In this document: piece after piece, positions 1-64,000 of the stretch
How positions within the stretch are numbered: position 1 is the stretch's first letter
Layout: each line of letters starts with the position of its first letter
NCBI GenBank assembly: GCA_964561115.1
Contig: CAZLOE010000003.1
Span: 2,691-66,690, forward strand
DNA: 64,000 nucleotides
Source: an uncultured Actinomycetota bacterium
GTDB taxonomy: Bacteria > Actinomycetota > Humimicrobiia > Humimicrobiales > Humimicrobiaceae
Direction: 5' to 3'
Notes under the pieces: generated by a model
Seen by the model: the letters and a program-made list of their open reading frames with translations, nothing else
Database searches by the model: none
Told to the model about the DNA's origin: nothing
Translations under genes and position numbers: made by a program

Positions 1-105
1 AGCTGTTTGTATTTCACTGGCAGCCATTTTTTTCATTATCTCTTGAACAGCTTTATCATCGCTTAATTCTTCAGGGCTTTTTTTATCTTTGTTCTTATCC
101 ATTTT
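1..105 (-). CDS. hypothetical protein, N-terminal 35 codons only (gene continues off the left edge)
   Basis: The reverse complement of 1..105 reads ATG GAT AAG AAC... (MDKNKDKKSPEELSDDKAVQEIMKKMAASEIQTA) with no stop before the edge. It lies directly downstream of acsD in the same orientation. Confidence 0.4.
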
Positions 106-138
106 TTAGTAACACATCCCTTTTTTTTAAAATAATTA

Positions 139-1134
139 CTAAAGCAATTCCTTTATCATTTCCTTCATTATGCTGACTGCCTTCGGATGTCTCATCACCA
201 AAATATTAGAACCAGAAAGCAGCAGACTCATACATGATATTGTCTCCCAGTTTATTCCTCTTTCTTCCTGGTCACCCCACTCGGGATAATCTTTTTGACT
301 TTCTTTAACTTCTTTTACCTTCCAGATCTCAGGAGCAATATTATTTATAATCGGCATTTGAGTCATTTTATCATCCTGCATCAGCGCAGCTATTTTAAGT
401 CTCTCCATAGCAGAATAGCAGTATTCTAATCCATATCCCAGACCTGAACTTGCAGGGTCCATGACTATCCTGTCCGAAGATAATCCTAACTGGGTAAGTA
501 ATATGTTTAACTGCTTTGCAATATTTACATCAAGAGAGTTTACTGCCGCTAAATTATTGTTATAACCCATCGCTGCAGCCGCCGTGGTCTTATAATTGTC
601 CTCTTCCACCCAGCCCATTAAAATATTACTGTCTTTATTTTTTTCAGAGACTTTTTTCATCACCTCGGCGATTTTTTCCAGCGGGCCGGCTCCGTATACT
701 ATTAAAGGTTTTTCAATAGATTCCCTTACATTCTTGGATAGTTCAGCAGCATCTTCAGGGCTCATATCACCTTCATCAGGATTTATGCTGCTAAGATTTA
801 AGCATATGGCGTCAGCACCGTACTTACTGATACTTTTTTGGGCCCATTTTACAGGATCGTTAAAAACATCATCATAGTATTTGCTGACGGTCTCCGGCCA
901 ACCTTCAGGTTTCCTGTCATAGACCTCTATAGCAATTATGGGACTATTTGGTATCTCACCCTCAAAGACATAAAAGGGTAGAGCAGTATCTCCACCGACC
1001 TTAGTTTCCGTATCCCCTTTACCCAATTTAACTATATTTATTTTTCCGTTATATATGTTTTTCGGAACTTGAAAACTCAACCTTTCTCCACCTCTCTTCC
1101 GGTTAATAATTTTTGCCTGTCCAGGTAATATCAA
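139..1134 (-). CDS. acsD: CO dehydrogenase/acetyl-CoA synthase delta subunit (corrinoid Fe-S protein small subunit, TIM-barrel)
   Basis: 331 aa. The motifs GGDTALPF..FEGE, KWAQKSISKYGADAICLNL, NILMGWVEEDNYKT and VMDPASSGLGYGLEYCYSAMERLK match the AcsD/CdhD family. Confidence 0.8.
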   Translation of the reverse strand: MILPGQAKIINRKRGGERLSFQVPKNIYNGKINIVKLGKGDTETKVGGDTALPFYVFEGEIPNSPIIAIEVYDRKPEGWPETVSKYYDDVFNDPVKWAQKSISKYGADAICLNLSSINPDEGDMSPEDAAELSKNVRESIEKPLIVYGAGPLEKIAEVMKKVSEKNKDSNILMGWVEEDNYKTTAAAAMGYNNNLAAVNSLDVNIAKQLNILLTQLGLSSDRIVMDPASSGLGYGLEYCYSAMERLKIAALMQDDKMTQMPIINNIAPEIWKVKEVKESQKDYPEWGDQEERGINWETISCMSLLLSGSNILVMRHPKAVSIMKEMIKELL

Positions 1135-1345
1135 CCCAAAACAAATAATAATCTAACACATTTTATCATTTTCAATATAAAACTCCAGGTTATTTTAAAA
1201 TTTTTACGGGTCAAATAAATATTTAAAGATTTAAAATTAAACATTTGTGCATAAAGTGAACAATTTTCTATATTATATATTAAGACTTTCAAATTTCAAG
1301 TTATAAAACCAAGATTGTTTTCAGATTATGACCAGATTTTAAAGG

Positions 1346-2101
1346 CTAAAGTTTAAGTTTTTCTGTTATCTCTTTTGCCTGTTTTAGTGACAGGCTGTTC
1401 TTTGGGATATCAAATATGGACTTGCCGTCAATATCCATTTCATAAATGTTATCATCTATGTTTATGACGCCGAGCAGGTCAAGCTTATTTTCATCTATAT
1501 AATTTTTAAGCCTGTCGTCTAACTCTCCATCGATCCTGCATACTATCAGAAATATTTTTCCCGCATTGACATTTAATTCTCCTGCCAGATCCCTTATCCT
1601 TGAAGCAGTAAGTATCCCTTTTGGAGAAGGATCTGAGGTTATAAGGAGATAATCAACATCGCTTGTCGTCTTCCTGCTTAAGTGTTCCATACCTGCTTCG
1701 TTGTCCATAACGATATAATCATAATTGTCCTGAAGTACATCTATATATTTTTTAAAAAGATTATTAGCATAACAATAACAGCCGGGACCTTCTCCTCTTC
1801 CCATTACCAGCAGGTCAAATACTTTACCCTCGATTAGCGACTGGTGTATGTTCATCTCCACCATTTGATCCTTGTAAACACCCCCGGTCATCCGGGGTGC
1901 CTTTTTCTTAAAATCTTCCCTTATCATACCTATAGTATTTGAGACACTTACTCCCAGTAATTCATTTAGATTTGAATTGGGATCGGCATCCAGCGCCAGG
2001 ACAGAGCCTTTATTTTTTTCAACCAGGCTTCTTATAATAAGGCTCGCTGTAGTGGTCTTGCCCGTTCCGCCCTTACCGGCTAATGCTATCTTCATACTCA
2101 T
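1346..2101 (-). CDS. cooC: CO dehydrogenase nickel-insertion ATPase CooC/AcsF (MinD/ParA family)
   Basis: 251 aa. It has the deviant Walker A GKGGTGKTT near the N-terminus and lies between RACo and acsD. Confidence 0.8.
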   Translation of the reverse strand: MSMKIALAGKGGTGKTTTASLIIRSLVEKNKGSVLALDADPNSNLNELLGVSVSNTIGMIREDFKKKAPRMTGGVYKDQMVEMNIHQSLIEGKVFDLLVMGRGEGPGCYCYANNLFKKYIDVLQDNYDYIVMDNEAGMEHLSRKTTSDVDYLLITSDPSPKGILTASRIRDLAGELNVNAGKIFLIVCRIDGELDDRLKNYIDENKLDLLGVINIDDNIYEMDIDGKSIFDIPKNSLSLKQAKEITEKLKL

Positions 2102-2117
2102 TTATATTAAAACCTCT

Positions 2118-4070
2118 CTATTTAGCTCCTCTTTTTTTCTTACCCTTAAGTGAATAGATACTTTCCTCTACTGTTGGAAAATCCTTCATATCAGTGTAGG
2201 GAAGAAATAGGCCCGCCACATATCTTTCCATAAATTTCATATTTACGCTTAATTCAATATATGTGATATGCTCTGCTATTTTAGAGCTCTTTCTGTATTT
2301 ATTCTCAGAAAGCAGGCTCAGGTAAGCTCCTGTCACTGAAGTATTTCCCATAAAAAAATATTTATTGATATCTATATCGGGCAGCATTCCGATTACTACC
2401 GCATTTCTAATGTTAAGATGTTTTCCAAGCCCGCCTGCTATGTATATTTTCTTAAGGTCATATATGCTAAGGTCTACTTCTTCGAGGAGGGTTTTGACTC
2501 CGGCATAAATAGCCGCTTTTGCCCTGATCAAATTATTAATATCAACCTCACTTATATATATATCTTTTTTAGTTGCACTGTCACTGGCATTTACCAGCAC
2601 ATACTGACAATCACGTTCGACACATCTAAGGTATCGGTTTCCTATGTCCTTATTAAATTTACCCTTCCTGTCAATCACTCCCTTGAGGTATATCTCTCCT
2701 ATCATATCGATCAGCCCTGAGCCGCATATACCCCTGGGCTTGCCTCCGCCTATTACTCCTACCTTGCATTTATATGTCTTCTGGTCGATCGACACCCTTT
2801 CTATTGCTCCATCTACTGCTCTGATCCCGCATTTTACCCCTCCTCCTTCAAAAGCAGGACCCGCAGAACAGGAGCAACCCATCATCCATTCGGAGTTTCC
2901 CACTACCAGTTCACCGTTGGTTCCCAGATCCAAAAAAAGGGACAGTTCTTTATCCTCATACATCCCGGTTGCCAGAATACCTGATGATATATCCCCACCA
3001 AGATAACTTGCCACTCCCTGTATGCTGTAAACGTGAGCATTCTTTATATGTTTTATACCGATCTCTTTTGCAGTGGAATTTGAAAATTTATTGGCCACCG
3101 TGACATACGGCTCTTCTCTTATATATCTGGGAGGCACCCCGTAAAAAAGATGCATCATAGTAGAGTTACCTGAGACCATCACAGAGACAATACTGTCTAC
3201 ATCTACATTTGAACCTGCCAGCAGCTTTAAAATCAAATCATTGATTGAATCTAATATTACCTCTCTTAATTTAGCGAGACCGCCCTTTTTATTTGCATAT
3301 ACTATTCTGTTTATAATATCTTCGCCAAATCTTATCTGAGGATTGTATTCAGATTCTGAGCTGATTATTTTTCCATCAGCCAGATCTACCAGATATATTA
3401 CCAGCGATGTGGTTCCTATATCCAGTGCCAGACCGTAGCTTTTTTTGCCTGAACTGCCTGGCTGGATGTCTATAAGGGTGCTGTTTTCCTTATCCACAAT
3501 GACTGTGACCTTCCAATCCTTCTCTCTTAAAACCTGGGGCAGCTGCCTTATTATATGAATGGGTGCAGTACAATTTTCTATGCCCAGGTTTTCCCTGATG
3601 CTTTTCTTTAATCTGAACAGATCACTGGTCCCGTAACTTAGTGAAGGCTTCCTGATAGACATGGTCTCTTTTTTTATCCAGGGTTTTATTTCAACAGATA
3701 AAAATTCATCGCTGCTTATTCCGGAATATGATTTAGAATCGATATCGGCAAATCTCCCCTTTTCTATTTTAGCCTTTTCTTTTTTCTGCTTTGGTATCTC
3801 AACTATTATGTCACTCTGTACCTGGGACAGACATGAGAGCACAAAACCCGCCTTTTTTTGCTTCGGAGATATGAACTTGGATCTCTTGGTACTTACTTTG
3901 CCTTCTTTTATGCACACCTTACATCTTCCGCAGGTCCCTACACCTCCGCATGACGAATCGATATGGATCCCGCTGTCAAGTATAGCCTGCTTCAGATTAT
4001 AATTTTGGGGGACTTTTATGGATTTGCCGCTTGGAATGAACTTTATCAAATATTTTTTTGGGTTGTTCAT
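2118..4070 (-). CDS. corrinoid activation/regeneration protein (RACo/AcsV): N-terminal 2Fe-2S ferredoxin domain plus ASKHA ATPase domain
   Basis: 650 aa. An N-terminal plant-type ferredoxin Cys cluster (SSCGGVGTCGRCKV) is followed by a large acetate/sugar-kinase-like domain. It sits beside cooC and acsD. Confidence 0.75.
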   Translation of the reverse strand: MNNPKKYLIKFIPSGKSIKVPQNYNLKQAILDSGIHIDSSCGGVGTCGRCKVCIKEGKVSTKRSKFISPKQKKAGFVLSCLSQVQSDIIVEIPKQKKEKAKIEKGRFADIDSKSYSGISSDEFLSVEIKPWIKKETMSIRKPSLSYGTSDLFRLKKSIRENLGIENCTAPIHIIRQLPQVLREKDWKVTVIVDKENSTLIDIQPGSSGKKSYGLALDIGTTSLVIYLVDLADGKIISSESEYNPQIRFGEDIINRIVYANKKGGLAKLREVILDSINDLILKLLAGSNVDVDSIVSVMVSGNSTMMHLFYGVPPRYIREEPYVTVANKFSNSTAKEIGIKHIKNAHVYSIQGVASYLGGDISSGILATGMYEDKELSLFLDLGTNGELVVGNSEWMMGCSCSAGPAFEGGGVKCGIRAVDGAIERVSIDQKTYKCKVGVIGGGKPRGICGSGLIDMIGEIYLKGVIDRKGKFNKDIGNRYLRCVERDCQYVLVNASDSATKKDIYISEVDINNLIRAKAAIYAGVKTLLEEVDLSIYDLKKIYIAGGLGKHLNIRNAVVIGMLPDIDINKYFFMGNTSVTGAYLSLLSENKYRKSSKIAEHITYIELSVNMKFMERYVAGLFLPYTDMKDFPTVEESIYSLKGKKKRGAK

Positions 4071-4130
4071 TATTAAAAATAGTTAAAAATTAAAACAAAA
4101 ACCACCAATTTTAGAAATTATATTATATGC

Positions 4131-4185
4131 GCTTTTAAAAAGCAAAATGGAAAGACAGTTCTTAGAAATCCTGCCTTTCCATTTT
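4131..4185 (-). terminator. putative intrinsic terminator downstream of the lipoprotein gene
   Basis: An 11-bp stem (AAAATGGAAAG/CTTTCCATTTT, 4144-4154 and 4175-4185) is followed on the minus strand by GCTTTTTAAAAG. Confidence 0.35.
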
Positions 4186-4261
4186 ATTTATATCTCTATT
4201 TTTATTTATTCACCTTACATATCAATATTACCTGATTCCACTTATCTGGTTACCCCAAGAT

Positions 4262-4837
4262 TTATTGCTTGGGACCCACATCAAGACTTAGTGTAGTCTC
4301 ACCCTCGTACTCCGAGACTATAACAGATACCTCCAGGGTGCCGTCATTTGCTGTGACATAATAATATTTGTCACCATTGCTTGTGGTTGTTGAGTTATAG
4401 TCAATAGTCCAGCCCGCAGTAGGAAATTGGTACATATACCAATCATACACTTTCTTTCCCGGGTCAGCGGTCTCAAAACCTACCATAAAATATTTGTTAC
4501 CATCCTCTTCCCAGGTCATGGTAGATGTAGGTGTCATATCAGGATATAAGGGAACAACCTTCGGGAATCCCTCAGGCAGTTCTGTACTTAATCCCCAGGA
4601 TGTCTCGCCTTCCTCTGTAGTAATGGTGACCTCATCTCCTGATATATCTACTTCGGCCTGACCGCCTTCACCTTCAATACCCTCTTCTATCGCCGATTCT
4701 ATTGCCTCCTCTGAAATTGATTCTGCGATCCTTTCTCCTACTTTAGAACATCCGCCGGCAGATAATAACAGAAAGGCCGCCAAACTCATTATCAATACCA
4801 GCATTATTGTTTTTTTCATCATAGATCTCCTTGCCAT
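4262..4837 (-). CDS. acidic secreted lipoprotein, function unknown
   Basis: 191 aa. It has a signal peptide and an LSAGGC lipobox, then a Glu-rich region. Confidence 0.7.
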   Translation of the reverse strand: MARRSMMKKTIMLVLIMSLAAFLLLSAGGCSKVGERIAESISEEAIESAIEEGIEGEGGQAEVDISGDEVTITTEEGETSWGLSTELPEGFPKVVPLYPDMTPTSTMTWEEDGNKYFMVGFETADPGKKVYDWYMYQFPTAGWTIDYNSTTTSNGDKYYYVTANDGTLEVSVIVSEYEGETTLSLDVGPKQ

Positions 4838-4949
4838 TAATAGTTATTATTAAGACCACCTCTAATTTTACTAAATTAATATATTTTATAAAACCTCAAC
4901 CTTAGAAAAAACAACAAAATCAAATAAAATTTCCTGGCAAAAAAAGTTT

Positions 4950-6767
4950 TTAATTCTGCCTGTCAATATCTAATTTATAAAAACTCATAAAAGCTTCGCC
5001 CGGTATCTCAACTCTTCCTATCTTTTTCATTCTCTTTTTCCCTGCCTTCTGCTTTTGAAGCACCTTTCTTTTTCTTGTCACATCTCCGCCGTAAAGCCCT
5101 GAAGTGACATCCTTTCTATATGGAGCGACCCTCTCCTTGGCAATCACTCTCTTGCCAATTGCCGCCTGTATTGCTACTTCAAAATTATGCCTTGGTATCA
5201 ACTTCCTTAATTTCTGAGTTATTTCCCTTCCCAGATAGTAGGATTTGTCCTTATGGACTATAATGGAAAGTTCATCGACTTTTTCTCCGGCTACCAGTAT
5301 ATCCAGCTTCACCAGTTCAGAAGGCCTGTATTCAAGAAACCCATAATCCAGTGAGGCAAATCCGGAAGTCACTGACTTCAGCAGATTAAAAAAATCTACA
5401 ATTATCTCAGAAAGCGGTACAGCGTATTTTATCTCGACTCTTTCCAGCGAGATATACTGCATATCCTTGAAACTGCCCCTTTTCTGATTTACCAGCTTCA
5501 TTACTTCTCCGATATAATCCTTGGGGGTGATTATGGTAGCTTCTACATACGGCTCTTCTATTTTTAATATTTTTTCCTGAACAGGAAAATCAGAAGGCCT
5601 CTTTACCTCTATTACCGAATTATCACTCTTTGTTATTCTGTAAACTACGGTAGGGGCTGATGTCAGCAGCTTAAGACCATATTCTCTCTCAAGCCTTTCT
5701 TTTATGATTTCCATATGAAGCAGTCCTAAAAAGCCGCATCTAAAACCAAAACCAAGGGCACTGGATACTTCAGGGACAAAATCCAGAGAAGAATCGCTCA
5801 GTGAAAGTTTACCCAGAGCATCTTTCAGATTCTCGTAATCCCCTCCCTCAAGAACAAACAGGCCGGAGTAGACCATTGGTTTGGGTTTTCTATAACCCGG
5901 GAGGTTTACTGCAGCAGGATCTTTTTTAGAAGTAACAGTATCGCCGACCATAATATTCCCTACTTCCTTGATCCCTGTAATAATATATCCTACTTCACCC
6001 GCGGCAAGGATTTCTTTTTTTATCATATCGGGCCCGAATATTCCCACTTCCTCGACTTCACTATCAAAGCCTTCTCCCATAAATTTGATCCTATCACCCA
6101 TTTTTATGCATCCGTTTACCACTCTTATAAGCACTACCACGCCCCTGTAAGAATTATACTGGGAATCAAAGATCAATGCCTGAAGCGGGTCATCGGGGTT
6201 TCCTTCCGGATGTGGTATATCGCTCACTATTCTTTCCAGTATTCCCCCGATTCCAAAGCCGGTCTTTGCGCTGACTCTAAGTATTTTTTCTTCCTTAATA
6301 CCGAGGACGCTTCCCAGTTCCATTGAGACCTCATCAATCCTTGCACTTTTAAGGTCAATCTTGTTTATGACCGGAATGATCTCCAGATCATTATCAACTG
6401 CCATATAAACATTGGCAAGAGTCTGCGCCTGTATCCCCTGGGTAGCATCAACCACCAGTATGGCACCTTCACAGGCAGCCAGGCTCCTGGAAACTTCATA
6501 GCTGAAATCAACATGGCCGGGCGTATCTATCAGGTTAAATATATACTGCCTGCCGTCTGTCCCACTGTTATAAAGGACCCTGACCGAATGAGCCTTTATG
6601 GTAATACCCCTCTCTCTTTCAAGCTCCATATCATCCAGGAATTGATCCAGCATCTCTCTACGGCTTACCGTTTCAGTTATCTCTAAAACCCTATCAGCCA
6701 ACGTAGATTTGCCATGGTCTATATGAGCGATTATTGAAAAATTTCTTATTAATTTGTTATCCGTCAT
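4950..6767 (-). CDS. lepA: translation elongation factor 4 (LepA)
   Basis: 605 aa. GTPase G1 AHIDHGKST, DTPGHVDF, and the length typical of LepA. Confidence 0.95.
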   Translation of the reverse strand: MTDNKLIRNFSIIAHIDHGKSTLADRVLEITETVSRREMLDQFLDDMELERERGITIKAHSVRVLYNSGTDGRQYIFNLIDTPGHVDFSYEVSRSLAACEGAILVVDATQGIQAQTLANVYMAVDNDLEIIPVINKIDLKSARIDEVSMELGSVLGIKEEKILRVSAKTGFGIGGILERIVSDIPHPEGNPDDPLQALIFDSQYNSYRGVVVLIRVVNGCIKMGDRIKFMGEGFDSEVEEVGIFGPDMIKKEILAAGEVGYIITGIKEVGNIMVGDTVTSKKDPAAVNLPGYRKPKPMVYSGLFVLEGGDYENLKDALGKLSLSDSSLDFVPEVSSALGFGFRCGFLGLLHMEIIKERLEREYGLKLLTSAPTVVYRITKSDNSVIEVKRPSDFPVQEKILKIEEPYVEATIITPKDYIGEVMKLVNQKRGSFKDMQYISLERVEIKYAVPLSEIIVDFFNLLKSVTSGFASLDYGFLEYRPSELVKLDILVAGEKVDELSIIVHKDKSYYLGREITQKLRKLIPRHNFEVAIQAAIGKRVIAKERVAPYRKDVTSGLYGGDVTRKRKVLQKQKAGKKRMKKIGRVEIPGEAFMSFYKLDIDRQN

Positions 6768-6796
6768 AAAATAATAAAATAACTTATTTTAAAAGC

Positions 6797-8371
6797 TTAT
6801 TTATTCTTTCTGAATTTTTTAAATAAATTTACTACAAATTTTATCTCTTCCATTTTAAATAAAAATGTGCAGGCTATATAAATACCGGCACTGACAATAA
6901 TTGCCGAAAGCAAGAGCAGTATAAGCGGCCACAGACCCTGATAGGCATAAGCTTCAAGCCACTCCCATAAAAAATACAGTACAGCACTCATCACAGCCAC
7001 TGCAGCAAGGATCTTGCCGTATGATACAAATATCCTCCTCCCCCCGAAACTTCCGATCTTTTTTCTCAGTATGATTATCAGGATCACCACATTACACAGT
7101 GCGACCAGAGTTGTGGAAAGAGCAAGCCCGCTTACATCCATATATTTTATCAAAACCCAGTCAAGAATAAGGTTGACGACTATTGAGATACTTGCGACCT
7201 TAAGAGGCGTTTTTACATTTTTAAATGCATAGAAGACTCTGTTTAGGATCATAAGCAGGCCAAAGAATAAAAGACCCATGCTGTGAAATATCAAAATAAA
7301 TGCTACCTTTCTTGTATCTCCGGCAGTGAAATTATAATGCTCAAACAGGACTCTTATAATAGGATAGCTTAAGATCATCATACCTGCAGCTGCCGGAATC
7401 ATTATATATCCTATTCCCCTGATACCCAGGGAAAAGCTTTCTTTTATCCCCCTGACATCGTCACCGGCTGCCTGCCTGGATATTAAAGGATACAGCACGG
7501 TCACAATTGCTACGGTAAACACACCGAGCGGCAGATTTGCGACTCTCCATGATAAGGTCAGAGCAGTGGTATTTCCACCTCCAAGATTTAATGCAAAAAA
7601 ATTATCCACACTGTTATTCAGTTGTACCGCACCTAAACTTAAAAGGATGGGCAGCATAAGAGAAAATATTTCTCTTACTCCTTTATGTTTGAAATCGATC
7701 TTAAACCTGTATTTTAAAGGTGATGCTCTAAGCTGGGGTATCTGTATTATAAGATGGAATATTGATCCTATCATTACACCGACAGCCATACTGTATATAC
7801 CCATACGGTTAAAAAGTAAGACCACAAAACCTATGGTAATTATATTCATCACAAAAGGAGCAATCGAGGGTATGGTAAAAATATTATGTGAGTTTAATAT
7901 TCCCGTAGCCAGTCCGGACATAGACAGCAGAACGAGGGAGAATATCATAATTCTATTCATGACTATAAATTTATATACATCCATCTGGTTATTTGCAATT
8001 CTTGTAAGAATAGAACCTATTTCAGGAGAAAAAATAAATATAACAATAGAGATGACAAAAAAAACTACTGCCATTATATTTATGACCGAATTTACAAAAA
8101 TCCTTAAATCATTTTTCCTGTCATTCTTCAAATATGCAGAATAAATGGGTATAAACGCTGCGACTATCAGACTTTCTGCAATTAGTATCCTGAAAAGATT
8201 GGGAATAAAATAAGCCCAGGTAAAAGCATCAGTCTCATAGGTGATGCCAAAATAGCCAGCCATTATCTGATCTCTTACCAGTCCGGATATTTTTGAAAGC
8301 AGAATAGCTATTACCACCATGAATGTGGCACTAAAAATCCTTTTTCTTGACAGTAAATAGTCTTCATCCAT
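6797..8371 (-). CDS. murJ: lipid II flippase MurJ/MviN
   Basis: 524 aa polytopic membrane protein with a MurJ-like N-terminus (KISGLVRDQIMAGYFG). Confidence 0.85.
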   Translation of the reverse strand: MDEDYLLSRKRIFSATFMVVIAILLSKISGLVRDQIMAGYFGITYETDAFTWAYFIPNLFRILIAESLIVAAFIPIYSAYLKNDRKNDLRIFVNSVINIMAVVFFVISIVIFIFSPEIGSILTRIANNQMDVYKFIVMNRIMIFSLVLLSMSGLATGILNSHNIFTIPSIAPFVMNIITIGFVVLLFNRMGIYSMAVGVMIGSIFHLIIQIPQLRASPLKYRFKIDFKHKGVREIFSLMLPILLSLGAVQLNNSVDNFFALNLGGGNTTALTLSWRVANLPLGVFTVAIVTVLYPLISRQAAGDDVRGIKESFSLGIRGIGYIMIPAAAGMMILSYPIIRVLFEHYNFTAGDTRKVAFILIFHSMGLLFFGLLMILNRVFYAFKNVKTPLKVASISIVVNLILDWVLIKYMDVSGLALSTTLVALCNVVILIIILRKKIGSFGGRRIFVSYGKILAAVAVMSAVLYFLWEWLEAYAYQGLWPLILLLLSAIIVSAGIYIACTFLFKMEEIKFVVNLFKKFRKNK

Positions 8372-8513
8372 AATTATATTATATTACAGATGCCATTAAA
8401 AAACGTATTATATCATTTAAATAAGTGTAGTAATAAATATTTTTATTTATTTAAAAAAATGTTAAAATGTAGCCTCGTTTAAAACTGACAGACACATGAG
8501 AGGAAAAAGTTAG

Positions 8514-8789
8514 ATGCCGAATATAAAGTCACAGGAAAAAAGGGATAGACAGAACATTAAAAGAAGAGCCGGAAATAAATTGCTTAAAGCAAGAATAAAG
8601 ACCGACCAAAAAAAACTTGCTGAAGCTGTAGATAAAAAAAACCTAAAAGATGCTGAGAATAACCTAAACGCGTTTTTTAAACATCTGGATAAGGCAGTAA
8701 AAAACGGTGCAGTTCACAAGAATTTTTCAGCCAATAAAAAATCAAAAGCAGCAAAACTTGTAAACTCAATAAAAAAGCAGACGACCTAA
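8514..8789 (+). CDS. rpsT: 30S ribosomal protein S20
   Basis: 91 aa, basic. The N-terminus MPNIKSQEKRDRQNIKRRA is typical of S20. It is one of the few plus-strand genes. Confidence 0.95.
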   Translation: MPNIKSQEKRDRQNIKRRAGNKLLKARIKTDQKKLAEAVDKKNLKDAENNLNAFFKHLDKAVKNGAVHKNFSANKKSKAAKLVNSIKKQTT

Positions 8790-8798
8790 GGTCATTAT

Positions 8799-9836
8799 TC
8801 AGATACTTATATCCACAATTTCCAATACCAGCCTTTTAACCAGATTATCATCCTGACCGGCATTACTCCTAAACCTTATATCATAATCATTTAAAAGCTT
8901 GAATACTTTAATTATTTCAGCTTTTGTATAATTACTGCTCCACTTGATATATTTACTCACCAGCTTGCTGACAAAATATGGAGGGACTTTCATACTGCTC
9001 TTAATATAGTCCGTTACTGATGACCTGCCGCTTGCGGATTTAATATACAGAAAGCATTTAAACATTCTATGGACCAGGGTTACCAGTCCTATCATGCTTT
9101 GCTTTTCATCCAGCAACGGTTTTAATGCTTCAAGGCTGCCTTTCTTGTCCCGCCTGCCCAGGCAATCTACCAGGTCAAAAATTTTCATTGAGTAGACACG
9201 GCTTACTAAAAATCTGACAGCATCTTCATTAATTACTTTTTTAGTTTCTGAACCTATATAATTATAAAGTTTTTCATACTCCTTCTTAAGCAAATTCAAA
9301 TCCAGATTTACATTTTCTATTAAAAGTGATGCAGCTGAGTCGGTGAATGACACTCCATCGGATCTGGACCTTTCGCTAAGCCAGCCTTTAAGTTCGCTTC
9401 CACCTGGTGCTCTCAACTGCTTGACAGTACCGGTTTTTTTAACCAGATCCATCAGCTCGGGATTTAATTTCTGCTTTGCTGAAGTGAGAATAAAGACTAT
9501 ATCCGGACTTTGCTTATTATTTATTGAGATCAATTCCATAATTTTCTTCCGTAGCGATATGGAGACTTTCTCAATATACTTTATTACCGCTATTTTTTTA
9601 GAAGAGAATAAAGAAGGAGTGCTTATATAATTGTTAAATCCTTCCTCGTCGATCTCTTCTGCTCCGTTAAACACCTCAAAATCCGTATCAATATTGATCT
9701 TACCCTTAAGGAAATCTTCAATACTATTCAACCTGTCATCCAGCATTGAATCACTGCTGCTTATATACAGATAGCATGGCTCCAGGCTCTCCAGCCTGAT
9801 GGACTCTTTTTTTGATTTGTCATCCTTCATATTCAC
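8799..9836 (-). CDS. holA: DNA polymerase III delta subunit
   Basis: 345 aa. It lies between comEC and rpsT, the conserved Firmicute position, and has delta-like N-terminal motifs. Confidence 0.65.
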   Translation of the reverse strand: MNMKDDKSKKESIRLESLEPCYLYISSSDSMLDDRLNSIEDFLKGKINIDTDFEVFNGAEEIDEEGFNNYISTPSLFSSKKIAVIKYIEKVSISLRKKIMELISINNKQSPDIVFILTSAKQKLNPELMDLVKKTGTVKQLRAPGGSELKGWLSERSRSDGVSFTDSAASLLIENVNLDLNLLKKEYEKLYNYIGSETKKVINEDAVRFLVSRVYSMKIFDLVDCLGRRDKKGSLEALKPLLDEKQSMIGLVTLVHRMFKCFLYIKSASGRSSVTDYIKSSMKVPPYFVSKLVSKYIKWSSNYTKAEIIKVFKLLNDYDIRFRSNAGQDDNLVKRLVLEIVDISI

Positions 9837-9850
9837 TATATCAAGCTATA

Positions 9851-11521
9851 TCAATCCCGATTGCTTTTATTAATACAGGTTTTTCTAACAATTATAATGG
9901 CTGCAGATAATATAACCATAAATATTATATAATAAACCACCACATCTTTTATACGGTAATCATTAAAATTTAAAATAAAAAAATCCTGTTCAGATAAAAT
10001 TTTAACCATTATTAAAATATATCTAAAAAAAACTGTGGATGATTTAAGTATAAAGCAGCCCGCAGGGGGCCATAATATACTGACAAATGAAGAATTTATC
10101 AGAATAAAAAGAAGAATGTAAAATACCGGCAGTATCAGAATATTGGCTGCCGGTGAGATCAAAGAGAATTTTTTAAAAAAGTAGGCTAATATAGGGAAAA
10201 GGACTGCCTGTATAGAAAAAGTCATAAGGCCGATTTTTATAATAAAATTCTTTTTGAGTTTTAATAATGAGAAAATACGGCCGGCTATTTTTCTTACCAC
10301 CGGGTAAATAAAGATTAATGCTGCCATGGAGCCGTATGACATCCAGAATCCCAGATCATAGAGAAAGTAAGGATTAAAGAGTACCATTATAATATATGAA
10401 AGGTATAGTAAAAATCTGTAATTATATTCCCTGTTCCAATTTGAAGCAAGAAATATGAAAATAAATACGACTGAGGCTCTTAATGTGCTGGCTCTTCCAC
10501 CTGTCAGAAAATTGTAAAATACTAATAATACAACTACTGCCCAGAATGCAATAAAAGAAGGCTTCATCTTTCTGATAAGAATGTACACCATGGATATAAA
10601 AAAAGAAATATGCAGCCCGGAAATGGCAAATAAGTGATATAATCCGCACTCTTTAAAATTTTCCGAAAGATATTCCGGGATATTATTTCTGTTGCCGAGT
10701 ATTAAAGCCTCAGCTATGCAAGCATTTTCAATTTTTAGACTTTTATAAAATGTGTTTTTTATGCAACGGTAAAGTCTCCCTCGCAGATAAAACATTTTTG
10801 AAGCCAAGCTCCTGCATTCAATTCTCTCGGTATTTCCGCTCTTTACGTTAAAGTACAGACAGTCCTGACTTACAGTTTCAGATTTACCAGAATCTCCCTG
10901 TTTTAAATTTCCCATCAGCCTTAAATAATCATCCCTTCGAAGAGATTTAGCTCTTGCACTGTCCAGCCTTACACTTAGTGATTCATTTACAGAGTAAAAA
11001 CTATTCAAATTTCCGCTTCGGTCATAAACATGTACGCTTCCTGCTTCCAGGAAAAAATTTAAACTACCGAAATAATAGTCAGGATGGTCTGAAATCCTTC
11101 CTTCTATAATTACGTCATTACAGCAAAAATTTCTGTCCCTGGATATGGATAATAAAATTTTCTTACTTTGGCCGTATTGATATATACTGATAATTGAATT
11201 TCCGATGACCAGTAAAATAAAAAATGGGATCACCATCAGAACAGAAAACTTTAGAAAATTCCTTTCAGAATCAGGCTGAAATAGTTTTGCGGATAAGGGC
11301 GCGAAAGAAGAGCCTAAAGGAAACCTTATTGAAAGTCTCCTTATTAATATAACCTCTAAAATCAGCATCAATAAGATAAATACAGCCTCTACGGTAAAAA
11401 TATGGGGGTTGTAATAATGGTGTCTGCTTCCTATATAAATCCCTATAGTCAATCCAGCAGTCCAGAAAAGATAAAATTCCCTTAATAGAAATGACAGTAT
11501 TTTCTGCTTTATACTATTCAA
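9851..11521 (-). CDS. comEC: DNA internalization competence protein ComEC/Rec2 (competence domain, no beta-lactamase domain)
   Basis: 556 aa polytopic membrane protein downstream of comEA; ComEC-type core. Confidence 0.75.
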   Translation of the reverse strand: MNSIKQKILSFLLREFYLFWTAGLTIGIYIGSRHHYYNPHIFTVEAVFILLMLILEVILIRRLSIRFPLGSSFAPLSAKLFQPDSERNFLKFSVLMVIPFFILLVIGNSIISIYQYGQSKKILLSISRDRNFCCNDVIIEGRISDHPDYYFGSLNFFLEAGSVHVYDRSGNLNSFYSVNESLSVRLDSARAKSLRRDDYLRLMGNLKQGDSGKSETVSQDCLYFNVKSGNTERIECRSLASKMFYLRGRLYRCIKNTFYKSLKIENACIAEALILGNRNNIPEYLSENFKECGLYHLFAISGLHISFFISMVYILIRKMKPSFIAFWAVVVLLVFYNFLTGGRASTLRASVVFIFIFLASNWNREYNYRFLLYLSYIIMVLFNPYFLYDLGFWMSYGSMAALIFIYPVVRKIAGRIFSLLKLKKNFIIKIGLMTFSIQAVLFPILAYFFKKFSLISPAANILILPVFYILLFILINSSFVSILWPPAGCFILKSSTVFFRYILIMVKILSEQDFFILNFNDYRIKDVVVYYIIFMVILSAAIIIVRKTCINKSNRD

Positions 11522-12306
11522 ATAGATATATACTGCTTGATTTTTTCATACTTTTTTTCACCTATACCTGTAACGTTTTGTAATTCTTCTTTAGTCTTGA
11601 AAGGGCCATTTTTATTTCTGTAATCAATGATGCTTTTGGCAGTTACAGGTCCTACACCGGGCAGTGATTCCAGCTCTTCCAGGCCCGCACTATTTATATT
11701 TATGTTCCTGTTTTCTGAATAGCTGTTATTTTCTGGATGCTCACTGGTAAAAAACAAAAATCCTCCACTGCTTATTTCCTCCAGTGATGGAATATAAATC
11801 CTCTGCCCGTCAAATACTTCCTCTGCGAGATTTATAATCTCCAGGCAGGCATATTCACTTTGACCGCCTGCAAGCTTTAACAGGTCTATTACCCTTGCCC
11901 CATTTTTTATTTCATATACTCCGGGATTTTTGACTTCACCGCAGATATAAGCTTTTATAACGCCGCCGGTCTGGGCCATCCCATCATAATTATATGTATC
12001 TTCCAAATCCACTATTACGCCTGAACCAACACTTTCTTCTTTTTCCGTTTTTATTTCATCATCTACTCCAATATCATTTCCTTTATCAACAATATTTAAA
12101 TTACTTTCCAAATAATAACTCTTAAGAATATTTTCCTTTCTTTTTATCTCAATCTTTTGGTTTATAAAAATAAAAATGAAAGAAGTTATTATTAAGAAAA
12201 TAAATCCCGGAATAATAAAATAGAAATGCCTGTTTCTCCTATATCTGATTTTGTCAATGAAGAATTTACCTCTGCTTATTTTTTCCTTTAAATCAAATAA
12301 ATTCAT
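11518..12306 (-). CDS. comEA: competence protein ComEA (SLBB plus helix-hairpin-helix DNA-binding domain)
   Basis: 262 aa with an N-terminal TM segment and a C-terminal HhH motif SLPGVGPVTAKSIIDYR..GPFKTKEEL. Confidence 0.85.
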   Translation of the reverse strand: MNLFDLKEKISRGKFFIDKIRYRRNRHFYFIIPGFIFLIITSFIFIFINQKIEIKRKENILKSYYLESNLNIVDKGNDIGVDDEIKTEKEESVGSGVIVDLEDTYNYDGMAQTGGVIKAYICGEVKNPGVYEIKNGARVIDLLKLAGGQSEYACLEIINLAEEVFDGQRIYIPSLEEISSGGFLFFTSEHPENNSYSENRNININSAGLEELESLPGVGPVTAKSIIDYRNKNGPFKTKEELQNVTGIGEKKYEKIKQYISI

Positions 12307-12587
12307 CTGGCTTATTTTACATATTTATGCTATTGTACATATGCATTATAGCATAAGAACAATAATTTTAAAGCATAAAACTTGATTATTCTATTTCCTT
12401 TTTATCATTAAGGGTTAAAAAATCAGATATTTAAAAAATCATTCATCTAATGTAAAAAAAAAATAAATTATAGTGTATATTATTAAATATTATGATACAA
12501 TTATTAACTATTATAATAAAATAACTATGTAAAGAACTATAAATATTAATAAGGCAAAAGTAATCTGGTCGTCAAAAAGGAGAAGAT

Positions 12588-12800
12588 TTGGAGTTTAAAT
12601 ATATTAAAGAGGCTGACATTTTAATTATAATACTTGCAAATGAAAAAATAGAATATGCTGAGCAGGCCGGGCCTATTAATATACATTTCTCCATTGATAA
12701 AAAGCCCGTACTTATTGAAATATTAAATGCAACCGATTTTTTATCAAAAGCTTTGGATTTCACAAAGAAGGCTGAAGATTATAAGCATTCTAAATTATAA
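12588..12800 (+). CDS. DUF2283-family small protein (TTG start)
   Basis: 70 aa. AAAGGAG lies 7 nt upstream of TTG at 12588. The motifs DILIIIL...GIEILNA match the DUF2283 pattern. Confidence 0.55.
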   Translation: MEFKYIKEADILIIILANEKIEYAEQAGPINIHFSIDKKPVLIEILNATDFLSKALDFTKKAEDYKHSKL

Positions 12801-12830
12801 AATAAGTCCTATTTTATTAAAGAATATATT

Positions 12831-13355
12831 ATGTCTAAGACAATATTGTTATTAATAGAAAATGAATTTAGAGACGAAGAAGCAGTTTATCCCTATTATA
12901 GATTCAAAGAAGCTGGATATGATGTAAAAATCGTAGGGCCTGAGAAAGATAAAGAATACAGGGGTAAATTCGGAGTGATCCTAAAATCGGATCTTGCCGC
13001 TTCTGAAGTCAAGCTTGAGAATGTAATCGCAGTAATAATCCCCGGAGGATATGCACCCGATAAAATGAGGATCAACAGCGATATGGTTGACATAGTAAAG
13101 AACGCTTCTCTTCAAGGCAAAGTTGTGGCAGCGATCTGCCACGGGGGATGGATGCTTGCGGAAGCCGATATAGTCAGGGGTAAGAAAGTCACCGGCTATA
13201 AGGCGATAGCCACAGACCTAAAAAATGCCGGAGGCAGTTACATAGACAGCGAAGTAGCCGTGGATGGCAATATTGTGACTTCAAGGACTCCCGATGATCT
13301 TCCTGCATTTTGCAGTTCAATCCTTAAGCTTATAGAGACTTCCTCTAAAGAATAA
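12831..13355 (+). CDS. DJ-1/PfpI family protein (class I glutamine amidotransferase-like)
   Basis: 174 aa with the nucleophile elbow AICHGGW. Confidence 0.85.
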   Translation: MSKTILLLIENEFRDEEAVYPYYRFKEAGYDVKIVGPEKDKEYRGKFGVILKSDLAASEVKLENVIAVIIPGGYAPDKMRINSDMVDIVKNASLQGKVVAAICHGGWMLAEADIVRGKKVTGYKAIATDLKNAGGSYIDSEVAVDGNIVTSRTPDDLPAFCSSILKLIETSSKE

Positions 13356-13372
13356 TATATATTCTATTTCCT

Positions 13373-15889
13373 CTAATTTTTAACTACAATATTAATAAGT
13401 TTATTTAGGATGACTATTTTTTTTACGATCTCTTTACCCTCAATGAACTTTTTTACCTTTCCGGAAGAAAGAGCCTGTTTTTCAATCTCTTCTGAAGAAG
13501 TATCCAGAGGCAGTTTCACCCTGTCCCTTAATTTTCCATTTACCTGAAATATTATGGTGACCAGTTCTTCTTTTGCGATCTCCTTATCATAATCCGGCCA
13601 GGGTACCTTATGGATACTTTCCTGGTTTCCGGCCCTAAACCACAATTCTTCGGTAATAAATGGGACAATGGGTGACAGCAGCATAAGCAATTTTCCGGTC
13701 AGCTCTCTCACAAGAGCACCGTTTTTGTTACTATCTTTGATATCTTCCTGGTACTTATACATCAGATTGACCAGTTCCATAACAGCACTTATAGCCGTAT
13801 TGAAGTTAAATCTATTTAAAATATCATCAGTCACCTTCCTTATGGTCTGGTGCAATTTTCTGTACAACTCTTTTTCAATATCATTAAGCTTACCCTTTTT
13901 GAATTCTTCTTTAATATTTGCTTCAGTCCTGCCAGCCAGCTTTATATTTCTTATCACCAGCTTCCATAATCTCTTTAAAAACCTGTTCGCTCCCTCTACC
14001 GCACTGTCACTCCAGTCAACTGGACTGTCTGCCGGCCCCATAAAAAGTATGTACAGCCTTAAAGTATCTGCGCTGTACCTGCTGTAAATCTCAGAAGGAT
14101 TGACAATATTGCCTTTGGATTTTGACATTTTTTGGCCGTCCAGATTCACAACACCATGAGGAAAATATTTAATAAAGGGTTCCTTAAATTTTATAAGCCC
14201 CGCGTCATATAACACCTTGGTAAAAAATCTTGAATATATTAGGTGCATAGTAGCATGCTCTATTCCCCCTATATACTGGTCCACAGGCATCCAGTAATCT
14301 ACTTCTTTGCTGTCAAAAGCAGCCTGGTCATAATGCGGGCTGCAGTATCTTAAAAAATACCATGATGAACAGACAAAAGTATCCATAGTATCTGTTTCCC
14401 TCCTGGCCTTACCCCCGCACCTGGGACAGGTGGTATTTACAAATTCATCACAATAAAAGAGAGGAGACAGCCCCCTGGGTTTGAAATCTATATCGTGGGG
14501 AAGAAGTACAGGCAGGTCCTTCTCCGGTATCGGTACCATGCCGCACCTGTCACAATATATAATAGGGATGGGGGAACCCCAGTACCTCTGCCTTGAGATA
14601 AGCCAATCCCTTAATTTATAATTCACACAAAAACTTCCCATATTATTCTTTTCAATATAGGAAGTGACTTCCTTTTTTCCCTTTTCCGATCTTATACCGC
14701 TGAATTTTCCAGAATTTATCATTATCCCTTCACCAATATATGCAGCACTTAGCTTCTTGTGATCTTTACCATCAGGGGATATTACTTCTTTTATTGGAAT
14801 ACCATACTTGGATGCAAATTCAAAATCCCTTTCATCATGTGCAGGAACTGCCATTATGGCACCGGTCCCATACTCCAGTAAAACATAGTTTGCGATCCAT
14901 ATGGGAATTCTCTGACCGTTTAAAGGATTTATAACATATCTCCCTGTAAAACAGCCTATTTTTTCAACTTCAGCCGAACCACGTTCAATATCACTCTGCG
15001 CCGAGATTATACTTTTAGCTTTTTTAATATCTTTCTTGAATTTTTCATCCATTATAATTTTATCTACCAGCGGGTGCTCCGGGGCAAGAATAAAAAAGGT
15101 GACTCCGAATAATGTATCGGGTCTGGTGGTAAACACCGGAATAGAAATGCCTTCACTTCCATCAAGCTTAAAGTCTACTACGGCACCTTCGCTTCTTCCG
15201 ATCCAATTTTTTTGAATAGTGAGCACTCTTTCCGGCCATCCGTCCCTGAGCAGCTCCATATCATCAAGAAGTCTCTGAGCATAATCGGTTATTTTAAAAA
15301 ACCACTGAGACAGTACCTTCTTTTCAACCGGGCTGTCACATCTCTCGCACTTTCCCGAAATGACCTGCTCGTTTGCCAGAACAGTCTGGCATGAATTACA
15401 CCAATTGACCGGTGCTTCTTTCTTTTCCGCAAGACCCATTTTGTAAAATAACAGGAAGAACCATTGTGTCCACCTGTAGTAATCGGGCTCAGAGGTTATT
15501 ATCTCACTTTCGAAATCGTAACTCATTCCCATGGCTTTTAGAGCTTTTCTCATCTTTGAAATATTTGCCATGGTACTCTCTTTAGGATGCAAACCGTCTC
15601 TTATTGCAGCATTTTCTGCGGGAAGCCCAAAAGCATCAAATCCAATGGGATGCAAAACACTATACCCTTTCCTGGAATAAACTCTCGCTATGACATCCCC
15701 GATGGTATAATTTCTGGCATGGCCCATATGCGGTTCCCCCGAAGGATAGGGGAACATCTCAAGGGCGTAATATTTAAGATCACCTTTATGGTGCTTTAGT
15801 GAATATATTTTTTCTTTTTCCCACTTTTTGACCAGTCTTTCTTCTATTTCATGAGGTCTGTAGACCTCATCTGCTGGTTTTTTTGTCAA
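13373..15889 (-). CDS. leuS: leucyl-tRNA synthetase
   Basis: 838 aa with the HMGH motif (PHMGHARNY) and KMSKSKGN. Confidence 0.95.
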   Translation of the reverse strand: MTKKPADEVYRPHEIEERLVKKWEKEKIYSLKHHKGDLKYYALEMFPYPSGEPHMGHARNYTIGDVIARVYSRKGYSVLHPIGFDAFGLPAENAAIRDGLHPKESTMANISKMRKALKAMGMSYDFESEIITSEPDYYRWTQWFFLLFYKMGLAEKKEAPVNWCNSCQTVLANEQVISGKCERCDSPVEKKVLSQWFFKITDYAQRLLDDMELLRDGWPERVLTIQKNWIGRSEGAVVDFKLDGSEGISIPVFTTRPDTLFGVTFFILAPEHPLVDKIIMDEKFKKDIKKAKSIISAQSDIERGSAEVEKIGCFTGRYVINPLNGQRIPIWIANYVLLEYGTGAIMAVPAHDERDFEFASKYGIPIKEVISPDGKDHKKLSAAYIGEGIMINSGKFSGIRSEKGKKEVTSYIEKNNMGSFCVNYKLRDWLISRQRYWGSPIPIIYCDRCGMVPIPEKDLPVLLPHDIDFKPRGLSPLFYCDEFVNTTCPRCGGKARRETDTMDTFVCSSWYFLRYCSPHYDQAAFDSKEVDYWMPVDQYIGGIEHATMHLIYSRFFTKVLYDAGLIKFKEPFIKYFPHGVVNLDGQKMSKSKGNIVNPSEIYSRYSADTLRLYILFMGPADSPVDWSDSAVEGANRFLKRLWKLVIRNIKLAGRTEANIKEEFKKGKLNDIEKELYRKLHQTIRKVTDDILNRFNFNTAISAVMELVNLMYKYQEDIKDSNKNGALVRELTGKLLMLLSPIVPFITEELWFRAGNQESIHKVPWPDYDKEIAKEELVTIIFQVNGKLRDRVKLPLDTSSEEIEKQALSSGKVKKFIEGKEIVKKIVILNKLINIVVKN

Positions 15890-15922
15890 ATCCTGTTCCT
15901 TTCCGGATTATTTTAAATAAAC

Positions 15923-16309
15923 TCAATTCCATTTGATTTCTCTGGAATCTTTCCACAATCTTTCAAGCTTGTAATATTCCCTTAACTCATTGGTAAAAAT
16001 ATGAACAACAAAATCATCATAATCAGCAAGTATCCAGTTTCCCTCTGAAAGCCCGCACACATTAATAGGATAAAGTTTGTCTTTCTTCAGATTTATATAT
16101 ATATCTTCCTGTATTCTTCTGGTCAATCTGGTATTTCTTGCACTGATTATTATGAAGTAATCGGTGATGATCAATCTGGACCTCATGTCCAGTATTTTTA
16201 TATAATCCGCTTTCTTCTCATCAGCTATTCTGGCGACTTTCTTTACTATTGCTTTTATGTCTACCACTTTCGGCTTAGGGTTTCTGCCCTTTACTATTTT
16301 CTTTATCAC
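15923..16309 (-). CDS. rsfS: ribosome silencing factor RsfS (Iojap family)
   Basis: 128 aa, in the conserved nadD-yqeK-rsfS operon position. Confidence 0.8.
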   Translation of the reverse strand: MIKKIVKGRNPKPKVVDIKAIVKKVARIADEKKADYIKILDMRSRLIITDYFIIISARNTRLTRRIQEDIYINLKKDKLYPINVCGLSEGNWILADYDDFVVHIFTNELREYYKLERLWKDSREIKWN

Positions 16310-18102
16310 TGACTTGTATAATCACTCCCCAAAATTATACTGATGTCCACATTGTCTACATTGTCATCGGAATATTTTATTATTCCTACACCCAGCCTTT
16401 CCTGTATCTGTTGAGCAAGCTCGTTAACTTTTTCTCTGGAATCAAATATTATTATTTCTGTCTGGTTATAATCCCAGTTATCGGCATCTTTTGTCTCAGC
16501 GACTTCCAGGATTTCTTCTTCAGCATTAAAATAATCTTCAAGTATTTTCTGAGCTGTCGCCGCTAGTAGTGCTGTACCTTCCCCGTTTAAAATATTAATC
16601 TCTATAATCCCTTCCTCTTCCTGTGCATCTTCTGTTCCTGCTTCTTCGGCTTTATAATCAGCCCCCAGGATTATAACAATATCAGACTCTATAGCCTCAT
16701 TTTCTGTTGTATTTATATTACCGACCCCCAGGATATTTTTTAAATCATCTGCTGCTTCTATTACATATGCCTTATCTGTGTATATTGTGATTTCAGTAAT
16801 ATCGTAATCAAATTTTTCAGTAGGTTCGTTTGCAATTTCAAGCACATTGTACTTATTCTTGCCGCTTTCAAATAACTTCCTTTCTAAAAGGTCTTTCACT
16901 TGTTTAGCAAGGCCGGGTGTGCCCTCACCATTGAGTATGGTCAGATTGACTGTTTCCTCAGCAGTGGCTGTGACCTCTTCGGATACAGATTCCTCCATAG
17001 CGAATATTTCTGCAAGTTCTGAAACATCAGGCAGATAAACTATCTCTTCTTCTGCCAGTTCTGTAGACGACACATCCAAGGGATAAACATTGTTCTTACT
17101 GGGTTCTATCTCAGAAAATGTTGAGAAGATCTTTAATTCTTCTTCCATACTCAGATCAGTATCAATAAAATCACTGATAAGATTTAGATTGGCTGACAGC
17201 TCTTCTTCATTTTCACCCACTATCTTTTTTATCACTGCGTCTAAAATCAGCTTCTGTTTGGTAATATTTCCTATTGGAACATCCTCTTCTATACCGCTGA
17301 AAAATTTAAGGAAATTTAACGCCTCTGTCCCGTCAATCAGGTTCTCTCCTTTTTTCAGTTCAAAGGTTGAATTGTCGTCATAATTTTTAACTGTCATCTC
17401 CTCATCCAATTCCAGATTTATCCCGTTCAATTTATTGACTACATTATAAATATCCATAAGAATATAATGATTTATCTCCATATCCATACCCAGATTTCTC
17501 TCCAGAGCAAGACTCAGCAAATCCATACCCCCTACTTCTACCGAATCACCCACCAGGCCTGCTCCTATACCCGGTATATCAAGCAAAGTCTTTACCGGGA
17601 TGCAGAGAGATGTCAGTTTTTCTTCAATGCTGTAATATCTTGAAAATACTATTGAACTTACCTCAGGTTCAAGTAGATCCTGATCCGCACAGGCAATGAC
17701 TATATTTATGTCTTGGGTCAGTTCAAGAGAGCTCGGTATACTTATTCTTTCTTCATCCGGGATCTCTACTTCAGTAGAAATCATGCTTTTGATCCAGGGA
17801 ACACCCCAGAAGACCACCGCCACAGCAATAACTACCAGGATCAACATTATTCCTAATATCTTAAAAATAGCCCTTCTTTTCTTCTTCTTCTGTTTTATTC
17901 TTTTTATCCTGAAACCTTCGCTTTCCACATTTTCGCTAGCCTCCTCTTCAAATTTAAAATCTTCATCTTTGAAGAAGTCATCTCCAAAATTACTGGATTC
18001 TTTTCTTCTGCTGCGTATATTTTCTAAATCTTCATCATCAGAATCATCGCTTACAAATTTATCTTCATCATCATCATTAAAAGACATTTTAAATACCTCC
18101 AC
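16306..18102 (-). CDS. LytR-CpsA-Psr (LCP) family protein with duplicated LytR_C domains
   Basis: 598 aa. An acidic N-terminus and one TM segment are followed by an LCP core (NIVIACADQ...VKTLLDIPGIGAG...) and two LNGEGT... repeats. Confidence 0.7.
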   Translation of the reverse strand: MEVFKMSFNDDDEDKFVSDDSDDEDLENIRSRRKESSNFGDDFFKDEDFKFEEEASENVESEGFRIKRIKQKKKKRRAIFKILGIMLILVVIAVAVVFWGVPWIKSMISTEVEIPDEERISIPSSLELTQDINIVIACADQDLLEPEVSSIVFSRYYSIEEKLTSLCIPVKTLLDIPGIGAGLVGDSVEVGGMDLLSLALERNLGMDMEINHYILMDIYNVVNKLNGINLELDEEMTVKNYDDNSTFELKKGENLIDGTEALNFLKFFSGIEEDVPIGNITKQKLILDAVIKKIVGENEEELSANLNLISDFIDTDLSMEEELKIFSTFSEIEPSKNNVYPLDVSSTELAEEEIVYLPDVSELAEIFAMEESVSEEVTATAEETVNLTILNGEGTPGLAKQVKDLLERKLFESGKNKYNVLEIANEPTEKFDYDITEITIYTDKAYVIEAADDLKNILGVGNINTTENEAIESDIVIILGADYKAEEAGTEDAQEEEGIIEINILNGEGTALLAATAQKILEDYFNAEEEILEVAETKDADNWDYNQTEIIIFDSREKVNELAQQIQERLGVGIIKYSDDNVDNVDISIILGSDYTSQ

Positions 18103-18700
18103 AAATATTGTTCCATACCTTACTGGTATCAGGATGTAATAACCTGTTTCTTTTTACAACATATATTATATTATTTTTATAAACCTCTAATAAACATAAA
18201 TCAATGTTTTTTAAAGCAAGATCCCTGCATTTCTCTACACCATCATAATCTCTGTTTTTCTCAATTTTATCAGAAATAAAAAAAATCTTATCCTCAAGAC
18301 TCATATTGCAGTATCCAACAGTATGAAATTTAATCGCCTTCAGCACCTTTTTTTTAGAAATATCAAAATCCCTTGAAACCAGATAAGCGCCTACAAAACC
18401 GTGTATTAAAGGCGGTGATTTTAACGCAAAACTGCTGACCTTAAGTTTATTATTTATTGCCGTCTCTACCAGCTCTTTATAACTGAACACTTTACCATAA
18501 TCATGCAATATACATACAATACCAAGATTATAAAAATCCAGATCAGCATGATGCTTTTCTGCCATTATACCCGCATACTCCAGTGTATTAATAGAATGCT
18601 GGTATAAAGAAACAGGCATAACAGACTTAATCTTTTCAATCAAACCTTTAAGATATTCTTTTTGCTCTGCACTCAAAGCAAGATCATTTATAAAGTCCAT
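18089..18700 (-). CDS. yqeK: HD-domain bis(5'-nucleosyl)-tetraphosphatase YqeK
   Basis: 203 aa with an H..HD motif, downstream of nadD. Confidence 0.8.
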   Translation of the reverse strand: MDFINDLALSAEQKEYLKGLIEKIKSVMPVSLYQHSINTLEYAGIMAEKHHADLDFYNLGIVCILHDYGKVFSYKELVETAINNKLKVSSFALKSPPLIHGFVGAYLVSRDFDISKKKVLKAIKFHTVGYCNMSLEDKIFFISDKIEKNRDYDGVEKCRDLALKNIDLCLLEVYKNNIIYVVKRNRLLHPDTSKVWNNICGGI

Positions 18701-19343
18701 GTTTTATTATATAATTGCTGACCCCTTCGGGTACGAGATAATCTATTGGTCGGCCGCTCTTTAATCTATTTCTTATATCGGTTGAAGAAATAGACAGAGC
18801 TGGTATCTCCATAATATATATTTTCTTATAGGATTCCTCATCACTGCTGAAAAGTTTTTTTCTCAGACCCTCTATTCGTGTTATATCATATCCCGGTCTT
18901 GTAGCAGCTATGAATTTACATAGTGAGATTATTTCATCGGTGTTTTTCCAGGTAAGTATTTCTAGAATAGCATCGGCACCGGTAACAAAATATAGTGATG
19001 ATTTTTTACCATACTTTTTCTTTAGCTGCCTTACTGTATCTATGGTATAGGACTTTTTTTTCCTCTCTATCTCCATTCTGGAAACAAAAAAGTTACTATT
19101 GGAAGAAGTGGCGATGACAGCCATTATATACCTGTCTTCCGAATCTGCTATTTCCTGTTTATCTTTATGCGGTGGATTACCTGTAGGTATAAATATCACC
19201 CTGTCCAGATTAAATTGACTCAATGCTTCCTGAGCAGTAACCAGATGGCCGCTATGAATAGGGTTAAATGTTCCCCCCATAATACCTATTTTTTGTCCTT
19301 GCTTTTTATCTTTTCCCATATTATTTCCTAATCTGACCATCAC
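18684..19343 (-). CDS. nadD: nicotinate-nucleotide adenylyltransferase
   Basis: 219 aa with GIMGGTFNPIHSGHL. Confidence 0.9.
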   Translation of the reverse strand: MMVRLGNNMGKDKKQGQKIGIMGGTFNPIHSGHLVTAQEALSQFNLDRVIFIPTGNPPHKDKQEIADSEDRYIMAVIATSSNSNFFVSRMEIERKKKSYTIDTVRQLKKKYGKKSSLYFVTGADAILEILTWKNTDEIISLCKFIAATRPGYDITRIEGLRKKLFSSDEESYKKIYIMEIPALSISSTDIRNRLKSGRPIDYLVPEGVSNYIIKHGLYK

Positions 19344-20577
19344 CCAGCACTATAAACTTATTGGTGGTCAGTTCTCTTAATCCCATAGGTCCCCGCCAGT
19401 GAAGTTTCTGAGTACTTATTCCTATTTCCGTACCCATTCCGAATTGTTCACCATCCGTAAACCTGGTAGAAGCATTGACAAAGACAGTAGATGAGTCTAT
19501 GGCATTAGTAAAATAAATCGAATTCTTATAACTTGAAGTGATAATAGTTTCAGTGTGATGTGAGCCATATTTATTTATATGTTTTACTGCTTCCTCTATA
19601 CTTCCGATGATCTTTACCGCCATCTTGTAATCCAGATATTCCTTATACCAGTCTTCTTCAGAAGCAAGTTTAATAGAGGGATAAAGTTTTTTAGATTCAC
19701 TGCAGCCCAAGAGTTCCACATTTTTAGACTCAAGATTCTTAAGGACCAGAGGTAGTATTTTACCAGCTGCATCCTTATGTACCAGTAACTTCTCGGCTGC
19801 ATTGCAAACACTTGGCCGCTGGGTCTTTGAATTTATTATTATTTCCGAAATAACATCTTCTCTTATGCCCTCCAGCATATTATCAATATAAACATGGCAG
19901 TTTCCTATTCCGGTCTCGATCACAGGCACCTTCGAATTTTCTACTACACTATCGATCAGATCCTTACCCCCTCTTGGGATAAGGACATCTATATACTGCC
20001 TTAGCTGCATCAATCTGACTGCATCTTCCCTGCCGGTAGTGGGGATTATCTGTATTATACTCTGGGGAAAATTATTATTTTCCAGAGCTCTGCCCATCAC
20101 TTCGACCAGCTTCTTATTAGTATTGATGGCATGAGAGCTTCCTCTTAAAACGATGCAATTTCCTGCCTTTACACACAGAACTGAAGCATCCACAGTAACG
20201 TCAGGCCTGGCTTCATATATTACTCCCACTACTCCCAGCGGGACCCTGACATTTTTTAAAATCAATCCGTTGGGAAGATTATATCCGAAAATAATCTCTC
20301 CTACCGGATCGGTAAACCTGATTACTTTATCTATACTTTCTGCTTTTTTTTCTATCCTCGGCCTGTCAAATTTCAACCTGTCCAGTAGACTTTCAGATAT
20401 TCCCTCCCGGGCAGACTTTTTCAGATCTTTTTCATTCTCTTTTATGATCTCCCCGGCACTGCTGACAAGATATTCTGAAATATCAGAGAGTATTTTATTT
20501 TTAACCACAGTACCTGCATTTGAAATAAGGCCGGTACTTTCTTTTGCTCTTTTTGCTATTTCTAAGACTATATCCAT
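19321..20577 (-). CDS. proA: gamma-glutamyl phosphate reductase
   Basis: 418 aa aldehyde dehydrogenase fold, paired with proB. Confidence 0.9.
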   Translation of the reverse strand: MDIVLEIAKRAKESTGLISNAGTVVKNKILSDISEYLVSSAGEIIKENEKDLKKSAREGISESLLDRLKFDRPRIEKKAESIDKVIRFTDPVGEIIFGYNLPNGLILKNVRVPLGVVGVIYEARPDVTVDASVLCVKAGNCIVLRGSSHAINTNKKLVEVMGRALENNNFPQSIIQIIPTTGREDAVRLMQLRQYIDVLIPRGGKDLIDSVVENSKVPVIETGIGNCHVYIDNMLEGIREDVISEIIINSKTQRPSVCNAAEKLLVHKDAAGKILPLVLKNLESKNVELLGCSESKKLYPSIKLASEEDWYKEYLDYKMAVKIIGSIEEAVKHINKYGSHHTETIITSSYKNSIYFTNAIDSSTVFVNASTRFTDGEQFGMGTEIGISTQKLHWRGPMGLRELTTNKFIVLGDGQIRK

Positions 20578-20624
20578 AAGCTTCCCTAATTTTAATTATT
20601 ATAACATAAAACTGCCCGAGTAAA

Positions 20625-21761
20625 TTAATCCTTAAAAACTACCAGGCAATCCCTGTGAATTACTTCACTGCACATAGCATCATTAAATTCAGATAAAATC
20701 TTTTTCTGGTTCTTGCCCTTTATTTTTAATATATCATCACTGGAAAAATTACTTATTCCCTTAGCAATAAGTTTATTGTCCATGGAAAACACTTTTAATG
20801 TATCGCCTTTATTAAACTTCCCGCTGACTTTTACCACCCCTACCGGCAGGATGCTTTTGCCTTTATTTAACACAGCCTCTTCTGCCCCCTTATCTATGAT
20901 TATGGCACCCTTGGTCTTCATACCGAAAGCTATCCATTTCTTTATGCTTTTTACCTTCTTCATAGTCTGTGGAGCAAAAAAAGTCCCCACATTTTTTCCG
21001 GCAAGGATCTCATCAAGTACATTTATTCTTCTGCTGTTGGCGATTATGGTCTTTATACCTGAAAAAGAGCAAATCTTTGCTGCCTTTATTTTAGACTCCA
21101 TTCCTCCAATACCATAAGTCGAGCCGATCCCTCCTGCCGCACTCTCAATATTTTTATCTATTCTGTCGATATATGAAATAAGCTTTGCATCCCTGCTGGT
21201 CCTCGGATTTTTATCATACATCCCTTCAATATCAGTTAAAATCACCAGAACATCCGCCTCTGCCAAAACTGAAACCAGGGCTGCCAGCTCGTCATTATCC
21301 CCAAACTTTATTTCATCTACAGCCGCGCTGTCGTTCTCGTTTATTAAGGGAATCACACCTAAATCAATTAAATTTCTTATAGTATTTCTAATATTCAAAT
21401 ACTGCTCCCTTCTAGTAGTATCCTCCTGGGTAAGTAGTATCTGGCCTATTTTTAAGCCGTTTTTAGAAAACAGATCACCATACAGCTTCATAATTTTCAC
21501 CTGACCTATAGATGCTGCCGCCTGGAGCAGAGTTATTTCCTGCGGTTTTTTTGATATATTTAAATCTTCCAGACCGGCAGCTATGGCACCGCTGGTAACT
21601 ATCATCACTTCAATACCTCTCTTGGCCAGAGAGCTTACTTCGTTTACAAATTTCTCTATATTGGCCCTGTCCAGTCCGCCTGTTTTTAAGGTAAGACTGC
21701 TGGAACCTATCTTTATTACCATTTTTTTAATATTTTTAAGACATCTTCTTTTATCTGTCAT
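20625..21761 (-). CDS. proB: glutamate 5-kinase (with PUA domain)
   Basis: 378 aa. Amino-acid kinase fold with a C-terminal PUA domain. Confidence 0.9.
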   Translation of the reverse strand: MTDKRRCLKNIKKMVIKIGSSSLTLKTGGLDRANIEKFVNEVSSLAKRGIEVMIVTSGAIAAGLEDLNISKKPQEITLLQAAASIGQVKIMKLYGDLFSKNGLKIGQILLTQEDTTRREQYLNIRNTIRNLIDLGVIPLINENDSAAVDEIKFGDNDELAALVSVLAEADVLVILTDIEGMYDKNPRTSRDAKLISYIDRIDKNIESAAGGIGSTYGIGGMESKIKAAKICSFSGIKTIIANSRRINVLDEILAGKNVGTFFAPQTMKKVKSIKKWIAFGMKTKGAIIIDKGAEEAVLNKGKSILPVGVVKVSGKFNKGDTLKVFSMDNKLIAKGISNFSSDDILKIKGKNQKKILSEFNDAMCSEVIHRDCLVVFKD

Positions 21762-21782
21762 GATTTACCTCACATGTAAAGT

Positions 21783-23090
21783 CTATTCTACAAGTGAAAA
21801 AACCAGATCACCGATGATCACTGTGCTTCCTTCTTTAACACCCATCTTTTTTAACCTGTCTGCAATCCCCATTTTCTTAAGCCTGTTTTTTAAATGATCC
21901 AGTGCTTCCTCATTGCTCAGATCTGTCATTGCCACCATTCTCTCTATTTTCTTATTTTTAACCACATATTCACTGTTATTTTTTTCAATCTCAATTTTAT
22001 CCATCCCCGATTTACTATCATTCAGGCTGTAAACACTGACTTTCCCCGCTTTATCAGGACTGCTCTCTTCATCCTTCCGGATCTTTCTTCTATATTCATC
22101 TACTCTTTGATATAAATCTTCTACCAGTTTATCGAGGCCTTTTCCTGTGACCGCCGAAATCAGAAATACTTTTTTGCCACTTCTATTTTCAAGGACTTTT
22201 TTGATCTTGACCAGTTCACTGCTGTCCGGTACCAGATCGATTTTATTTATCACCACCACATAATCTTTTTTATATACATCAATATTATATAGTCTTATCT
22301 CTTCTCTTAAAATATCAAAAGTCTCAATTATTTCCTGTATTTTATCTATAATCCTCTGCCCGTCTAAGATCACCACAATCATTGCAGTTCTTGTTATGTG
22401 CCTTAAGAACTTATCTCCCAGACCGACTCCCCTGTGAGCGCCTTTTATCAATCCAGGCACATCCGCAACCACAAAATCTTCATCATTTATTTTTACCATT
22501 CCAAGATTGGGGGTTAAAGTGGTAAAGGGATAATCTGCAATCTTAGGTTTAGCAGCTGATATTCTGCTTATTATAGTAGATTTGCCTGAATTTGGAAATC
22601 CGACCAGTGCCACATCAGCGACAAGCCTAAGTTCCAGATTGACCCAGAAATCCTCTGTCTTTTCCCCTATTTCTGCAAAGGAAGGGAATCTTCTTTTGGA
22701 AGATACAAAACTCGAATTTCCCCTGCCTCCTATTCCACCTTTAGCAATGACAATCTTACTCCCTGAGCTGTCCAGGTCCGCAATTACATTTCCCCTATCA
22801 TCTTTGATTACTGTTCCGATAGGTACTTTTATAATTAAATCTTTCCCATCTTTTCCGTTTTTATTGTTTGATTCTCCTCTTTTACTGTTTTCAGCTTTAA
22901 AATGTATCTTTTTCCGGAATCCGTATAAGGTACTCAGATCTCCAGTGGCCCGTATGATCACATCTCCGCCTTTTCCTCCGTTCCCCCCGCTGGGGATCTT
23001 TTTTGCCCCGCTTTTCAATTTAAAAAAGGTGACAGCGCCGTCTCCGCCATTTCCAGCCTTTATATTGATTTTAGCTTCATCTAAAAACAT
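21783..23090 (-). CDS. obg: GTPase Obg/CgtA
   Basis: 435 aa. A Gly-rich Obg fold is followed by a GTPase (GFPNSGKST) and a TGS-like C-terminal domain. Confidence 0.95.
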   Translation of the reverse strand: MFLDEAKINIKAGNGGDGAVTFFKLKSGAKKIPSGGNGGKGGDVIIRATGDLSTLYGFRKKIHFKAENSKRGESNNKNGKDGKDLIIKVPIGTVIKDDRGNVIADLDSSGSKIVIAKGGIGGRGNSSFVSSKRRFPSFAEIGEKTEDFWVNLELRLVADVALVGFPNSGKSTIISRISAAKPKIADYPFTTLTPNLGMVKINDEDFVVADVPGLIKGAHRGVGLGDKFLRHITRTAMIVVILDGQRIIDKIQEIIETFDILREEIRLYNIDVYKKDYVVVINKIDLVPDSSELVKIKKVLENRSGKKVFLISAVTGKGLDKLVEDLYQRVDEYRRKIRKDEESSPDKAGKVSVYSLNDSKSGMDKIEIEKNNSEYVVKNKKIERMVAMTDLSNEEALDHLKNRLKKMGIADRLKKMGVKEGSTVIIGDLVFSLVE

Positions 23091-23151
23091 ATCATTCCGC
23101 GTTTTTTCCTTTCCCGGTCAAATCTTAAAACCATTAAGGACTTGGGTTTAA

Positions 23152-24168
23152 TCACAGTTTAAAAATCGCTTTATATATTTTTCTTTTCAGCATCAGATCC
23201 AGGCCCTTTTTAAAATCAGAAAGCGGAATAACTTCTGATATGAGAGGAGATAAATCCAACTTTTTTTCTATTACTATATCATAAGCCAGTTTTAAATCCT
23301 TTGGAGTCGCTGAATAAGAGCTTTTTATGACCAGTTCTCTTTTATATACTTTTTCAAAATCAATCTCGAATCTGCTTTCCTGGCCGGAAGCTCCGAAAAT
23401 ATTGATGGCTCCCCCGTCTCTGATATAAGAAAGAGCTTCACCCATAGTATTTTTGCTGGTCACAGTAAGTATGGCAATATCTGCACCAATACCAGTGATT
23501 TTTTTGACTTCTTTTAAAGTATCCTGACAGGACGGGTTTATAATGTAATCCGCTCCAATATTTTTAGCCTGAGATAACCGTCTGCTGTCCAGGTCAACAG
23601 CGATCACCCTGCCCCCTGAAAGTTTTATTAACTGGATAAAAAGCATTCCGATGACTCCTGATCCTACCACAGAAAATATGTCGTTTTTTAAAAATGTTAT
23701 TCTTTCCACAGCTCTAATACAGCAGGCCAGCGGCTCTATAAATAATGATTCAATAAGATTAAAATCGGCAGGTATTTTAAAGGTAGTATATTTTATATGT
23801 TCCTTTGATAATCTTATATACTGACAGAATGAACCAGGGAAAATATTAGTCTCCTTAAAGTGCCTGCACATAGAATGATTACCGTGCAGGCAGTAATGAC
23901 ATTGGTAACAGGGTATATGATGAGCTGCCACCACAATATCTCCCACATCAAATCCTTCTACATCCCCTCCTATTTCAATTATTTTTCCCACTACTTCGTG
24001 CCCGAACACTGCCGGTTTTTTAACTTCAGGATCAAATATTTTTACAATATCTGAACCGCATAGGCCTGTATACATCATCTCTATCAACATCTCATCTTCC
24101 TGTATCTCAGGCTTATCCATTTCTTCCAGTTTAAACTTATCCTTGTTATAACAGAACAGAGCTTTCAT
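23152..24168 (-). CDS. zinc-dependent alcohol/polyol dehydrogenase (MDR superfamily)
   Basis: 338 aa. Catalytic Zn ligands CGSD..H and a structural Zn Cys cluster (CYQCHYC). Rossmann motif GSGVIGM. Confidence 0.8.
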   Translation of the reverse strand: MKALFCYNKDKFKLEEMDKPEIQEDEMLIEMMYTGLCGSDIVKIFDPEVKKPAVFGHEVVGKIIEIGGDVEGFDVGDIVVAAHHIPCYQCHYCLHGNHSMCRHFKETNIFPGSFCQYIRLSKEHIKYTTFKIPADFNLIESLFIEPLACCIRAVERITFLKNDIFSVVGSGVIGMLFIQLIKLSGGRVIAVDLDSRRLSQAKNIGADYIINPSCQDTLKEVKKITGIGADIAILTVTSKNTMGEALSYIRDGGAINIFGASGQESRFEIDFEKVYKRELVIKSSYSATPKDLKLAYDIVIEKKLDLSPLISEVIPLSDFKKGLDLMLKRKIYKAIFKL

Positions 24169-25210
24169 AAGTATTACATCTTATATTATATTTTATACCT
24201 TTACCTTTACTCATAAGTTCCAATGCCTTTATCAGTTCTTCAAGCGGCATATCTGCTGTTATAAACTTAGCCGCATCAATACGGCCCGAGGTTATTAATC
24301 CAAATGCTTTACTCACATATTCAGGAGTATGATGGTACACGCCCTTTATATTCAGCTCCGAGTAGTGGATCAGACCTGTATCAATATTAATAGAAGTACC
24401 GGGCATGCAGCCCCCGAATAGATTTATCAAAGCACCTTTCCTGCCCATCAGTATAGTCATCTCCCATACTTTAGGGATCCCTGTAGCATCAATTGCTACA
24501 TCCACACCTCTATTACCTTCAGTCAATCTCTTTACCTCCAATACCTGATCAGATGCTTTAGCTGCGCTGACAGTATGATCTGCACCAAACTCACTTGCAT
24601 AACCCAGCCTTTCTTCTGACAGGTCAACCGATATTACAACCGCACCCTTAAGTTTGGCCAGCGCTACAAACATAAGACCGATAGGTCCTGCTCCGTTAAC
24701 CACTACTGTGCTTCCTGCTTCAATACCCGACTGCTCTACGCCGTGGACCACACAGGACAGCGGTTCCAGGATTGCTGCTTCCCGGTATTGTATATTATCA
24801 GGTAAAACAAATGAATTTTTTCTTAATATATTCCCTGGAACCCTTATATACTCAGCATAGGCACCATTGTTGTATACCAGATTCTCGCAAATGGAGTACC
24901 TGCCTATCTTGCAGTAATAGCACTTATAACAGGGTACACTGTTTACTGCTACTATCCTGTCTCCCACTTTGAAATTATCCACTTCATCACCTATCTCTAC
25001 AATATCACCCGACCATTCATGACCAAATACTGAAGCCTTTTTTATCATTTTAGGGTGGCCTCTCATATAAGTCTTCACATCCGAACCGCAGGTAAGCGCG
25101 CTTCTTATTTTCACCAGAGCTTCGCCCTCTCCTATCACAGGTATTTCTATTTCTTCATATCTTATATCCTGCGGACCATAAAACAGCTGAGCTTTCATTT
25201 TACCCTTCAT
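24146..25210 (-). CDS. zinc-dependent alcohol/polyol dehydrogenase (MDR superfamily), tandem paralogue
   Basis: 354 aa with CGSDV..H, CYKCYYC and GAGPIGLM. It overlaps the downstream paralogue by 23 nt. Confidence 0.8.
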   Translation of the reverse strand: MKGKMKAQLFYGPQDIRYEEIEIPVIGEGEALVKIRSALTCGSDVKTYMRGHPKMIKKASVFGHEWSGDIVEIGDEVDNFKVGDRIVAVNSVPCYKCYYCKIGRYSICENLVYNNGAYAEYIRVPGNILRKNSFVLPDNIQYREAAILEPLSCVVHGVEQSGIEAGSTVVVNGAGPIGLMFVALAKLKGAVVISVDLSEERLGYASEFGADHTVSAAKASDQVLEVKRLTEGNRGVDVAIDATGIPKVWEMTILMGRKGALINLFGGCMPGTSINIDTGLIHYSELNIKGVYHHTPEYVSKAFGLITSGRIDAAKFITADMPLEELIKALELMSKGKGIKYNIRCNTYESSVLL

Positions 25211-25361
25211 AAATCCTCACTGCTTTGATATCTTTAAAAAACCTTTTTTTAATATGTTACCTAAATATTACAGGAAGAATCTACCGAGTCAAGCAAATAA
25301 AAAACCATCAGTTTAAAATAATAAGTAAATATCTCTGCATTCTTACAGATGTTTTTCTAAT

Positions 25362-26162
25362 CTAAAAAAATAACTGCCTGCCGGTAAAACTGGAAAATAA
25401 ATCTAATGCTACTCTAATTATGGTTATGACCAGAAGTATAATAAAAGTGATTTTTATGACCTTCGGTTTTGTTTTTATATTTAGATATGTACCGATTCTT
25501 GAACCCGCGATAGATCCCAGAGCTACTGAAAGTCCTAAAAAGAAATCAAATCTGACCACCATAAGCTTTCCTATAACTCCAAATATCGAACTACAGAATA
25601 TAATCATAAGGGAGGTGCCTATAGCGATTTTTAAGGGGAAGCCAAAGATAAATACCAGAAGCGGGACATAAAGTGCTCCACCTCCGATTCCCAGTAAACC
25701 AAAAACAAATCCAGCTACTAATGAAATAGGTATGACCTTGAAATAGCATCTCTTATCCGGAACAAGATTTACCGCAATACTGCTTTCTTTAATATCTCTG
25801 CCGCTGTCTCTTTTTATATAAAATAATCCAATAGAAAGAATTGCAGCACAAATATAGACCATCTTTATAGCTGTAGCCGGTATGTATTTGGTAAAATATG
25901 AACCAAAAAAATAGCTGACAGCACTGGTAAGGCCCAAAATAAATCCAAATCTGATATTGATAGTTTTTTGGAGGTAATTAAACAGCGTCCCAAAAGAGCC
26001 GGCAAAGAAGGTCTGCAGTGCAGATATTGCCGTAGCGATCTTTACTTCTACATTAGTAATATATAACAATATTGGGAGGACCAACATACCGCCGCCTATT
26101 CCCAGAAACCCTGCTACAATCCCCCCTAATACTCCGATTCCAAAAAACTCTAAGTATTCCAT
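25362..26162 (-). CDS. TauE/SafE family anion (sulfite/sulfonate) exporter
   Basis: 266 aa with two repeated 4-TM halves (GIGGGML/GIGGGALYVP). Confidence 0.75.
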   Translation of the reverse strand: MEYLEFFGIGVLGGIVAGFLGIGGGMLVLPILLYITNVEVKIATAISALQTFFAGSFGTLFNYLQKTINIRFGFILGLTSAVSYFFGSYFTKYIPATAIKMVYICAAILSIGLFYIKRDSGRDIKESSIAVNLVPDKRCYFKVIPISLVAGFVFGLLGIGGGALYVPLLVFIFGFPLKIAIGTSLMIIFCSSIFGVIGKLMVVRFDFFLGLSVALGSIAGSRIGTYLNIKTKPKVIKITFIILLVITIIRVALDLFSSFTGRQLFF

Positions 26163-26287
26163 ATTGTTTTATTATTATAAAGAACACAAAAGAAAATTTA
26201 AAAAGATAGATAATCTGATATTACAGAAGCTTGAACACCATATATTATCCATACTCTATTCAGTTAAGTCAGGATTCCGGAGGGTCA

Positions 26288-26542
26288 TTACGCAGAAATA
26301 ATATTTATTACTTTACCTTTTTTACTTCTCTTTACAAATTCAACTACGCCATCAGCCCTGGCAAAAAGAGTATGGTCTCTTCCCATACCGACATTAAGAC
26401 CCGGCTTATATTTAGTCCCCCTCTGCCTTACAAGAATATTTCCGGCATTGACCACCTGGCCTCCGGATTTTTTTATACCTAAAAATTTCGGATTACTGTC
26501 TCTTCCATTTCTGCTGCTTCCAACACCCTTTTTACTTGACAT
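26288..26542 (-). CDS. rpmA: 50S ribosomal protein L27
   Basis: 84 aa: [24 protein letters not shown]... Confidence 0.95.
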
Positions 26543-26554
26543 AAGTTTCTCCTA

Positions 26555-26875
26555 TTATTTTTTCTTCATATTTATTTTATCCATATGCAGTATAGTAAGT
26601 AACTGCCTGTGCCCTACCTTTCTCCTGTACCTTTTTTTGGGCTTATATTTAAAAGCAATTACTTTATCTCCCTTAATCTGTTTCATTATAGTAGCTTTGA
26701 CTTCAGCTTTTGAAAGTATAGGTTTACCGATCTCTATTTTATTACCATCACTTATAAGATTGACATCTTTAAGGGTGATCTTATCTCCTTCTTTTCCTTC
26801 AATTCTTTCTACTACTATATTTTTATTTTCTTCTACCTTATATTGTTTTCCGCCGCTTGTGATTATCGCGTAAAT
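26555..26875 (-). CDS. rplU: 50S ribosomal protein L21, non-AUG (ATT) start
   Basis: Not in the ORF track. Minus-strand translation is IYAIITSGGKQYKVEENKNIVVERIEGK...KVGHRQLLTILHMDKINMKKK, 106 codons. An in-frame TAA upstream leaves only ATT/ATA as possible starts. GGAGG lies 6 nt upstream of the ATT at 26875..26873. Confidence 0.8.
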   Translation of the reverse strand: MYAIITSGGKQYKVEENKNIVVERIEGKEGDKITLKDVNLISDGNKIEIGKPILSKAEVKATIMKQIKGDKVIAFKYKPKKRYRRKVGHRQLLTILHMDKINMKKK

Positions 26876-26974
26876 TTTAATCCTCCGTCTACTCTCTATA
26901 AATTACAGAGTGAAATATTAACACATACCATATAAATCTGTCAATTTCAAAGATTTGCTGTTCCCCAAGCCGTC

Positions 26975-28648
26975 CTAATCGCGTATCTCAGCTACTGCGC
27001 TGGTCCTGGAAATAGACTTGACTTCAACTTTTATTCTCTTACCTAAGTATTTTGCCCCTTCAATAATCTGGATGACAAACCCATTGACTCTGGAAATGGC
27101 ATCATTTTTATTGTAGAGGTAAGGCTCTTCTACTAATAAATCCAGCAAATCACCGACTTTAAACGGCTTGGCAGCATCTTTGATCTCAGCGATCGAACCT
27201 TCGGCAACTACTATAAAAGAATTAAGCGGCAGTTTTGGATCACCCTGAATATCTATATATTTTTTAGTTATATTCTCAAGATGTTTTAAGTTCTTCCCCT
27301 TAGTTCCTATCACAAGTGATGCAATTGCGGTGTTTAATTTTACCAAAAAACCTTTGGAATCACTTTCCCTGGCAAGCTTTCTTATTTTCCTCTCAGTTTC
27401 AAGAGTTATGGTGTCCTCAGATTTTATATATCCCGAACCTTCACAATAGGGACAGATTTTACACATAGTGTCCAGAATCCCGTCAGATACATTTTTTCTG
27501 GTCATTTCCAAAAGCCCGAATTTTGAGAATTGCGATACTTCAGTTTTAGTCCTATCGCTTTCAAGACAATTAAGAAACCTGTTAAAAACTTTATTCCTGT
27601 CCTTTTCACTCACCATATCAATGAAATCAATCACTATTATTCCCCCAATATCTCTAAGTTTCAACTGGCTTATAATAGTCTCAGCTGCCTCAAGATTTGT
27701 TCTCAATATAGTCTGGGCCGAGCTTTTACTTGAAGTATATTTACCAGTATTGACGTCGATTGATGTCATTGCTTCTCCATGATCTATCACTATGAATCCT
27801 CCTGATTTCAGCCATACTTTTCTCTCCAGAGCATTTTCTATGACCTCACTGACATGAAAAGCTTCAAAAAGATCTTCCTTGCCATGGTATAACATTATAT
27901 TGCTGAATTTAGATCCTATAGACTTAAGATATTTGATTATCTCCCTTTTGATCACTTTTTTATCTACATATATACTGCTGAATTCTTCCGAAAAAACATC
28001 CCTCATTATTTTTATGATAAGAGAATACTCGCTGGAAATTAATTTAGGTTTGGTCAGACCAGAAGCTCTTCTCTTGGTATGATCCCACTTCTTTCTAAGC
28101 TGCTTCAGGTCTTTTTTCAATACTGATATATCTGCTTTCCTTGCCGCAGTCCTTACAATCAGGCCACTGTCTTTATTATTTAATCCTTCTGCGATTTTTC
28201 TCAAGTCACCTCGCTCTTTATCACCAAGTCTTCTAGAAATACCTATTCCAGTATTAAACGGTGCCAGAACCAGATATCTGCCTGGTATGGATATGAAAGT
28301 AGTAAGCCGCGCTCCTTTTGTTTTCATGGGATCTTTTGTCACCTGTACCATTACCATCTGGTTAGGCTTCAGTACATACTGTATCTTTTTGGGGATCTCT
28401 TCACCTTCATCGATATCTATATCAAGACCGACTTCATTGACATACAGAAATGCATTTTTATCTTCTCCAATATCCACAAAAGCTGCATTCAGACTGGGTA
28501 GGACATTTTTAACCTTCCCCATATAGATATTTCCCACCAAAGATTTTTTGCTCTTTCGTTCAAAAAAGAGCTGAGTCACCTGTTTTGATTCAAGAATAGC
28601 GACTCTGGTCTCGTTTTTATCCAGACTGATTAACATTTCTTTATACAA
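26975..28648 (-). CDS. rng: ribonuclease G/E family endoribonuclease
   Basis: 557 aa with an S1 domain and the RNase E/G catalytic core. Confidence 0.85.
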   Translation of the reverse strand: MYKEMLISLDKNETRVAILESKQVTQLFFERKSKKSLVGNIYMGKVKNVLPSLNAAFVDIGEDKNAFLYVNEVGLDIDIDEGEEIPKKIQYVLKPNQMVMVQVTKDPMKTKGARLTTFISIPGRYLVLAPFNTGIGISRRLGDKERGDLRKIAEGLNNKDSGLIVRTAARKADISVLKKDLKQLRKKWDHTKRRASGLTKPKLISSEYSLIIKIMRDVFSEEFSSIYVDKKVIKREIIKYLKSIGSKFSNIMLYHGKEDLFEAFHVSEVIENALERKVWLKSGGFIVIDHGEAMTSIDVNTGKYTSSKSSAQTILRTNLEAAETIISQLKLRDIGGIIVIDFIDMVSEKDRNKVFNRFLNCLESDRTKTEVSQFSKFGLLEMTRKNVSDGILDTMCKICPYCEGSGYIKSEDTITLETERKIRKLARESDSKGFLVKLNTAIASLVIGTKGKNLKHLENITKKYIDIQGDPKLPLNSFIVVAEGSIAEIKDAAKPFKVGDLLDLLVEEPYLYNKNDAISRVNGFVIQIIEGAKYLGKRIKVEVKSISRTSAVAEIRD

Positions 28649-28675
28649 TTTTGATCATTCTCCTTTGCCGGTTAC

Positions 28676-29380
28676 TTAGACTACATCCATAGGTGTTTTG
28701 AGCATATTTTCTCTCAATACAAATAATTCTTCTTTTTTTACCTCCCTGACACCAATCCTATAATCCTTTAACCAGCTTGTAAAATATTTATAAAAATCAT
28801 TAAATTTAAAAAATTCATTATTATCTTCTTTAAAAATTTTAGCATATCCAAATAGTTTTAGAAAAAAAATATGAGATCCCGTTCTGCCCTGTTCTATTCC
28901 CAGATCATATATTGCCCGGGAGAAATCAGATTTCTTTAGATCATTTTCCATGGTCTTATAAAATTCTTCCAAAATTCCTCTGTCAGAATAACAGGATTCA
29001 AGCCCGAAAATATAAAGACTTACTGCAACGTCATTCATAAGATTGGCTGTTTCTATAGCTGTCTTCCTGGCTTTAATTACCTGCATCTGCGACTTAAGCT
29101 GTAAATTGACCTTTTTCTTAAACCCCTGACCGCTGATATTTTCATTGATCAGTACATCCGAGTACTCAGCCAGGCTTTCTATCCCCAATGGAGTCGGAGG
29201 GCTAAAAACTATCCTTGGTTTCGGGTTATAGCCCAGGCTGTACTCAATCTTCAGCTCTGCCCTTCTCAAAGCCCGCATTATTATTCTGGTAATATCCAGA
29301 TGGGATAAATATTTAAACTCATCCTTTTTATAAAATTTAAATCTTATCTTGGTCCTGCAGGCATTTCTTTGATTTATCAT
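28676..29380 (-). CDS. TIGR03936/DUF2344 radical-SAM-associated protein
   Basis: 234 aa, immediately downstream of and overlapping the TIGR03960-like radical SAM gene. Confidence 0.6.
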   Translation of the reverse strand: MINQRNACRTKIRFKFYKKDEFKYLSHLDITRIIMRALRRAELKIEYSLGYNPKPRIVFSPPTPLGIESLAEYSDVLINENISGQGFKKKVNLQLKSQMQVIKARKTAIETANLMNDVAVSLYIFGLESCYSDRGILEEFYKTMENDLKKSDFSRAIYDLGIEQGRTGSHIFFLKLFGYAKIFKEDNNEFFKFNDFYKYFTSWLKDYRIGVREVKKEELFVLRENMLKTPMDVV

Positions 29381-31142
29381 ATTCTTTCAGTAAAAATTTT
29401 TTACTTACCCCTATATCTATCATATCCCAGGGTAATATTTCACTGCTTGAAAATCCTCTGGTAGTAAAAAACTCAATATCCAGTCCGGCTTTCCTGAATT
29501 CCTCTTCCCAGATATGCAGTTTGAAATGATCTGTCCAACTATCAAATTTAGATCCACTCTTCCAGGCACCTTCTATGACTTCTCCGACTCTGTCATTGCC
29601 CCTGGACAGGGCACATTCTATCATACTTTTTCCGGGTTCGGTCCAACTCATATTTACATACCGCCTGGGGATATTTTTTAAAATGTAATCAAATTTATCT
29701 TTCAATTTTCCCATACTGTCCTGCTTTACCCACTGAAAGGGCGTAAAGGGTTTAGGGCAAAAAGCATTTATACTAACGTTGATCTTCAATCTTGACAGTT
29801 TATTTCCGGCAATCTGATTTCTTGCTACCCTGATTATCTTTTTTAGCAGCGAGATTATCTGGGTAATATCTTCATCTGTTTCAAACGGTAATCCGATCAT
29901 AAAGTAAAGCTTTATCCTTTCCCAGCCTTTACTAAAAGCCATTCTTATACAGTCAAGTATTTCATCTTCATTTAAGTTTTTATTTATTATATCCCTCATC
30001 CTCTGACTCCCGGCTTCCGGAGCAAAAGTCAAACCTGTTTTTCTACCACTCCTGATAAGCTCTATTAGTTTAGGGCTAAGACTGTCTAACCTTATAGAAG
30101 GCAGTGAAAACGATATCCTCTTTGATTTTAAAGAAGAAGCAATTTTTTCCAGCAAATATTCAATATCCCTGTAATCCGATGAAGATAATGATAAAAATGA
30201 GATCTCATCATAACCGGTACTCTTGATACCGGCAGCTGCCTGCCTGACCAGAGATTTTGCTTCTCTATTTCTCACCGGTCTGTAAATCATACCTGCCTGA
30301 CAGAACCTGCAGCCCCTGCCGCAGCCCCTCATGATCTCTACTGCAAATCTATCGTGGACTGTCTTAATATTGGGTATTACAGGATCCCGGACTATGCAGT
30401 AATTGTTCAAATCCTTTACAGACGCTTTTTTGACCTTTTTTGCCGGCTCAACACTTTTAATCCTGCCATCCTTATAATAATGGAACCGGTAAAATTTTGG
30501 GACATATATTCCATCCAATCTGCTAATCTCTTTTAAGAACCATCCTTTATTTCTATTTTTATCTTTGCATACTTTTACCCTTTCCAGTATAGATATGATC
30601 ACTTCTTCACCATCTCCGATAACCACGAAATCCATGAATTTTGAAAGTGGCTGGGGATTTACAGCTGCAGGACCTCCGGCACAAATAAGGGGAAAGTCTT
30701 CTTTTCTTTCTTCTGATTTTATATTTATTCCGCCAAGATCAAGGATATTTAATATATTAGAATAAAGAAGCTCATGCTGGACAGTAAAACCGATAAGGTC
30801 AAAACAGTCTAAAAATATCCTGTTTTCCAATGAAAATAGTTTTACATTACTTTCCCTGAGTTTCTTTTCGAAATCGATCCAGGGAGAAAAAACCCTTTCT
30901 GCCGTGTAATCTTTATTTTTATTTACTATGTCATATAATATCTGGACTCCCAGATTTGACATACCCACTTCATATATATCAGGAAACACAAGAGCAACAA
31001 ATACCAGATCATAAAAATCGCTTATCTGATTGAACTTCTTACTTTTAGTACCTACTTCACTGTTGACATACCTGCCGGGCTTTTCAATTCCTTTCAGAAT
31101 GTTTTCCAGCAGGCTAAAATCCAATCTCTTAATTTCTTTCAT
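29337..31142 (-). CDS. B12-binding-domain radical SAM protein (TIGR03960-like)
   Basis: 601 aa. The CGRGCRFC cluster (CxxxCxxC) follows an N-terminal B12-binding-like domain. Confidence 0.7.
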   Translation of the reverse strand: MKEIKRLDFSLLENILKGIEKPGRYVNSEVGTKSKKFNQISDFYDLVFVALVFPDIYEVGMSNLGVQILYDIVNKNKDYTAERVFSPWIDFEKKLRESNVKLFSLENRIFLDCFDLIGFTVQHELLYSNILNILDLGGINIKSEERKEDFPLICAGGPAAVNPQPLSKFMDFVVIGDGEEVIISILERVKVCKDKNRNKGWFLKEISRLDGIYVPKFYRFHYYKDGRIKSVEPAKKVKKASVKDLNNYCIVRDPVIPNIKTVHDRFAVEIMRGCGRGCRFCQAGMIYRPVRNREAKSLVRQAAAGIKSTGYDEISFLSLSSSDYRDIEYLLEKIASSLKSKRISFSLPSIRLDSLSPKLIELIRSGRKTGLTFAPEAGSQRMRDIINKNLNEDEILDCIRMAFSKGWERIKLYFMIGLPFETDEDITQIISLLKKIIRVARNQIAGNKLSRLKINVSINAFCPKPFTPFQWVKQDSMGKLKDKFDYILKNIPRRYVNMSWTEPGKSMIECALSRGNDRVGEVIEGAWKSGSKFDSWTDHFKLHIWEEEFRKAGLDIEFFTTRGFSSSEILPWDMIDIGVSKKFLLKEYDKSKKCLQDQDKI

Positions 31143-31168
31143 ATTTAATTATCCTAAAGATTTATAGA

Positions 31169-32365
31169 TTATTTGAACTCTTGAAAAGCTACTTCATGGT
31201 CTTTTCTTACTTCTCTCCATAGGTAAATATTTTCTACCAGGCCAATGCCCAGCAGCAGACTTATAAGGCTGGAACCTCCGGAACTTAAAAAAGGCAGAGG
31301 AATTCCAATGACTGGCATTATACCTATAGTCATACCTATATTTATAATCACCTGTGATAAAATTATAAGACCAACACCTGCACCCAGAAGCCTTGCAAAG
31401 CTGTCTGAAGAATTAAGGGCTATATGAAAACATCTCCATATAATAACGCCGAGGACTAATATCACCACCAGCGCTCCAATAAAACCCAGTTCTTCTCCAA
31501 CGACAGAAAATATGAAATCAGTGTGGTGCTCAGGGACATAATTTAAATTTGTCTGTTTTCCTAAAAAGAGGCCTTTTCCTAAAATACCCCCGGAACCAAT
31601 TGCCAGTTTGGACTGAAATAAATTATAGCCGGCACCTTCACTTGTAGCCTCAGGATTTAAAACTACTAAAATCCTGTCCAGCTGATACTGCTTTATTAAT
31701 CCGTCTTTAAGGGCCAGGAAAAATCCTCCCATGGTCAATCCGGCTATTGCCAGTAAGTACAGGAAATTAGCTCCGGATAAAAATAACAGTCCTATGTACA
31801 CAATAAAATAAATAAGTGCAGTGCCATAATCAGGTTCAAGTAAAACTAGTGCTATAAACACCAAAGTCACCGCAAATGAAATGACGACTTTCTTAAATGT
31901 GACCCCGTATACTTTCTCACCTTTCCACTTTGACATAACTGCAGCCAGAGACACCACCATAAAGATTTTAGAGAACTCTGAAGGCTGGGCAGTAAAGAAC
32001 TTTAGATCTATCCAGCTTTTTGACCCGTACACCTCATAACCAAAGATAAGAACAGCTACCAGTAAAAGAACACCTATAATAAAAGCAAGCCACCAGAATT
32101 TCCTGATTTTTCTGTAATTTATGAACTGCAGTGCGATAAACAGTATCATACCGATTGCAAGTCCTATTAGCTGTTTCTTTAAATAATTCTGCGGGTCAGT
32201 CACCCCTCCCGGGAGGGTTTCTCTGGTGGCACTGTATACAATCAAAACCCCGAACGAAGATATAGCAATAACTAAGAAGAATAATACAAAGTCAAATCTT
32301 ATCCTTCTTTTATTATCACTGAGGTTTCCAAAATCACTAAAGCTCTTTTTTCTTCTTTTTATCAT
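31169..32365 (-). CDS. rodA: SEDS-family peptidoglycan glycosyltransferase RodA
   Basis: 398 aa polytopic protein adjacent to mrdA and mreBCD. Confidence 0.85.
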   Translation of the reverse strand: MIKRRKKSFSDFGNLSDNKRRIRFDFVLFFLVIAISSFGVLIVYSATRETLPGGVTDPQNYLKKQLIGLAIGMILFIALQFINYRKIRKFWWLAFIIGVLLLVAVLIFGYEVYGSKSWIDLKFFTAQPSEFSKIFMVVSLAAVMSKWKGEKVYGVTFKKVVISFAVTLVFIALVLLEPDYGTALIYFIVYIGLLFLSGANFLYLLAIAGLTMGGFFLALKDGLIKQYQLDRILVVLNPEATSEGAGYNLFQSKLAIGSGGILGKGLFLGKQTNLNYVPEHHTDFIFSVVGEELGFIGALVVILVLGVIIWRCFHIALNSSDSFARLLGAGVGLIILSQVIINIGMTIGIMPVIGIPLPFLSSGGSSLISLLLGIGLVENIYLWREVRKDHEVAFQEFK

Positions 32366-32378
32366 TTATAATCACTAT

Positions 32379-34250
32379 TTATTCAATATTAAATAGATAT
32401 CGGTATATTTCTTCTGCAATCGGGGCAACGTTGCTTCCGCCGGAACCTGCTTCTTCAAGCATTGCTACTATTACATATTCAGTATTCCCTACGGGAGCAT
32501 AACTCGCAAACCAGGCGTAATCCTGTCTACCGTAAAACTCAGCAGTACCGGTCTTCCCTGCCATCGGTATTTCATTTAGAGGGAAACCGGTAAAAGCACC
32601 GGCAGCGGTACCTCCGGTACCGACTACCTGAACTAACCCATCTTCTATGATTTCAAGGAAATGCTCATTAAGTTTTAAATCCTGGTTTTCAACTGTAGAA
32701 TTCTCTAAAAATAAATCGCCGTAACTATCTCTTATTTCTTTAACCAGATGAGGTGTAAATTTTACACCGCGGTTGGCAATTATTAAAAAAGCCTGTGCCA
32801 TTTGAAGCGGTGTTGCCAGCAGGTCCCCCTGCCCTATAGCCATATTTACAGTATCACCGGGAAACCAGACAGAGTATTCCGGCCGGGACTTAAAATAATC
32901 CTCTTTCCATTCTTTATCTGAGACCAGCCCTTGATCTTCATAAGGAAGGTCCACACCAGTTTTTTCACCAAAACCAAAAGTCCCTAAATACTGCTGAAGA
33001 AGTTCCTGGCTATTATCATATTTTTTAAAAAGTCCATAGCCCACCTGATAGAAAAATATGTCACAGGAGTTTTTAAAAGCTCCTCTTACATCAAGACTTC
33101 CATGAACCGACCAGCAGCTTTTTGGAGAATCTTCCCCCAGCCCAAGCCACACTCCCGAACAATTTAATTTTGTCCCTTCACTGATCACACCCTCATTTAG
33201 CCCTGCGTAACCTGTGACTATCTTTATTACCGAACCAGGTGGAAAAGCATTGACCGCCCTGTTATTCAAGGGGTAGTAGTTTTGTGGGTCATTTAGATAA
33301 TCCCAATCAGCATATGATATACCCCCTATGAATAATTCAGGTTTAAAAGTAGGGTAGCTGGCCATAGCCAGTATCTGACCATTGGCGGGATCAAGTACCA
33401 CTACCGCCCCGCCCGGGACTTTATAATACTGGTCCGTATTCCTGTCTTTCTTTAACCTTGCCGCTAAAATAGACTGGTAAAGAATCTCCTCAACAGCTCT
33501 CTGCAGGTCAATATCAATTGTCAGGTATAAATCATTCCCACAAATCGGATCAGTCTCTTCCAGAACGCTTACCGGTCTCTCTAAGGGGTCGACTTCATAT
33601 ATTTTCTTACCCTTCTTCCCCCTGAGCATGCTCTCATAAGTTTCTTCCAGCCCGCTAAGTCCTATCTGATCTCCTCCTTCATAATCATCCCCATATTCCT
33701 TTGACTTAAGCCTCTCCTCATCAATCTCTCCGGTATATCCCAACAGGTGTGATGCCAGAAAATCGTAATTATACTTTCTCAAATATACATCGATTACTTC
33801 AACCCCGGGCAGGCTGCTGCTGTTCTCTTTAAGATATATCAGGTCAGCTGTATCGATATCTATCTTTAAAATAACTCTATCAATATACGACAGGTTGCTT
33901 TGGTTTATTTTTTCCTTTATATCTTCCACAGACATATCCAGACAGCTGCTTAAGGTATCTATGACCTCTTCATTTTTAGAGACAATATTGGGTTCTACGG
34001 CCACTGCACTGACTGGAACACTCTCTACTAATAATTTACCGTTCCGGTCATAAATATTTCCCCGCGGAGCTGCAATTGTTTTCTCTCTGACAATACTCTC
34101 AGAAGCCAGTTCAGCATATAATTCTCCGCCCATTACCTGCATAAAGAAAAGCCTTAATATGAGCACTATTAAAACCATTACCAGTAAATAAATTATTATT
34201 CTAAATCTTATCCTTATATTTGAACTCAAGTTCTGCACCCTCTCTTGCAC
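32379..34250 (-). CDS. mrdA: penicillin-binding protein 2 (elongasome transpeptidase)
   Basis: 623 aa with transpeptidase motifs SVIK and KTG. Confidence 0.85.
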   Translation of the reverse strand: MQERVQNLSSNIRIRFRIIIYLLVMVLIVLILRLFFMQVMGGELYAELASESIVREKTIAAPRGNIYDRNGKLLVESVPVSAVAVEPNIVSKNEEVIDTLSSCLDMSVEDIKEKINQSNLSYIDRVILKIDIDTADLIYLKENSSSLPGVEVIDVYLRKYNYDFLASHLLGYTGEIDEERLKSKEYGDDYEGGDQIGLSGLEETYESMLRGKKGKKIYEVDPLERPVSVLEETDPICGNDLYLTIDIDLQRAVEEILYQSILAARLKKDRNTDQYYKVPGGAVVVLDPANGQILAMASYPTFKPELFIGGISYADWDYLNDPQNYYPLNNRAVNAFPPGSVIKIVTGYAGLNEGVISEGTKLNCSGVWLGLGEDSPKSCWSVHGSLDVRGAFKNSCDIFFYQVGYGLFKKYDNSQELLQQYLGTFGFGEKTGVDLPYEDQGLVSDKEWKEDYFKSRPEYSVWFPGDTVNMAIGQGDLLATPLQMAQAFLIIANRGVKFTPHLVKEIRDSYGDLFLENSTVENQDLKLNEHFLEIIEDGLVQVVGTGGTAAGAFTGFPLNEIPMAGKTGTAEFYGRQDYAWFASYAPVGNTEYVIVAMLEEAGSGGSNVAPIAEEIYRYLFNIE

Positions 34251-34719
34251 CTATTTTTATAACAGGAAAGATAATAAACATCAAAATTATATTACAGACA
34301 GGCGCGGTTATCATTTCTAATCCTATCCTGAGTAAATTGCTGTTAAAATTAAACAAATAACGTATTAGACTTAAGGCCAAAACGTTTATTTCTGTGACCA
34401 TAAAAACAATAAATAAATAATTTAGAAGCCTGTATCTGAATTCTTCCGTAATAAGTCTGCTCGCAACAAAGGCACTTAAAGAATAGATGAATGCACTTAT
34501 TCCTACAATATCACCTACTGCAAGATCCAGTATCAGCCCTATTACAAATCCATACAACAATCCCCAAAAAAGACCGTCAAACAGAGTGACTGCTATTACC
34601 ACCACCAAAATCAGATCAAAGTTCAGGGAAAATGATTTAAAATACTCGAAAAAGACTATCTGCAGCAGTAGACAGATAATCAATATAAAGAAGTGTAATA
34701 TTCTATAAAAAGTCTTCAT
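34201..34719 (-). CDS. mreD: rod shape-determining protein MreD
   Basis: 172 aa hydrophobic protein downstream of mreC. Confidence 0.7.
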   Translation of the reverse strand: MKTFYRILHFFILIICLLLQIVFFEYFKSFSLNFDLILVVVIAVTLFDGLFWGLLYGFVIGLILDLAVGDIVGISAFIYSLSAFVASRLITEEFRYRLLNYLFIVFMVTEINVLALSLIRYLFNFNSNLLRIGLEMITAPVCNIILMFIIFPVIKIGAREGAELEFKYKDKI

Positions 34720-34736
34720 ATCTTATAAACGGTATT

Positions 34737-35546
34737 TTACTCCTTTATCACCAGAACATATTCGATCTTTTTAAAATCTACAAAAGGTTCGATTTCAATT
34801 GATTTATAGGGATCACCTGCATTTTCAGAAACTTTACTTATCCGGCCTATTAAAATCTCTCCGGGAAAATTTCCATATTCCGATGTGATCACTATATCGC
34901 CCTTAAATACCGGCTCTTCACTTAAAATATAATTAAGGCTGATCTTTCTATCCTGGCTGCCCTGGATAACCCCAAGTTTTCTTGAAGATAAAATCCTTAC
35001 GCCGATGTTAGTCTGGGGATCATTTATAAGTCTTACATTGCATGAATCATTACCGGTCATTGCTACCACTCCTACCAGCCCGTCTTCATTGACAACTACC
35101 ATCCCCTCCAGTACTCCATCACTATTACCGACATTCAAAATAACTTCTGACTGCCAATTGTTTTCATAGTATCCTATTACTTTTGCAGGTATGGTTAGAT
35201 GATCTTTTCTAAGTTCTATACCAAGCAGTTTCCTTAAGGCATCATTCTCTACCTTAAGGTTTACATTTTTACTATATTCACTTCTGAGTTCTGAATTCTC
35301 TTCCTGGAGCTTCAGGTATTTGTCTCTTAGTTTTATATAATCCCCTATTGAATTAAAAAAACGGGTTATAGGATTAAAGAATAAAATAAGCTTTTCCTGG
35401 ACCGGTTTTAAAAAATCAACAGTTTTTGCTTTTATACCCTGGACTAATTCAGACTGCCTGTAACTTACGGTAATTATTACCAGACATAAAACAATTATGA
35501 TGATTAGAATAATAAAGTATTTAAATCTTCTATTTAATGCAGCCAT
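34737..35546 (-). CDS. mreC: rod shape-determining protein MreC
   Basis: 269 aa with an N-terminal TM segment, a coiled coil and beta domains. Confidence 0.85.
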   Translation of the reverse strand: MAALNRRFKYFIILIIIIVLCLVIITVSYRQSELVQGIKAKTVDFLKPVQEKLILFFNPITRFFNSIGDYIKLRDKYLKLQEENSELRSEYSKNVNLKVENDALRKLLGIELRKDHLTIPAKVIGYYENNWQSEVILNVGNSDGVLEGMVVVNEDGLVGVVAMTGNDSCNVRLINDPQTNIGVRILSSRKLGVIQGSQDRKISLNYILSEEPVFKGDIVITSEYGNFPGEILIGRISKVSENAGDPYKSIEIEPFVDFKKIEYVLVIKE

Positions 35547-35577
35547 GAGTAAATATATAGGTTGAATGTAAAATCAG

Positions 35578-36612
35578 TTACTTTGAATACTTCAGATATT
35601 TCTTATAAGCATTAAAATCCTCAATGCATTTGCCCGCTCCCATAGCTACTGCTGCTATAGGATCTGCAGCAAGGCGTACATCACAATGTGTCTCCCTTGC
35701 TATTCTTTCAGCTAGTCCCTTAAGAAGTGCCCCTCCTCCCGCCAGAACAATACCTCTTTTCAATATATCTGAAGCAAGTTCCGGAGGTGTGACATCAAGT
35801 ACTTCAACAATGGCATTTACGATATCATTCAATTCCTTTTCCAGTGCTTTTCTCATCTGCTGGCTGGTAACAATAATTGTCTTGGGAAGCCCGGTTACCA
35901 GATCCCTTCCGTTTATTTCCATCTTCTTCTCATCTTCAAGGGGGAAGGCAGACCCTATCTCCATTTTCACCTTTTCTGCAGTCCTCTCTCCTAAAAACAG
36001 GTTGTGCTCCTTCTTTAAATAATAGATTATAGCTTCATCCATTTCATCACCGCCGATCCTGAGCGACTGGCTTACAATTATTGCTCCCAGAGAGATGACA
36101 GCCACTTCAGAAGTTCCACCGCCAATATCAATGATCATACTGCCGCTGGGCTTTTCAATAGGCAAATTTGTACCTATTGCCGCAGCCAGAGGTTCTTCAA
36201 TTATATAAGCTGCCCTTGCACCAGCCTGTTCGGTAGTCTCAACAACCGCCTTTTTTTCAACAGGCGTAATTCCTGATGGGACACAAATGACTATCCTCGG
36301 TCTGGCAAAAGCAACATTTTTATGAACTCTTTGAATAAAATATCTGAGCATTTTCTCTGTTATTTCAAAATCAGCGATCACTCCATCTTTTAACGGCCTG
36401 ACAGCTACTATATTCTCGGGTGTCCTTCCAACCATTTTTTTAGCTTCTCTTCCAACTGCCAGCACTTTGTTAGTCTCTTTGTCAATAGCCACAATAGAAG
36501 GCTCTTCCAGGACTATTCCCTTGCCTTTTACATATATCAGAGTAGTAGCTGTCCCCAGATCGATACCCATGTCTCTACCTATGACATTCAAGAAAAAATC
36601 AAATATCGGCAT
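35578..36612 (-). CDS. mreB: rod shape-determining protein MreB (actin homologue)
   Basis: 344 aa with GIDLGTATT and an actin/Hsp70 fold. Confidence 0.95.
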   Translation of the reverse strand: MPIFDFFLNVIGRDMGIDLGTATTLIYVKGKGIVLEEPSIVAIDKETNKVLAVGREAKKMVGRTPENIVAVRPLKDGVIADFEITEKMLRYFIQRVHKNVAFARPRIVICVPSGITPVEKKAVVETTEQAGARAAYIIEEPLAAAIGTNLPIEKPSGSMIIDIGGGTSEVAVISLGAIIVSQSLRIGGDEMDEAIIYYLKKEHNLFLGERTAEKVKMEIGSAFPLEDEKKMEINGRDLVTGLPKTIIVTSQQMRKALEKELNDIVNAIVEVLDVTPPELASDILKRGIVLAGGGALLKGLAERIARETHCDVRLAADPIAAVAMGAGKCIEDFNAYKKYLKYSK

Positions 36613-36627
36613 CCATAAACTCCTTAA

Positions 36628-37329
36628 TCAACTAATGACTCTAAATCCAAACCTCTCCAGTAAGTCTACAAATTTTATTACAGGAAGTCCGGCTGCATTA
36701 AAAAAGCAACCGCCGATCTTCTCCACCAATAAACTTCCTAACCCAAAAATATTATAAGCACCGGCCTTGTCCAGTACCTCTTCCTTGTCTATATATACTT
36801 CAATCTCCTTTGGCATCAGCTTCCTAAATTTTACTCTGGTAGTTTCAGCGTCAAACTGGCATTCTCCTGATATGCTGTTTAAAACACAAACACCGCTTAT
36901 TACCTTATGTACCCTGCCGGACAGAATATTTAAAAATTTTTCTGCCTCCTCGATACTGCCGGGTTTTCCAAAACACTTTCTTTTAAAGTACACCACTGTA
37001 TCAAAACCTGCAATCAAAAACTGCTCCTTATAATCAGAGTCTTTCCCTTTCAGCCTGCTTTTTTTTATATTATTATAAACATTTTCTGCTTTTATAATAC
37101 TATTGCTGATAACAGTCTTATAAGGATCTTTAAACTGCACCTCTTTGCAATTTTCAGGTTCTACCGCTTTATAATCTATTTTTAATATCCTTAGTATCTC
37201 ACTCCTTCTCGGAGATGCGGAAGCTAGTACGATCTTTTTTTTATACCCTTTTTGTTCCAATATCAGCCGGTTCTCTATCAAAAAATAATTTAATCTCCCT
37301 TTCAGCACTTTCCTTAGAATCCGAACCAT
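36628..37329 (-). CDS. maf: Maf nucleoside triphosphate pyrophosphatase (start uncertain)
   Basis: KKIVLASASPRRSEIL is the Maf signature. The annotated ATG at 37329 overlaps ndk by 89 nt. An internal TTG at 37260 or a later codon is an alternative start. Confidence 0.75.
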   Translation of the reverse strand: MVRILRKVLKGRLNYFLIENRLILEQKGYKKKIVLASASPRRSEILRILKIDYKAVEPENCKEVQFKDPYKTVISNSIIKAENVYNNIKKSRLKGKDSDYKEQFLIAGFDTVVYFKRKCFGKPGSIEEAEKFLNILSGRVHKVISGVCVLNSISGECQFDAETTRVKFRKLMPKEIEVYIDKEEVLDKAGAYNIFGLGSLLVEKIGGCFFNAAGLPVIKFVDLLERFGFRVIS

Positions 37330-37672
37330 GAATCACATTCGCAGTTATATCATCACCAAAGTCTCCCCTGATGGTCCCTTTTTTGGCAATTCTGGAATCA
37401 GTCGGTCCCATAAGTTCTCTGGCTCTGTTAATGGCATTATCCCCGCTTATAACCATTATCACTACAAGGCCGGAAGTTATATAATCGATCAACATATTGA
37501 AAAACTCTTTGTCTTTATGTTCATTATAATGTTTCTCTGCGAGATTGCGGCTTATTTTTATCATTTTTAGTTTCTCAATAATCAGATCTTCCTTTTCAAA
37601 ACGCGATATTATCTCTCCGATTATTCTTTTCTTTACTCCGTCAGGTTTTATAATAATCAGACTTTTTTCCAT
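37241..37672 (-). CDS. ndk: nucleoside diphosphate kinase
   Basis: 143 aa with the NIIHGSD-type active site (NVIHGSDS). Confidence 0.9.
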   Translation of the reverse strand: MEKSLIIIKPDGVKKRIIGEIISRFEKEDLIIEKLKMIKISRNLAEKHYNEHKDKEFFNMLIDYITSGLVVIMVISGDNAINRARELMGPTDSRIAKKGTIRGDFGDDITANVIHGSDSKESAEREIKLFFDREPADIGTKRV

Positions 37673-37747
37673 ATTATCTCCAAAATTCTTATGCTAAATT
37701 TCTTTCAGCAACCCTTATGACCATTCACTTAAACCCAATTACTCCGC

Positions 37748-38221
37748 TTATTGGGTAGTTTTACAGTATGGGCATACTTTCCAGTTCAAATCTAAAGTTT
37801 TACCACAATTAATACAGGAACTCTTTAATTTCTTTCTGCAGTAAGGGCAGATCAAAAACTCATCCTTGATCTTATTCCCGCATGCAGGGCAGATAGATTG
37901 TTTACTGTTAAGCAGTGCCTGCATCCTCTCAATTTCAAGATCCCTTTCTACTACATCATCAATGTATTCCGGAGGTCTTAAGATTAAATATAATATTAAC
38001 CCTAAAAAATTTAACACCAGGACTACCAGAGACCAAAAAATCGCAGGAATCACGGACTCGCTTCTGAGTTTTGCATCTCTAAAAGTCCAGTAAACAAAGG
38101 CAAGCCAGATAATAATCAAAACAAAAACAATACCGTAGATCAAATATTTCCATGCGGGATTCCTAAAAAAAGCTAAAACATCATTGATATACCCAAATAA
38201 ATCCATTTGCCCTCCAAACAA
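37748..38221 (-). CDS. membrane protein with C-terminal double zinc-ribbon
   Basis: 157 aa with two TM helices, then CPACGNK...CPYCRKK...CINCGK...CPYCK. Confidence 0.6.
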   Translation of the reverse strand: MFGGQMDLFGYINDVLAFFRNPAWKYLIYGIVFVLIIIWLAFVYWTFRDAKLRSESVIPAIFWSLVVLVLNFLGLILYLILRPPEYIDDVVERDLEIERMQALLNSKQSICPACGNKIKDEFLICPYCRKKLKSSCINCGKTLDLNWKVCPYCKTTQ

Positions 38222-38265
38222 TACTTATTATATTCACCGATCTTAGTGCCAAACCATAAAATTTA

Positions 38266-39582
38266 TTAATTAATTACATTACTCAAATTGGTTATTGAAC
38301 CAGTAATGCATATAATATCATTTTCCCCAGAAATTTTTAAAGCAAATTTTACAGAATTTTTTATGTTATCCCTCCGGTATATTTCAACCGGCAGGCGGGC
38401 TGTGCCTTTAAATGATTTTATTTTACTCCTGACAACCTTTTCCAGTTCACCTGTATCTAAACTTCGCCTGTCTAAACTTGAAGTCAAAATCAAAATATCG
38501 CTCACAGATATGACCTTCTCTATCATTTCTTCATATTTTTTATCCTTCAGAACAGCAAAAATTATAATTTTTTTCTTATCACCAAAGTATCTTATGACAT
38601 CCTCTGTAAAATTTTCTATTCCCTCCGGGTTATGAGAAGCATCCGCAACTACAACCGGCCCTTTTCTTATGATCTCAAACCTTCCTCTGACCCTTATGTC
38701 AGACAGGGCCTCATTCAATTTATGTTTTATTATCTTCCTTTTTCTACTTTCAAGGTAAAGCTCAGAAAGTACTACTGCCAGAGACAGATTTAAAAGCTGA
38801 TACTGCCCGAGAAGGTGCAATCTTAGATCCCTATACACTTTATTTATTCCCTTTATATCAACGATCCACCCTTCCAGCCCCAGATCCACCTTTTTTCGAA
38901 TGCCAAAATCTTTTCCTGAGCAGAACAGCCTTGAACCGGTACCCTCTGCTTTTTTTATTATTATCTCCAGCACCTCCGGACTGCTGCTTGTAGTTGCAAC
39001 CATTGCGCCCTCTTTTATGACTTCTACTTTCTCGGCCGCTATTTCTTCGATGGTATTACCTAACATCTTAGTATGTTCAAGACTCACACCTGTAAGCCCT
39101 ACGACCTTTGAACAGGCGATATTGGTGGCATCCCATCTTCCACCCATTCCTGCTTCAAGCACCAGGACCTCTATACCTTCATCTTCTGCTAATTTGAATG
39201 CCATCGCAGAGATTATTTCAAACTGGGTAATAGGACCATTAAGGTCTATCTTATTGACTTGCTTAATATAAGGATATATTTGGTTAAACACACGGGCGAA
39301 CTTCGCTTCTGACACTTCTTTTCCACAGATCCACATTCTTTCGGTGTAACTTCTTATATGGGGAGAGATATGATAGCCGGTAGGTATGCCGTGATGATTT
39401 AATATACTGGCAACCATCTTTGTCGTGGAAGTCTTTCCGTTGGTTCCGACAATATGAATAAAATCAATCTTCCTGTGGGGGTTGCCCAAAAGCTGAAGTA
39501 TTTTTTCGATTCTTTCCAGGCCTGGCTTTATTCCAAAAATAAGGCAGCCGTCTAAATATTTGCTTACTTGCCTGAAATTCAC
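38266..39582 (-). CDS. folC: folylpolyglutamate synthase/dihydrofolate synthase
   Basis: 438 aa, Mur ligase family (VGTNGKTST). Confidence 0.9.
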   Translation of the reverse strand: MNFRQVSKYLDGCLIFGIKPGLERIEKILQLLGNPHRKIDFIHIVGTNGKTSTTKMVASILNHHGIPTGYHISPHIRSYTERMWICGKEVSEAKFARVFNQIYPYIKQVNKIDLNGPITQFEIISAMAFKLAEDEGIEVLVLEAGMGGRWDATNIACSKVVGLTGVSLEHTKMLGNTIEEIAAEKVEVIKEGAMVATTSSSPEVLEIIIKKAEGTGSRLFCSGKDFGIRKKVDLGLEGWIVDIKGINKVYRDLRLHLLGQYQLLNLSLAVVLSELYLESRKRKIIKHKLNEALSDIRVRGRFEIIRKGPVVVADASHNPEGIENFTEDVIRYFGDKKKIIIFAVLKDKKYEEMIEKVISVSDILILTSSLDRRSLDTGELEKVVRSKIKSFKGTARLPVEIYRRDNIKNSVKFALKISGENDIICITGSITNLSNVIN

Positions 39583-39607
39583 TGTCTCTCACTTTTATTA
39601 CTGGTTG

Positions 39608-42307
39608 CTATTTACTGGCACCTTCGATCCTGGTTAACTGATCATTCAAAACTTTTAGAGTTTTTTCTGCCTGGTCCAGCCTGTCTTTCTCTTTCTGGAT
39701 TATTTCTACCGGTGCTTTATTATTAAAAGCAGGATTTGAGATCTTCTTTTTGCTTTTTTCTATTACTGTATTTGTTTTTGCCATCTGGTTCTTTATTCTG
39801 TTGATCTCCAGCTTTATATCAACCACATCAAGAATATAAATAAATATGTTTATATTTCTTATAGTGGTCTTAATATATCCTTTTTGACCGGTGCAATCTT
39901 TAAATTCTATACTGTTTACTTTCCCAAGACTGTAAATATATTCTTTGTTTTTTTCTAATATACCTTTACTTTCTGTCTCAGATACCTCTAAATTGACCTT
40001 TACTCTGTCAGCTGGACTTATTTTAAGTTCAGATCTTATTTTCCTTATTTCACTTATGACATCAAAAACCATCCCTACCTTATCTTCTGCGTCCTTGTCT
40101 ACCCTTTCTGGATCAAATTCCGGAAAGCTTTCTGTCATTATACTTTCACCCTTATGAGGAATATTCTGCCAGATCGCTTCTGTAATAAAAGGCATAAAGG
40201 GATGAAGCAGCTTAAGATATTTTTCCAAAACATACCATAATATAAATAATGCACTTCTTCTGCCATCATCATTTCCTTCAGAATAAATTCTGACTTTTGT
40301 CGATTCAATGTACCAGTCACAATATTCATTCCAGAAGAAATCATTCAGAAGTCTTGATGCAAAAGAAAAATTATACTTTGCCATATATTTTTCAACATCC
40401 CTGATAGTGCTGTTTAATCCGGACAATATCCACTTGTCCCATAGATTCAAACCAAGATTTTCGATATCCATTCTGTAAATATCCGTATCTTTACTTATGT
40501 TCGATATCACAAACTTAGAAGCGTTCCATAATTTGTTGGCAAAATTTCTAACTCCCTCAATCTTTTCATCACCTAAATTCAAATTTTTCCCAGGTGTTGT
40601 CAGAGAGGTGAGGGTAAATCTTAAAACATCCGAGCCGTTTTTTTCAATCACTTTTATAGGGTCTACTACATTGCCTTTGGATTTACTCATTTTCTGTCCG
40701 TATGCATCAATGACGATTGGATTTATAAACACTTCCCTGAAAGGAATATCTTCCATAAAATAAAGGCTCATCATTATCATTCTTGCCACCCAGAAAAAAA
40801 TGATATCATGGGCAGTCACCAGAACAGATGTGGGAAAGAAATATTTAAGTTCCTCTGTTTCTTCAGGCCATCCAAAAACCGCAAAAGGCCAGAGGCAGGA
40901 GCTGAACCATGTATCCAGTACATCCTTATCCTGTTCTATATTACTGCTGCCGCATCCCAGGCAGACAGCGGGGCTCTCCTCGCTTACAGTCATTTCGCCG
41001 CAATCTTTGCAATACCATACCGGAATGCGATGCCCCCACCACAGCTGTCGGGATATACACCAGTCCCTTATATTTTTCATCCAGTCAAAATATATCTTAT
41101 CCCATTTTTTGGGGGTTATTTTTATCCTTCCCTCTTCTACTGCCTGGATAGCCGGTGCAGCCAGCTTTTTCATCGATACAAACCACTGCAGGGAAATCCT
41201 CGGCTCCACTATAGTACCGCACCTTGAACAGATCCCGATTGCTGAAGTGTGCACATCCTTACCTGCCAGATAGCCCTGCTTATTAAGATCATTTAATACT
41301 TTCTTTCTTGCGATATTGCGGTCCAGTCCATTGTATTTTCCTGCATTGGAATTCAAAGTGGCATCTTCATTGAATATATTGATCTGCTCGAGATCATGCC
41401 TTTTCCCAATTTCAAAATCATTAGGGTCATGTGCCGGTGTGACCTTGACAGCGCCGCTTCCAAATTCCATATCTGCAAAATCATCTTCTATGACAGGTAT
41501 TTTCCTTTTCATCAGAGGGAGAAAGACAAACCTGCCCTTATATTTTTTATATCTGGGATCCTTTGGATTTACAGCAACTGCAGTATCTCCAAGCATAGTC
41601 TCTGGTCTTGTCGTTGAGACTACTATATATTCATCTTTACTCGGTTTACCGCTCTTCACATCTATTAAGGGATATTTTATATCCCACAGATTTCCTTCTT
41701 TCTGGATGTGTTCTACTTCAATATCCGAAATAGCAGTCCGACACCTGGGGCACCAATTGACCATATAATTCCCCCTGTATATCAGGCCATCTCTATACAG
41801 TGCAACAAATTCTTTTGTAACCGCCCTGCAGTAAAGATCATCAAGAGTAAATCTTTCTTTATCCCAATCACATGAACATCCCAGCAATTTTAACTGAGTT
41901 ATTATCCGGCTGCCGTATTTCTCCTTCCAGCGCCATACTTCTTTAATAAACTTTTCTCTTCCAAGTTTAAATCTATTTGTTTTCTTTTCTTCGAGAGCCT
42001 TTTCAACCACATTCTGAGTAGCTATTCCTGCATGATCAGTGCCGGGTACCCAGGTAGTGTTACACCCCTTCATTCTCCTATACCTGATAATCACATCCTG
42101 CAGGGTATTGTTTAGAGCATGGCCCATATGAAGGTATCCGGTCACGTTAGGAGGCGGTATTACAATAGAGAAGGGCTTTTTTGATTTATCGACTATTGCA
42201 AGAAAATATTTATTTTCTAACCAGTGGCTGTAGATTTTTTGTTCAAGCGTTAAGGGGTCATATTTGCCTTCGACCTTGCCAAACGTTTTAAGCTGATTTT
42301 TCCTCAT
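39608..42307 (-). CDS. valS: valyl-tRNA synthetase
   Basis: 899 aa with [12 protein letters not shown] and a C-terminal coiled coil. Confidence 0.95.
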
Positions 42308-43568
42308 CTTTCAAAAAAACTTTAGTTTTTGATCCGGTTATCACTTTGGGTTCAATCCTGTTCTCCACAACCTCTCTGGTAATAATACACTTGCTTATAT
42401 CTTTACGGGCAGGTATTTCAAACATGACATTCAACATAATCTCTTCCATAATGGCTCTCAGCCCCCTCGCTCCTGTTCCTCTCTTTAAAGCCTGTCTGGC
42501 AATCTCCTTTAAAGCGTCTTTGGTGAACTCAAGATCAACTTTATCCATTTTAAACATTTTGCCATATTGCTTGACCAGAGAGTTTTTTGGTTTTACCAAA
42601 ATATTTATCAAATCATTTTCAGAAAGATTTGACAGCGTACTGACTACGGGAAGCCTTCCAATAAGTTCCGGTATCAAGCCGTATTTTAAAAGATCTTCCG
42701 GCATCGTCTGGGGAAGAAGCATATCGATCTTTTCAACTTTGCTGGAGACCTGCCCTGAAATAAAACCCACACTGCTCTTATTTATTCTTCTTTCTATTAT
42801 CTTTTCCAGCCCGCTGAACGAGCCCCCGCAGATGAACAAAATATGGTTAGTATTGATCTGTATAAAATCCTGGTGTGGATGTTTCCTGCCGCCCTGAGGC
42901 GGGACATTGGCCTCAGTTCCTTCCAGAATCTTAAGTAAAGCCTGCTGCACGCCCTCGCCGGACACATCTCGGGTAATGGAAGGGTTTTCAGATTTCCTGC
43001 TTATCTTGTCTATCTCATCCAGATAAATAATACCAGTCTCGGCTCTTTTGATATCAAAATCTGCAGCCTGTATCAATCTCAATAATATATTCTCCACATC
43101 TTCACCTACGTAACCCGCCTCAGTCAGTGATGTTGCATCAGCAATACAGAAGGGGACATTTAATATCCTGGCCAGAGTCTGGGCCAGAAGGGTCTTTCCG
43201 CAGCCCGTAGGGCCGACAAGTAAAATGTTGCTTTTTTCAATCTCTGTATCATCATTGTCCAGCTTATCCTCATATTTTACTCTTTTATAATGATTGTATA
43301 CGGCTACAGACAGTATTTTTTTTGCTCTTTCCTGACCTATCACATATTGGTTCAGGATGGAATATATTTCTTTTGGCTTGGGAAGGTCTTTAAAATCAAC
43401 CTCCCTTTCCTCTTTTAGCTCCTCATCTATTATCTCGTTGCACAGGTCCACACACTCATTGCATATATATACTCCCGGTCCGGCAATAAGTTTTTTTACC
43501 TGATTTTGAGATTTGCTGCAGAAAGAACATTTTAAAAAATCATCTCTTTTTCCATTATTGGTTGACAA
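42288..43568 (-). CDS. clpX: ATP-dependent Clp protease ATP-binding subunit ClpX
   Basis: 426 aa with an N-terminal C4 zinc-binding domain and an AAA+ module (GPTGCGKT). Confidence 0.95.
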
Positions 43569-43592
43569 GTGTACACTCTCCTTTAATAAATC

Positions 43593-44195
43593 TTACTTTT
43601 TATAAATAACTTCATCTACTATCCCATATTCTTTGGCTTCTTTTGCATTTAATATAAAATCTCTTTCAGTATCCTTTTCTACTTTTTTTACTTCCTGTCC
43701 GGTGTGCTTGGAAATTATTTCGTTTAGGAGAGCACGTATCCTTACCATCTCCCTTGCATGGATCTCAACATCAATTGTGGTCCCTGAAACACCCCCTGAC
43801 GGCTGGTGAAGCATAACTCTTGAATTGGGAAGTGAAAATCTTTTACCTTTTTCTCCTGCCAGTAGCAAAACCGCTGCTGCGCTTGCCGCCTGACCGATAC
43901 ATATAGTGGATACCGGTGATTTTATAAACTGCATGGTATCATATACTGCCAGAGCCGAAGTCACAACTCCACCGGGACAGTTTATATAAAGCTGTATGTC
44001 TTTATCCGGCTCTTCAGCTTCAAGATGAAGCATCTGTGCCATAACCAGATTGGCAATATTGTCATCTATGGCCAATCCTAAGAAAATTATTCTTTCTTTC
44101 AGCAGGCGAGAATAAATATCGAATGACCGCTCACCTCTATTGGTCTGCTCTATTACCATAGGTACTAAATAATCGTTATACATTTTAATCATCAC
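43593..44195 (-). CDS. clpP: ATP-dependent Clp protease proteolytic subunit
   Basis: 200 aa with the Ser-His-Asp ClpP fold (GQAASAAA). Confidence 0.95.
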
Positions 44196-44205
44196 TCTTT
44201 CTTGT

Positions 44206-45627
44206 TTATTTTGAATCAGGAGTCCAAATTTTTTCAGTTTTTCCTCCTGCCTTTGTCTTTCCTTTATCAGGTGTCCATATCCCGCTCTTGCTTCCGCTGT
44301 CTGTATTTTTTTCCTCTACAACTTTTGAGCTTTCTACTAATAGATCGATTACTTTTTTTCTTCTGACAGTTTGCTTGACGGTTTCTTTACCCTCAGGTTT
44401 TTGCAGAAATTCCTCTATTTTCTTGACGTAATCTTCCTCTTTATATCTGTTTATAATATCATCTTTTTCCTTTTTAATCTCATCTTCTGAAGGCTCTATA
44501 TTTTTCTTTTCTGCTTTTTCCAGTGCCTTAAAGATCAGGTATTCCTTTACTTCCCTTATCGCCCTTTCCTTGATCTCCTGGTTCAATTTGTCTTCTGAAA
44601 GATTTATTGCCCTGATATAATCAGCTCTTTTTATTTTTTGCTTTTCCAAGCTCTCGTCAATACTTTTATTAATCTGTTCTATCCTGCTTTTTACCATCGC
44701 TACGGGAACATCGTTTTTCATCTTATCCATAATATGGCTCAAAATGTCTCCTACAATCTTTCCTTTTCTAATATTCTTCTTCTGCTTTACCATTCTCTCC
44801 TTAATACTGTCCTTAAAACTTTCTGCATCCTTATAATCACCAAAGTTCTTTAAAAATCCCTCATCTACCTCAGGTAATGCCTTCCTCTTTATTTCCTTTA
44901 TAAAAACACCGAAACTTACCTTCTTGCCAGCAAGCTGTTTATTCTTAATATCACCCGGCAGGGTAAACATTATTTTTTTCTTTTCGCCCTTTTTTAAACC
45001 AACCAGTGAATTCTCAAACTCAGGAAACAGGGTATTGGAACCAACTTCCAGAAGATAGTCTTCAGCACTGCCGTCTTCAAATTTCTTGCCTTCGATTTCT
45101 CCATCAAAATCAAGAGTTACATAATCACCTTTAGCTACGGGCTTGTCATCTTCAACCGGTTCCAATGTAGCAAAGTTGTTTCTTATACTGTTTATCTGAT
45201 TTTCCAACTCCTGGTCAGATACATCGGTCGAAAGCCCTGTGACTTCTATACCCTTATAGTCAGGTAATTTTATTTCCGGTTCCAGCTCTACTTCCACTTC
45301 AAAAACCAGAGGCAGATCTTCCTGAAGCTGGGTTATTTTTACCTTAGGATAATCTATGGTCTTCAGGTCAGATTCCGCAATTATATCAGGATACAATTCA
45401 GATATCAGCAGACTTGAAGCTTCACTCAGCACATAATTCTTACCAAAATTTACATCTATCACCTGATAGGGTATCTTTCCCTTTCTAAAGCCGGGGATAT
45501 TAGCTTTATTGGATATTTTTTTATATGCTTTGCCAATATTTTTCTTTAAAGAACTATTGGGAACCTCTATGATCAATTTGACCTTGTTTAAATCAATCTT
45601 TTCCTGGCTCTTTATTTTGAAAATCAA
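44206..45627 (-). CDS. tig: trigger factor
   Basis: 473 aa with a PPIase domain, upstream of clpP-clpX. Confidence 0.9.
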
Positions 45628-45744
45628 ATAAAATCCTCCTCAAATATCTAAAGCAGCAAAGTCATATTTCAATATTAAGACTCATATTATAATAGAAAAC
45701 AAATAAAATACAAACCACCGTTCTATAGTCTTTTGGAAGCTGAA

Positions 45745-45867
45745 TGGTGCGAGAGAGGGGACTTGGTCTTTCGTCTCGCTTCGCTCGCTGCAGAGCCGCG
45801 GACTCCCTCGTCTGCGACTCAGTCCGTCCATTCAAGTCCCGTAAAACATGCACTTATGGCATGTTTT
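45745..45867 (-). ncRNA. tRNA-3'-end-linked structured element, copy A
   Basis: 45745-45765 is an exact copy of tRNA-Leu positions 45910-45930. A conserved scaffold (TCTTTCGTCTC...TCGCTGCAGAG...TCCCTC...TCAGTCCG) follows. The copy ends with a 9-bp hairpin (45843-45867). Strand is undetermined. Confidence 0.6.
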
Positions 45868-45909
45868 CCACATTAACTTATAAATCCACTTTAAAAATTA
45901 TATCTTTTC

Positions 45910-45996
45910 TGGTGCGAGAGAGGGGACTTGAACCCCTACAGGTGTTACCCCACTAGATCCTAAGTCTAGCGCGTCTGCCAATTCCGCCACTCTCGC
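45910..45996 (-). tRNA. tRNA-Leu (anticodon TAG), encoded CCA
   Basis: 87 nt cloverleaf with acceptor GCGAGAG/CTCTCGC, anticodon loop CTTAGGA, a long variable arm and a 3' CCA. Confidence 0.9.
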
Positions 45997-46001
45997 ATAA
46001 G

Positions 46002-46077
46002 TGGTGAGCCGTACAGGGATCGAACCTGTGACACCCTGATTAAGAGTCAGGTGCTCTACCAGCTGAGCTAACGGCCC
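46002..46077 (-). tRNA. tRNA-Lys (anticodon CTT), encoded CCA
   Basis: 76 nt with anticodon stem CCTGA/TCAGG, loop CTCTTAA and T-loop TTCGATC. Confidence 0.85.
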
Positions 46078-46092
46078 ACCTATATATAAATC

Positions 46093-46211
46093 TGGCACGC
46101 CTGGAGGGATTCGTTCTTTCGTCTCGCTTTGCTCGCTGCAGAGACGCGAGCTCCCTCATCTTCGATTCAGTCCGCTCTTTCGAATCCTGAAAACATGCCA
46201 CCGGCATGTTT
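46093..46211 (-). ncRNA. tRNA-3'-end-linked structured element, copy B
   Basis: 46093-46113 is an exact copy of tRNA-Arg(TCG) positions 46257-46277. The same conserved scaffold follows, ending in a hairpin at 46191-46211. Confidence 0.6.
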
Positions 46212-46256
46212 CCCCTGCCTACCTTGAACGTACCTATCGTTTTATATATATAAATA

Positions 46257-46333
46257 TGGCACGCCTGGAGGGATTCGAACCCCCGACGCACGGATTCGAA
46301 GTCCGACGCTCTATCCACCTGAGCTACAGGCGC
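46257..46333 (-). tRNA. tRNA-Arg (anticodon TCG), encoded CCA
   Basis: 77 nt with anticodon loop CTTCGAA and T-loop TTCGAAT. Confidence 0.8.
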
Positions 46334-46345
46334 AGGGTTTAAATA

Positions 46346-46422
46346 TGGGGTGAGAAACGGGGATCGAACCCGCGACCCCAGGATCCACAATCCTGTGCTC
46401 TACCAGCTGAGCTATTCTCACC
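46346..46422 (-). tRNA. tRNA-His (anticodon GTG), genome-encoded G-1 and CCA
   Basis: Anticodon loop TTGTGGA. An extra 5' G pairs with C73 to give the 8-bp acceptor stem typical of tRNA-His. Confidence 0.85.
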
Positions 46423-46489
46423 ATTTAATACTTTAAAAAACAAATTCTTACAGTTACATTACCCGATATTATTCCAAAACTTACAAATA

Positions 46490-46566
<77 letters not shown>

Positions 46567-46813
46567 AAAAACCCTAATATAATAATTATTATAGCAAATA
46601 AAATTTTATTATTAAAAAATGCCGGCAGTCCCTAAACCTCTCAAAACCAGATTAATACTTTAGTTAATATCATACCATAAGTCAAGGACGGTTTTAGCCG
46701 TAAAAAAATCTAAAACGGTTTCAAAATGCTATATCTGGCTTCTTTTATCTCATGCTTTAAACATGATAAAATAAATCAGTTAGACAGTATTAAAAACTAC
46801 GACAGGAGAACAA

Positions 46814-47101
46814 ATGGACTTTCTTATTGCCGCTTCTTCAACTATGATGACATCGCTACTGGTACTCTTTACTACAGTAGTTTTTTGTTTCATAATGCTT
46901 GGTTTTTTAATCAGTCTGGGATTGTTTGTACTGTGGATCATTACTCTTATAGATTGCGTAAGGAGAGATAATAAGGATTTTGTCTTCGGGGGCAAGGACG
47001 CTAAAGTACTCTGGATCCTTCTTCTGATCTTTTTCCGCCAAATCGCACCTATCATCTACTATTTACTTATAATGTATAAAAAAGGGGGGAAACCTAAATA
47101 G
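46814..47101 (+). CDS. small membrane protein, PLD-nuclease N-terminal (PLDc_N) domain family
   Basis: 95 aa with two TM helices flanking the motif WIITLIDCVRRDNKDF..GKDAKVLWILL. It is on the opposite strand inside the tRNA cluster. Confidence 0.55.
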   Translation: MDFLIAASSTMMTSLLVLFTTVVFCFIMLGFLISLGLFVLWIITLIDCVRRDNKDFVFGGKDAKVLWILLLIFFRQIAPIIYYLLIMYKKGGKPK

Positions 47102-47105
47102 AAAA

Positions 47106-47182
47106 TGGAGCGGGAAACGGGATTCGAACCCGCGACCCTCAGCTTGGAAGGCTGACGCTCTAGCCAACTGAGCTATTCCCGC
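47106..47182 (-). tRNA. tRNA-Gly (anticodon TCC), encoded CCA
   Basis: Acceptor GCGGGAA and anticodon loop CTTCCAA. Confidence 0.9.
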
Positions 47183-47187
47183 TCAAA

Positions 47188-47266
47188 TGGTCGGGGTGAG
47201 AGGATTTGAACCTCCGACCCCCTGCTCCCAAAGCAGGTGCGCTAAACCAAACTGCGCTACACCCCG
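47188..47266 (-). tRNA. tRNA-Pro (anticodon TGG), encoded CCA
   Basis: Acceptor CGGGGTG/CACCCCG, anticodon loop TTTGGGA with G37. Confidence 0.85.
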
Positions 47267-47309
47267 GCTGTACCGACCGATCCTTTAGCACAAAAATAAT
47301 ATCATAATT

Positions 47310-47906
47310 CTAAAAATTTACAATAAACTCACATACTGCCTTGATCGCCTTGCCCCTGTGGCTGATTCTGTTTTTTTCCTCCCGATCCAGTTGAGCCATC
47401 GTCCTTTTATATCCGGAAGGAATAAAGATACAGTCATAACCAAATCCGCCGGTTCCCTTTTCTTTAAAACCTATATGGCCGCTGCAAACACCTCTGGCTT
47501 CAAAAACAGGGCCTTTTCCAGGATCCCACAATACCATACTACATACAAACCTGGCTTTTCTATCGGAAATCTTTTTTGCATTTTTCAGTTCAGCCATCAG
47601 CTTATCCCTGTTCTCTTTATCCGAAGCATACACACCCGCATATCTTGATGATCTTACTCCCGGCCTGCCTCCTAAAAAATCAACCTCAAGTCCCGAGTCA
47701 TCAGCAAGGGTAATAATACCTGTACATTCAGAAATGGCTTTTGCTTTTAGTTTTGCGTTTTCTAAAAAGCTGTTTCCCTTCTCCTCTATATCCGGAAAAG
47801 CTTTAAAGTCTTTAAAAGTCAGCCATTCTACCTTTGGCAGGCGGCAGGCATATGATTTTATCTCTTTTATTTTCCCGGTATTTTTTGAAGCAATGACTAT
47901 CTGCAA
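47310..47906 (-). CDS. rdgB: non-canonical purine NTP pyrophosphatase (RdgB/HAM1)
   Basis: 198 aa with the SKN.GK N-terminal motif. Confidence 0.9.
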   Translation of the reverse strand: MQIVIASKNTGKIKEIKSYACRLPKVEWLTFKDFKAFPDIEEKGNSFLENAKLKAKAISECTGIITLADDSGLEVDFLGGRPGVRSSRYAGVYASDKENRDKLMAELKNAKKISDRKARFVCSMVLWDPGKGPVFEARGVCSGHIGFKEKGTGGFGYDCIFIPSGYKRTMAQLDREEKNRISHRGKAIKAVCEFIVNF

Positions 47907-47946
47907 AAGACCTGAACCTTTACTTTTAAATAATAAAAAGTGATGA

Positions 47947-48675
47947 TTATATGCTTTTATTTAATGTTTTCTTTTGGATATCTATAATTTCTGCGATTGC
48001 GGCAGCTGCCTTCTCCATCATCCTGTCAAAATCTTCCCTTCTGAAAGGAGTTATTTCCGCAGTAGACTGGACTTCAATCAGCTCATTTTTTGAGTTCATT
48101 ACCACATTCATATCCACCTGTGCTTTTGAATCTTCTTCAAAACAGAGGTCTACCAGTATATTCCCGTCGACTATACCAATACTTACAGCAGCCAAAAAAC
48201 TCTCTATAGGCATCTCACTGATTATTTTTTTATCGACCAGCGAGTGCATGCAATCAAAAAGAGCAATGAAGCTTCCGGTTATAGATGCAGTCCTGGTCCC
48301 GCCGTCAGCTTCAATAACATCGCAATCTATCCATATTGTCCTTTCGCCGATCTTGGCAAGATCGGCAATACTCCTAAGCGATCTGCCGATAAGTCTCTGT
48401 ATCTCATGAGTCCTGCCGTTGATCCTGCCCACAGTCTGGGGCCTTATAATTCTCTGGGGAGCAGAACCAGGTATCATGTCATACTCTGCAGTGATCCAGC
48501 CCGATCCTTTTCCGGCTAAAAATTTAGGAATTTTATCCTCAACAGTAGCTGTGCATACAATCCTTGTATTCCCCATCTCAATAAACACAGAACCTTCGGT
48601 ATGCGAAATATAATTTCTGGTTATTTTTATCTCTCTTATTTCATCATCTTTCCTGCCGTCAATTCTTTTACCCAT
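47947..48675 (-). CDS. rph: ribonuclease PH
   Basis: 242 aa with GRxDGR and the RNase PH fold (TAEYDMIPGS...GRTHEIQRLIGR). Confidence 0.95.
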   Translation of the reverse strand: MGKRIDGRKDDEIREIKITRNYISHTEGSVFIEMGNTRIVCTATVEDKIPKFLAGKGSGWITAEYDMIPGSAPQRIIRPQTVGRINGRTHEIQRLIGRSLRSIADLAKIGERTIWIDCDVIEADGGTRTASITGSFIALFDCMHSLVDKKIISEMPIESFLAAVSIGIVDGNILVDLCFEEDSKAQVDMNVVMNSKNELIEVQSTAEITPFRREDFDRMMEKAAAAIAEIIDIQKKTLNKSI

Positions 48676-48711
48676 TAGTTTCTACCTTTCCCTTTAATGT
48701 AAAAATATAAC

Positions 48712-49518
48712 TTATATATCAAGCCTGGTTCTTATGACTTCCTTTATCTCTGAACCCAAAAACATCTTCCCTACTTTAAAGAAATTACTTACTATACCGG
48801 TTTCATAAAAAATTCTATCTGGCTTATTGCCTCTCCCGGCAGAAATTCCTTTTTCGGAAAGCACTTTCTTTACATCCTTGGCAGTCTCCACTGCAGAGCT
48901 TATTACCCTGATGCCGTCACCGCTGCAGGCTAAAATCTGCTTCTCGATCAGTGGAAAATGGGTACAGCCCATTATCAATACATCAATATCGGCTTCAAAT
49001 AACGACTTTAAATAGCCGCATATGGCTTTATTAAGATCCCTTCCCTCGAGAATTCCTTTTTCTACAAAATCTACCAGTAATGGAGCAGGTACCGAAAATG
49101 TCTTTATATCAGGGTCTATCCCTGCAATCTCTTTATCGTAGGCCTTGCTTTCAATCGTGCCTTTGGTAGCAATAACACCCACTCTTTTGTTTTTGGTATT
49201 ATAAACAGCCGTCCTGGCACCCGGCTCTATCACACCTATGACAGGTATGTCATTATATTTTTTCTTTATGTCTTTTAGAGCTGCGGCAGCGGCGGTATTA
49301 CAGGCAATAACGATAAGTTTTATATCTTTATCATAAAGGAACCTGGTTATTTTAAAAGCAAGTCTCTTGACCTCACCCAGATCACGGGGGCCGTAGGGGA
49401 ACCGCTCGGTATCCCCAAAATATATGGTACTCTCATCAGGAACAGCTTTGATTGTTTCCCGCAGTACAGTCAGTCCGCCTACACCAGAATCAAACACTCC
49501 AATGGCTCTGTTGTCCAA
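48712..49518 (-). CDS. murI: glutamate racemase
   Basis: 268 aa with VFDSGVGGLTV and CNTA. Confidence 0.9.
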   Translation of the reverse strand: MDNRAIGVFDSGVGGLTVLRETIKAVPDESTIYFGDTERFPYGPRDLGEVKRLAFKITRFLYDKDIKLIVIACNTAAAAALKDIKKKYNDIPVIGVIEPGARTAVYNTKNKRVGVIATKGTIESKAYDKEIAGIDPDIKTFSVPAPLLVDFVEKGILEGRDLNKAICGYLKSLFEADIDVLIMGCTHFPLIEKQILACSGDGIRVISSAVETAKDVKKVLSEKGISAGRGNKPDRIFYETGIVSNFFKVGKMFLGSEIKEVIRTRLDI

Positions 49519-49657
49519 GTCTTTTCTTTCTATTCATTTATTAATATTTTATAGAACTTCTTAAAATTAAAAAACTCTCTATTTAATGAACCAGGGTTTT
49601 TAATTCACTAATTATATAATTTTAATAAAAAATAAAAAATGTTTTATGACCAAGCGT

Positions 49658-51136
49658 TTAAATTGTGGAGATAAATTTCTTTTTCTCTTTTAGGCATAAA
49701 TGCTTAATAGTTCTCCTTGCATGTGCCATACACATGGGTACACCACCACCGGGACAAACCCATTGACCAGTCATATAAAAGTTTCTTAGTTTAGGCAACT
49801 CCCTGGGCAGGAACTTTCCAAACAATTTAACTGTGGGGAGCCAACCCTGATAGGAACCCTGCCAGTTGCCTGTATATCTCTCCCAGGTAACCGGAGTAGC
49901 TATATCCGTTACTTCGATCTGCCTCCTTATACCGGGCAGTTTCTTTTCCAGTTTTCGAAGGCATATACTTAAGACCTTAGCTTTTTCCGCATTGTATTTT
50001 CTTTTATTTTTATGAATCGATTTCCAGTAATCATAATCGGATTCTATCTGGATTTTTATAACACTTTTTCCCTTAGGAGCAAAAGCGGGATCGTGACAGA
50101 AATGAAAATAACCCATCCATTCCCATTTTCTGCCGGCAATCAGAACCGGGTCATCAAGCTTAAAATTATTGATCTCCACTTTACCTGATAAATCCCGGTC
50201 GACCCCCAGACTTATGGATATGATGGGCGGCCATAAGCTGGGTTTTTGATACATTTTCTTAATCTGTGGCGTCAGGTACTTTCCCTGCAGCATTCTGTAT
50301 AATGTCAATCTGCCGTCACAGGCTGAAACAACTATATCTGCATAGATCTTTTTACCCTTTTCTGTCTCTATTCCCACTATCGTATTATTTCTTATGAGTA
50401 TCCTTTTAACTCTTTGATTATAATTGATCCTTCCTCCCAGAGATTTATAACGTTTTTCAACTGCACGGGCAAAATGAAGTGAACCGCCCCAGGGGTAGCC
50501 ACCCTCATGATTATGAAAATATGCCAGTGGCATAACCACCATCAATGCCGGCATGTTTTTAACCGGAAACATCTGAAAAAGCATTTCCCTTAAATCTTTA
50601 TTTTTAAACATTCCGAGAAAATCTTCTATCCTGGTATTTTTAAGTTTTATAAACGACGGCATGAACGGCAGCATTTTCAGAATATCACGCAGGCCAAAAT
50701 TACCAAAATCCGCATCCATCGGCGGCTTGAACCCTGTATAAAAACGAACTATACAGATCAATTTTCTAATTGATCTTTCTTCATCAGGAAATAATCTTAG
50801 AAGTTCACTTTCAAATTTATCCAGGTCGGTATAGACAGTAAGGCTTTTACCGCCAATATCAATTTTTCGAAACCGTTCCGTATAATAAAATTTTATGTTA
50901 TCTGCAATACCCAGCTCTTTAAAAAGGCCGTAAATGGAGCTGCTCTTATTCGATCCCAGTACCCAGTGCAGGCAGTGGTCAAAAAGGTACTCTCCGCGTC
51001 TCCACGAGGTACAGACACCGCCGGGAATATTATTCATCTCGTAAATTTCTGAATTATAACCATTCATCTGCGCATAACATCCCGCTGAAAGACCTGATAT
51101 TCCAGCTCCGATAATACACATTTTTTTCATAGTCAA
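49658..51136 (-). CDS. FAD-dependent oxidoreductase, phytoene desaturase (CrtI/CrtN-like) family
   Basis: 492 aa. N-terminal dinucleotide-binding motif IIGAGISGLSAG. The overall length and C-terminal motifs fit amine-oxidase/CrtI-like enzymes. Confidence 0.65.
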   Translation of the reverse strand: MTMKKMCIIGAGISGLSAGCYAQMNGYNSEIYEMNNIPGGVCTSWRRGEYLFDHCLHWVLGSNKSSSIYGLFKELGIADNIKFYYTERFRKIDIGGKSLTVYTDLDKFESELLRLFPDEERSIRKLICIVRFYTGFKPPMDADFGNFGLRDILKMLPFMPSFIKLKNTRIEDFLGMFKNKDLREMLFQMFPVKNMPALMVVMPLAYFHNHEGGYPWGGSLHFARAVEKRYKSLGGRINYNQRVKRILIRNNTIVGIETEKGKKIYADIVVSACDGRLTLYRMLQGKYLTPQIKKMYQKPSLWPPIISISLGVDRDLSGKVEINNFKLDDPVLIAGRKWEWMGYFHFCHDPAFAPKGKSVIKIQIESDYDYWKSIHKNKRKYNAEKAKVLSICLRKLEKKLPGIRRQIEVTDIATPVTWERYTGNWQGSYQGWLPTVKLFGKFLPRELPKLRNFYMTGQWVCPGGGVPMCMAHARRTIKHLCLKEKKKFISTI

Positions 51137-51233
51137 ATTTCCTTTATCATAATCTAAATATTAATATGCAATCTCCGGCCACTTGTATATAGATCTTAAC
51201 CAAGCCAATAAAATATATCACAAATTCATCCTT

Positions 51234-52016
51234 TTATCTTAACTCTTCTTTAAGTACCTGATAGAACCTTCCTCTTGCATAATGCTCAACCCAGGGGTGG
51301 TGTCCGCACTTTTTGAGCAAAATAAAACGAAAATCCTTAAGGACTCCGGAGAGAGGTTCCCTTACTCCTTCAGCAGGATGGGGATCATAATCACCGTGTA
51401 GAGCAACAACCGGGCATTTTATTTGTGCACCCAGTTTTAAAAGCTTGCCGCTGTCTCTAAGTCTCTCTGCATCCTTCCATACATACTCAAAAACATTAAA
51501 CTGGCACTCCAGTATCTCACTCTTGCAGGATACAGGGCTATAAGAGTCAGCCTTTGATATCAACTCTCCAAACCTGCACATAATAGTATCTTTATCTGCC
51601 GTATCTGGATCACTCAATTTTCTCATAAGGTCCAGGGCTTCCGATCTCTCTTTATCGCTGAAACGGCTTAATCTTGTCTCAGTTATTTGCGCAGCATATT
51701 TTTTATCAAATACTGCGCTTCCTACTATTATGAGTTTTTTTATCAGTGAAGGATATCTTGCGGTAAGAATAAAGCCGAGCATCGCACCCCACGACCAGCC
51801 GATCAGCACCATAGGTAAATCCCCATTTTCCTCAAGGATCCTTTGTAATTCCTGTACCTGACCTTCAAGTGATGCTGCTGTCTGAAGCGGTTCCAGAATG
51901 CCACGATCAGTGGACAGCTCCCTTGCTACCGGAGCCATTTCCCCCGGTGCACCAGGCCCGCCATGCAATACAGCAATACTAAAAGGCGGCCCCCCATATT
52001 TTCTTGGATTTTCCAT
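51234..52016 (-). CDS. alpha/beta hydrolase (esterase/lipase fold)
   Basis: 260 aa with the nucleophile elbow GWSWG and later His/Asp residues. Confidence 0.7.
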   Translation of the reverse strand: MENPRKYGGPPFSIAVLHGGPGAPGEMAPVARELSTDRGILEPLQTAASLEGQVQELQRILEENGDLPMVLIGWSWGAMLGFILTARYPSLIKKLIIVGSAVFDKKYAAQITETRLSRFSDKERSEALDLMRKLSDPDTADKDTIMCRFGELISKADSYSPVSCKSEILECQFNVFEYVWKDAERLRDSGKLLKLGAQIKCPVVALHGDYDPHPAEGVREPLSGVLKDFRFILLKKCGHHPWVEHYARGRFYQVLKEELR

Positions 52017-52033
52017 ACTTTAAATTAGAAAAT

Positions 52034-52155
52034 TGGTGGAGGCGGCGGGAATCGTTCTTTCGTCTCCCTCCGGTCGCTGCAGAGACGCAGACTCCCTCGC
52101 TAAAGCTCAGTCCGTCTTTTCGATTCCTGGAAAACATGGATCCACCATGTTTTCC
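52034..52155 (-). ncRNA. tRNA-3'-end-linked structured element, copy C (tmRNA-associated)
   Basis: 52034-52054 is an exact copy of tmRNA 3' end 52196-52216. The same conserved scaffold follows, ending in an 11-bp hairpin at 52129-52155. Confidence 0.6.
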
Positions 52156-52195
52156 TTACATAGTATCAGGTTACCTGATAACCAGTATAGATATC

Positions 52196-52543
52196 TGGTG
52201 GAGGCGGCGGGAATCGAACCCGCGTCCGAAGATATTGACACCTAGATATCTACAAGCTTATTCCACATTTTAATCTTACTTTTTCACTCGCATGGACGCG
52301 ATTAAAAAAGCCAGCCCGCATAAAATTTCCCCCGGTACTGCTGCAGGCATATCATACCGGAGTATCCTGCTAACCGGCGCCTGTCGAAAAGCACAGGAGA
52401 CCTTTCGCAGACGTAGCAGCTTAAATTAAGCTGCTAATGCTAATTTATTATTAGCGTTTATTTATAGTTCAGTTATTTACGAGTTCTGATACTCGACTTG
52501 CAATCCAAGCTCAACCTATCCCCGTCGAATCCAAGTCGCCCCC
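52196..52543 (-). ncRNA. ssrA: transfer-messenger RNA (tmRNA)
   Basis: The 5' end GGGGGCGACUUGGAUUCGACGGGG pairs with the 3' end ...CGCCUCCACCA, including a G3-U70 pair. T-arm GCGGGUUCGAUUCCCGC. Tag reading frame GCU AAU AAU AAA UUA GCA UUA GCA GCU UAA (ANNKLALAA). It lies immediately downstream of smpB. Confidence 0.9.
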
Positions 52544-52587
52544 TTATTGCAGATAAGACCTCAGATTTAACGCCAGGATATTTTATA

Positions 52588-53079
52588 TCAAAACCGGTTA
52601 TTTTTCAAAGCCCTTTTTATTTCAATCTCATGTTCCCTGTCCTGTATATCTCTGCGCTTGTCTCTCCCTGCTTTGCCTTTTGCCAGCGCCATTTCGATCT
52701 TGACCCTGTTCTTTACCATATACACACTCAAGGGCACGAGGGTAACACTTTTATCAATTAATTTTTGTGTTATTTTTTTTATCTCCCTTTTATGCATAAG
52801 AAGCTTCCTGGTCCTGGTGGGATTTATATCTTCAGTCCTGCTCTTTCCGTAAGGAGATATATGCATATTAAAAAGAAACAGCTGACCGTCTTTTATCCGA
52901 CCGTAACTGTCCCTCAAGTTCAACCTATGGCTGCGGATGGATTTTACCTCACATCCTTCCAGCACAATACCGGCTTCATAAGTGTCTAAAATAAAAAAAT
53001 TCCTTAAGGCTCTCTTATTCTGGGCGATTATTATCTTACTTTCTCCGGAATTACCCTTGTTTTTTGATCTATTCATCAA
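52588..53079 (-). CDS. smpB: SsrA-binding protein SmpB
   Basis: 163 aa: ...IAQNKRALRNFFILDTYEAGIVLEGCEVKSIR... Confidence 0.95.
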   Translation of the reverse strand: MMNRSKNKGNSGESKIIIAQNKRALRNFFILDTYEAGIVLEGCEVKSIRSHRLNLRDSYGRIKDGQLFLFNMHISPYGKSRTEDINPTRTRKLLMHKREIKKITQKLIDKSVTLVPLSVYMVKNRVKIEMALAKGKAGRDKRRDIQDREHEIEIKRALKNNRF

Positions 53080-54299
53080 CTTTCACTTAAAAGTGTTTTC
53101 ATTTCCTCTATAGCCCTGCTTAACTGTAAATCTTCCTCAGAATCCGGTTCCAATTCAACTAATATATCAGGCTCTATTCCTGTCCCCTGTATGGATGTTC
53201 CTGACGGCAGGAAAAATCTTGCTGTGGTAAACTTTATTCCTGAACCATCTGAAAGTTCATAGAGCAGCTGGACCACCCCTTTCCCATGACTTCGTTCTCC
53301 GATAAGCAAAGCTCTATCATTGTCTTTTAATGCACCTGCAACAAGCTCTGAAGCACTTGCTGAAAATTCATTGATCAATACTACTAAAGGTATATCACTG
53401 TATTTGCCCCTACCGGCAGTATATTCATCAGTTACATCTTTATCTTCAGATCTTCCCTTTACAGTGACAATTGTGCCTTCGTCAAGGAAAAGATCAGACA
53501 CTTCTATGGCATCAGTGAGTACTCCGCCTAAGTTATTGCGAAGGTCAAAAATTATCCCCTCAGCACCACCGTCGATCAATTTTTGAATCTCGCTATCGAG
53601 CTGCTGTGAACCTTCATCCTGAAAGGTATAATACCATATATAGCCTATATCACCTTCCAACTGTCCCGAGGTAAGATTTGGGACATAAAACCTTGCCCTG
53701 GTAATAGTCAATTCAACAGTATTATCATCCTCGGGTATATAAATCTCCAGATCTACTTTAGTCCCTTCTTCACCTTTTATCATGGCCACTACTTTTTCCA
53801 GGGCCATATCTTTTATCTTTACGCCATTGACTTCAGTTATTATATCCCCTTCCTTAATCCCTGCCCTATAAGCAGGTGTACCTTCCAGGGGCATCACTAC
53901 CACCACCTGACCTTCATCATCAAGAGTGACCACAACCCCTATTCCGCTCATAGTCCCGCTAAAGGACTCCATGATTATTTCATATTCCTCAGCCGTAAAA
54001 TATTCCGTATATTCATCATCAAGTTCCGAAAGTATACTTTCTATGGCTGCCTTAAGCAGTTCCTCTTTGCTTTTCTCCTCAAGAGCGTTGTCAGTAACAA
54101 GATCTATAGTCTCTTCGAGAGGTTCTGTGCTGAATTCGCTTTCTGCATCCTCAGGGTTATATTTGACAGTACTATCTCCGAATATATTAGATATATACCT
54201 TTTAAAAGGCTCAAAACTGATACCCAGCCATAATCCGGTAGAAAACGTAAAAACTACCACGATTATGCTGACCAGCACTGCAGTAATTATTTTTTTCAT
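53076..54299 (-). CDS. ctpA: carboxyl-terminal processing protease (S41, PDZ domain)
   Basis: 407 aa with an N-terminal TM segment, a PDZ domain and the S41 catalytic region (SASASE...K). Confidence 0.85.
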   Translation of the reverse strand: MKKIITAVLVSIIVVVFTFSTGLWLGISFEPFKRYISNIFGDSTVKYNPEDAESEFSTEPLEETIDLVTDNALEEKSKEELLKAAIESILSELDDEYTEYFTAEEYEIIMESFSGTMSGIGVVVTLDDEGQVVVVMPLEGTPAYRAGIKEGDIITEVNGVKIKDMALEKVVAMIKGEEGTKVDLEIYIPEDDNTVELTITRARFYVPNLTSGQLEGDIGYIWYYTFQDEGSQQLDSEIQKLIDGGAEGIIFDLRNNLGGVLTDAIEVSDLFLDEGTIVTVKGRSEDKDVTDEYTAGRGKYSDIPLVVLINEFSASASELVAGALKDNDRALLIGERSHGKGVVQLLYELSDGSGIKFTTARFFLPSGTSIQGTGIEPDILVELEPDSEEDLQLSRAIEEMKTLLSES

Positions 54300-54336
54300 A
54301 AAATTACTAACCTATATCTTTATTAAAATTATATAT

Positions 54337-55524
54337 TTACAATCTTGGTAAATAATTTTCCGGGTCCTGTGGTTTACCATTTATCCTGACTTCAAAGTGC
54401 AGATGTGGGCCTGTAGACCATCCAGTTGAGCCGACCAGGCCTATTACCTGACCCCGGTCCACAAACTGCCCCACAGACACTCTTATACTGGAAAGATGGG
54501 CATAATAGGTGGCAAAACCTCCTCCATGATAAAGAATAATATAATAACCATATCCAGTAGAATAGCTAGCCTTTATCACCTCTCCGCCGTCTCCGGCTTT
54601 TACCAGCGTACCATAAGAGGCCTGTATATCTATACCTGTATGGAATCTTCTTACTCCGAATATAGGATGGATCCTCCAGCCAAAACCGGAGTTTATCCGC
54701 CCTGCCACAGGCCACATAAATTTACCCGAAGGAGCCGTACCATACAGATAGCTTTCAAGGATCCTGGTTACCTCTGCTTCCTGAATCTCAAGCTCTTTTT
54801 CCATCTGCATAAGGTCTTTTTTATTTGCTGTAGTCGCAGAAAGTAAATTCTTCTTATCAGTATATAGATCATCGATCTCATTGGCCTTCTGTTCGGCCTG
54901 TGCAACCAGTTCCTCTACCCTGCTCTTATGATCCTTCTGTTCCTCTCTCAGATCGGTTACGGATTTTTTCAATCCTATAGTTGCGTATCTTTTTTCTTTT
55001 ATTAGCTGTACATTCTGAGTATCCTGCTGTGCAAAAAGATTCATAAGCTTGAGTTTTGATATGAAATCCAGGAAATCTTCTGCCTTAAGCAGAATCGCCA
55101 GTATATTGCCATTTCCGTTTTTGTAGATTGAGGCGACCCTGCCGTTCAGTATACATATCTTTTCGTCAAGCTCCCCTTCTATCTTGTTAAGCTCTTCCTC
55201 TTTTAAAACCAGCTGTATGGTCGTTTTATCGACTTCGCTTTTAGCCTCGGAAAGTCTCTGGTTAAGTTCGTCCAGTTCTCCCAGTGCACCCAGAAGCTGC
55301 GTTTCTACTTCATTTACCTCGCTTCTATACTTTTTTTCTGTCTTCTTTACTTCCTTTATTTTTTCCTGGGTTTCTTCTCTTTCCTCCTTTATCTGTTCAA
55401 GCTGTTCTTCAAGAGTCTGGGCATAGATTGATTTTGGTGATGAAGCTAAGAAGGGGCTAAGGCCCGAGATTACTATAGTAATTACTGCAAATATTGCTAT
55501 GATATTTTTACTTTTAATTGTCAT
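54337..55524 (-). CDS. M23 family metallopeptidase with N-terminal coiled coil (EnvC-like)
   Basis: 395 aa with a signal/TM segment, a long coiled coil and a LytM domain (HTGIDI...HLHFEV). Confidence 0.85.
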   Translation of the reverse strand: MTIKSKNIIAIFAVITIVISGLSPFLASSPKSIYAQTLEEQLEQIKEEREETQEKIKEVKKTEKKYRSEVNEVETQLLGALGELDELNQRLSEAKSEVDKTTIQLVLKEEELNKIEGELDEKICILNGRVASIYKNGNGNILAILLKAEDFLDFISKLKLMNLFAQQDTQNVQLIKEKRYATIGLKKSVTDLREEQKDHKSRVEELVAQAEQKANEIDDLYTDKKNLLSATTANKKDLMQMEKELEIQEAEVTRILESYLYGTAPSGKFMWPVAGRINSGFGWRIHPIFGVRRFHTGIDIQASYGTLVKAGDGGEVIKASYSTGYGYYIILYHGGGFATYYAHLSSIRVSVGQFVDRGQVIGLVGSTGWSTGPHLHFEVRINGKPQDPENYLPRL

Positions 55525-55602
55525 CCTAATACATCTTTTTTATTATGCCTATTTTAATACTAATTTATAAAAATTTAAATCATTAAAAGTTTAAACACTT
55601 TT

Positions 55603-56514
55603 TTAAACTTTTACATACCTCCTCAGGGCAATCCCGCTGCTTATGATACCTATAAGGCCGCCCAGGACAATCATCCCTATATACACATATAATTCAACAT
55701 TACTGCTGCCTACTATGGCCAGCTCCTTGATCCGCATGGTGTCCGCGATTACTCTTTCGCCTCTGATCAATAAGAAATTCCCCAGAAAATATAGTAAGAT
55801 AACGGAAATGACGCTTCCTGTAAATCCTTCAAAAAAACCTTCAAACAAAAACGGGATCCTTACAAACCAGTTGGTGGCACCTACCAATTTCATGACTTCG
55901 ATCTCTTTTCGGCGGGCATATATGGAAATCCTTATGGTATTGAATATCAGTACGATAGTCGCCAGAAGAAGGACTATGATTATAAGAAAGGCTATGCTGC
56001 CGATAACAGCAGTTATAGAAAATAAGGTATTGACATATTCTCTACCGTATATTACATCATTTACACCTGGAATATAATTACCATCCTTGTCATAAAAGCG
56101 AAGTGCTACCTGGTCGATCTTTTCAGGATTGTTTAAAGTTATCTCAAAAGAAGCCGGGAGCGGATTGCCCTGTATTTCTTTTAAGATGTCACTTCCTTCA
56201 TTTTCCTCCTTAAATCTTTCAAGCGCCTGCTCTTTGGATATATAGGTCGCTTTTTCGGTCTCGCTCCAGCTTAACACTTCCTGCTCAATATAGTCTTTTA
56301 GATCTACTGAAATATTATCTTCAAGATATACTGCGATTTCTACCTGGCTTTTTATGGACCCTATTATACCCTGTATATCATAGACGATTACAGCAAAGAA
56401 CCCTACCATAAACAGAGTAATAGCAACAGTGGTAATAGCTGTAAATCCCATAATAAAATTACGTTTAAAGCTGGTAAAAGTCTCACTGAAAAAATATCTG
56501 GTCCTTACCATCAA
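55603..56514 (-). CDS. ftsX: cell division ABC transporter permease FtsX
   Basis: 303 aa with 4 TM helices and a large first periplasmic loop, downstream of ftsE. Confidence 0.85.
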   Translation of the reverse strand: MMVRTRYFFSETFTSFKRNFIMGFTAITTVAITLFMVGFFAVIVYDIQGIIGSIKSQVEIAVYLEDNISVDLKDYIEQEVLSWSETEKATYISKEQALERFKEENEGSDILKEIQGNPLPASFEITLNNPEKIDQVALRFYDKDGNYIPGVNDVIYGREYVNTLFSITAVIGSIAFLIIIVLLLATIVLIFNTIRISIYARRKEIEVMKLVGATNWFVRIPFLFEGFFEGFTGSVISVILLYFLGNFLLIRGERVIADTMRIKELAIVGSSNVELYVYIGMIVLGGLIGIISSGIALRRYVKV

Positions 56515-57197
56515 TCTCCGTATACCCCTCTCTTCTGATCCCTTATTATTTCTCCCTCTTCCAGCTCCACGACTCTCCTTCTCATGGAATTTACAATATT
56601 CCGGTCATGAGTTGCCATAAGTACCGTAGCACCGATAAGATTTATCCTGGAAAGTATTTTCATGATCCCTTCAGAAGTCTGCGGATCAATATTTCCGGTG
56701 GGTTCATCTGCAAGAAGTATAGGCGGCCTGTTTACAAATGCCCTTGCGATAGAAACTCTCTGCTGTTCCCCTCCTGATAGCTGGTGAGGATATGAATTCA
56801 ATTTATTGTACAGCCCTACCAGTTTTAAGACCTGCGGGACCTGGACTTTTATCTCATAACTCGGCTTTCCTATAACCTCAAGTGCAAATGCTACATTTTC
56901 AAGTACCGTTTTGTTGGGCAGAAGCTTAAAATCCTGGAACACACATCCCACGTTTCTTCTTAGCTGGGGTATTCTATTTGCTTTAAGATTACAGATATTT
57001 CTTCCTGCTATATATATGCTTCCGCTGCTCTCTTTGATCTCTTTTATAACAAGTTTTATAAAAGTAGATTTACCAGAGCCGCTCGGTCCTACCAAAAAAA
57101 GAAATTCACCTTTTTTGATAGTCAGATTTATATTTTTTAATGCAACAGTTTCATCTTCGTATACTTTACTGACATTTTTAAATTCAATCATATTCAT
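56511..57197 (-). CDS. ftsE: cell division ABC transporter ATPase FtsE
   Basis: 228 aa with Walker A GPSGSGKST and the signature LSGGEQQR. Confidence 0.9.
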   Translation of the reverse strand: MNMIEFKNVSKVYEDETVALKNINLTIKKGEFLFLVGPSGSGKSTFIKLVIKEIKESSGSIYIAGRNICNLKANRIPQLRRNVGCVFQDFKLLPNKTVLENVAFALEVIGKPSYEIKVQVPQVLKLVGLYNKLNSYPHQLSGGEQQRVSIARAFVNRPPILLADEPTGNIDPQTSEGIMKILSRINLIGATVLMATHDRNIVNSMRRRVVELEEGEIIRDQKRGVYGD

Positions 57198-57242
57198 TTT
57201 GAACCGGCTCTCCAGAACCTGCGAAATTTAATTATGATGAGT

Positions 57243-58347
57243 TTACCCTTTGGATACTTTTTTTTCAAGAAAACCTCTTATCAGTTTATCTATATCACCG
57301 TCAAGCACTGACTGCACATCTCCAATCTCAATCCCTGTTCTGTGATCCTTGATCAACTGATACGGCTGAAGAACATAACTTCTTATTTGGTTCCCCCACC
57401 CTATTTCCTTCTTTTCTCCTCTGACTTTATTTATTTTCTCTATATTTTTTCTCTGCTCCAGCTCAAAAAGTTTTGACTTTAAGATCTGGATAGCAGTCTG
57501 CCTGTTTAGTATCTGGGATCTCTCATTCTGGCACTGTATTACAGTATTTGTTGGCATGTGCGTTATTCTGACAGCAGAATCAGTAACATTCACGTGCTGC
57601 CCACCGGCACTGCTGGACTTAAAAGTCTCTATCTTTAAGTCCTCTTTATTTATCTTTATATCAATATCCTTGTTTAAGAGCGGAATCACATCTACCAGGG
57701 TGAATGAAGTATGCCTTCTTTTAGATGAATCAAAAGGTGAAATCCTAACCAGTCTATGAATGCCTTTTTCTGATTTTAACAGCCCGTAAGCGTTTTTACC
57801 TTTTACGGTGAAAGTGACATTCTTTATTCCTGCTTCTTCACCTGCCTGATAATCATTAATAATATAAGAGAATTTCCTCTTATCCATCCACCTGGTATAC
57901 ATTCTAAACAGCATTTCAGCCCAATCCTGGGATTCTGTCCCTCCGGCTCCAGGATGAATAGTGACCACTGCAGGATAAGAATCATAATTACCGCTCAGCA
58001 GGACTTTTTCTTCCAGATCGCTTAATTTATTTTCTATATGGTAAAGATTTTCCACCAGTTCATTTTCCAGAGTTTTATCTTCCTCACTTTCCAGTATTTC
58101 TAGAGCCAGCTTGCAGTTTTCTGCTTTCTCTTCCAGGTTTTTTATACTTTCGATTATCTCGTTAAGATCATTGATCTCCTGGGAGATATTCTGTGCTTCT
58201 TCACGGTCGTCCCAGAAATTTTTTGAAAGGGTCTTATTACGAAGTTTTTCCAGCTTTGCAGCTTTATTATCTGTTTCAAAGACAGTCTTTCAGGAAAATA
58301 AGTTTCTTGGTTATTTTATCGAACTTTGACTTATGACCTTCTATCAT
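57243..58347 (-). CDS. prfB: peptide chain release factor 2, programmed +1 frameshift (join 58347..58279 and 58277..57243)
   Basis: ORF1 MIEGHKSKFDKITKKLIFLKDCL ends at CTT TGA (58281..58276). Shifting +1 after CTT gives ETDNKAAKLEKLRNKTLSKNFWDDREEAQ... joined in frame to the annotated 270-aa ORF. GGAGG lies 5 nt upstream of the ATG at 58347. The product is 367 aa. Confidence 0.85.
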
Positions 58348-58375
58348 CAAATCCTCCGTATATTTTAATATTATT

Positions 58376-60916
58376 TTATCTGCCGCAGCATTTTTTATAT
58401 TTTTTTCCGCTTCCGCAGGGGCAGGGATCATTTCTCCCGATTTTCTTTGAGGTCACAGGTTTTGTCTTTGATGCTATTCCCCCTGTCTTCGAAGGACCGC
58501 TTGTAACCATATCTCTTACCTGCTGCCTTTTTTCTGTTTCCTGTTCGCCCCTTGCAATTATTCTGGCATTATATAATAATTTGACCGTATCAAACCTTAT
58601 CTCCTCAATTAGCTCCTTAAATAAGCCAAATGCTTCTCTTTTATACTCGACCAGCGGATCTCTCTGACCGATAGCCCTCAACCCTATACCTTCCTTCAGG
58701 TAATCCATTTCCAGAAGATGACCTTTCCACATGCTGTCAATAACATTTAGCATCACTATTTTTTCTAATTTTCTTATAATCGGAGAAGAATAGATTTTCT
58801 CTCTTTCCTCATAAATCTGGTAAGCCTTCTCCAGCAATTTCTCCTTTAATATACCAGTATTTAGTTTACTCTTCTCTATTTTTTCCTTACCCACAATATC
58901 AGATACAGCATCCACTGAGAATAAAGAACTGATGAAATTAGACAGTGCTTCCAGATCCCAGTTCTCAGGATAATCTGCAGGATTTATATGTAAATCAACA
59001 CTCCTGTCCACTACATCCCTGATCATATCGAGTGCAGTTTGTTTTAAATCATCTTCTCCCAGGTTCTTTTTCCTTCTGGCATAGATGACTTCTCTTTGTT
59101 TATTCATAACATCATCATATTCAAGAACATGCTTCCTTATCCCGAAATTTCTTGCTTCCACCTGTCTCTGGGCATTTTCAATAGACCTGCTTATCATAGG
59201 ATGCTGAATGGGTAAATCTTCCGGAAAATTAAATGTTTCCATTATTCCGTATATCCTTTCGGAACCAAAAAGTCTCAGAAGGTCGTCTTCAGTGCTTAAA
59301 TAAAACTGGCTTGAACCTATATCTCCCTGCCTGCCGCTTCTTCCCCTCAGTTGATTATCGATCCTCCTGCTCTCATGCCTTTCTGTCCCGAGCACATGAA
59401 GGCCTCCGAGCTCTACGACTCCCTGGCCTAAAACTATATCTGTACCCCTTCCAGCCATATTGGTAGCGATGGTGACTGCTTGCTTTTGTCCGGCCTTGAC
59501 TATTATCTCTGCTTCTTTTTCATGGTATTTTGCGTTTAAAACTTCATGGGGTATACCTCTCCTTTTAAGCATCCCGCTCAGTTTTTCAGACTTTTCAATG
59601 GATATGGTACCCACCAGTACCGGCTGGCCTTTCTCATGTCTTGAAACTATATTCTCTACTACATTATTAAACTTGACCTGCTCGGTCTTATAGATCAAGT
59701 CAGGAAGATCCTTTCTTATCATTGGCTCATTGGTGGGTATGACCACAGTCTCAAGTTTATAAATATGCCTGAATTCCTCTGCTTCTGTTATTGCAGTACC
59801 CGTCATTCCCGCCAGTTTTTTATACATTCTAAAGTAATTTTGAATAGTAATAGTAGCCAGAGTCTGATTTTCGTCCTTCACCTCTACTCTTTCCTTAGCT
59901 TCTATAGCCTGGTGAAGCCCTTCGCTGTATCTCCTTCCCGGCATCAGTCTGCCTGTAAACTCATCCACTATGATTATCTGGCCGTCTTTTAACATATAAT
60001 CCACATCTCTTTTAAACAAATGATGCGCTTTAAGAGATTGATTTAAGGCATTTATATATGGAAAATTAGAAGGGCTGTACAGATTCTCTATCCCTAAGAT
60101 TTTTTCAATCTTAGCAACACCTTCTTCTGTAATTGCAGCTATCCTTGCTTTCTCATCTATCTCAAAATCTTTATCGATCTCAAGCCTTGGTACCACCTGT
60201 GTAAACTTTCGGTAGATCTCAGTAGTACCGTAAGCAACTCCTGAGATAATAAGAGGCGTTCTTGCCTCATCTATTAGGATACTGTCAACTTCGTCAATAA
60301 TCGCATAATGATGACCGTTCTGCACCATATTTTCTTTTGACATTACCATATTATCCCTTAAGTAATCAAAGCCGAACTCATTATTAGTACCGTGTACCAC
60401 ATCTGACTGGTACTGTTTCCTTTTTTCCAGAGTAGACATCCCGTGCTGAATAAGACCGACATCAAGACCTAAGAATTTGTAAATTACGCCCATCCATTCA
60501 CTATCCCTCTTTGCCAGATAATCATTGACTGTGACCAGGTGAGTACTTTTACCGGTTAAAGAATTCAGATATACTGGAAGCGTCGCGACCAGCGTTTTGC
60601 CTTCACCTGTTTTCATTTCAGCAATTTTACCCTCGAAAAGGACTATACCTCCAAGTATCTGGACATCAAAATGGCGCATATTCAGAGTTCTTTTTGCCAC
60701 CTCTCTCACAACCGCGAAAGACTCCGGTATTAAATCCTCGAGTTTTTGCCCTTTTTCAAACTTCTGCTTAAAATCCAAAGTCTTTGCAGAAAGCTGGCTG
60801 TCGCTAAGCGTGCTTATCTCTTTTTCCAGATTTCCTACGGCACCGATCATTTCATCATATTTCTTTAATCTCTTACCCTCTCCAATTTTTAAGATATTTC
60901 CGATTTTCTTAAACAT
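58376..60916 (-). CDS. secA: preprotein translocase ATPase SecA
   Basis: 846 aa with DEAD-like motor motifs and a C-terminal zinc finger [14 protein letters not shown]. Confidence 0.95.
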
Positions 60917-60940
60917 TCCCGGTCACTCCCTATACATTTA

Positions 60941-61507
60941 TTATATAGTAGGCTCTATCAAACCATAATTTTTATCTTTTCTGCGATACACCACCGCAGT
61001 CCTCCCGGTTTCCGAATTAACAAAAACAAAAAAATCGTGCCCAAGAAGCTCCATTTCAAGTACTGCCTCCTCTGGTGGTACCGGTTTTAAAGCAAAAGTC
61101 TTGGTTTTGACTATGGTCTTTCTGTCCTGATCATTCCAGGTCACTGTCTCAGGATCACTGCTTACCGGCCCTCCGGCTTCTTTTAAGCTATCACCCTTTC
61201 TGCCCCTGCTGATTAATTTTTCTCTATATTTTTTGACCTGTCTTTCCAGTTTACCATTGACCCTATCTACAGCTTCAAAAACATCTGTCCCGGAATCAGT
61301 GGCCTTAATAACCGAACCATTGGTAAAGATAGTGACTTCTATAATATTATTCATATTAATCCTTGGATTTTTCTCAAACATAAATTTTACTTCTAATTTT
61401 ATTATTTTATCCAGAACTTTTTCTATCTTATCCTTTATTTTTCTCTCCACGTAGCTTTTTATTTTTTCATCCAGCTCCAGATTCTTGCTTTTAATAACAA
61501 ATTCCAC
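60941..61507 (-). CDS. hpf: ribosome hibernation promoting factor (long HPF)
   Basis: 188 aa with a RaiA/YfiA N-terminal domain and a C-terminal dimerisation extension, upstream of secA. Confidence 0.85.
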   Translation of the reverse strand: MEFVIKSKNLELDEKIKSYVERKIKDKIEKVLDKIIKLEVKFMFEKNPRINMNNIIEVTIFTNGSVIKATDSGTDVFEAVDRVNGKLERQVKKYREKLISRGRKGDSLKEAGGPVSSDPETVTWNDQDRKTIVKTKTFALKPVPPEEAVLEMELLGHDFFVFVNSETGRTAVVYRRKDKNYGLIEPTI

Positions 61508-61572
61508 CCTATTTCCCCCTTAATGTTTTTATTAACTAATTAATATTGAAAACCGTTATAATGACAAACATA

Positions 61573-61788
61573 TTATTTTAGTGTTACTTTTTTAGCTGTA
61601 ATGCCCCTCTCATCTTTTTCAAATTCAAATTCCACTTTCTGACCCTTCTTTAGTGTCTTAAACCCTTCGGTCTGTATTGAAGAAAAACTTACAAAAATAT
61701 CACCTAAATCCTTTGATTCAGCTTTTATAAAGCCAAATCCATTTTCGGGACTAAACCATTTTACAGTTCCTTTTAATCTTTCAACCAC
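61573..61788 (-). CDS. cold-shock protein (CspA family)
   Basis: 71 aa with RNP motifs [12 protein letters not shown] and VSFSSI. Confidence 0.9.
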
Positions 61789-61790
61789 TA

Positions 61791-62495
61791 TTATATTCCT
61801 CTGGCAAAAGTCAATAAATAAATTTTAGCCGCACCAGCTTTCTTTAAAACACTGGCAATCTCGTTCAAAGTACTACCTGTAGTCCAGACATCATCTACCA
61901 GCATCAGATTTTTCCTCCGGGTAAGGAGACAGTTCTTCACCTTAAATGCTTCTTTTATATTACTTTTTCTCTGTACAGAATCAAGTCCCTGCTGCTTTAG
62001 CACTTCCTTTACTCTCAATATATTCCCAGCAAAAGGTAACCTGATTGATTTTGACAATCCTCTGCATAAAACCTCCATATGTTCACCAGGTACCGTATCT
62101 ATGTAATCTATCTTTTCAAATTTATAGTTTTCAGTATAAGTCTTAATCAAAAAAGCAATTATAATTTCTTTTAAAGCATTTATCCTGCTGTATTTATATT
62201 TTGCGATAATTTTTTTTATCTTTCCTTTATATACAGCAAAACTCCTGTGCCTGTAAAACTTAAAATTTTTATCCCTGCAATAATTACATCCTCTGCTATC
62301 TGAATCATTTAGGAATAACGGCCTGCCGCAGTATCTGCATATTTTATTTTCTATTTTTTCGATATCAGACGCGCACTCCCGACAGAGTAATTCAAAGCTG
62401 ATTTTTCCGCAAACCGCACATATGGGTGGAATGATAATATCTTTAAAAATATCAGTCAAATTTCTATTATTTTTACCTGTTACTTTAGGTATCAA
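61791..62495 (-). CDS. comFC: ComF family protein (ComFC; zinc ribbon plus phosphoribosyltransferase domain)
   Basis: 234 aa with an N-terminal CxxC...CxxC ribbon and the PRT motif [14 protein letters not shown]. Confidence 0.8.
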
Positions 62496-63609
62496 TATCG
62501 ATTATTTCATTGGACATAACTTTTACACTTGGATGGATTTTTATTCCATCCTTAATAACGCTTCTGGAACCTATAACCGCTTTTTCCAGAATCGAAGCCT
62601 TATCTTTTATCTTTGTATTATAACCTATAATAGCTCCTATCAGAGAGGCATCCTTTCCTATATAACCGCTTCCCCATTTTATTCCTCTATACAGAACTGC
62701 CCTCTCATCTACTATAGTATTATTTCCCAAAATAATGGGACCAAAAAGTTTTGCACCTTTCTTTATGGTGCAATTGTCTCCGATACATACCGGAGGAGTT
62801 ATCACGACACCTTCCTGGATCTTACAATTCTTCCCCACCCAGACTCCATCTTTTATTTCCTTTCCGGGAATATCAACCTTTACCTTTCCTTCAAGTGCAT
62901 CAAAATTACCCTGCTGATATTCATCCAGACCACCGACATCATTCCAATACTGATTATGCTGGTAGCCGTAATATTTAATATTCTTCTTTAACAGATCGGG
63001 AAAAAGATCCTTTCCGAAATCGTAAAATTTTCCCTTGGCAGGTAAATAATCAAATATCTCCGGCTCAAAAATATATATTCCGCTGTTTGCAAGATTTGAC
63101 TTTGCCTTTCCACTCAATGGTTTTTCCTGGAAACCTCTTATCCTTTTATCTTCATCCAGCAATACTACACCGTACTTTGAAGTATCTTCTACTTCAGTTA
63201 AGACTATTGTGGCTATACCGCCTTTCTGCTTATGAAATCTAAACACTCTGGTCAAATCAATGTCAGTCAGAGCATCGCCGCTTATTACCATAAAGGTATT
63301 GTTTTCAAAAAAATCTTCTACATTATTTACTCCTCCTGCGGTGCCCAGCAGCTCTTCCTCATATGAATAAACAATGTTTATTTTCCATCTTGATCCGTCA
63401 CCAAAATAGTTTTTTATCTCTTCCGGATACCAGTGCAGATTACAGACAATATCTGTAAATTTATGTTTGACCAGAAGTCTTATAATATGCTCCATAACCG
63501 GCCTGTTGACTATAGGCGCCATTGGCTTTGATATTAAGTCTGTAAGCGGCCTAAGCCTTGTTCCAAGACCTGCTGCTAATACTATTGCCTTTTTATTTTT
63601 TATTATAAT
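62485..63609 (-). CDS. sugar-phosphate nucleotidyltransferase with C-terminal left-handed beta-helix (eIF2B gamma/epsilon-like); non-AUG start
   Basis: The ORF-track ATG at 63522 is internal. Upstream in frame reads ...I I K N K K A I V L A A G L G T R L R P L T with no ATG/GTG/TTG after a TGA stop. AAGGAG (63621..63616) lies 6 nt upstream of the ATT at 63609. The protein has an NTP-transferase fold followed by hexapeptide repeats. Confidence 0.7.
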   Translation of the reverse strand: MIIKNKKAIVLAAGLGTRLRPLTDLISKPMAPIVNRPVMEHIIRLLVKHKFTDIVCNLHWYPEEIKNYFGDGSRWKINIVYSYEEELLGTAGGVNNVEDFFENNTFMVISGDALTDIDLTRVFRFHKQKGGIATIVLTEVEDTSKYGVVLLDEDKRIRGFQEKPLSGKAKSNLANSGIYIFEPEIFDYLPAKGKFYDFGKDLFPDLLKKNIKYYGYQHNQYWNDVGGLDEYQQGNFDALEGKVKVDIPGKEIKDGVWVGKNCKIQEGVVITPPVCIGDNCTIKKGAKLFGPIILGNNTIVDERAVLYRGIKWGSGYIGKDASLIGAIIGYNTKIKDKASILEKAVIGSRSVIKDGIKIHPSVKVMSNEIIDIDT

Positions 63610-63628
63610 TATGCACTCCTTATTTTGT

Positions 63629-64000
63629 TTATTTCCTGCTCTTAAAGATCCTGCTGATATTCTGTTTGTAAGGAGGGTAAATCAATTCTTTTTCAGTTAT
63701 GATTGCAGTTATATTATTAGCTGGCGTTACATCAAAAGCCGGATTCTTTACCGCCATAAATTCTGGAATAATAATTTTTCCCAGGACTTCCCTGACTTCC
63801 CTTTCATTTCTATGTTCTATAGGAATATTATCCCCGCTTTCCATTTTTATATCAACAGTTGAGATCGGAGCAGCAACATAGAAAGGTATTTTAAAATACT
63901 TTGCAAGTATAGACAAGCTTAAAGTCCCTATTTTATTGGCCGTATCACCGTTTGAAGCTATTCTGTCCGCACCGACCAGAACTGCATCGACCTCTCCCCT
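63629..64000 (-). CDS. eIF2B alpha/beta/delta-family isomerase (MtnA-like), C-terminal part; gene continues off the right edge
   Basis: The frame stays open to position 64000. It reads ...GEVDAVLVGADRIASNGDTANKIGT...YFKIPFYVAAPISTVDIKMESGDNIPIEHRNEREV...NPAFDVTPANNITAIITEKELIYPPY, the conserved MtnA/eIF2B C-terminus. Confidence 0.75.
   Translation of the reverse strand, partial: RGEVDAVLVGADRIASNGDTANKIGTLSLSILAKYFKIPFYVAAPISTVDIKMESGDNIPIEHRNEREVREVLGKIIIPEFMAVKNPAFDVTPANNITAIITEKELIYPPYKQNISRIFKSRK

Follow-up and report, generated by a model that had tools for sequence, protein, structure and literature searches.

The gene for ribosomal protein bL21 (rplU) appears to begin with AUU rather than with a canonical initiation codon throughout the sampled members of the class Candidatus Humimicrobiia, and in the window—the whole 64-kb stretch of DNA analysed here, with a G+C content of 38%—comparison with related genomes strongly supports AUU at 26875-26873 as the point from which L21 is translated. 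This start had been proposed in the earlier note and is borne out, the homologous codon being ATT in 10/10 assemblies of the same organism and in 45/46 further species-level genomes. Taking the evidence together, we consider it quite probable that an AUU start, assisted by a strong Shine-Dalgarno (SD) sequence and a strong promoter, is ancestral in this group, has been selected over AUG, and has been kept, as we infer, for an IF3- or ppGpp-sensitive tuning of translation.

Translation of positions 26875-26558 on the minus strand yields a protein of 106 aa that begins IYAIITSGGKQYKV... (IYAIITSGGKQYKVEENK...). This protein matched the Pfam profile Ribosomal_L21p (PF00829) with an E-value of 2.9e-33 and 114.5 bits, for a cut-off of 27, and its residues 2-101 map to profile positions 2-99 of 99, which identifies it as a full-length member of the family and upholds the earlier reading of an L21 gene in the gap between rng and rpmA. 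That gap had been put at about 100 nt, a figure that fits the 99 nt separating the ATT from the end of rng at its stop codon, but not the interval between rng and rpmA, which measures 432 nt. Residues 1-102 align with residues 1-101 of the solved Bacillus subtilis bL21 (3j3v_R), and residues 1-97 with residues 1-97 of the Escherichia coli bL21 chain 10qm_Z; because the alignments to these solved chains run from residue 1, the ATT occupies the canonical Met1 position. The genomic context is likewise that of bL21, with rpmA lying 12 nt downstream of rplU in an arrangement common to all relatives. rplU is an intact gene that encodes a full-length bL21.

The pattern of substitution extends this conclusion to the N-terminal part of the frame. 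Across 47 genomes, pN/pS is ~0.2 on either side of the first canonical codon, and codons 2-73, which precede any canonical start, show a mean pN of 0.148 and a mean pS of 0.676; since the ratio is alike on both sides of that codon, the N-terminal part of L21 is evidently translated in the rplU frame. Residues 2-13 (YAIITSGGKQYK) form the best-conserved part of the protein and carry synonymous changes, a combination that marks them, too, as translated.

Table 1. Coordinates of the rplU locus and of two further genes of the window that contain long open stretches lacking a canonical start
Feature	Position	Strand	Basis or detail
rplU (bL21) CDS	26555..26875	-	106 codons plus TAA stop at 26557-26555
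Proposed ATT initiation codon, canonical Met1 position	26873..26875	-	ATT 46/47, ATA 1/47
Shine-Dalgarno GGAGG with 6-nt A-rich spacer (ATTAAA)	26882..26886	-	Sequence reading
In-frame TAA closing the rplU frame upstream	26903..26905	-	Sequence reading
Promoter-like TTGACA-N18-TAATAT, TG before the second hexamer	26915..26944	-	10/12 consensus matches
Internal ATG, rplU codon 64, heading the 43-aa ORF/fragment of gene callers	26684..26686	-	ORF listing
rpmA (bL27)	26288..26542	-	Pfam PF01016, E 1.5e-35; ATG start; own AGGAG at 26553-26549
rng/rne-family ribonuclease	26975..28648	-	Pfam RNase_E_G, E 6.7e-94; stop 99 nt ahead of the ATT
prfB (release factor 2), programmed +1 frameshift	57243-58347	-	CTT TGA A
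NTP_transferase plus hexapeptide-repeat gene	62485-63609	-	Start region 63601-63621; no ATG/GTG/TTG before the essential glycine-rich loop

Upstream of the proposed start, the rplU frame is closed by a TAA (26905-26903) and runs from there through TTT ATA GAG AGT AGA CGG AGG ATT AAA into the ATT. The earlier note had correctly placed an in-frame TAA upstream but gave its distance as 8 codons, whereas it is the tenth codon before the ATT, with nine codons between the two. From this TAA to codon 64, the rplU frame contains no ATG, GTG or TTG, and inspection of the window's 5' UTR in all frames revealed none either. The possible starts had been narrowed to ATA and ATT, which is correct as to the type of codon; the in-frame AUH candidates, however, number three, namely ATA 26899-26897, ATT 26881-26879 and ATT 26875-26873. 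As had also been read before, a GGAGG (26886-26882) stands exactly 6 nt ahead of the last of these, and this sequence is among the strongest SD cores of the window. Every relative retains an SD ~5-7 nt upstream of the ATT, in the form of GGAGG in 43/47, GGGGG in 2 and AAGGAG in 2.

Conservation of the start codon was assessed within the organism and across its class. An exact look-up of the adjacent L27 led to ten contigs, each derived from a separate sample (JGI, ENA and Logan), and in all ten of these independent metagenome assemblies the ATT is present with the same context. A scan with one genome per species recovered 46 further Humimicrobiia-like loci, whose L21 identity ranges from 91% down to 62%; the rplU start is ATT in 45 of them, at L21 identities down to 67%, and ATA in the most divergent one (L056). 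With the window included, the 47 species-level sequences thus comprise 46 with ATT, one with ATA and none with ATG, GTG or TTG. The relatives retrieved by L21 are Actinomycetota MAGs, some of them named Candidatus Hydromicrobium or Candidatus Humimicrobiaceae, which represent two families of the class Candidatus Humimicrobiia. A comparison of orthologous rplU start regions had been suggested as a check on the AUU proposal, and the conserved ATT backs it.

Beyond the class, the outgroups recovered by the species scan start rplU at ATG, Companilactobacillus, Limosilactobacillus and one Armatimonadia genome included; in a Chisholmbacteria genome the ATG lies one codon further upstream (M-K-Y), and three separately fetched distant contigs (L171, L172 and L174), which are not clearly sister lineages, also carry ATG. 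We searched for the boundary of the ATT with the Rng protein, and among the 120 matches listed all were clade members with at least 65% identity. Searches with L21, using the window and L056 as queries, returned nothing intermediate: the clade extends down to ~58% identity, and the other lineages, which appeared at identities of 59% and below, or 47% and below, are unrelated and start at ATG. The AUU start is ancestral to the sampled Humimicrobiia.

The constancy of the ATT can be set against the turnover of synonymous sites, which are saturated over the 47 rplU sequences (mean pairwise pS 0.68-0.72). Ordinary isoleucine codons of the gene vary: codon 5 is ATT in 28, ATC in 9 and ATA in 6 cases, and codon 25 across the 47 genomes is ATA in 19, ATT in 14 and ATC in 11. 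A third base fixed in at least 46/47 genomes occurs at just two of the 104 codons, the ATT at codon 1 and the TAC at codon 2. When parsimony steps were counted on a neighbour-joining tree built from the L21 protein, third positions showed a median of 9 steps (range 0-20), and the start codon a single step, to A and never to G; this non-canonical codon is conserved beyond neutral expectation (46/47 ATT; 1 step against a median of 9). ATG is one T-to-G change away yet absent throughout, which indicates that a canonical rplU start is selected against. The neighbouring genes follow the usual rule, as rpmA starts with ATG in 46/46 relatives and rng, in the 42 relatives compared, with TTG in 39, ATG in 2 and GTG in 1. 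Saturated synonymous sites, a near-fixed third base and canonical starts in the neighbours together mark the ATT as gene-specific and held by selection. These comparisons argue that selection keeps the rplU start as AUU, against reversion to AUG.

As a side observation, the TTG of rng (39/42; loci L011-L056) is a conserved weak canonical start in the gene next to rplU and its conserved AUU. Codon 2 of rplU (26870-26872, minus strand) is TAC in 47/47 Humimicrobiia and in nearly all outgroups, and the tyrosine at codon 12 is mostly encoded by TAT; the fixed TAC suggests a nucleotide-level constraint at +4 to +6 of the initiation region.

Further upstream lies a promoter-like site whose hexamers, TTGACA at 26944-26939 and TAATAT at 26920-26915, are the best match in the region, and both TTGACA and the second hexamer are kept in nearly the whole class. 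Placed by reference to these hexamers, transcription is predicted to start near 26908, which would give a 5' UTR of ~30-35 nt in the group of the window; for deeper branches the predicted 5' UTR is longer. Directly after the second hexamer (26901-26912, minus strand) we observed a motif, CA(C/A)TCTGT(A/G)ATT, that is conserved in nearly all of the class (loci L011-L056) and is kept even where the 5' UTR is of another length; the motif probably spans the site at which transcription begins and the bases transcribed first. Elsewhere in the window this motif gave 4 matches against 3.4 expected, none beyond chance. At gathering score, an Rfam scan of the window gave no hit to a leader or riboswitch in the vicinity of rplU, the L21 leader RNA (RF00559) included. 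The minimum-energy fold of the rplU 5' UTR pairs CUCUGU with part of the SD, and a conserved SD-sequestering hairpin was considered on this ground; we dropped it, as the z-score is only -1.4 and an RNAalifold consensus of 27 rplU leaders contained 0 pairs.

The order of genes around rplU is radical SAM, DUF2344, rng/rne, rplU, rpmA, TauE, two alcohol dehydrogenases and obg-proB-proA, and the minus strand holds nearly all genes of the window. From the rplU stop (26557-26555) to the rpmA ATG (26542) there are 12 nt, too few to accommodate a Prp/ysxB gene, so that the earlier statement that no ysxB-like ORF lies between rplU and rpmA stands. L27 begins MSSKKGVG, with residue 3 on position 2 of the Pfam profile, and lacks an N-terminal extension; with no Prp in the 12-nt gap either, the locus departs from the Firmicute-type rplU-ysxB(Prp)-rpmA operon. 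Since rpmA has an SD and an ATG of its own, it may be translatable independently of rplU. On the minus strand at 21786-26162, the genes for a TauE-family exporter and two zinc alcohol dehydrogenases interrupt the series rplU-rpmA-obg-proB-proA, and in L004 and L007, two variants at strain level, an HD-domain gene is inserted as well, placed between rpmA and TauE. A motif search of the window for infC, rpmI and rplT found none. Among other translation-related loci, the minus strand carries a cluster of seven tRNA genes at 45910-47266 (Leu, Lys, Arg, His, Arg, Gly and Pro, the initiator tRNA being absent from the cluster) and a tmRNA gene at 52196-52543 with the tag ANNKLALAA.

The likeliest reason for keeping so weak a start, by analogy with infC, would be a translational tuning sensitive to IF3 or ppGpp. 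The initiator tRNA would presumably read AUU 26875-26873 as formyl-Met, and initiation there would be supported by the strong GGAGG 6 nt upstream, the A-rich spacer and a strong dedicated promoter. With so weak a start, L21 synthesis would depend on how faithful and how available the initiation machinery is. IF3 is known to repress non-canonical starts, Streptomyces included, and the start of infC itself, ATT in E. coli and ATC in Streptomyces, serves autoregulation (PMC5472188); if IF3 discriminates against the AUU of rplU as it does in infC, the output of L21 would be sensitive to IF3 activity. ppGpp and nutrient limitation preferentially inhibit non-AUG mRNAs, although context matters (PMC5499595), and with such sensitivity L21 output would follow the stringent response. 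For the E. coli rplU-rpmA operon, the passage of PMC10931766 that cites Aseev 2016 reports no autogenous feedback, and an AUU start could give translational tuning to an operon of this kind.

More tentatively, the class-wide AUU may place L21, and possibly the whole rplU-rpmA message, under IF3- and/or ppGpp-dependent control. Were this the case, a start-codon mechanism would replace the autogenous leader control of other r-protein operons, and the supply of a large-subunit protein would be coupled to the condition of the initiation machinery. A bolder form of this reading would hold that the stringency of initiation has shifted in Humimicrobiia and that rplU is the most visible member of a larger AUH-initiated set. 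L21 is needed in ribosome-equal amounts, so such a weak start is counter-intuitive; an AUU reporter in E. coli yields ~1-2% of the output of AUG (bioRxiv 10.1101/063800). The weak start of L21 may be tolerable only through slow growth together with the strong promoter and SD, and derepression of L21 under scarce IF3 is not obviously homeostatic.

The main rival to regulatory tuning accepts the AUU as real but grants it no regulatory role: fixed by chance in the ancestor, it would simply set a low level of expression that promoter and SD offset. We regard this as possible, if doubtful. It accords with the strength and conservation of the SD and promoter, with the leader analyses, in which no conserved structure or other regulatory element was found, with the probably slow growth of these sediment or subsurface organisms, as judged from the sources of the samples, and with the remark in PMC5499595 that certain rare start codons do no more than fix expression at a low level. 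If the level of expression were all that mattered, however, an ATG with a weaker SD, or a GTG or TTG, would serve equally well, and none of these occurs among 47 genomes saturated for synonymous change; AUA and AUC, moreover, are also weak in an E. coli reporter (10.1101/063800), yet AUU is found in 46/47. Given the absence of ATG, GTG and TTG variants, level-setting alone fits less well than a regulatory role.

A second alternative is that start stringency is relaxed lineage-wide, for instance by changes in IF3 or in the initiator tRNA, so that AUH starts are common and rplU is one of many. All ~58 ORFs of the window were scanned for long open stretches without a canonical start, and two further cases besides rplU emerged, the prfB frameshift and the NTP_transferase/hexapeptide gene. 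In prfB, frame 0 opens at ATG 58347 and extends for 23 codons to CTT TGA A (TGA 58278-58276), the classic arrangement, beyond which the PCRF and RF-1 domains are read in the +1 frame. No obvious SD-like stimulator immediately precedes the slippery CTT. The NTP_transferase gene presents ATA, ATT, ATA and ATA after an AAGGAG, and the match to its Pfam profile sets in at residue 7 when ATT 63609 is taken as residue 1. As a second window gene without a canonical start, it would speak for relaxed stringency, 2 of ~58 being far above the typical bacterial frequency. In a metagenome scan, however, the codon corresponding to the window's ATA 63603-63601 is ATG in a relative of 98% identity and in ~35 further loci, and the ATA occurs only in the window and in one 100%-identical contig (L127), which looks like a recent, local or strain-specific ATG-to-ATA change. 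The non-canonical start of rplU is thus ancient and fixed, and that of the NTP_transferase gene recent and local. With this case confined to a strain or species, with rpmA and rng canonical in all relatives, and with no other window gene in need of a non-canonical start—the other large gap being the prfB frameshift—we judge a lineage-wide relaxation unlikely.

The choice of start also bears on how L21 is recorded in public databases. The ten public contigs of this organism divide into five with a 43-aa 'Ribosomal_L21p' call only and five with no call, in agreement with the earlier expectation that ORF finders limited to ATG, GTG and TTG would miss rplU. Prodigal-type calls for relatives are fragments of 73, 84 or 91 aa or N-extended forms; the L21 lengths recorded for the class vary with the annotation pipeline (43, 73, 77, 84, 91, 101, 104-106, 109-128 and 138 aa), and within one 90%-identity cluster the same L21 gene is given as 77, 84, 101, 105, 123 and 138 aa. 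Gene finders miss or truncate L21 in this class because of its ATT start. Where L21 serves as a single-copy marker, as in the sets used for genome completeness and phylogenomics, completeness estimates and marker alignments for the class would be affected in a systematic manner. The ATT start is not unknown to databases, since several GenBank L21 proteins of relatives begin exactly at the ATT, read as Met, among them MBU4292969.1, which maps onto the ATT of locus L041. Other GenBank entries start one codon upstream (L046), at an ATT at codon 5 (L032), at an internal ATT (L049) or at an ATG at codon 5 (L045), and the records use at least four different start positions in all. The ATT start is implicit in some database records and is applied inconsistently. 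Our literature search found no paper linking rplU or L21 to an AUU/ATT start, and none on Humimicrobiia that mentions one.

In principle another codon could serve as the start of L21, either upstream (ATA 26899 or ATT 26881) or, among canonical codons, downstream (the ATG at codon 64, or a GTG at codon 22 in some relatives), or translation could enter by frameshift from a short upstream ORF, and gene callers and some GenBank records do pick such positions, in versions of 43, 73, 84, 101, 113 and 123 aa; we nevertheless consider this very unlikely. On the upstream side, an in-frame stop lies 2 to 27 codons ahead of the ATT in relatives, leaving 1 to 26 open codons; in many of them it stands at four to six codons and in L033, as a TAA, at two. 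L004 and L007, both variants at strain level, have ACA where the window has ATA 26899. The codon homologous to ATT 26881 differs among relatives and borders directly on the SD, and the window's 5' UTR offers no ATG, GTG or TTG in any frame. On the downstream side, a later start would leave untranslated the very residues, 2-13, whose conservation and synonymous changes indicate translation. The internal ATG and GTG codons are, moreover, unconserved and lack an SD in the window. Codon 64 encodes mostly Lys in relatives, and its ATG is for this reason not a conserved alternative start; a GTG stands at codon 22 in 19/47 genomes, and an ATG at codon 5 in one (L045). Some relatives have an ATG within ATGGAGG, the frame of which shifts with the SD spacing and coincides with that of rplU only in L015, L023 and L025; the in-frame ATG inside the SD of these three, and that at codon 5 of L045, might be used as start there. 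Least of all do we credit a sequencing or assembly error or an rplU pseudogene, for which nothing more than the missing canonical start can be adduced and which we rejected as exceedingly improbable: the ATT is identical in all ten assemblies, each from its own sample, and recurs in 45 of the 46 further species-level genomes, which excludes the loss of an ATG by sequencing error, a possibility the earlier note had raised, and the frame is intact with a pN/pS of ~0.2.

To our knowledge, conserved non-canonical starts have been documented for very few bacterial genes, and rplU can be compared with three of them. With infC it shares a role as a core translation gene, a conserved AUH start, the need for a good SD, and a tendency to be missed or mis-started by gene finders (PMC5472188, PMC5499595); as in infC, AUU stands at the initiator Met position and no usable canonical start is present. 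The likeness is partial, as the infC product, IF3, itself discriminates against the codon and so closes an autoregulatory loop, whereas L21 has no known role in start-codon selection, and any dependence of rplU on IF3 would be control by another factor. pcnB, the E. coli gene for poly(A) polymerase and one of only two confirmed non-canonical starts in that species, offers the example of a translation-limiting AUU start in a gene other than that for IF3 (bioRxiv 10.1101/063800). Its product, however, is a low-abundance enzyme, and its start alternates between AUG, GUG and UUG in other phyla (bioRxiv 10.1101/063800), whereas L21 is an abundant structural protein with an AUU fixed across the class. 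sigR of Streptomyces is likewise actinobacterial, with a conserved non-canonical start that was mis-annotated in all genomes; it differs in its codon (GTC), in encoding a regulatory sigma factor, and in that repression by IF3 was demonstrated experimentally (PMC5472188), rplU being known from sequence alone.

Compared with rplU-rpmA of E. coli and Firmicutes, the locus has the same gene pair, in the same order and with a dedicated promoter. An RNase E/G gene upstream of rplU is usual in Actinomycetota. The obg-proB-proA genes downstream of rplU-rpmA are here displaced by the three inserted genes. The sampled outgroups differ in starting rplU at ATG, and Firmicutes in carrying ysxB/Prp and an L21 leader RNA, both of which are absent here. 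The retention of AUU by a core ribosomal protein gene across a whole class of Actinomycetota provides a clear natural instance of selection favouring a weak start, and it offers a testable hypothesis of how an r-protein operon without autogenous feedback could be tuned. Set beside infC, pcnB and sigR, the AUU of rplU adds a new and well-conserved case, in an unexpected class of gene and with clear practical consequences for annotation, to a known phenomenon; a regulatory meaning is plausible by analogy.

Follow-up and report, generated by a model that had tools for sequence, protein, structure and literature searches.

In an uncultured lineage of actinobacteria, we found, downstream of tRNA and tmRNA genes, a family of units of ~165 nt, each of which starts directly after the CCA of the gene, lies on the same strand as the gene, and ends in a 21-nt tail corresponding to tRNA C56-A76. 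The family is specific to this lineage and is new to Rfam and to the literature searched, and covariation shows that it maintains a conserved fold on the tRNA-sense strand. Tentatively, and with slightly less than even confidence, we read the units as small non-autonomous elements of ~165 bp for which tRNA gene 3' ends serve as homing sites, and which carry a structured RNA matched to their target. On the most conservative reading, they form a large, well-supported structured RNA family with an obligatory link to tRNA/tmRNA transcripts, hosted by a poorly known, uncultured class of Actinomycetota.

Results

Three copies in the window

The stretch of DNA analyzed (the window, 64,000 nt) contains three copies, A, B, and C, which follow tRNA-Leu(TAG), tRNA-Arg(TCG), and tmRNA, respectively (Table 1). 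Re-alignment confirmed the coordinates and the boundary of the three repeats reported in the initial annotation: each tail is identical to the adjacent 3' end at 21/21 positions, starting at C56, immediately after the break at T55, and running to A76 of the encoded CCA. The 21-mer is preceded by GGTT in the real genes versus GA(A/C) in the copies. The near-constant spacing of the repeats was likewise upheld, with periods of 165, 164, and 162 nt for copies A, B, and C, and the DNA between repeats (144 bp) has no ORF. An identity of exactly 21 nt is correct for copies A and C but not for copy B, in which it runs past the CCA through one mismatch and then 11 matching bases, 33 nt in total. At L079, a locus in a related MAG, a partial second unit is arranged as after tail B and has its own sequence variant. 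The architecture had been drawn on the plus strand; however, the tRNA genes, the tmRNA, and all elements in the window are on the minus strand, so that the element comes after the tRNA and ends in the tRNA-derived 21-mer. Within the window, the conserved blocks match at these 3 sites only, and 0 of 100 shuffles gave any match.

Table 1. Positions of the tRNA/tmRNA genes and of the parts of copies A, B, and C in the window
Feature	Position	Strand	Remarks
tRNA-Leu(TAG) gene	45910..45996	-	ARAGORN, Rfam tRNA; last 21 nt, 45910-45930 (C56-A76), are the proximal repeat copy for copy A
Copy A spacer, part of the element	45871..45909	-	Spacer subfamilies common to different tRNAs
Copy A hairpin TGGAAAACATGCC..GCATGTTTTAC, terminator-like	45841..45870	-	Two-sided changes in 8/10 pairs, 101 copies
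Copy A arm GGGACTTGAA	45831..45840	-	Reverse-complementary to tRNA-Leu T54-C63; helix P1 with tail nt 1-8
Copy A P2 domain, GGAC GGACTGA .. GAGGGA GTCC	45800..45830	-	Base stem covaries; apical hairpin variable
Copy A GCG, K (G, 45796), P3 (CTCTGCAGCGA..GAG), ACGAAAGA, M (C, 45766)	45766..45799	-	K pairs with M
Copy A tail CAAGTCCCCTCTCTCGCACCA	45745..45765	-	Exact copy of tRNA-Leu C56-A76
tRNA-Arg(TCG) gene	46257..46333	-	ARAGORN, Rfam; last 21 nt, 46257-46277, are the proximal repeat copy for copy B
Copy B spacer	46215..46256	-	Subfamily 'NNTTTRTATA..TAAAACG..GGTA'; in other genomes at tRNA-Trp, Arg, Lys, Asp
Copy B hairpin	46188..46214	-	Expression of tRNA-Lys and tRNA-Leu downstream requires read-through
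Copy B arm GGATTCGAA	46179..46187	-	Complementary to tRNA-Arg T54-C62
Copy B P2 domain	46148..46178	-	Base stem GAGC/GCTC covaries with GGAC/GTCC (copy A) and AGAC/GTCT (copy C)
Copy B GCG, K (T, 46144), P3, ACGAAAGA, M (A, 46114)	46114..46147	-	
Copy B tail CGAATCCCTCCAGGCGTGCCA	46093..46113	-	Exact copy of tRNA-Arg(TCG) C56-A76
Partial second unit start after tail B, 12 nt GATTTATATATA	46081..46092	-	11/12 identical to first 12 nt of the spacer; tRNA-Lys 3 nt later
tmRNA gene	52196..52543	-	ARAGORN; Rfam RF00023, 221 bits; last 21 nt, 52196-52216, are the proximal repeat copy for copy C
Copy C spacer	52157..52195	-	
Copy C hairpin AGGAAAACATGGTGGATCCATGTTTTCCA	52128..52156	-	
Copy C arm GGAATCGAA	52119..52127	-	Complementary to tmRNA T-loop TTCGATTCC
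Copy C P2 domain	52089..52118	-	
Copy C GCG, K (T, 52085), P3, ACGAAAGA, M (A, 52055)	52055..52088	-	
Copy C tail CGATTCCCGCCGCCTCCACCA	52034..52054	-	Exact copy of tmRNA 3' end

Copy B must be transcribed together with its tRNA array, as part of the tRNA precursor transcript, since the only promoter-like site of this array lies at 46615-46588 (-) and tRNA-Lys and tRNA-Leu can be reached only by reading through the hairpin of the element. No terminator was reported when the element hairpin was scanned for consensus intrinsic terminators, because its U tract is mostly inside the stem. In L073, a group II intron lies 6-8 nt after the hairpin, at a kind of site that class C introns use.

A lineage-specific family linked to tRNA 3' ends

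The copy count proposed in the initial annotation, made here by scanning two public collections, one of genomes and one of metagenomes, gave about 300 copies in MAGs labelled Actinomycetota, Humimicrobiaceae, or Hydromicrobium. The occupied targets comprise roughly 20 tRNA isoacceptors plus tmRNA. Over both collections, the tail matches the tRNA about 145 nt upstream exactly (21/21) in 173 of 199 distinct testable copies, which supports the view of a conserved scaffold joined to a locus-specific tRNA 3' segment rather than an ordinary repeat. In the genome collection, for 100 of ~138 copies the exact 21-mer recurs 137-202 nt upstream, where it closes a tRNA called by ARAGORN, with most exceptions at contig edges, and the metagenomes contributed 93 additional copies. 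This pattern of tail-tRNA matches is far beyond chance. Across all loci (213), downstream duplicates of a tRNA 3' end have the module before them, with nine exceptions explained by N-masking, a mutated module, or a second tRNA gene; no solo tail of the kind that excision would leave was found.

Rfam cmscan of positions 45000-53000 with E up to 1 returned only tRNA, tmRNA, and weak chance hits and left the element without a match, and the family is not described in the literature searched, in agreement with the initial annotation, which did not recognize the motif. A phage origin was rejected, with 0 matches in viral contigs.

A conserved fold on the tRNA-sense strand

From the tRNA-CCA onward, the unit consists of a ~42-nt spacer, a hairpin, an arm of 8-10 nt, two conserved hairpin domains, and the 21-nt tail. 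The arm (GGGACTTGAA, GGATTCGAA, and GGAATCGAA in copies A to C), which was absent from the initial annotation, is reverse-complementary to tRNA positions 54-63, and it forms helix P1 with the opening 7-8 nt of the 21-mer. This arm-tail complementarity is present in 81 of 83 unselected units, and AA always comes next after the arm. Made of the locus-specific arm and the first 8 nt of the tail, P1 is the closing helix of a ~75-nt three-way-junction RNA, in which the invariant 8-nt strands UGCAGCGA and ACGAAAGA stand on either side of P3. For the decoy or antisense RNA considered in the initial annotation, the relevant observation is that the tail is in the tRNA sense, which leaves the arm as the sole antisense part. 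A near-invariant GGA in the arm limits the target range.

Across 101 copies, 96.0% of base-pair cells are paired versus 84.3% in shuffles, and the covariation score is 0.362 versus 0.150 in shuffles, matched by 0 of 500 shuffles, with slid controls scoring 0.04-0.09. The K:M pair is UA in 52 and GC in 48 of the 101 copies, one pair is U·G in 46, and most pairs of the hairpin have changed on both sides (Table 1), with a pair-type tally of about 29 G·U versus 5 A·C. Since the G·U pairs occur on one strand only, the fold is placed on the tRNA-sense strand. Short ORFs on the opposite strand in L040 and L054 were ruled out as protein coding by indels in P2/P3 that are not multiples of three and by stem covariation.

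The last 13 nt of the tail (acceptor 3' strand and CCA) have no partner within the unit, their complementarity being no higher than in controls, and a pseudoknot or tRNA-like acceptor formed by them was rejected on the same grounds. In the predicted fold of the co-transcript, the arm can pair with the T-loop of the tRNA itself and the tail can replace the 3' strand of the tRNA.

Turnover, arrays, and descent

The spacer had been described as nonconserved, but its types are shared between different tRNAs and between genomes. Since they recur at unrelated tRNAs, the spacer belongs to the element, and the idea that it is native flank, which would make a target duplication of ~63 bp, was rejected. 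Moreover, identical cores are found with different, matched combinations of arm and tail. A given tRNA can carry a unit in some genomes and, with identical sequence, lack one in close relatives, the two states being separated by clean 165-bp indels, so the empty sites anticipated in relatives do exist; the comparison includes tRNA-Arg(TCT) and tRNA-Pro(TGG) of the window itself. Contigs frequently end at the element, as they do at repeats.

Arrays of one, two, and three units number 140, 8, and 2, respectively. A partial next unit of variable length terminates 53 of 158 arrays, and almost all of these partial units keep the spacer-side (5') part; alternatively, they could be simple deletions. 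Among nearest neighbors with at most 6% divergence, 67 of 70 are at the same tRNA, indicating that movement between tRNAs is slow. Distances based on the core only had suggested free mixing between tRNAs, which whole-unit distances corrected to mostly vertical descent. In vertically inherited orthologues, such as L019 and L112, compensatory changes preserve the fold.

Neighboring genes and islands

Among about 300 copies, no recombinase, transposase, TnpB, or reverse-transcriptase gene is consistently beside the element, which extends the earlier remark that no recombinase, TnpB, or Cas gene is nearby. Clustering of the ORFs around the copies gave housekeeping genes only. No autonomous relative sharing the core was found, and no long ORF lies upstream of any core; there is no IntI integrase or attI in the window or the loci, and the units are without a gene. 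Kilobase cargo at four loci was rejected as an autonomous element or cassette, being an insertion-sequence transposase in L111, a group II intron with a reverse-transcriptase gene in L073, and, in L040 and L054, ordinary islands inserted in the tail between two units, for which the tails were used as attachment sites. Two candidate mobilizers were also rejected: a resolvase (serine recombinase) fragment in L040, which has no relative near other copies and belongs to a separate island, and a large serine recombinase in L036, L057, and L130, which is a separate element, overlapping tRNA-Leu at its 5' half.

Discussion

The reading that we tentatively favor is that of small elements homing to tRNA gene 3' ends. 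They would spread to new tRNA genes via insertion aimed at the T-loop-to-CCA segment, leaving the tRNA intact and producing the 21-nt direct repeats, by means of an enzyme presumably encoded elsewhere in the genome. The arm, and probably also the single-stranded tail, may recognize the target by base pairing with both strands of the tRNA gene; alternatively, arm and tail may offer the enzyme a folded replica of the target. Copying seems precise at its start, after a CCA, and imprecise at its end; in a third of the arrays, the last element is the beginning of one more unit. Once established, copies are mostly passed on vertically and retain their fold. Against such homing, if the 21-mer travels with the element and is not a duplicate of target sequence, a move to a new tRNA would have to begin with a chimeric tRNA, so that retargeting is hard to explain, and we know of no precedent for a 21-nt target duplication.

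Within this scenario it is possible, although rather doubtful, that the RNA itself picks the landing site of a new insertion system, one that homes to the stretch of tRNA genes from T-loop to CCA. In this scheme, the antisense strand would be invaded by the single-stranded tail while the freed arm pairs with the sense strand, and cuts or joins at both edges of the 21-bp hybrid would generate the 21-nt duplication, catalyzed either by a protein enzyme or by the RNA at the M|C56 junction. Since the tail of each new copy would have the sequence of the target itself, every insertion would rewrite the guide.

Retention of the fold in vertically inherited copies fits a host-useful role at least as well as a selfish one, and the module may be a cis-acting RNA that serves the host, a domesticated part of the tRNA/tmRNA transcription unit that spread by occasional duplication and was kept by selection locus by locus. 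It might act in forming 3' ends, in termination, in processing that detaches the tRNA from the RNAs behind it, or as a sensor or sponge of tRNA 3' fragments starting in the T-loop. Consistent with this are the compensatory changes between orthologues (L019 versus L112), the 67 of 70 close neighbors at the same tRNA, the intactness of 96% of base-pair cells in 101 copies, the position of copy B inside a housekeeping tRNA array with which it must be co-transcribed, the predicted co-transcript fold, and the continued identity of the tail with the tRNA, even though the last 13 nt of the tail find no partner within the unit. We nevertheless consider it unlikely: identical tRNA 3' ends, including tRNA-Arg(TCT) and tRNA-Pro(TGG) of the window, are occupied or empty among close relatives, so the module is dispensable, tandem arrays and truncated extra units are unexpected for a processing signal, subfamilies cut across tRNA identity, and contigs often break at the element, as they do at repeats. 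A T-loop-to-CCA direct repeat is the classic mark of integrase-mediated insertion into tRNA genes, and this repeat, the clean 165-bp indels, the tandem accretion, and the use of tails as attachment sites by ordinary islands (L040 and L054) would all suit a naked attP or its footprint, in which a tyrosine or serine integrase supplied in trans recombines a ~165-bp circle, carrying the last 21 bp of the tRNA, with the tRNA T-loop. The conserved core would then be protein-binding arm sites, possibly acting on folded single-stranded DNA, as in integron attC or CTX phage, and the arm-tail complementarity does resemble the pairing of inverse core and core in attC. Yet an integrase adjoins no copy, and the stems covary with arbitrary sequence and have G·U pairs on one strand only, which argues for folded RNA or a single strand and not for protein sites on a duplex; one family would also need about 20 different core sequences, a chimeric tRNA would arise first each time a new tRNA is entered, and a site-specific crossover predicts exact unit numbers, in contrast to the 53 of 158 arrays that end in partial units of variable length. 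These points make a naked attP distinctly unlikely in our assessment. The miniature integrative element with an att-like 21-bp core proposed in the initial annotation accounts for the indels, the tandem arrays, and the T-loop boundary, but leaves the covarying sense-strand fold, the arm that tracks the T-loop, and the frequent partial units unexplained.

By analogy with retrozymes or viroid-like repeats, the unit might instead be a self-cleaving/self-ligating ribozyme, in which P1 and K:M would hold the M|C56 junction in a continuous helix for cleavage or ligation; a reverse transcriptase acting in trans would copy unit-length or circular RNA, and the concatemeric cDNA would recombine at the cognate tRNA gene. 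The M|C56 boundary would be a nick position inside stacked helices, with the invariant UGCAGCGA and ACGAAAGA flanking P3, non-integer arrays with a precise start and a variable end would fit rolling-circle copying, and a group II intron with a reverse-transcriptase gene is present in the lineage (L073). Ribozymes beside tRNA genes also have a precedent in theta ribozymes, which are reported to lie next to tRNA genes (bioRxiv 10.1101/2023.06.13.544163). However, no Rfam ribozyme family, hammerhead, twister, pistol, hatchet, and HDV-like among them, matched at E up to 1, and the sequence could not be threaded manually onto a hammerhead or HDV-like core. Although the motifs CUGA..GA and CGAAA hint at such cores, the helix order, the base at position 17, and the presence of two hairpins between the P1 strands are at odds with them. 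Most loci, moreover, have a single unit and thus only one M|C56 junction, so that a circle cannot be released, and we regard a ribozyme unit as very unlikely. An OMEGA-type ωRNA of a non-autonomous IS200/IS605-like element, with a scaffold, a 3' guide taken from the flank, GGTT as TAM, and TnpA/TnpB supplied in trans, is in our opinion highly improbable. It would agree with a scaffold whose next ~21 nt equal the sequence after GGTT in the empty site, with the single orientation relative to the tRNA, and with a geometry like that of the IS608 right end, where a hairpin and a linker are accompanied by pairing of the hairpin-foot base with the last base of the element; here these are the P3 hairpin, a 9-nt linker, and covarying K (5' of the hairpin foot) and M (the last base of the element). 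GGTT does precede every target, and it is universal in T-loops. On the other side, tnpA/tnpB adjoins no copy, there is no autonomous relative with the core, no match was found to Rfam, including any curated ωRNA-type models there, and P1 takes up the first 8 nt of what would be the guide. Motif and target both survive in the intact tRNA after insertion, which would expose the host genome to cutting by its own nuclease, and IS200/IS605 elements insert without a duplication. The element may be a guide-RNA-like gene, as put forward in the initial annotation, but not one of a known OMEGA family, given the missing Rfam match, about 300 copies with no TnpB/IscB beside them, and the paired first 8 guide nt.

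If elements homing to tRNA genes are indeed what we see, the family would be a compact (~100 nt), naturally reprogrammed RNA module that addresses about 20 tRNA genes by 1-3 base changes in the arm and the copying of 21 target bases. It would represent a new route by which a mobile element finds safe insertion sites and leaves them undamaged, and a lead to a trans-acting enzyme or ribozyme activity that recognizes an RNA-specified DNA site. The duplicated tRNA tails also serve as additional attachment sites for ordinary genomic islands.

Comparison with known systems

Several known systems share part of this organization. Retrozymes, tandem small-ribozyme repeats, and theta/HDV-like ribozymes near tRNAs are alike in units of ~165 nt that are sometimes tandem, a compact conserved three-way junction, and an association with tRNA transcripts, but the element here has no known ribozyme core recognized by Rfam or manual threading and mostly a single unit per locus. 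Integron attC sites likewise have a 5' segment complementary to a 3' segment, which in attC holds the crossover point, are defined by fold and not by sequence, and form head-to-tail units beside a fixed attachment point; the element differs in having no IntI gene, many tRNA attachment points, and almost exclusively gene-less units, and its G·U pairs and co-transcription point to RNA. The homing guide RNAs of type V-K CRISPR-associated transposons target tRNA genes, and they resemble the element in an RNA segment that matches the 3' part of a tRNA beside a GGTT-like motif and in insertion downstream of an intact tRNA. The element, in contrast, has no Cas12k, Tn7 genes, or CRISPR repeat, is inserted at the CCA and not about 60 bp away, and is a 165-bp unit.

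The ωRNAs of IS200/IS605 elements with TnpB and their miniature derivatives (PATEs) also have a scaffold followed by a 3' segment equal to flanking DNA, a small non-autonomous form, subterminal hairpins, and pairing of a hairpin-foot base with the terminal base, whereas the element here lacks a nearby TnpA/TnpB and an Rfam match, has the start of its 'guide' paired, and is set apart by the 21-nt duplication and by a target that is intact after insertion. Islands, prophages, and cis-mobilizable elements at tRNA/tmRNA genes, which use tyrosine integrases and the T-loop sublocation, share the direct repeat of the tRNA 3' end from T-loop to CCA, the intact tRNA, tandem accretion at one gene, tmRNA as a target, and occupied and empty alleles. 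There, one integrase family uses one or a few att cores, whereas one closely related family here occupies about 20 tRNA sequences, with only 144 bp between repeats and neither integrase nor cargo. Instead, the element has a covarying single-strand fold that includes the repeat, an arm that tracks the T-loop, and arrays with variable ends.

Anatomy and distribution of the element

We found that the three copies in the window belong to a family of structured, co-transcribed RNA modules linked to the 3' ends of tRNA and tmRNA genes. Each module has an arm matched to its target and a tail that duplicates it, and units of 165 bp are gained or lost as a whole. The minus strand of the window carries seven tRNA genes and one tmRNA gene (ARAGORN), and copies A, B, and C follow tRNA-Leu(TAG), tRNA-Arg(TCG), and the tmRNA gene, respectively. 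As the initial annotation stated, the three 21-mers are the exact last 21 nt of these genes, from C56 to A76 with the encoded CCA included. Read in the tRNA sense, each locus runs from tRNA-CCA through a spacer of ~40 nt, a hairpin (AAAACATG..CATGTTTT), the arm, two conserved hairpin domains, ACGAAAGA, and a single base, M, to the 21-nt tail. The conserved blocks are confined to these three sites in the window, with 0 matches in shuffles. The arm was overlooked at first. Across the three copies it reads GGGACTTGAA, GGATTCGAA, and GGAATCGAA, in each case the reverse complement of tRNA positions 54-63, and it forms base pairs with the tail's first 7-8 nt. A repeat length of exactly 21 nt holds for the tRNA-tail identity in all three copies but not for copy B as a whole, where 11 further matches follow past one mismatch. 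The spacer had been taken as nonconserved, but the same spacer and hairpin types, copy B's among them, recur at other tRNAs and in other genomes, so that the spacer belongs to the element.

A single pattern that combines two of the conserved blocks matched at least 118 stretches in a scan of one genome per species and at least 120 in JGI metagenomes, with 0 matches in the viral contigs scanned. Nearly all genome matches listed are in MAGs labelled Actinomycetota, Candidatus Humimicrobiaceae/Humimicrobium, or Hydromicrobium, with a few bins under other names. Among these listed matches, a same-strand tRNA or tmRNA 3' end lying 137-202 nt upstream carries the exact 21-mer in 100 of ~138 copies; copies without it lie mostly at contig edges, and metagenome copies follow the same pattern. 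Across the matches listed from both sets, the expectation that each copy carries a 21-mer matching a nearby tRNA was borne out exactly in 173 of 199 distinct testable copies. The others differ from the tRNA at 1-4 positions, most frequently C74: this first C of CCA accounts for 7 of ~38 mismatches and position 75 for 2 more (e.g., L014, L045, L048, L059, L147, and L217). Many contigs break off inside the element, as expected of an assembly-breaking repeat, and in the genome collection N runs inside tRNA genes or tandem units (L009, L022, L025, L032, L091, and L104) hide some copies and may look like partial units. Identity of the window is 99.6% to L173, a metagenome contig, and ~85% to L079, from a MAG whose annotation reads uncultured Actinomycetota bacterium.

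The element was confirmed at tRNAs for Ala, three Arg, Asp, Gln, Glu(CTC), three Leu, Lys(TTT), Met, three Pro, at least three Ser, Trp, and Tyr, and at tmRNA. GGA is present in nearly every arm, where it pairs with U60 C61 C62, and tRNAs with other bases at 60-62 (Phe, Glu(TTC), His, Val, and Lys(CTT)) are never occupied in the loci collected. Nor do these loci include any solo tail: wherever a tRNA 3' end is duplicated downstream, a module precedes the duplicate.

Coordinates of features in the window and at individual loci
Locus	Feature	Position	Remark
Window	tRNA-Arg(TCT)	46490-46566	Empty; 3' end identical to tRNA occupied elsewhere
Window	tRNA-Pro(TGG)	47188-47266	Empty; 3' end identical to tRNA occupied elsewhere
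Window	tmRNA gene	52196-52543	Tag ANNKLALAA; element follows
Window	smpB	52588-53079	Directly upstream of tmRNA gene
L073	Occupied locus	3867-6060	
L073	tRNA-Pro	3867-3944	
L073	Group II intron, 5' end	near 4020	
L073	Module core	near 5935-5968	
L040	Island	4266-7291	Flanked by intact 21-nt tail and 7-9-nt remnant of second tail
L054	Island	1-2880	Flanked by intact 21-nt tail and 7-9-nt remnant of second tail
L130	Large serine recombinase gene	709-2392	~546 aa
L146	tRNA-Pro	~2128-2205	

Conserved fold, and transcription of copy B

The fold was evaluated on an alignment of 101 distinct copies with 500 shuffles as control. The hairpin has 10 pairs, 8 of them with changes on both sides. P1, the arm-tail helix, has 8 pairs, the inner 7 without any broken cell in copies that were themselves chosen by a 6-nt arm match; in an unselected set, arm and tail are complementary in 81 of 83. 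Covariation is also seen in the base stem of P2 (AU 55, GC 41), in the short inner stem of P3 (AU 51, GC 40, CG 7), and between M and K, the base before P3 (UA 52, GC 48, one exception). Overall, 96.0% of cells are paired against 84.3% in shuffles, and the covariation score of 0.362 (shuffled, 0.150) was reached by 0 of 500 shuffles and falls to 0.04-0.09 when partners are slid by 1-3 columns. One position is U·G in 46 of 101 copies, and in the hairpin G·U outnumbers A·C by ~29 to ~5 (our own count from the listed pair types), placing the fold on the tRNA-sense strand. RNA is thus the natural reading of the folding molecule, with folded single-stranded DNA as the alternative. No partner within the unit was found for the last 13 nt of the tail, and no Rfam family matches the element. 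In a predicted fold of the whole co-transcript, a computed alternative only, the arm pairs with the T-loop of the tRNA itself, and the tRNA 5' strand pairs with the distal tail. Copies differ in the length of the apical part of P2, which is sometimes missing; this excludes a protein-coding element.

In the tRNA array, the sole promoter-like site lies upstream of tRNA-Arg(TCT), and tRNA-Lys starts 15 nt past tail B; copy B and its hairpin must therefore be within the precursor transcript. A consensus terminator scan did not call the element hairpin. Neighboring genes in the window have housekeeping functions (trigger factor, ClpP, RNase PH, and SmpB), and an alpha/beta hydrolase gene begins 17 nt past the tail of the tmRNA copy.

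Gain, loss, and inheritance

For Arg(TCT), Pro(TGG), Lys(TTT), Ala(GGC), and tmRNA, some genomes carry the element and others lack it at 3' ends of identical sequence. The window's own tRNA-Arg(TCT) and tRNA-Pro(TGG) thus provide empty-site controls. The initial annotation had proposed a look for empty sites in relatives; in two comparisons, occupied and empty sites differ by a clean indel, one or two units and 21 nt long, and the native flank is preserved: tRNA-Arg(TCT) is empty in the window and occupied in L079, whose post-tail flank aligns with the window's post-tRNA flank, and the tmRNA gene is empty in L081 and occupied in L005.

There are 140 arrays of one unit, 8 of two, and 2 of three. 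Of 158 arrays, 82 have a final repeat that stops at 21-23 nt, and in 53 it runs for at least 29 nt, into the start of a further unit, copy B being a short example of such a partial terminal unit. Since one truncated unit is common to two MAGs, truncated units are real and old. In every case the left edge (CCA, then spacer) is exact; the right edge varies, an asymmetry that suggests copying that starts precisely and ends loosely, with deletions as the alternative. Remnants keeping the 3' part are far rarer than those keeping the 5' part; one, in L146, is an isolated fragment ~66 nt after a complete core, consisting of P3 and the first 5 nt of a tail.

With divergence measured on whole units with arms masked, units at most 6% divergent share their tRNA in 67 of 70 cases; at 6-15%, 20 cases share a tRNA versus 26 that do not, and above 15% different tRNAs dominate. 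Inheritance is thus mostly vertical, with target switches rarer. Identical cores with different, correctly matched arms and tails occur in L101 versus L118 and in L017, L026, and L033.

Other mobile elements at occupied loci

At a few loci, kilobases separate the tRNA from the module, and none of the cargo genes there is a candidate enzyme for the family. Between tRNA-Arg and module in L111, within the unit's spacer, a 624-aa ORF on the opposite strand looks, by eye from its N-terminal sequence, like a putative IS1634/IS4-type transposase. In L073, a group II intron starting with GTGCG lies 6-8 nt past the element hairpin, within the arm, and carries a reverse-transcriptase ORF with a YADD motif; class C introns pick terminator-like stem-loops as sites. 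The islands of L040 and L054 are ordinary ones, with genes that include a resolvase fragment, an AAA_14/DUF4143 ATPase, a HicAB toxin-antitoxin pair, and unknown secreted proteins; a normal spacer and module come after the second-tail remnant. These islands evidently attached at a tail, the duplicated tails giving other mobile elements additional places to attach. In L038, a GDSL lipase and two unknown proteins lie between tRNA-Met and module. In L130, L057, and L036, which are independent assemblies, a large serine recombinase gene ends in the 5' half of tRNA-Leu(CAG), with an overlap of ~43 nt in L130; it has the look of a separate element on the 5' side of this tRNA.

Nature of the element

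Our preferred but tentative reading is a nonautonomous mobile element, in which arm and tail would specify or present the target and the enzyme would be encoded elsewhere. Its main rival, a cis-acting RNA serving the host, is supported by vertical descent with the fold preserved, yet we regard it as unlikely. The remaining readings each cover part of the anatomy, but each fails a test that defines it: a classical integrase acting on a naked attP is somewhat less probable again, a ribozyme or retrozyme-like unit is improbable, and an OMEGA-type guide RNA is the least probable of all.

Full-text searches and one preprint, an incomplete coverage of the literature, yielded no description of a similar element. 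The combination of features is absent from every known system that could be tested. The 21-nt repeat alone is the classic feature of integrase elements; unlike them, this family has a fold built on the repeat, an arm that tracks the T-loop sequence, and a range of targets.

Follow-up and report, generated by a model that had tools for sequence, protein, structure and literature searches.

Genomic islands and prophages classically integrate at the 3' ends of tRNA and tmRNA genes, and the specificity of these insertions has always been ascribed to integrases. Williams, in 2002 and 2003, is said to have recognized direct repeats of tRNA 3' segments that start in the T-loop as the classical signature of integrases with their crossover in the T-loop. 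As for elements of other kinds, those of the IS110 and IS605 types leave little or no target duplication, and R2 is co-transcribed with its 28S target and moves by target-primed reverse transcription. In R2, host sequence joins a ribozyme helix at the junction (PMC3414825). Here, we describe a family of ~140-nt protein-less mobile elements that insert in the T-loop of tRNA and tmRNA genes; the family is previously undescribed, and our literature searches recovered no account of such an element. It resembles the integrase islands and prophages of tRNA and tmRNA genes in its insertion in the 3' part of the gene, in leaving that gene intact, in the repeat running from the T-loop to the 3' end, and in its arrays. 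Unlike them, it measures 140 nt, has neither integrase nor cargo, and contains an internal guide and a folded core; moreover, its repeat is derived from the target at >20 targets, whereas that of an island is a copy of a fixed attP. In terms of the features that define integrase islands, the repeat on both sides is found, but an integrase gene and a target-specific attP block are not.

The ssrA locus

ARAGORN and Rfam agree in the placement of the tmRNA gene, ssrA (tag peptide ANNKLALAA), in the window, i.e., the whole 64,000-nt stretch of DNA that was analyzed (Table 1). The 21-mer TGGTGGAGGCGGCGGGAATCG (plus strand) has two exact matches in the window and no further match there at ≤3 mismatches, nor does any occur in 100 shuffles. 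One of the two forms the 3' terminus of tmRNA (CGATTCCCGCCGCCTCCACCA when read along the RNA); the other therefore repeats the final 21 nt of the gene without a mismatch, 162 nt downstream, as the initial annotation had proposed. Both copies bracket a 141-nt noncoding element, which we designate, together with its distal repeat, copy C. Read on the strand of the target gene, such a copy consists of an AT-rich spacer following the CCA end, a hairpin (P0), an 8-nt guide, a core of ~66 nt, and the 21-nt copy of the gene end. The guide of copy C finds its partner in CGAUUCC(C), the first 7 to 8 nt of the duplicated target (3' half of the T-loop plus T-stem), and the two make up helix P1. Besides the parts listed in Table 1, the core contains a GCG junction. 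A 7-bp inverted repeat, TATCAGG-TTA-CCTGATA, which had been pointed out earlier, is indeed present inside the spacer (52164 to 52180), though it is specific to this copy; it is incidental, because the spacers of the family have no fold of their own (mean z = 0.1), and a spacer hairpin was on this account rejected as a family feature.

Table 1. Coordinates of the features discussed in the text (window positions; elements are read on the strand of their target gene)
Feature	Position	Strand	Basis or remark
ssrA (tmRNA), target of copy C	52196-52543	-	ARAGORN; Rfam RF00023, 221 bits; exact repeat
Last 21 nt of ssrA, proximal duplication copy	52196-52216	-	Positions 56-76 of the tRNA-like domain
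Copy C, whole	52034-52195	-	After tmRNA; repeat finder and alignment
Copy C spacer, AT-rich, variable sequence	52154-52195	-	Family length ~43-45 nt
Copy C hairpin P0, AAAACAUGG-UGGAU-CCAUGUUUU	52131-52153	-	Covariation at 6/8 pairs; column-to-coordinate map
Copy C guide AGGAAUCG	52121-52128	-	Complementary to CGAUUCC(C); covaries with target across copies
Copy C conserved core	52055-52120	-	Covariation analysis and column-to-coordinate map
Copy C P2/P3 arm	52089-52117	-	Within core
Copy C K98 paired with last base M131	52085 and 52055	-	Within core
Copy C self-complementary hexamer CUGCAG	52077-52082	-	Within core
Copy C P5 arm, tandem G.A on its flanks	52064-52076	-	Within core
Copy C ACGAAAGA junction	52056-52063	-	Within core
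Copy C distal tail CGAUUCCCGCCGCCUCCACCA, target-site duplication	52034-52054	-	Exact repeat; filled versus empty sites
Alpha/beta hydrolase	51234-52016		Flanks copy C
FAD amine-oxidase/CrtI-type oxidoreductase	49658-51136		Beyond hydrolase
Empty site: tRNA-Pro(tgg) ...CCA, TTTGA, tRNA-Gly	47183-47187	-	Same junction filled in L058 and L068
Copy B, after tRNA-Arg(tcg) (46257-46333)	46093-46256	-	Repeat finder, alignment, covariance model
Copy B P0	46190-46212	-	
Copy B guide	46181-46188	-	
Copy B core	46114-46180	-	
Copy B tail	46093-46113	-	
Copy A, after tRNA-Leu(tag) (45910-45996)	45745-45909	-	Repeat finder, alignment, covariance model
Copy A P0	45843-45867	-	
Copy A guide	45833-45840	-	
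Copy A core	45766-45832	-	
Copy A tail	45745-45765	-	

The initial annotation had also placed an alpha/beta hydrolase and a CrtI-type oxidoreductase beside the repeat (49658 to 52016), had seen neither an integrase nor a second att copy near 49600, and had concluded that this is not the end of a large island. Our analysis bears out these points: the two genes are as described, with the start codon of the hydrolase 17 nt beyond the tail of copy C; no integrase is encoded in or near the copies; no third copy of the 21-mer lies near 49600; and the tmRNA gene is followed by a small element that is complete in itself. Its further proposal that the element is either autonomous or a remnant does not stand, as there is no ORF in the element and no recurrent gene beside it, and the copies, which remain intact and conserved in structure, have reached many targets recently. 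Nor did we find any link between the two-gene cluster and the element; the cluster occupies a generally variable slot. In relatives, the order smpB-ssrA-variable slot-murI-rph-tRNA cluster is conserved (the other neighbor of ssrA in the window is SmpB), and the slot between ssrA and murI differs in content: in the window it is taken up by the hydrolase/oxidoreductase pair, in locus L068 by a DUF4143-type ATPase encoded on the opposite strand, in L100 by a methyltransferase-like ORF, and in L005 by ~1 kb of other sequence, without the pair. The pair is also present in L058, at a place away from ssrA. Filled ssrA genes are found in the window and, without the pair, in L068, L005 (two units), L012, L066 (three units), and L079, and the ssrA gene of L100 is empty. 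The two outcomes that the initial annotation had named as refuting it, a pair universally conserved here and an element missing from the tmRNA loci of all relatives, are not what we observe. The pair is accessory, its presence is independent of the element, and there is no sign that the element carried it; its annotation as island cargo is unwarranted. Three features lie beyond what had been noticed before, namely, the internal guide, the conserved RNA-like fold, and the target-site duplication at >20 tRNA genes.

A family of elements with 21-nt target duplications

Repeat finding and alignment yielded three family copies in the window, all on the minus strand, after the tmRNA, tRNA-Arg(tcg), and tRNA-Leu(tag), and a covariance model run on the window recovered exactly these three (A, B, and C), at 128 to 137 bits. 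Their P0 hairpins have the form AAAACAUGcc...ggCAUGUUUU. We then scanned species-representative genomes with one core motif, which gave 118 loci with ~120 true copies, almost all of them in metagenome-assembled genomes (MAGs) of uncultured Actinomycetota (labeled Humimicrobiaceae, Ca. Humimicrobium, and Ca. Hydromicrobium), with several copies per MAG. A scan of metagenomes with a different motif added ~150 copies, for a total of ~270 beyond the window. The same element was not found in a scan of IMG/VR, which returned four chance matches. With few exceptions, the ~270 copies follow a tRNA or tmRNA gene at a distance of ~115 nt, share its strand, and close with a repeat of its final 21 nt, each tail corresponding to gene positions 56 to 76; the 21-nt repeat is exact in 3/3 of the window copies and in ~85 to 90% of the others. 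The targets comprise >20 tRNA species (Trp, four Ser, three Leu, three Pro, three Arg, Asp, Lys[ttt], Ala[ggc], Glu[ctc], Gln, Tyr, and Met) and tmRNA. The spacer measures 43 to 45 nt in 93/165 copies and is variable in sequence. Tandem arrays of 2 or 3 units with a period of 159 to 167 nt are common, and some have decayed distal tails; decayed or deleted copies are found elsewhere too.

Comparison of orthologous empty and filled sites reveals simple insertion with a 21-nt target duplication. For example, the tRNA-Pro(tgg)-tRNA-Gly junction, which is empty in the window, reads in L058 as Pro-CCA, spacer-P0-guide-core, CAAATCCTCTCACCCTGACCA, TTTCGG, and Gly, and L068 carries a decayed version of that arrangement. 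Occupancy varies in this way at most target tRNAs, e.g., Arg(tct) (7/14), Pro(tgg) (5/12), and Ala(ggc) (7/20), and is high at Trp (19/20), Asp (16/17), and Leu(cag) (13/13). The duplication always begins sharply on its 5' side, between positions 55 and 56: identity ends at C56 in 83/83 first units, the preceding bases being GGTT before the proximal copy and AGAA or AGAC before the distal one. Insertion joins the 3' end of the element to C56 of the T-loop and duplicates target positions 56 to 76, so that an intact gene is kept upstream and a 21-nt tail follows the element. It is specific with respect to both site and orientation, and the copies subsequently decay by point mutation and deletion. 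Truncated copies lack 3' parts rather than 5' parts, and at least one case (L098) is a plain deletion.

Cores are not sorted by target. The median core edit distance is 11 between copies at the same target versus 12 at different targets; 83 pairs of copies have ≤1 core difference and yet reside at different tRNAs; and a single core variant occurs at Trp, Asp, three Ser, Glu, Leu(gag), Pro(cgg), Arg(acg), and tmRNA. Near-identical cores at ≥10 different targets imply that retargeting is frequent. In three loci (L060, L114, and the ssrA site of L068), the two tails are identical, and the guide fails to match either of them at T-loop position 59; in four others (L027, L054, L078, and L085), in which the distal tail alone differs, the guide fits the functional tRNA. 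The tails derive from the target, and the guide is carried by the element. A fixed attP would need chimeric tRNAs to yield this pattern; target-site duplication together with an element-borne guide can account for it.

These observations bear on a reading that would revive the idea of a remnant, in which the copies are attL/attR scars, or miniaturized attP-only derivatives, of former integrase islands at tRNA and tmRNA genes. A repeat of the tRNA 3' segment starting in the T-loop is just what a classical integrase would leave; the slot downstream of ssrA is variable; two loci have 2.7 kb of unrelated genes, as if cargo, between a tail and the next P0; and L195 has a longer, displaced ssrA 3' fragment upstream of an element. 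However, no integrase was found in or near the ~270 copies, and no element was found in IMG/VR; the same core (0 or 1 differences) goes with ≥10 tails, where a fixed attP would give chimeric tRNAs; both tails fit the local tRNA even where the guide mismatches; and covariation in the hairpins combined with variable loops is unexpected for protein-binding arms. We consider this reading largely refuted and very improbable. Duplicated tRNA 3' ends are, accordingly, not automatically island boundaries.

Guide, fold, and transcription

The guide consists of 7 to 8 nt complementary to target positions 56 to 62/63, for which the consensus is C-R-A-N-U-C-C. In the window copies its sequence is that of the first tail bases in reverse complement and varies with the target (guide/tail start: GGGACUUG/CAAGUCCC in copy A, AGGAUUCG/CGAAUCC in copy B, and AGGAAUCG/CGAUUCC in copy C), and across copies, guide and target covary at alignment columns 53-135 and 55-133. 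Positions 56 to 62 of the filled sites read CRANUCC, fitting the invariant GGA..U.G of the guide; tRNAs with other T-arms (Val, Phe, Glu-ttc, Lys-ctt, His, and Cys) are filled in 0 or 1 of 6 to 17 cases. Guides are not constant among copies with identical cores. Within the distal tails, the P1 and acceptor portions each have about the share of mutations expected from their length.

Mutual information computed over 93 distinct copies singles out only Watson-Crick partners. The covarying helices are P0, P1 (guide plus tail, 7 to 8 bp), P2, P3, P5, and a lone pair, K98-M131, that involves the last base of the element. P2 (RGAC/GUCY) has A-U in 46 copies and G-C in 43, with a compensated swap (GAGC/GCUC) in copy B; P5 has A-U in 45, G-C in 38, and C-G in 6; and K98-M131 is G-C in 50 and U-A in 42, with a single exception. 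For the complete structure of 31 pairs, 96.3% of the cells are paired versus 84% in shuffles, and double changes occur at 19 of the pairs; when the partners are slid by 1 to 3 columns as a control, pairing falls to 31 to 46%. Folded one at a time, sequences give energies that do not stand out (z = -1 to -2). Element and target meet exactly at the end of the P1 guide:target helix, which stacks on K98-M131. Both P3 and P5 have G-A...G-A at their borders, with the potential for tandem sheared pairing. The junction strands GAAA, GCG, and ACGAAAGA are near-invariant, but two of them are part of the search motifs, and matches found by the model only have occasional single changes in these strands. 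The linker hexamer is CUGCAG in ~240 copies and UACGUG or UACGUA in 28, being self-complementary in both subfamilies. As its switch has no compensating change elsewhere in the element, it points to pairing between two molecules, for which the UACGUG form needs G.U.

As to which strand folds, there are 77 G.U against 38 A.C, yet a single pair (69-87) supplies 39 of the former, and when it is excluded, the counts are 38 and 37. Because the remaining counts are balanced, the assignment rests on pair 69-87, the tandem G.A motifs, and UACGUG; with moderate confidence, these features of the alignment suggest that the tRNA-sense strand is the one that folds. The same balance outside one pair leaves an RNA-specific fold unproven and is among the points favoring a route at the DNA level, in which the element would be folded single-stranded DNA whose guide-tail hairpin stem mimics a duplex target, much like CTX-phage attP or integron attC sites, a host tyrosine recombinase or other strand transferase would recombine it with the T-loop region, and replication would resolve the product. 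Inverted and direct target copies flanking a structured "loop" of ~66 nt, the lack of an element-encoded enzyme, the tandem arrays, as with CTX, and the landing of a stem-loop-targeting kind of group II intron beside P0 all accord with such a route. However, a one-site exchange of a single strand gives no 21-nt duplication with both copies derived from the target, the 7 to 8 bp of the P1 stem leave no room for a pair of recombinase-binding sites, the tandem G.A and a palindrome (UACGUG) that depends on G.U suit RNA better, and the element must be transcribed in any case. We regard this route as rather unlikely. IMEX elements and integron attC sites, which as folded single strands imitate the target, resemble the family in depending on enzymes from elsewhere, in having inverted and direct target-like segments across a loop of ~70 to 90 nt, and in forming tandem arrays, but the element targets the tRNA T-arm rather than dif or attI, and its 21-nt duplication sets it apart. 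The two-monomer recombinase site of ~28 bp, dif-like, that marks IMEX and CTX is replaced by a T-arm-like stem of 7 to 8 bp.

That the element must be transcribed follows from its genomic setting. Copy B lies between tRNA-Arg(tcg) and tRNA-Lys, which begins 15 nt past its tail, and the L058 and L068 copies end 6 nt before tRNA-Gly; no promoter- or terminator-like sites are predicted inside the copies at these tRNA-operon loci. Lying inside tRNA operons, the element must be included, in the sense direction, in the precursor transcripts of the tRNAs. P0 was considered as a strong intrinsic terminator and rejected: it was not flagged by the scan, and the tRNAs downstream need read-through, so P0 can be no efficient terminator.

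Obligatory co-transcription with tRNAs raises the alternative of a host-beneficial RNA module of tRNA 3' trailers, which might serve processing or stability, act as a decoy for toxins or integrases that bind tRNA 3' ends, or provide a spare 3' piece, with spread being secondary. It draws further support from the strong conservation of core sequence and structure across diverged genomes, the agreement of distal tails with the tRNA in ~85 to 90% of copies, and the high occupancy at Trp, Asp, and Leu(cag). Against it, however, speak occupancy that differs between close relatives at one and the same orthologous site and the existence of tandem arrays, of decayed copies, and of copies with internal deletions; tail mutations in proportion to length suggest no selection on the tail; and the uncoupling of core phylogeny from target is the pattern of a selfish repeat. 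On balance, we judge a primary role in the service of the host to be unlikely.

The 141-nt element contains no ORF, and no recurrent gene family or recombinase is found within 2.5 kb of the ~270 copies. Clustering of the neighboring ORFs returned housekeeping synteny only, its largest cluster being an artifact of translating the element itself, and a large serine recombinase that adjoins tRNA-Leu(cag) in five loci is locus-specific. A motif scan found no reverse transcriptases near the copies; the one exception belongs to an unrelated, genuine group II intron that sits 6 nt past P0 in L090.

Known classes and a model of movement

Several other classes share individual features with the family. 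SINEs and R2 are, like it, noncoding or site-specific, transcribed together with host RNA, provided with downstream target at the 3' end of the transcript, and associated with target duplication. In contrast to them, the element is bacterial, has no reverse transcriptase partner near its copies, makes a 21-nt duplication with one razor-sharp edge, is truncated at the 3' end and not the 5' end, and has no known ribozyme motif. In other words, of the hallmarks of SINEs and target-primed elements, we find the flanking duplication and transcription with a host RNA gene but neither the nearby reverse transcriptase nor 5'-truncated copies. Group II introns and IStrons offer parallels in an internal guide that pairs with the insertion flank (EBS-IBS), in a covarying pair of the last base (gamma-gamma'), and in a host gene that stays functional. 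Yet the element lacks the GUGYG end, domains V and VI, and the intron-encoded protein (reverse transcriptase) of group II introns, with no Rfam match at E ≤ 10; it is ~10 times smaller, its guide pairs with the downstream flank over 7 to 8 bp, and the gene is saved by duplication, not splicing.

Similarly, the IS110 bridge RNA and the TnpB omega-RNA of IS200/IS605 are structured, end-encoded noncoding RNAs with segments that match the target or flank, but the element has no linked recombinase or TnpB, and its 21-nt tail is a duplication, not a guide; for the same reason, we rejected a TnpB/Cas12-type arrangement of scaffold plus 3' guide. Against membership in the IS200/IS605 PATE or TnpB omega-RNA groups stand the 21-nt duplication, the one simple hairpin (P0), and the lack of IS605- or HEARO-type Rfam matches. 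MITEs, REP/REPIN, Correia, and Nezha elements are likewise short, protein-less, multicopy, intergenic, and polymorphic among strains. The present element differs from them in its lack of terminal inverted repeats, its duplication of 21 versus 2 to 10 nt, its strict target and orientation, and its guide; its left end is variable and AT-rich, its right end reads ...GAGACGAAAGAM, and there is no inverted-repeat match between the two as in DDE-type MITEs. Searches of the three window copies against Rfam 15, at the gathering threshold and at E ≤ 10, recovered no family other than tRNA/tmRNA and chance matches, and cmscan at E ≤ 10 gave no match of these copies to the small self-cleaving ribozymes (hammerhead, HDV-like, twister, twister-sister, pistol, hatchet, and hairpin). 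By eye, none of the hammerhead, HDV-like, hairpin-ribozyme, group I, or group II cores or the K-turn fits. Every known family considered lacks at least one of the tested defining features, and we place the element among the site-specific, nonautonomous mobile elements, with a substantial chance that its guide-directed mechanism is new in kind.

The likeliest explanation, to which we give about an even chance, is that the family of copy C comprises nonautonomous, guide-directed mobile elements that probably move via co-transcribed RNA and an enzyme encoded elsewhere. The transcript would be the tRNA 3' trailer (spacer, P0, guide, core, and tail), folding into a three-way structure, and may dimerize via the self-complementary hexamer; this RNA would be the recognition module and probably also the transposition intermediate. 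The enzyme supplied from elsewhere would in the simplest case be a reverse transcriptase with a nicking activity, acting in a target-primed manner. The guide would set the 3' end of the element at 55|56, with up to 10 nt of an intact T-loop available for pairing if the invariant AA is counted. The bottom strand would then be nicked opposite 55|56, the target's own 56-76 strand would prime copying of the element RNA, the top (second) strand would be cut at or just past position 76, and fill-in synthesis would generate the 21-nt duplication. The hydrolase/oxidoreductase pair would not be cargo. Such a scheme accounts for the target-derived tails, the guide inherited with the element, array units that are younger near the tRNA, and the variable 5' end. 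Counting against it, the truncations are on the 3' side, where target-primed reverse transcription usually leaves 5' truncations, and the neighborhoods of the ~270 copies yielded no linked candidate enzyme, whether a reverse transcriptase or of another kind. Moreover, guides that differ among identical cores need either rapid compensatory change or re-templating, the latter being absent from the model.

More tentatively, the core may be a new functional RNA, i.e., a ribozyme or the RNA subunit of a ribonucleoprotein, in which the guide would pick the T-loop of any tRNA or tmRNA gene or transcript and direct joining at the end of the helix, its essential target being spared through duplication of the 3' end; an RNA-guided, naturally reprogrammable, and perhaps dimeric device of this kind is a possibility that we consider less likely than not. 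In general, an element of 140 nt that encodes no protein reaches >20 tRNA genes and ssrA, apparently through a short guide that pairs with the target and can evolve, and through a duplication by which the target is protected. Should guide-directed movement prove real, it would add a new kind of nucleic-acid-guided mobile element to those of bacteria and would offer a compact, naturally retargetable insertion module along with a new class of structured RNA to characterize.

The element also leaves its mark on assemblies. Beyond A76, 3 to 29 additional identical bases are seen in excess; a duplication of variable length was considered, and 3'-truncated second units and ends at assembler k-mer sizes (55 and 127) also explain them. 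Reflecting these k-mer sizes, many contigs break off within an element or reach exactly 55 or 127 nt past the start of a second unit, and the element thus explains the breaks of MAGs at tRNA genes in this lineage.

Occupancy, tandem arrays, and edges of the elements

The T-arm of tRNA-Gly(tcc) (window 47106-47182; CGAATCCC) is of the permissive type, and yet the elements, which are noncoding repeats of ~140 nt located 3' of tRNA and tmRNA genes, occupy 0 of the 12 sites of this tRNA across the loci; therefore, insertion or retention must depend on some factor besides the match of the 7- to 8-nt guide to the T-arm. At five loci recovered in scans of genomes and metagenomes (L009, L085, L094, L011, and L062), contig ends or N runs break off a second identical unit (an element with its tail, the copy of the last 21 nt of the target gene) at exactly 55 or 127 nt, values that match the k-mer sizes of assemblers. 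These assemblies have collapsed tandem arrays of the element, which leaves metagenome-assembled genomes fragmented at tRNA genes. In copy B (window 46093-46125 versus 46245-46277), identity continues for 12 nt past the CCA with one mismatch (ATTTATATATA), and family-wide an excess of 3 to 29 extra identical bases is seen past the tail, consistent with 3' truncation of second units or, alternatively, with a duplication whose right edge varies.

Both subfamilies have a self-complementary linker hexamer in the core, CUGCAG in one and UACGUG/UACGUA in the other, and the difference is not compensated elsewhere. The hexamer is a candidate site for RNA-RNA dimerization.

Coordinates of the linker hexamers and of genes neighboring the elements
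Feature	Location	Strand	Remark
Linker hexamer	window 52077-52082		copy C (tmRNA)
Linker hexamer	window 46136-46141		copy B (tRNA-Arg(tcg))
Linker hexamer	window 45788-45793		copy A (tRNA-Leu(tag))
Linker hexamer loci	L108, L094, L001:660-793, L084:2120-2239		comparison loci
Large serine recombinase	L072:3210-4871	-	tRNA-Leu(cag)
Large serine recombinase	L133:706-2346		tRNA-Leu(cag)
Large serine recombinase	L046:301-1861		tRNA-Leu(cag)
Large serine recombinase	L238 and L197		tRNA-Leu(cag)
Inter-unit genes	L069:56-2740		AAA/DUF4143 ATPase, HicB-like protein
Inter-unit genes	L050:4396-7035		lipoprotein-like ORFs, resolvase fragment
ssrA-murI slot	window 49658-52016		hydrolase, FAD oxidoreductase
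ssrA-murI slot	L068:3684-4913		DUF4143-type ATPase
ssrA-murI slot	L100:800-1668		methyltransferase-like ORF

Other mobile elements and genes at the same loci

A group II intron (L090:4021-5893; ends GTGCG...CCTAC) with split RT/maturase ORFs (4414-5820) lies within the guide of a tRNA-Pro(cgg) element. Its insertion point, 6 nt 3' of the P0 hairpin, suggests that P0 is a stem-loop target for introns of this kind. At five related loci, a gene for a large serine recombinase (~520 to 550 aa, with a Zn ribbon and a YVRVSS motif) terminates at or within the 5' part of tRNA-Leu(cag). A resolvase-like fragment adjoins the tail of a tRNA-Leu(gag) element (L050:6722-7012). It may be part of a different integrated element that uses Leu tRNA loci. 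At two loci (L069 and L050), ~2.7 kb of unrelated genes separates the tail of one unit from the P0 of the next; hence, either the spacer position can accommodate cargo or other elements can make use of the tails.

The tmRNA locus

The gene content of the ssrA-murI interval varies within the lineage (the window versus L068, L100, L005, and L058); in L058, the hydrolase/oxidoreductase pair adjoins murI and not ssrA. In L195 (10650-10720), a 3' fragment of ssrA lies by itself upstream of an element, with the tmRNA body absent; the 5' strand of the T stem (GTGGGGTTCGATTCCCGCCGCCTCCACCA) is part of the fragment. It resembles the att site of a classical island after displacement, the mini element being downstream of it.

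Follow-up and report, generated by a model that had tools for sequence, protein, structure and literature searches.

The window (the whole 64,000-nucleotide stretch of DNA that was analysed) carries on its minus strand a gene predicted to encode an NDP-sugar pyrophosphorylase of 372-374 aa, with a left-handed beta-helix C-terminal to its nucleotidyltransferase domain (Table 1). The nucleotidyltransferase domain matches PF00483 on residues 7-236 (E = 1.4e-53); when residues are numbered from ATT 63609, position 1 of the profile falls on residue 7. The beta-helix is matched by PF00132 in three stretches and by PF25084 on residues 255-358. The best PDB match is a UTP-glucose-1-P uridylyltransferase, with an alignment that begins at residue 4 counted from ATA 63603, and mannose-1-P guanylyltransferases come next. 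The G-x-G-T-R-x-x-P-x-T signature and the following Lys are present, LAAGLGTRLRPLTDLISKP aligning with LAAGKGTRVRPITYTIPKP of PDB 8x7s. No NCBIfam equivalog reached its cutoff; the best, man1P_GTase, scored 213 bits where 440 are required. The TAA of the upstream MtnA-like gene lies only 7 nt before the Shine-Dalgarno sequence (SD) of the nucleotidyltransferase gene, so the two are probably co-transcribed, with the nucleotidyltransferase gene in an operon behind the MtnA-like one. Downstream, a ComF-like gene starts at TTG 62495 and overlaps the nucleotidyltransferase gene by 11 nt.

Table 1. Features of the nucleotidyltransferase locus and of the comparison gene rplU, in window coordinates.
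Feature	Position	Strand	Basis or remark
In-frame TGA stop, 5' limit of the open frame	63682..63684	-	sequence
TAA stop of upstream gene, PF01008 IF-2B / MtnA-like, other frame	63629..63631	-	Pfam of orthologous neighbour
Shine-Dalgarno AAGGAG	63616..63621	-	ancestral: same in L001-L007; AAGAAG in L093
ATT, candidate start, 6 nt past SD	63607..63609	-	best spacing; also upstream of the L093 ATG
ATA, second candidate start, 9 nt past SD, good spacing	63604..63606	-	
ATA at ancestral start column, 12 nt past SD	63601..63603	-	homologue alignment
NTP_transferase domain PF00483, profile positions 1-240 of 245	62902..63591	-	Pfam
Codons for GLGTRLRPLTDLISK, nucleotide-binding signature of sugar-phosphate nucleotidyltransferases	63526..63570	-	all upstream of first ATG
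First canonical codon, ATG (internal Met28)	63520..63522	-	without SD in front
C-terminal left-handed beta-helix, hexapeptide repeats, PF00132 + PF25084	62524..62856	-	Pfam
TAA stop of nucleotidyltransferase gene	62485..62487	-	
rplU (bL21), comparison gene	26555..26886	-	SD GGAGG 26886-26882; ATT 26875-26873; stop 26557-26555

The initial annotation had proposed that no ATG, GTG, TTG or CTG precedes the ATG at 63522, and that AAGGAG is followed 6 nt later by ATT 63609. Both statements hold. On the minus strand, the frame after the TGA at 63684 runs for 53 codons without any of these four triplets, and AAGGAG (63621-63616) is followed by TGCATA (6 nt), ATT (63609-63607) and then ATA ATA AAA. 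With no canonical codon available, the gene must start at one of the near-cognate ATH codons that follow AAGGAG. The other two frames contain only GTG 63616, which lies within the SD and meets a stop after seven codons, and TTG 63566, so a simple frameshift offers no alternative start. The initiation region is unstructured (MFE -2.6 kcal/mol), and no conserved RNA structure or Rfam leader was found at this gene or at rplU. Among the candidate codons, spacing would favour 63609 and 63606 as the present-day start and homology would favour 63603, while a further ATA at 63612 is just 3 nt from the SD. The SD spacings of the confidently called genes of the window (few strong SDs, broad distribution) do not separate the candidates. 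The ATT at 63609 that had been put forward as the start is plausible today by its 6-nt spacing, but the ancestral start column is the ATA at 63603.

The segment upstream of the first ATG had also been described as a conserved N-terminus, and the Pfam match, the PDB alignment and the pattern of substitution all bear this out. PF00483 begins upstream of ATG 63522 and not after it. Furthermore, in codons 2-27 the window differs from its relative L001 at seven nucleotides, each time synonymously; the whole ORF differs from L001 by 71 synonymous and 20 non-synonymous substitutions, with no disabling mutations.

Comparison with homologues identifies the original start codon. The column of ATA 63603 holds the start Met in about 105 of 120 homologues, and orthologues carry an ATG or GTG start, so that the non-canonical codon of the nucleotidyltransferase gene is not conserved. 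L001-L007 (94-95% identical) have ATG in this column, as does L093, which is 99% identical and has the same ATA ATT ATA upstream; the ATG in so close a strain, behind the same three codons, shows a recent strain-level ATG-to-ATA substitution, and outgroup polarisation places the G-to-A change at codon 1 as derived in the window lineage. Since ATT is also found upstream of the L093 ATG, ATT 63609 was already there as part of the 5' leader, and selection for a start codon does not account for it. Three other assemblies, namely L118 (JGI), L008 (SRR9707468) and L009 (SRR8557270), share the 27-nt start region, AAGGAGTGCATAATTATAATAAAAAAT, letter for letter, and L008 has one extra synonymous difference elsewhere, which makes it a distinct strain. 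Compensatory strengthening of the SD in the ATA allele was considered and rejected, as AAGGAG is ancestral and it is the ATG allele of L093 that carries the derived, weakened AAGAAG. AT-biased drift was likewise rejected as a cause, because the gene does not differ in GC or GC3 between the window, L093, L001 and L005, and its other window-derived changes are A-to-G. Also considered were P0110 (351 aa), a possible parallel case whose contig ends 20 nt upstream, and the P0023/P0027 lineage, which has ATT ATT ATC behind AGGAAG, with an ATG 10 codons downstream that still precedes the GxG motif.

These comparisons lead us to favour, with reasonable though far from complete confidence, an account in which the ancestral ATG was lost to ATA and the full-length enzyme is made by near-cognate initiation. 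The ancestral start was the ATG at 63603, 12 nt behind AAGGAG, which a single G-to-A transition in this strain lineage turned into ATA, leaving no canonical start upstream of the catalytic GxGTRxxPxT motif. Full-length enzyme can then arise only from fMet-tRNA initiating at AUU 63609, AUA 63606 or AUA 63603, all three of which have an intact SD in front of them and lie in AT-rich, unstructured sequence. The expected output would be between a few percent and ~10% of the ATG level; near-cognate codons reach 1-2% of AUG in E. coli (10.1101/063800), and AUA and AUU reach ~10% of AUG in S. aureus reporters (PMC13009471). We infer from the DNA that the ATA allele is still translated, with an output that is probably reduced, and that one of these three codons serves as its start.

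The foremost rival, which we regard as unlikely but well worth weighing, is that the allele is a nascent null, the ATG-to-ATA change having silenced the gene and the ORF being intact only through the youth of the mutation. The change is indeed strain-level, with ATG retained in a 99%-identical strain, and after so recent a mutation an intact ORF is no proof of continued translation. In the window lineage the gene has acquired two non-synonymous changes (both K-to-R) and the start-codon change against one synonymous change, a set without bias toward synonymous sites and too small to show purifying selection. The low yield of near-cognate codons in E. coli would also suit a null, and the independently weakened SD of L093 is compatible with the idea that expression of this gene could perhaps be under relaxed selection. 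On the other hand, the ATA allele is found in the window and in three assemblies, one of them with a further synonymous change, so it has persisted and spread, and its ORF has neither a frameshift nor a stop codon. The SD is intact, the initiation region is unstructured, and in this clade AUU demonstrably serves to make a ribosomal protein and AUA to make RsfS, all of which argue against a null allele.

The ribosomal protein in question is bL21. An ATT start for rplU, already proposed in the initial annotation, is confirmed both in the window, where ATT 26875-26873 is the only possible start (the next in-frame canonical codon is Met ~64 of 106 aa), and across the clade. Of 46 Humimicrobiia species, 45 begin rplU with ATT and one begins it with ATA, with GGAGG and a 5-6 nt spacer in all 46, while outgroup rplU genes start with ATG. 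Synonymous positions near the start vary while ATT is kept, and such strict conservation indicates selection for the weak codon, so that AUU is not equivalent to AUG here. No lineage has turned the ATT into ATG, though one T-to-G change would do, which suggests an as yet undescribed translational control of bL21. A literature search for an AUU start of rplU or for translation in Humimicrobiia returned nothing relevant. To our knowledge, rplU has not previously been described as an AUU-start gene.

The geometry at the two genes is approximately the same, as had been claimed (GGAGG-6 nt-ATT 26875 and AAGGAG-6 nt-ATT 63609), but they do not represent one phenomenon: the rplU ATT is conserved and selected, whereas the ATA of the nucleotidyltransferase gene is a recent strain-level mutation. 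Loss of an ATG to ATA in one strain lineage is a known kind of event, and the rplU result is the more notable of the two.

Two of the ~58 genes of the window have forced non-canonical starts, which is far above chance against a background of ~0.05% in well-annotated genomes (bioRxiv 10.1101/063800). Of 29 gene families compared with relatives, only rplU had a conserved non-canonical start, and rsfS was non-canonical in one sublineage; in L045, rsfS has an AUA start and no canonical codon among the 120 codons covered. Conserved leaders, or an overlap with the gene before, had caused three further window genes to be flagged as a possible third forced case, namely clpP (SD and CTG 44237), the LCP gene (18087) and csp (61788), and each was rejected on finding a normal ATG or GTG start; prfB was rejected as a start-less gene since it has the classical +1 frameshift. 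No infC, rpmI, rplT or tRNA-fMet was found in the clade sequences searched. The earlier suggestion that the organism uses AUU initiation more than occasionally is weakly supported by the two forced genes in the window, the single conserved family among 29 and the one sublineage with a non-canonical rsfS. Near-cognate initiation works in the clade, with widespread use not established.

If AUU and AUA were efficient, routine starts in Humimicrobiia through a clade-wide relaxation of fidelity (for example, by an altered IF3 or initiator tRNA), the change in the nucleotidyltransferase gene would be near-neutral. Three gene families with forced near-cognate starts in ~700 gene-by-species comparisons, in addition to rplU in 46 of 46 species, speak for this, as does a forced-start rate roughly ten times the ~0.05% of model genomes (10.1101/063800). 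However, relatives overwhelmingly retain ATG or GTG at the nucleotidyltransferase gene, 56 of the ~58 window genes are canonical, and the rplU start does not drift among ATG, ATT and ATA, so that we consider relaxed fidelity improbable. A somewhat less doubtful, though still quite speculative, proposal is that weak AUU and AUA starts are a selected regulatory device in Humimicrobiia, tying bL21 (46/46), RsfS (in a single sublineage) and perhaps further ribosome-related genes to IF3 or initiation fidelity; the associated tolerance of weak starts would let enzyme genes lose their ATG without being lost.

Initiation at the internal ATG 63522 would make the upstream 27-29 codons a non-coding leader and give a product of 345 aa. 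It is the sole canonical start and was chosen by automatic callers in two Logan assemblies, but the product would be without PF00483 positions 1 to ~22, including GxGTRxxPxT and the following Lys. Moreover, the upstream segment is encoded by all homologues, its substitutions are purely synonymous and no SD precedes 63522, which together make this start very unlikely. Least credible of all is a sequencing or assembly artefact hiding a true ATG or a frameshift, for although the source is uncultured and presumably a metagenome assembly, where single-base errors occur, the start region recurs unchanged in three other assemblies of separate runs or samples, which excludes a sequencing error, and the other frames hold no usable canonical start.

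Starts of this kind have practical consequences. Standard gene callers truncate the pyrophosphorylase to a catalytically meaningless 345 aa, and L21 calls are scattered between 83 and 128 aa across the whole clade; metabolic pipelines, and phylogenomic ones with bL21 as a marker, are affected in Humimicrobiia. The ATG (L093) and ATA (window) alleles also form a natural pair within one species, which could serve for measurements of near-cognate initiation in this deeply branching, low-GC, uncultured actinobacterial lineage.

Near-cognate codons behind an SD are the sole starts of conserved proteins in E. coli infC (AUU, autoregulated by IF3) and pcnB (AUU), and in infC the AUU is conserved across phylogeny and under selection. 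The pyrophosphorylase gene resembles both in that its conserved protein can start only at a near-cognate codon behind an SD, but unlike infC its start codon is not conserved, relatives having ATG. The conservation and selection of the infC AUU find their parallel in the rplU ATT of Humimicrobiia, and rplU, a core translation gene, joins infC as a second case of a weak start kept by selection. Similarly, ccpN (AUA) and cvfC1 (AUU) of S. aureus and B. subtilis have conserved non-canonical starts with an extended SD (PMC13009471), and like them rplU pairs a conserved weak start with a strong SD at proper spacing, although ccpN and cvfC1 are different genes in a different phylum.

For the start-codon loss itself, S. 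aureus citZ, whose AUA start is confined to the NCTC 8325 lineage and was mapped by Ribo-Ret (PMC13009471), is a similar case of a housekeeping enzyme with AUA in one strain lineage only, a good SD and the same expected consequence; in reporters its AUA yields ~10% of what AUG does. Unlike citZ, where AUA initiation was mapped experimentally, the start here is read from sequence alone and three adjacent ATH codons compete. As cited in PMC5499595, the AUG-to-AUA change in phage T4 rIIB cut translation by ~85%. This is the same single-base start-codon transition as in the nucleotidyltransferase gene, and translation in rIIB was reduced but kept; unlike the natural allele, the rIIB change is a laboratory mutation in a phage gene and is temperature sensitive.

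The predicted NDP-sugar pyrophosphorylase gene is confirmed on the minus strand as an open frame that lacks a canonical start, and the initial annotation's coordinates and 6-nt spacing from the Shine-Dalgarno (SD) sequence to ATT proved exact. The 53 codons between the upstream TGA and the first ATG (63522-63520) include no ATG, GTG, TTG or CTG. Past AAGGAG the frame reads TGC, ATA (63612), ATT (63609), ATA (63606), ATA (63603), AAA AAT AAA AAG GCA, which places the candidate starts AUU 63609, AUA 63606 and AUA 63603 at 6, 9 and 12 nt from the SD.

The segment upstream of ATG 63522 codes for protein, in agreement with the conserved N-terminus proposed from the sequence. A protein read from ATT 63609 is 374 residues long; its residues 7-236 match Pfam NTP_transferase (E = 1.4e-53) over profile positions 1-240 of 245, and hexapeptide/LbH repeats come after this domain. 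NCBIfam groups it with mannose-1-P guanylyltransferase-like and related enzymes, with every equivalog cutoff missed. The alignment with the closest solved structure, a UTP-glucose-1-P uridylyltransferase (PDB 8x7s), begins at the fourth residue when ATA 63603 is taken as the first and extends through LAAGLGTRLRPLTDLISKP, and so the nucleotide-binding signature (codons at 63570-63526) is encoded wholly upstream of ATG 63522. Codons 2-27 differ from those of the related locus L001 (94% identical) at seven nucleotides, every one a synonymous change; over the entire gene there are 71 synonymous and 20 non-synonymous differences. The 345-aa product from ATG 63522, chosen by automatic gene callers, would miss the catalytic motif, and that ATG has no preceding SD.

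The initial annotation assigned the start to ATT 63609; a forced near-cognate start is real, but the homologous position is ATA 63603. Met starts fall in one shared column (M-x-x-K-K-A-[MI]-V-L-A-A-G) in about 105 of 120 aligned homologues, and this column corresponds to ATA 63603, not ATT 63609. Homologues carry the names Candidatus Hydromicrobium, Humimicrobiaceae or Actinomycetota MAGs. The start region reads AAGGAGTGCATGGTTATAATGAAG in the related loci L001-L004 and AAGGAGTATATGAATTATAATGAAA in L005-L007, where the second ATG alone is the conserved start because the first is out of frame. In a metagenome scan, L093 (1470-1503, contig Ga0315547_1000013, 99% amino-acid identity) reads AAGAAGTGCATAATTATA-ATG-AAAAAT, and L118 (Ga0315549_1000562, 100% identity) carries ATA as in the window. 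Outgroup comparison with L001 and L005 places the G-to-A change of codon 1 in the window lineage as the derived state. Since the ATG allele already has the upstream ATT and ATA codons, ATT 63609 is pre-existing leader, not an evolved start. What happened here is a recent, strain-level ATG-to-ATA mutation and not a conserved AUU start.

Full-length enzyme would be possible only by near-cognate initiation at AUU 63609, AUA 63606 or AUA 63603. SD spacing favours 63609 and 63606, and homology favours 63603, the orthologue ATG sitting at the 12-13-nt position. SD-spacing statistics within the window are too sparse to choose among the three candidate codons, and the three alternative N-termini differ by zero to two Ile residues only. 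Folding gives almost no structure in the AT-rich initiation region (MFE -2.6 kcal/mol over 81 nt), and the same value in the ATG allele. The output of the ATA allele could be estimated from figures in other organisms: near-cognates give 1-2% of AUG output in E. coli (bioRxiv 10.1101/063800), AUA and AUU about 10% in S. aureus (PMC13009471), and in T4 rIIB an AUG-to-AUA mutation costs about 85% of translation (PMC5499595).

The main rival explanation is that the ATA allele is effectively null and merely too young for decay; the window-lineage changes (the start codon, two K-to-R and one synonymous) are too few to judge it. The sister allele in L093 keeps ATG, and its SD is derived from AAGGAG to AAGAAG, a weakening change. 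As the window lost its ATG and L093 weakened its SD, both alleles bear a mutation expected to lower initiation, which would fit relaxed or negative selection on how strongly the gene is expressed. Lower pyrophosphorylase translation could also, via coupling, reduce the downstream ComF-like gene, whose TTG start sits inside the pyrophosphorylase ORF. A sequencing or assembly artefact is rejected because L118, L008 (SRR9707468) and L009 (SRR8557270) have the identical start region, and L008 differs further at codon 6 (GCA to GCC, synonymous), which marks it as a distinct strain. A frameshift error, one of the refutations that the initial annotation had raised, likewise fails, as neither other frame offers a start (only a GTG inside the SD, with a stop after 7 codons, and TTG 63566).

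Coordinates of the features discussed
Feature	Position	Strand	Remarks
Pyrophosphorylase gene	62485-63621	-	opens past TGA 63684-63682; closes at TAA 62487-62485
SD AAGGAG	63621-63616	-	upstream of candidate starts
Overlap with downstream ComF-like gene (DZR_2/phosphoribosyltransferase)	62485-62495	-	ComF-like gene starts at TTG 62495, 11 nt within pyrophosphorylase ORF
rplU	26875-26555	-	SD to stop 26555-26886; stop-to-stop ORF FIESRRRIKIYAIITSGGKQYK
prfB (RF2)	57243-58347	-	ATG 58347; frame 0 ends CTT 58281-58279, TGA 58278-58276
rsfS, window orthologue	15923-16309		GTG start
rsfS, L045	19952-20314		
rsfS, L044	8038-8553		
rsfS, L046	10993-11562		
AcsD and AcsV	139-4070	-	AcsD start probably TTG 1080
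Seven-tRNA cluster and tmRNA	45910-47266 and 52196-52543	-	Leu, Lys, Arg, His, Arg, Gly, Pro; tag ANNKLALAA

In the window (38% GC), stop-to-stop ORFs and first canonical codons were listed and 20 ORFs profiled; the only forced non-canonical starts are those of rplU (bL21) and the pyrophosphorylase. Canonical starts were found for clpP, the LCP gene and csp. A start-less prfB was also rejected, as it has the classical, programmed +1 frameshift; its +1 frame covers positions 14-352 of the prfB profile, and no obvious internal SD was seen before the shift site. The window also holds Wood-Ljungdahl pathway genes (acetyl-CoA synthase delta subunit AcsD and corrinoid activation protein AcsV) and a tRNA cluster with tmRNA, and no tRNA-fMet was found within its 64 kb. 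Neither infC (IF3) nor an initiator tRNA gene occurs in the window and relatives' sequence that the analysis covered.

Across the lineage, class Candidatus Humimicrobiia of the Actinomycetota, 29 window gene families were compared with relatives' loci (about 700 gene-by-species comparisons), and a conserved non-canonical start was found in rplU only. In three related species (L044, L045 and L046), codon 4 of rsfS, which encodes the ribosome silencing factor, is ATA and follows GGGAGTGA. L045 has no ATG, GTG or TTG within the 120 codons covered and so adds a further forced near-cognate start to the clade. A pyrophosphorylase lineage represented by proteins P0023 and P0027 (83% identical; L011/L012 1960-2003) has TGA ATT ATT ATC directly behind AGGAAG and its first ATG, lacking an SD, 10 codons downstream. 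The canonical start may have been lost here a second time, independently, but the case is ambiguous because the downstream ATG remains. Model genomes have about 0.05% non-canonical starts (bioRxiv 10.1101/063800). Near-cognate starts recur in the clade well above this level, yet they are rare, and the suggestion that AUU is used more than occasionally is not established.

Among the side results, the AUU start that rplU has across the clade is the most interesting and worth separate follow-up. Position 1 of the NCBIfam L21 profile is the Tyr just past ATT 26875, which lies 6 nt past GGAGG, and no further canonical codon occurs in frame before a Met at about residue 64 of 106 aa. GTDB species representatives were scanned, giving 46 Humimicrobiia-type loci (L013-L058; L21 identity 90% down to 61%), and the codon aligned to residue 1 is ATT in 45 of them, with ATA in the remaining one, always 5-6 nt past GGAGG or a near variant (AGGAG, GGGGG). 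Adjoining synonymous sites vary freely (GCG/GCA/GCT, ATA/GTA/TTA, ACA/ACC/ACT), and ATG is the start in the outgroups that the scan also returned (Companilactobacillus, Limosilactobacillus, Armatimonadia). No lineage among the 46 has ATG, though one T-to-G change suffices, which suggests that selection keeps the weak codon. The promoter TTGACA-N17/18-TAATAT is kept in most of 26 aligned loci; neither a conserved leader structure nor an Rfam match turned up. In database annotation, L21 proteins of the clade (P0121-P0220) are called at lengths between 83 and 128 aa, either cut at an internal GTG or ATG or extended upstream; for a widely used phylogenomic marker this is a systematic annotation problem. 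NCBI entries of 104-106 aa open with MYAV or MIYAI, and two probably correspond to L043 and L048, so annotators used ATT as the L21 start in some entries only. No paper describing this start was found.

Both cases resemble known systems. The rplU of Humimicrobiia seems similar to infC, whose weak start codon is selected. The pyrophosphorylase has precedents in the strain-specific or conserved near-cognate starts of E. coli and S. aureus, and a very close one is S. aureus citZ, in which an AUA start occurs in one strain lineage only (PMC13009471).
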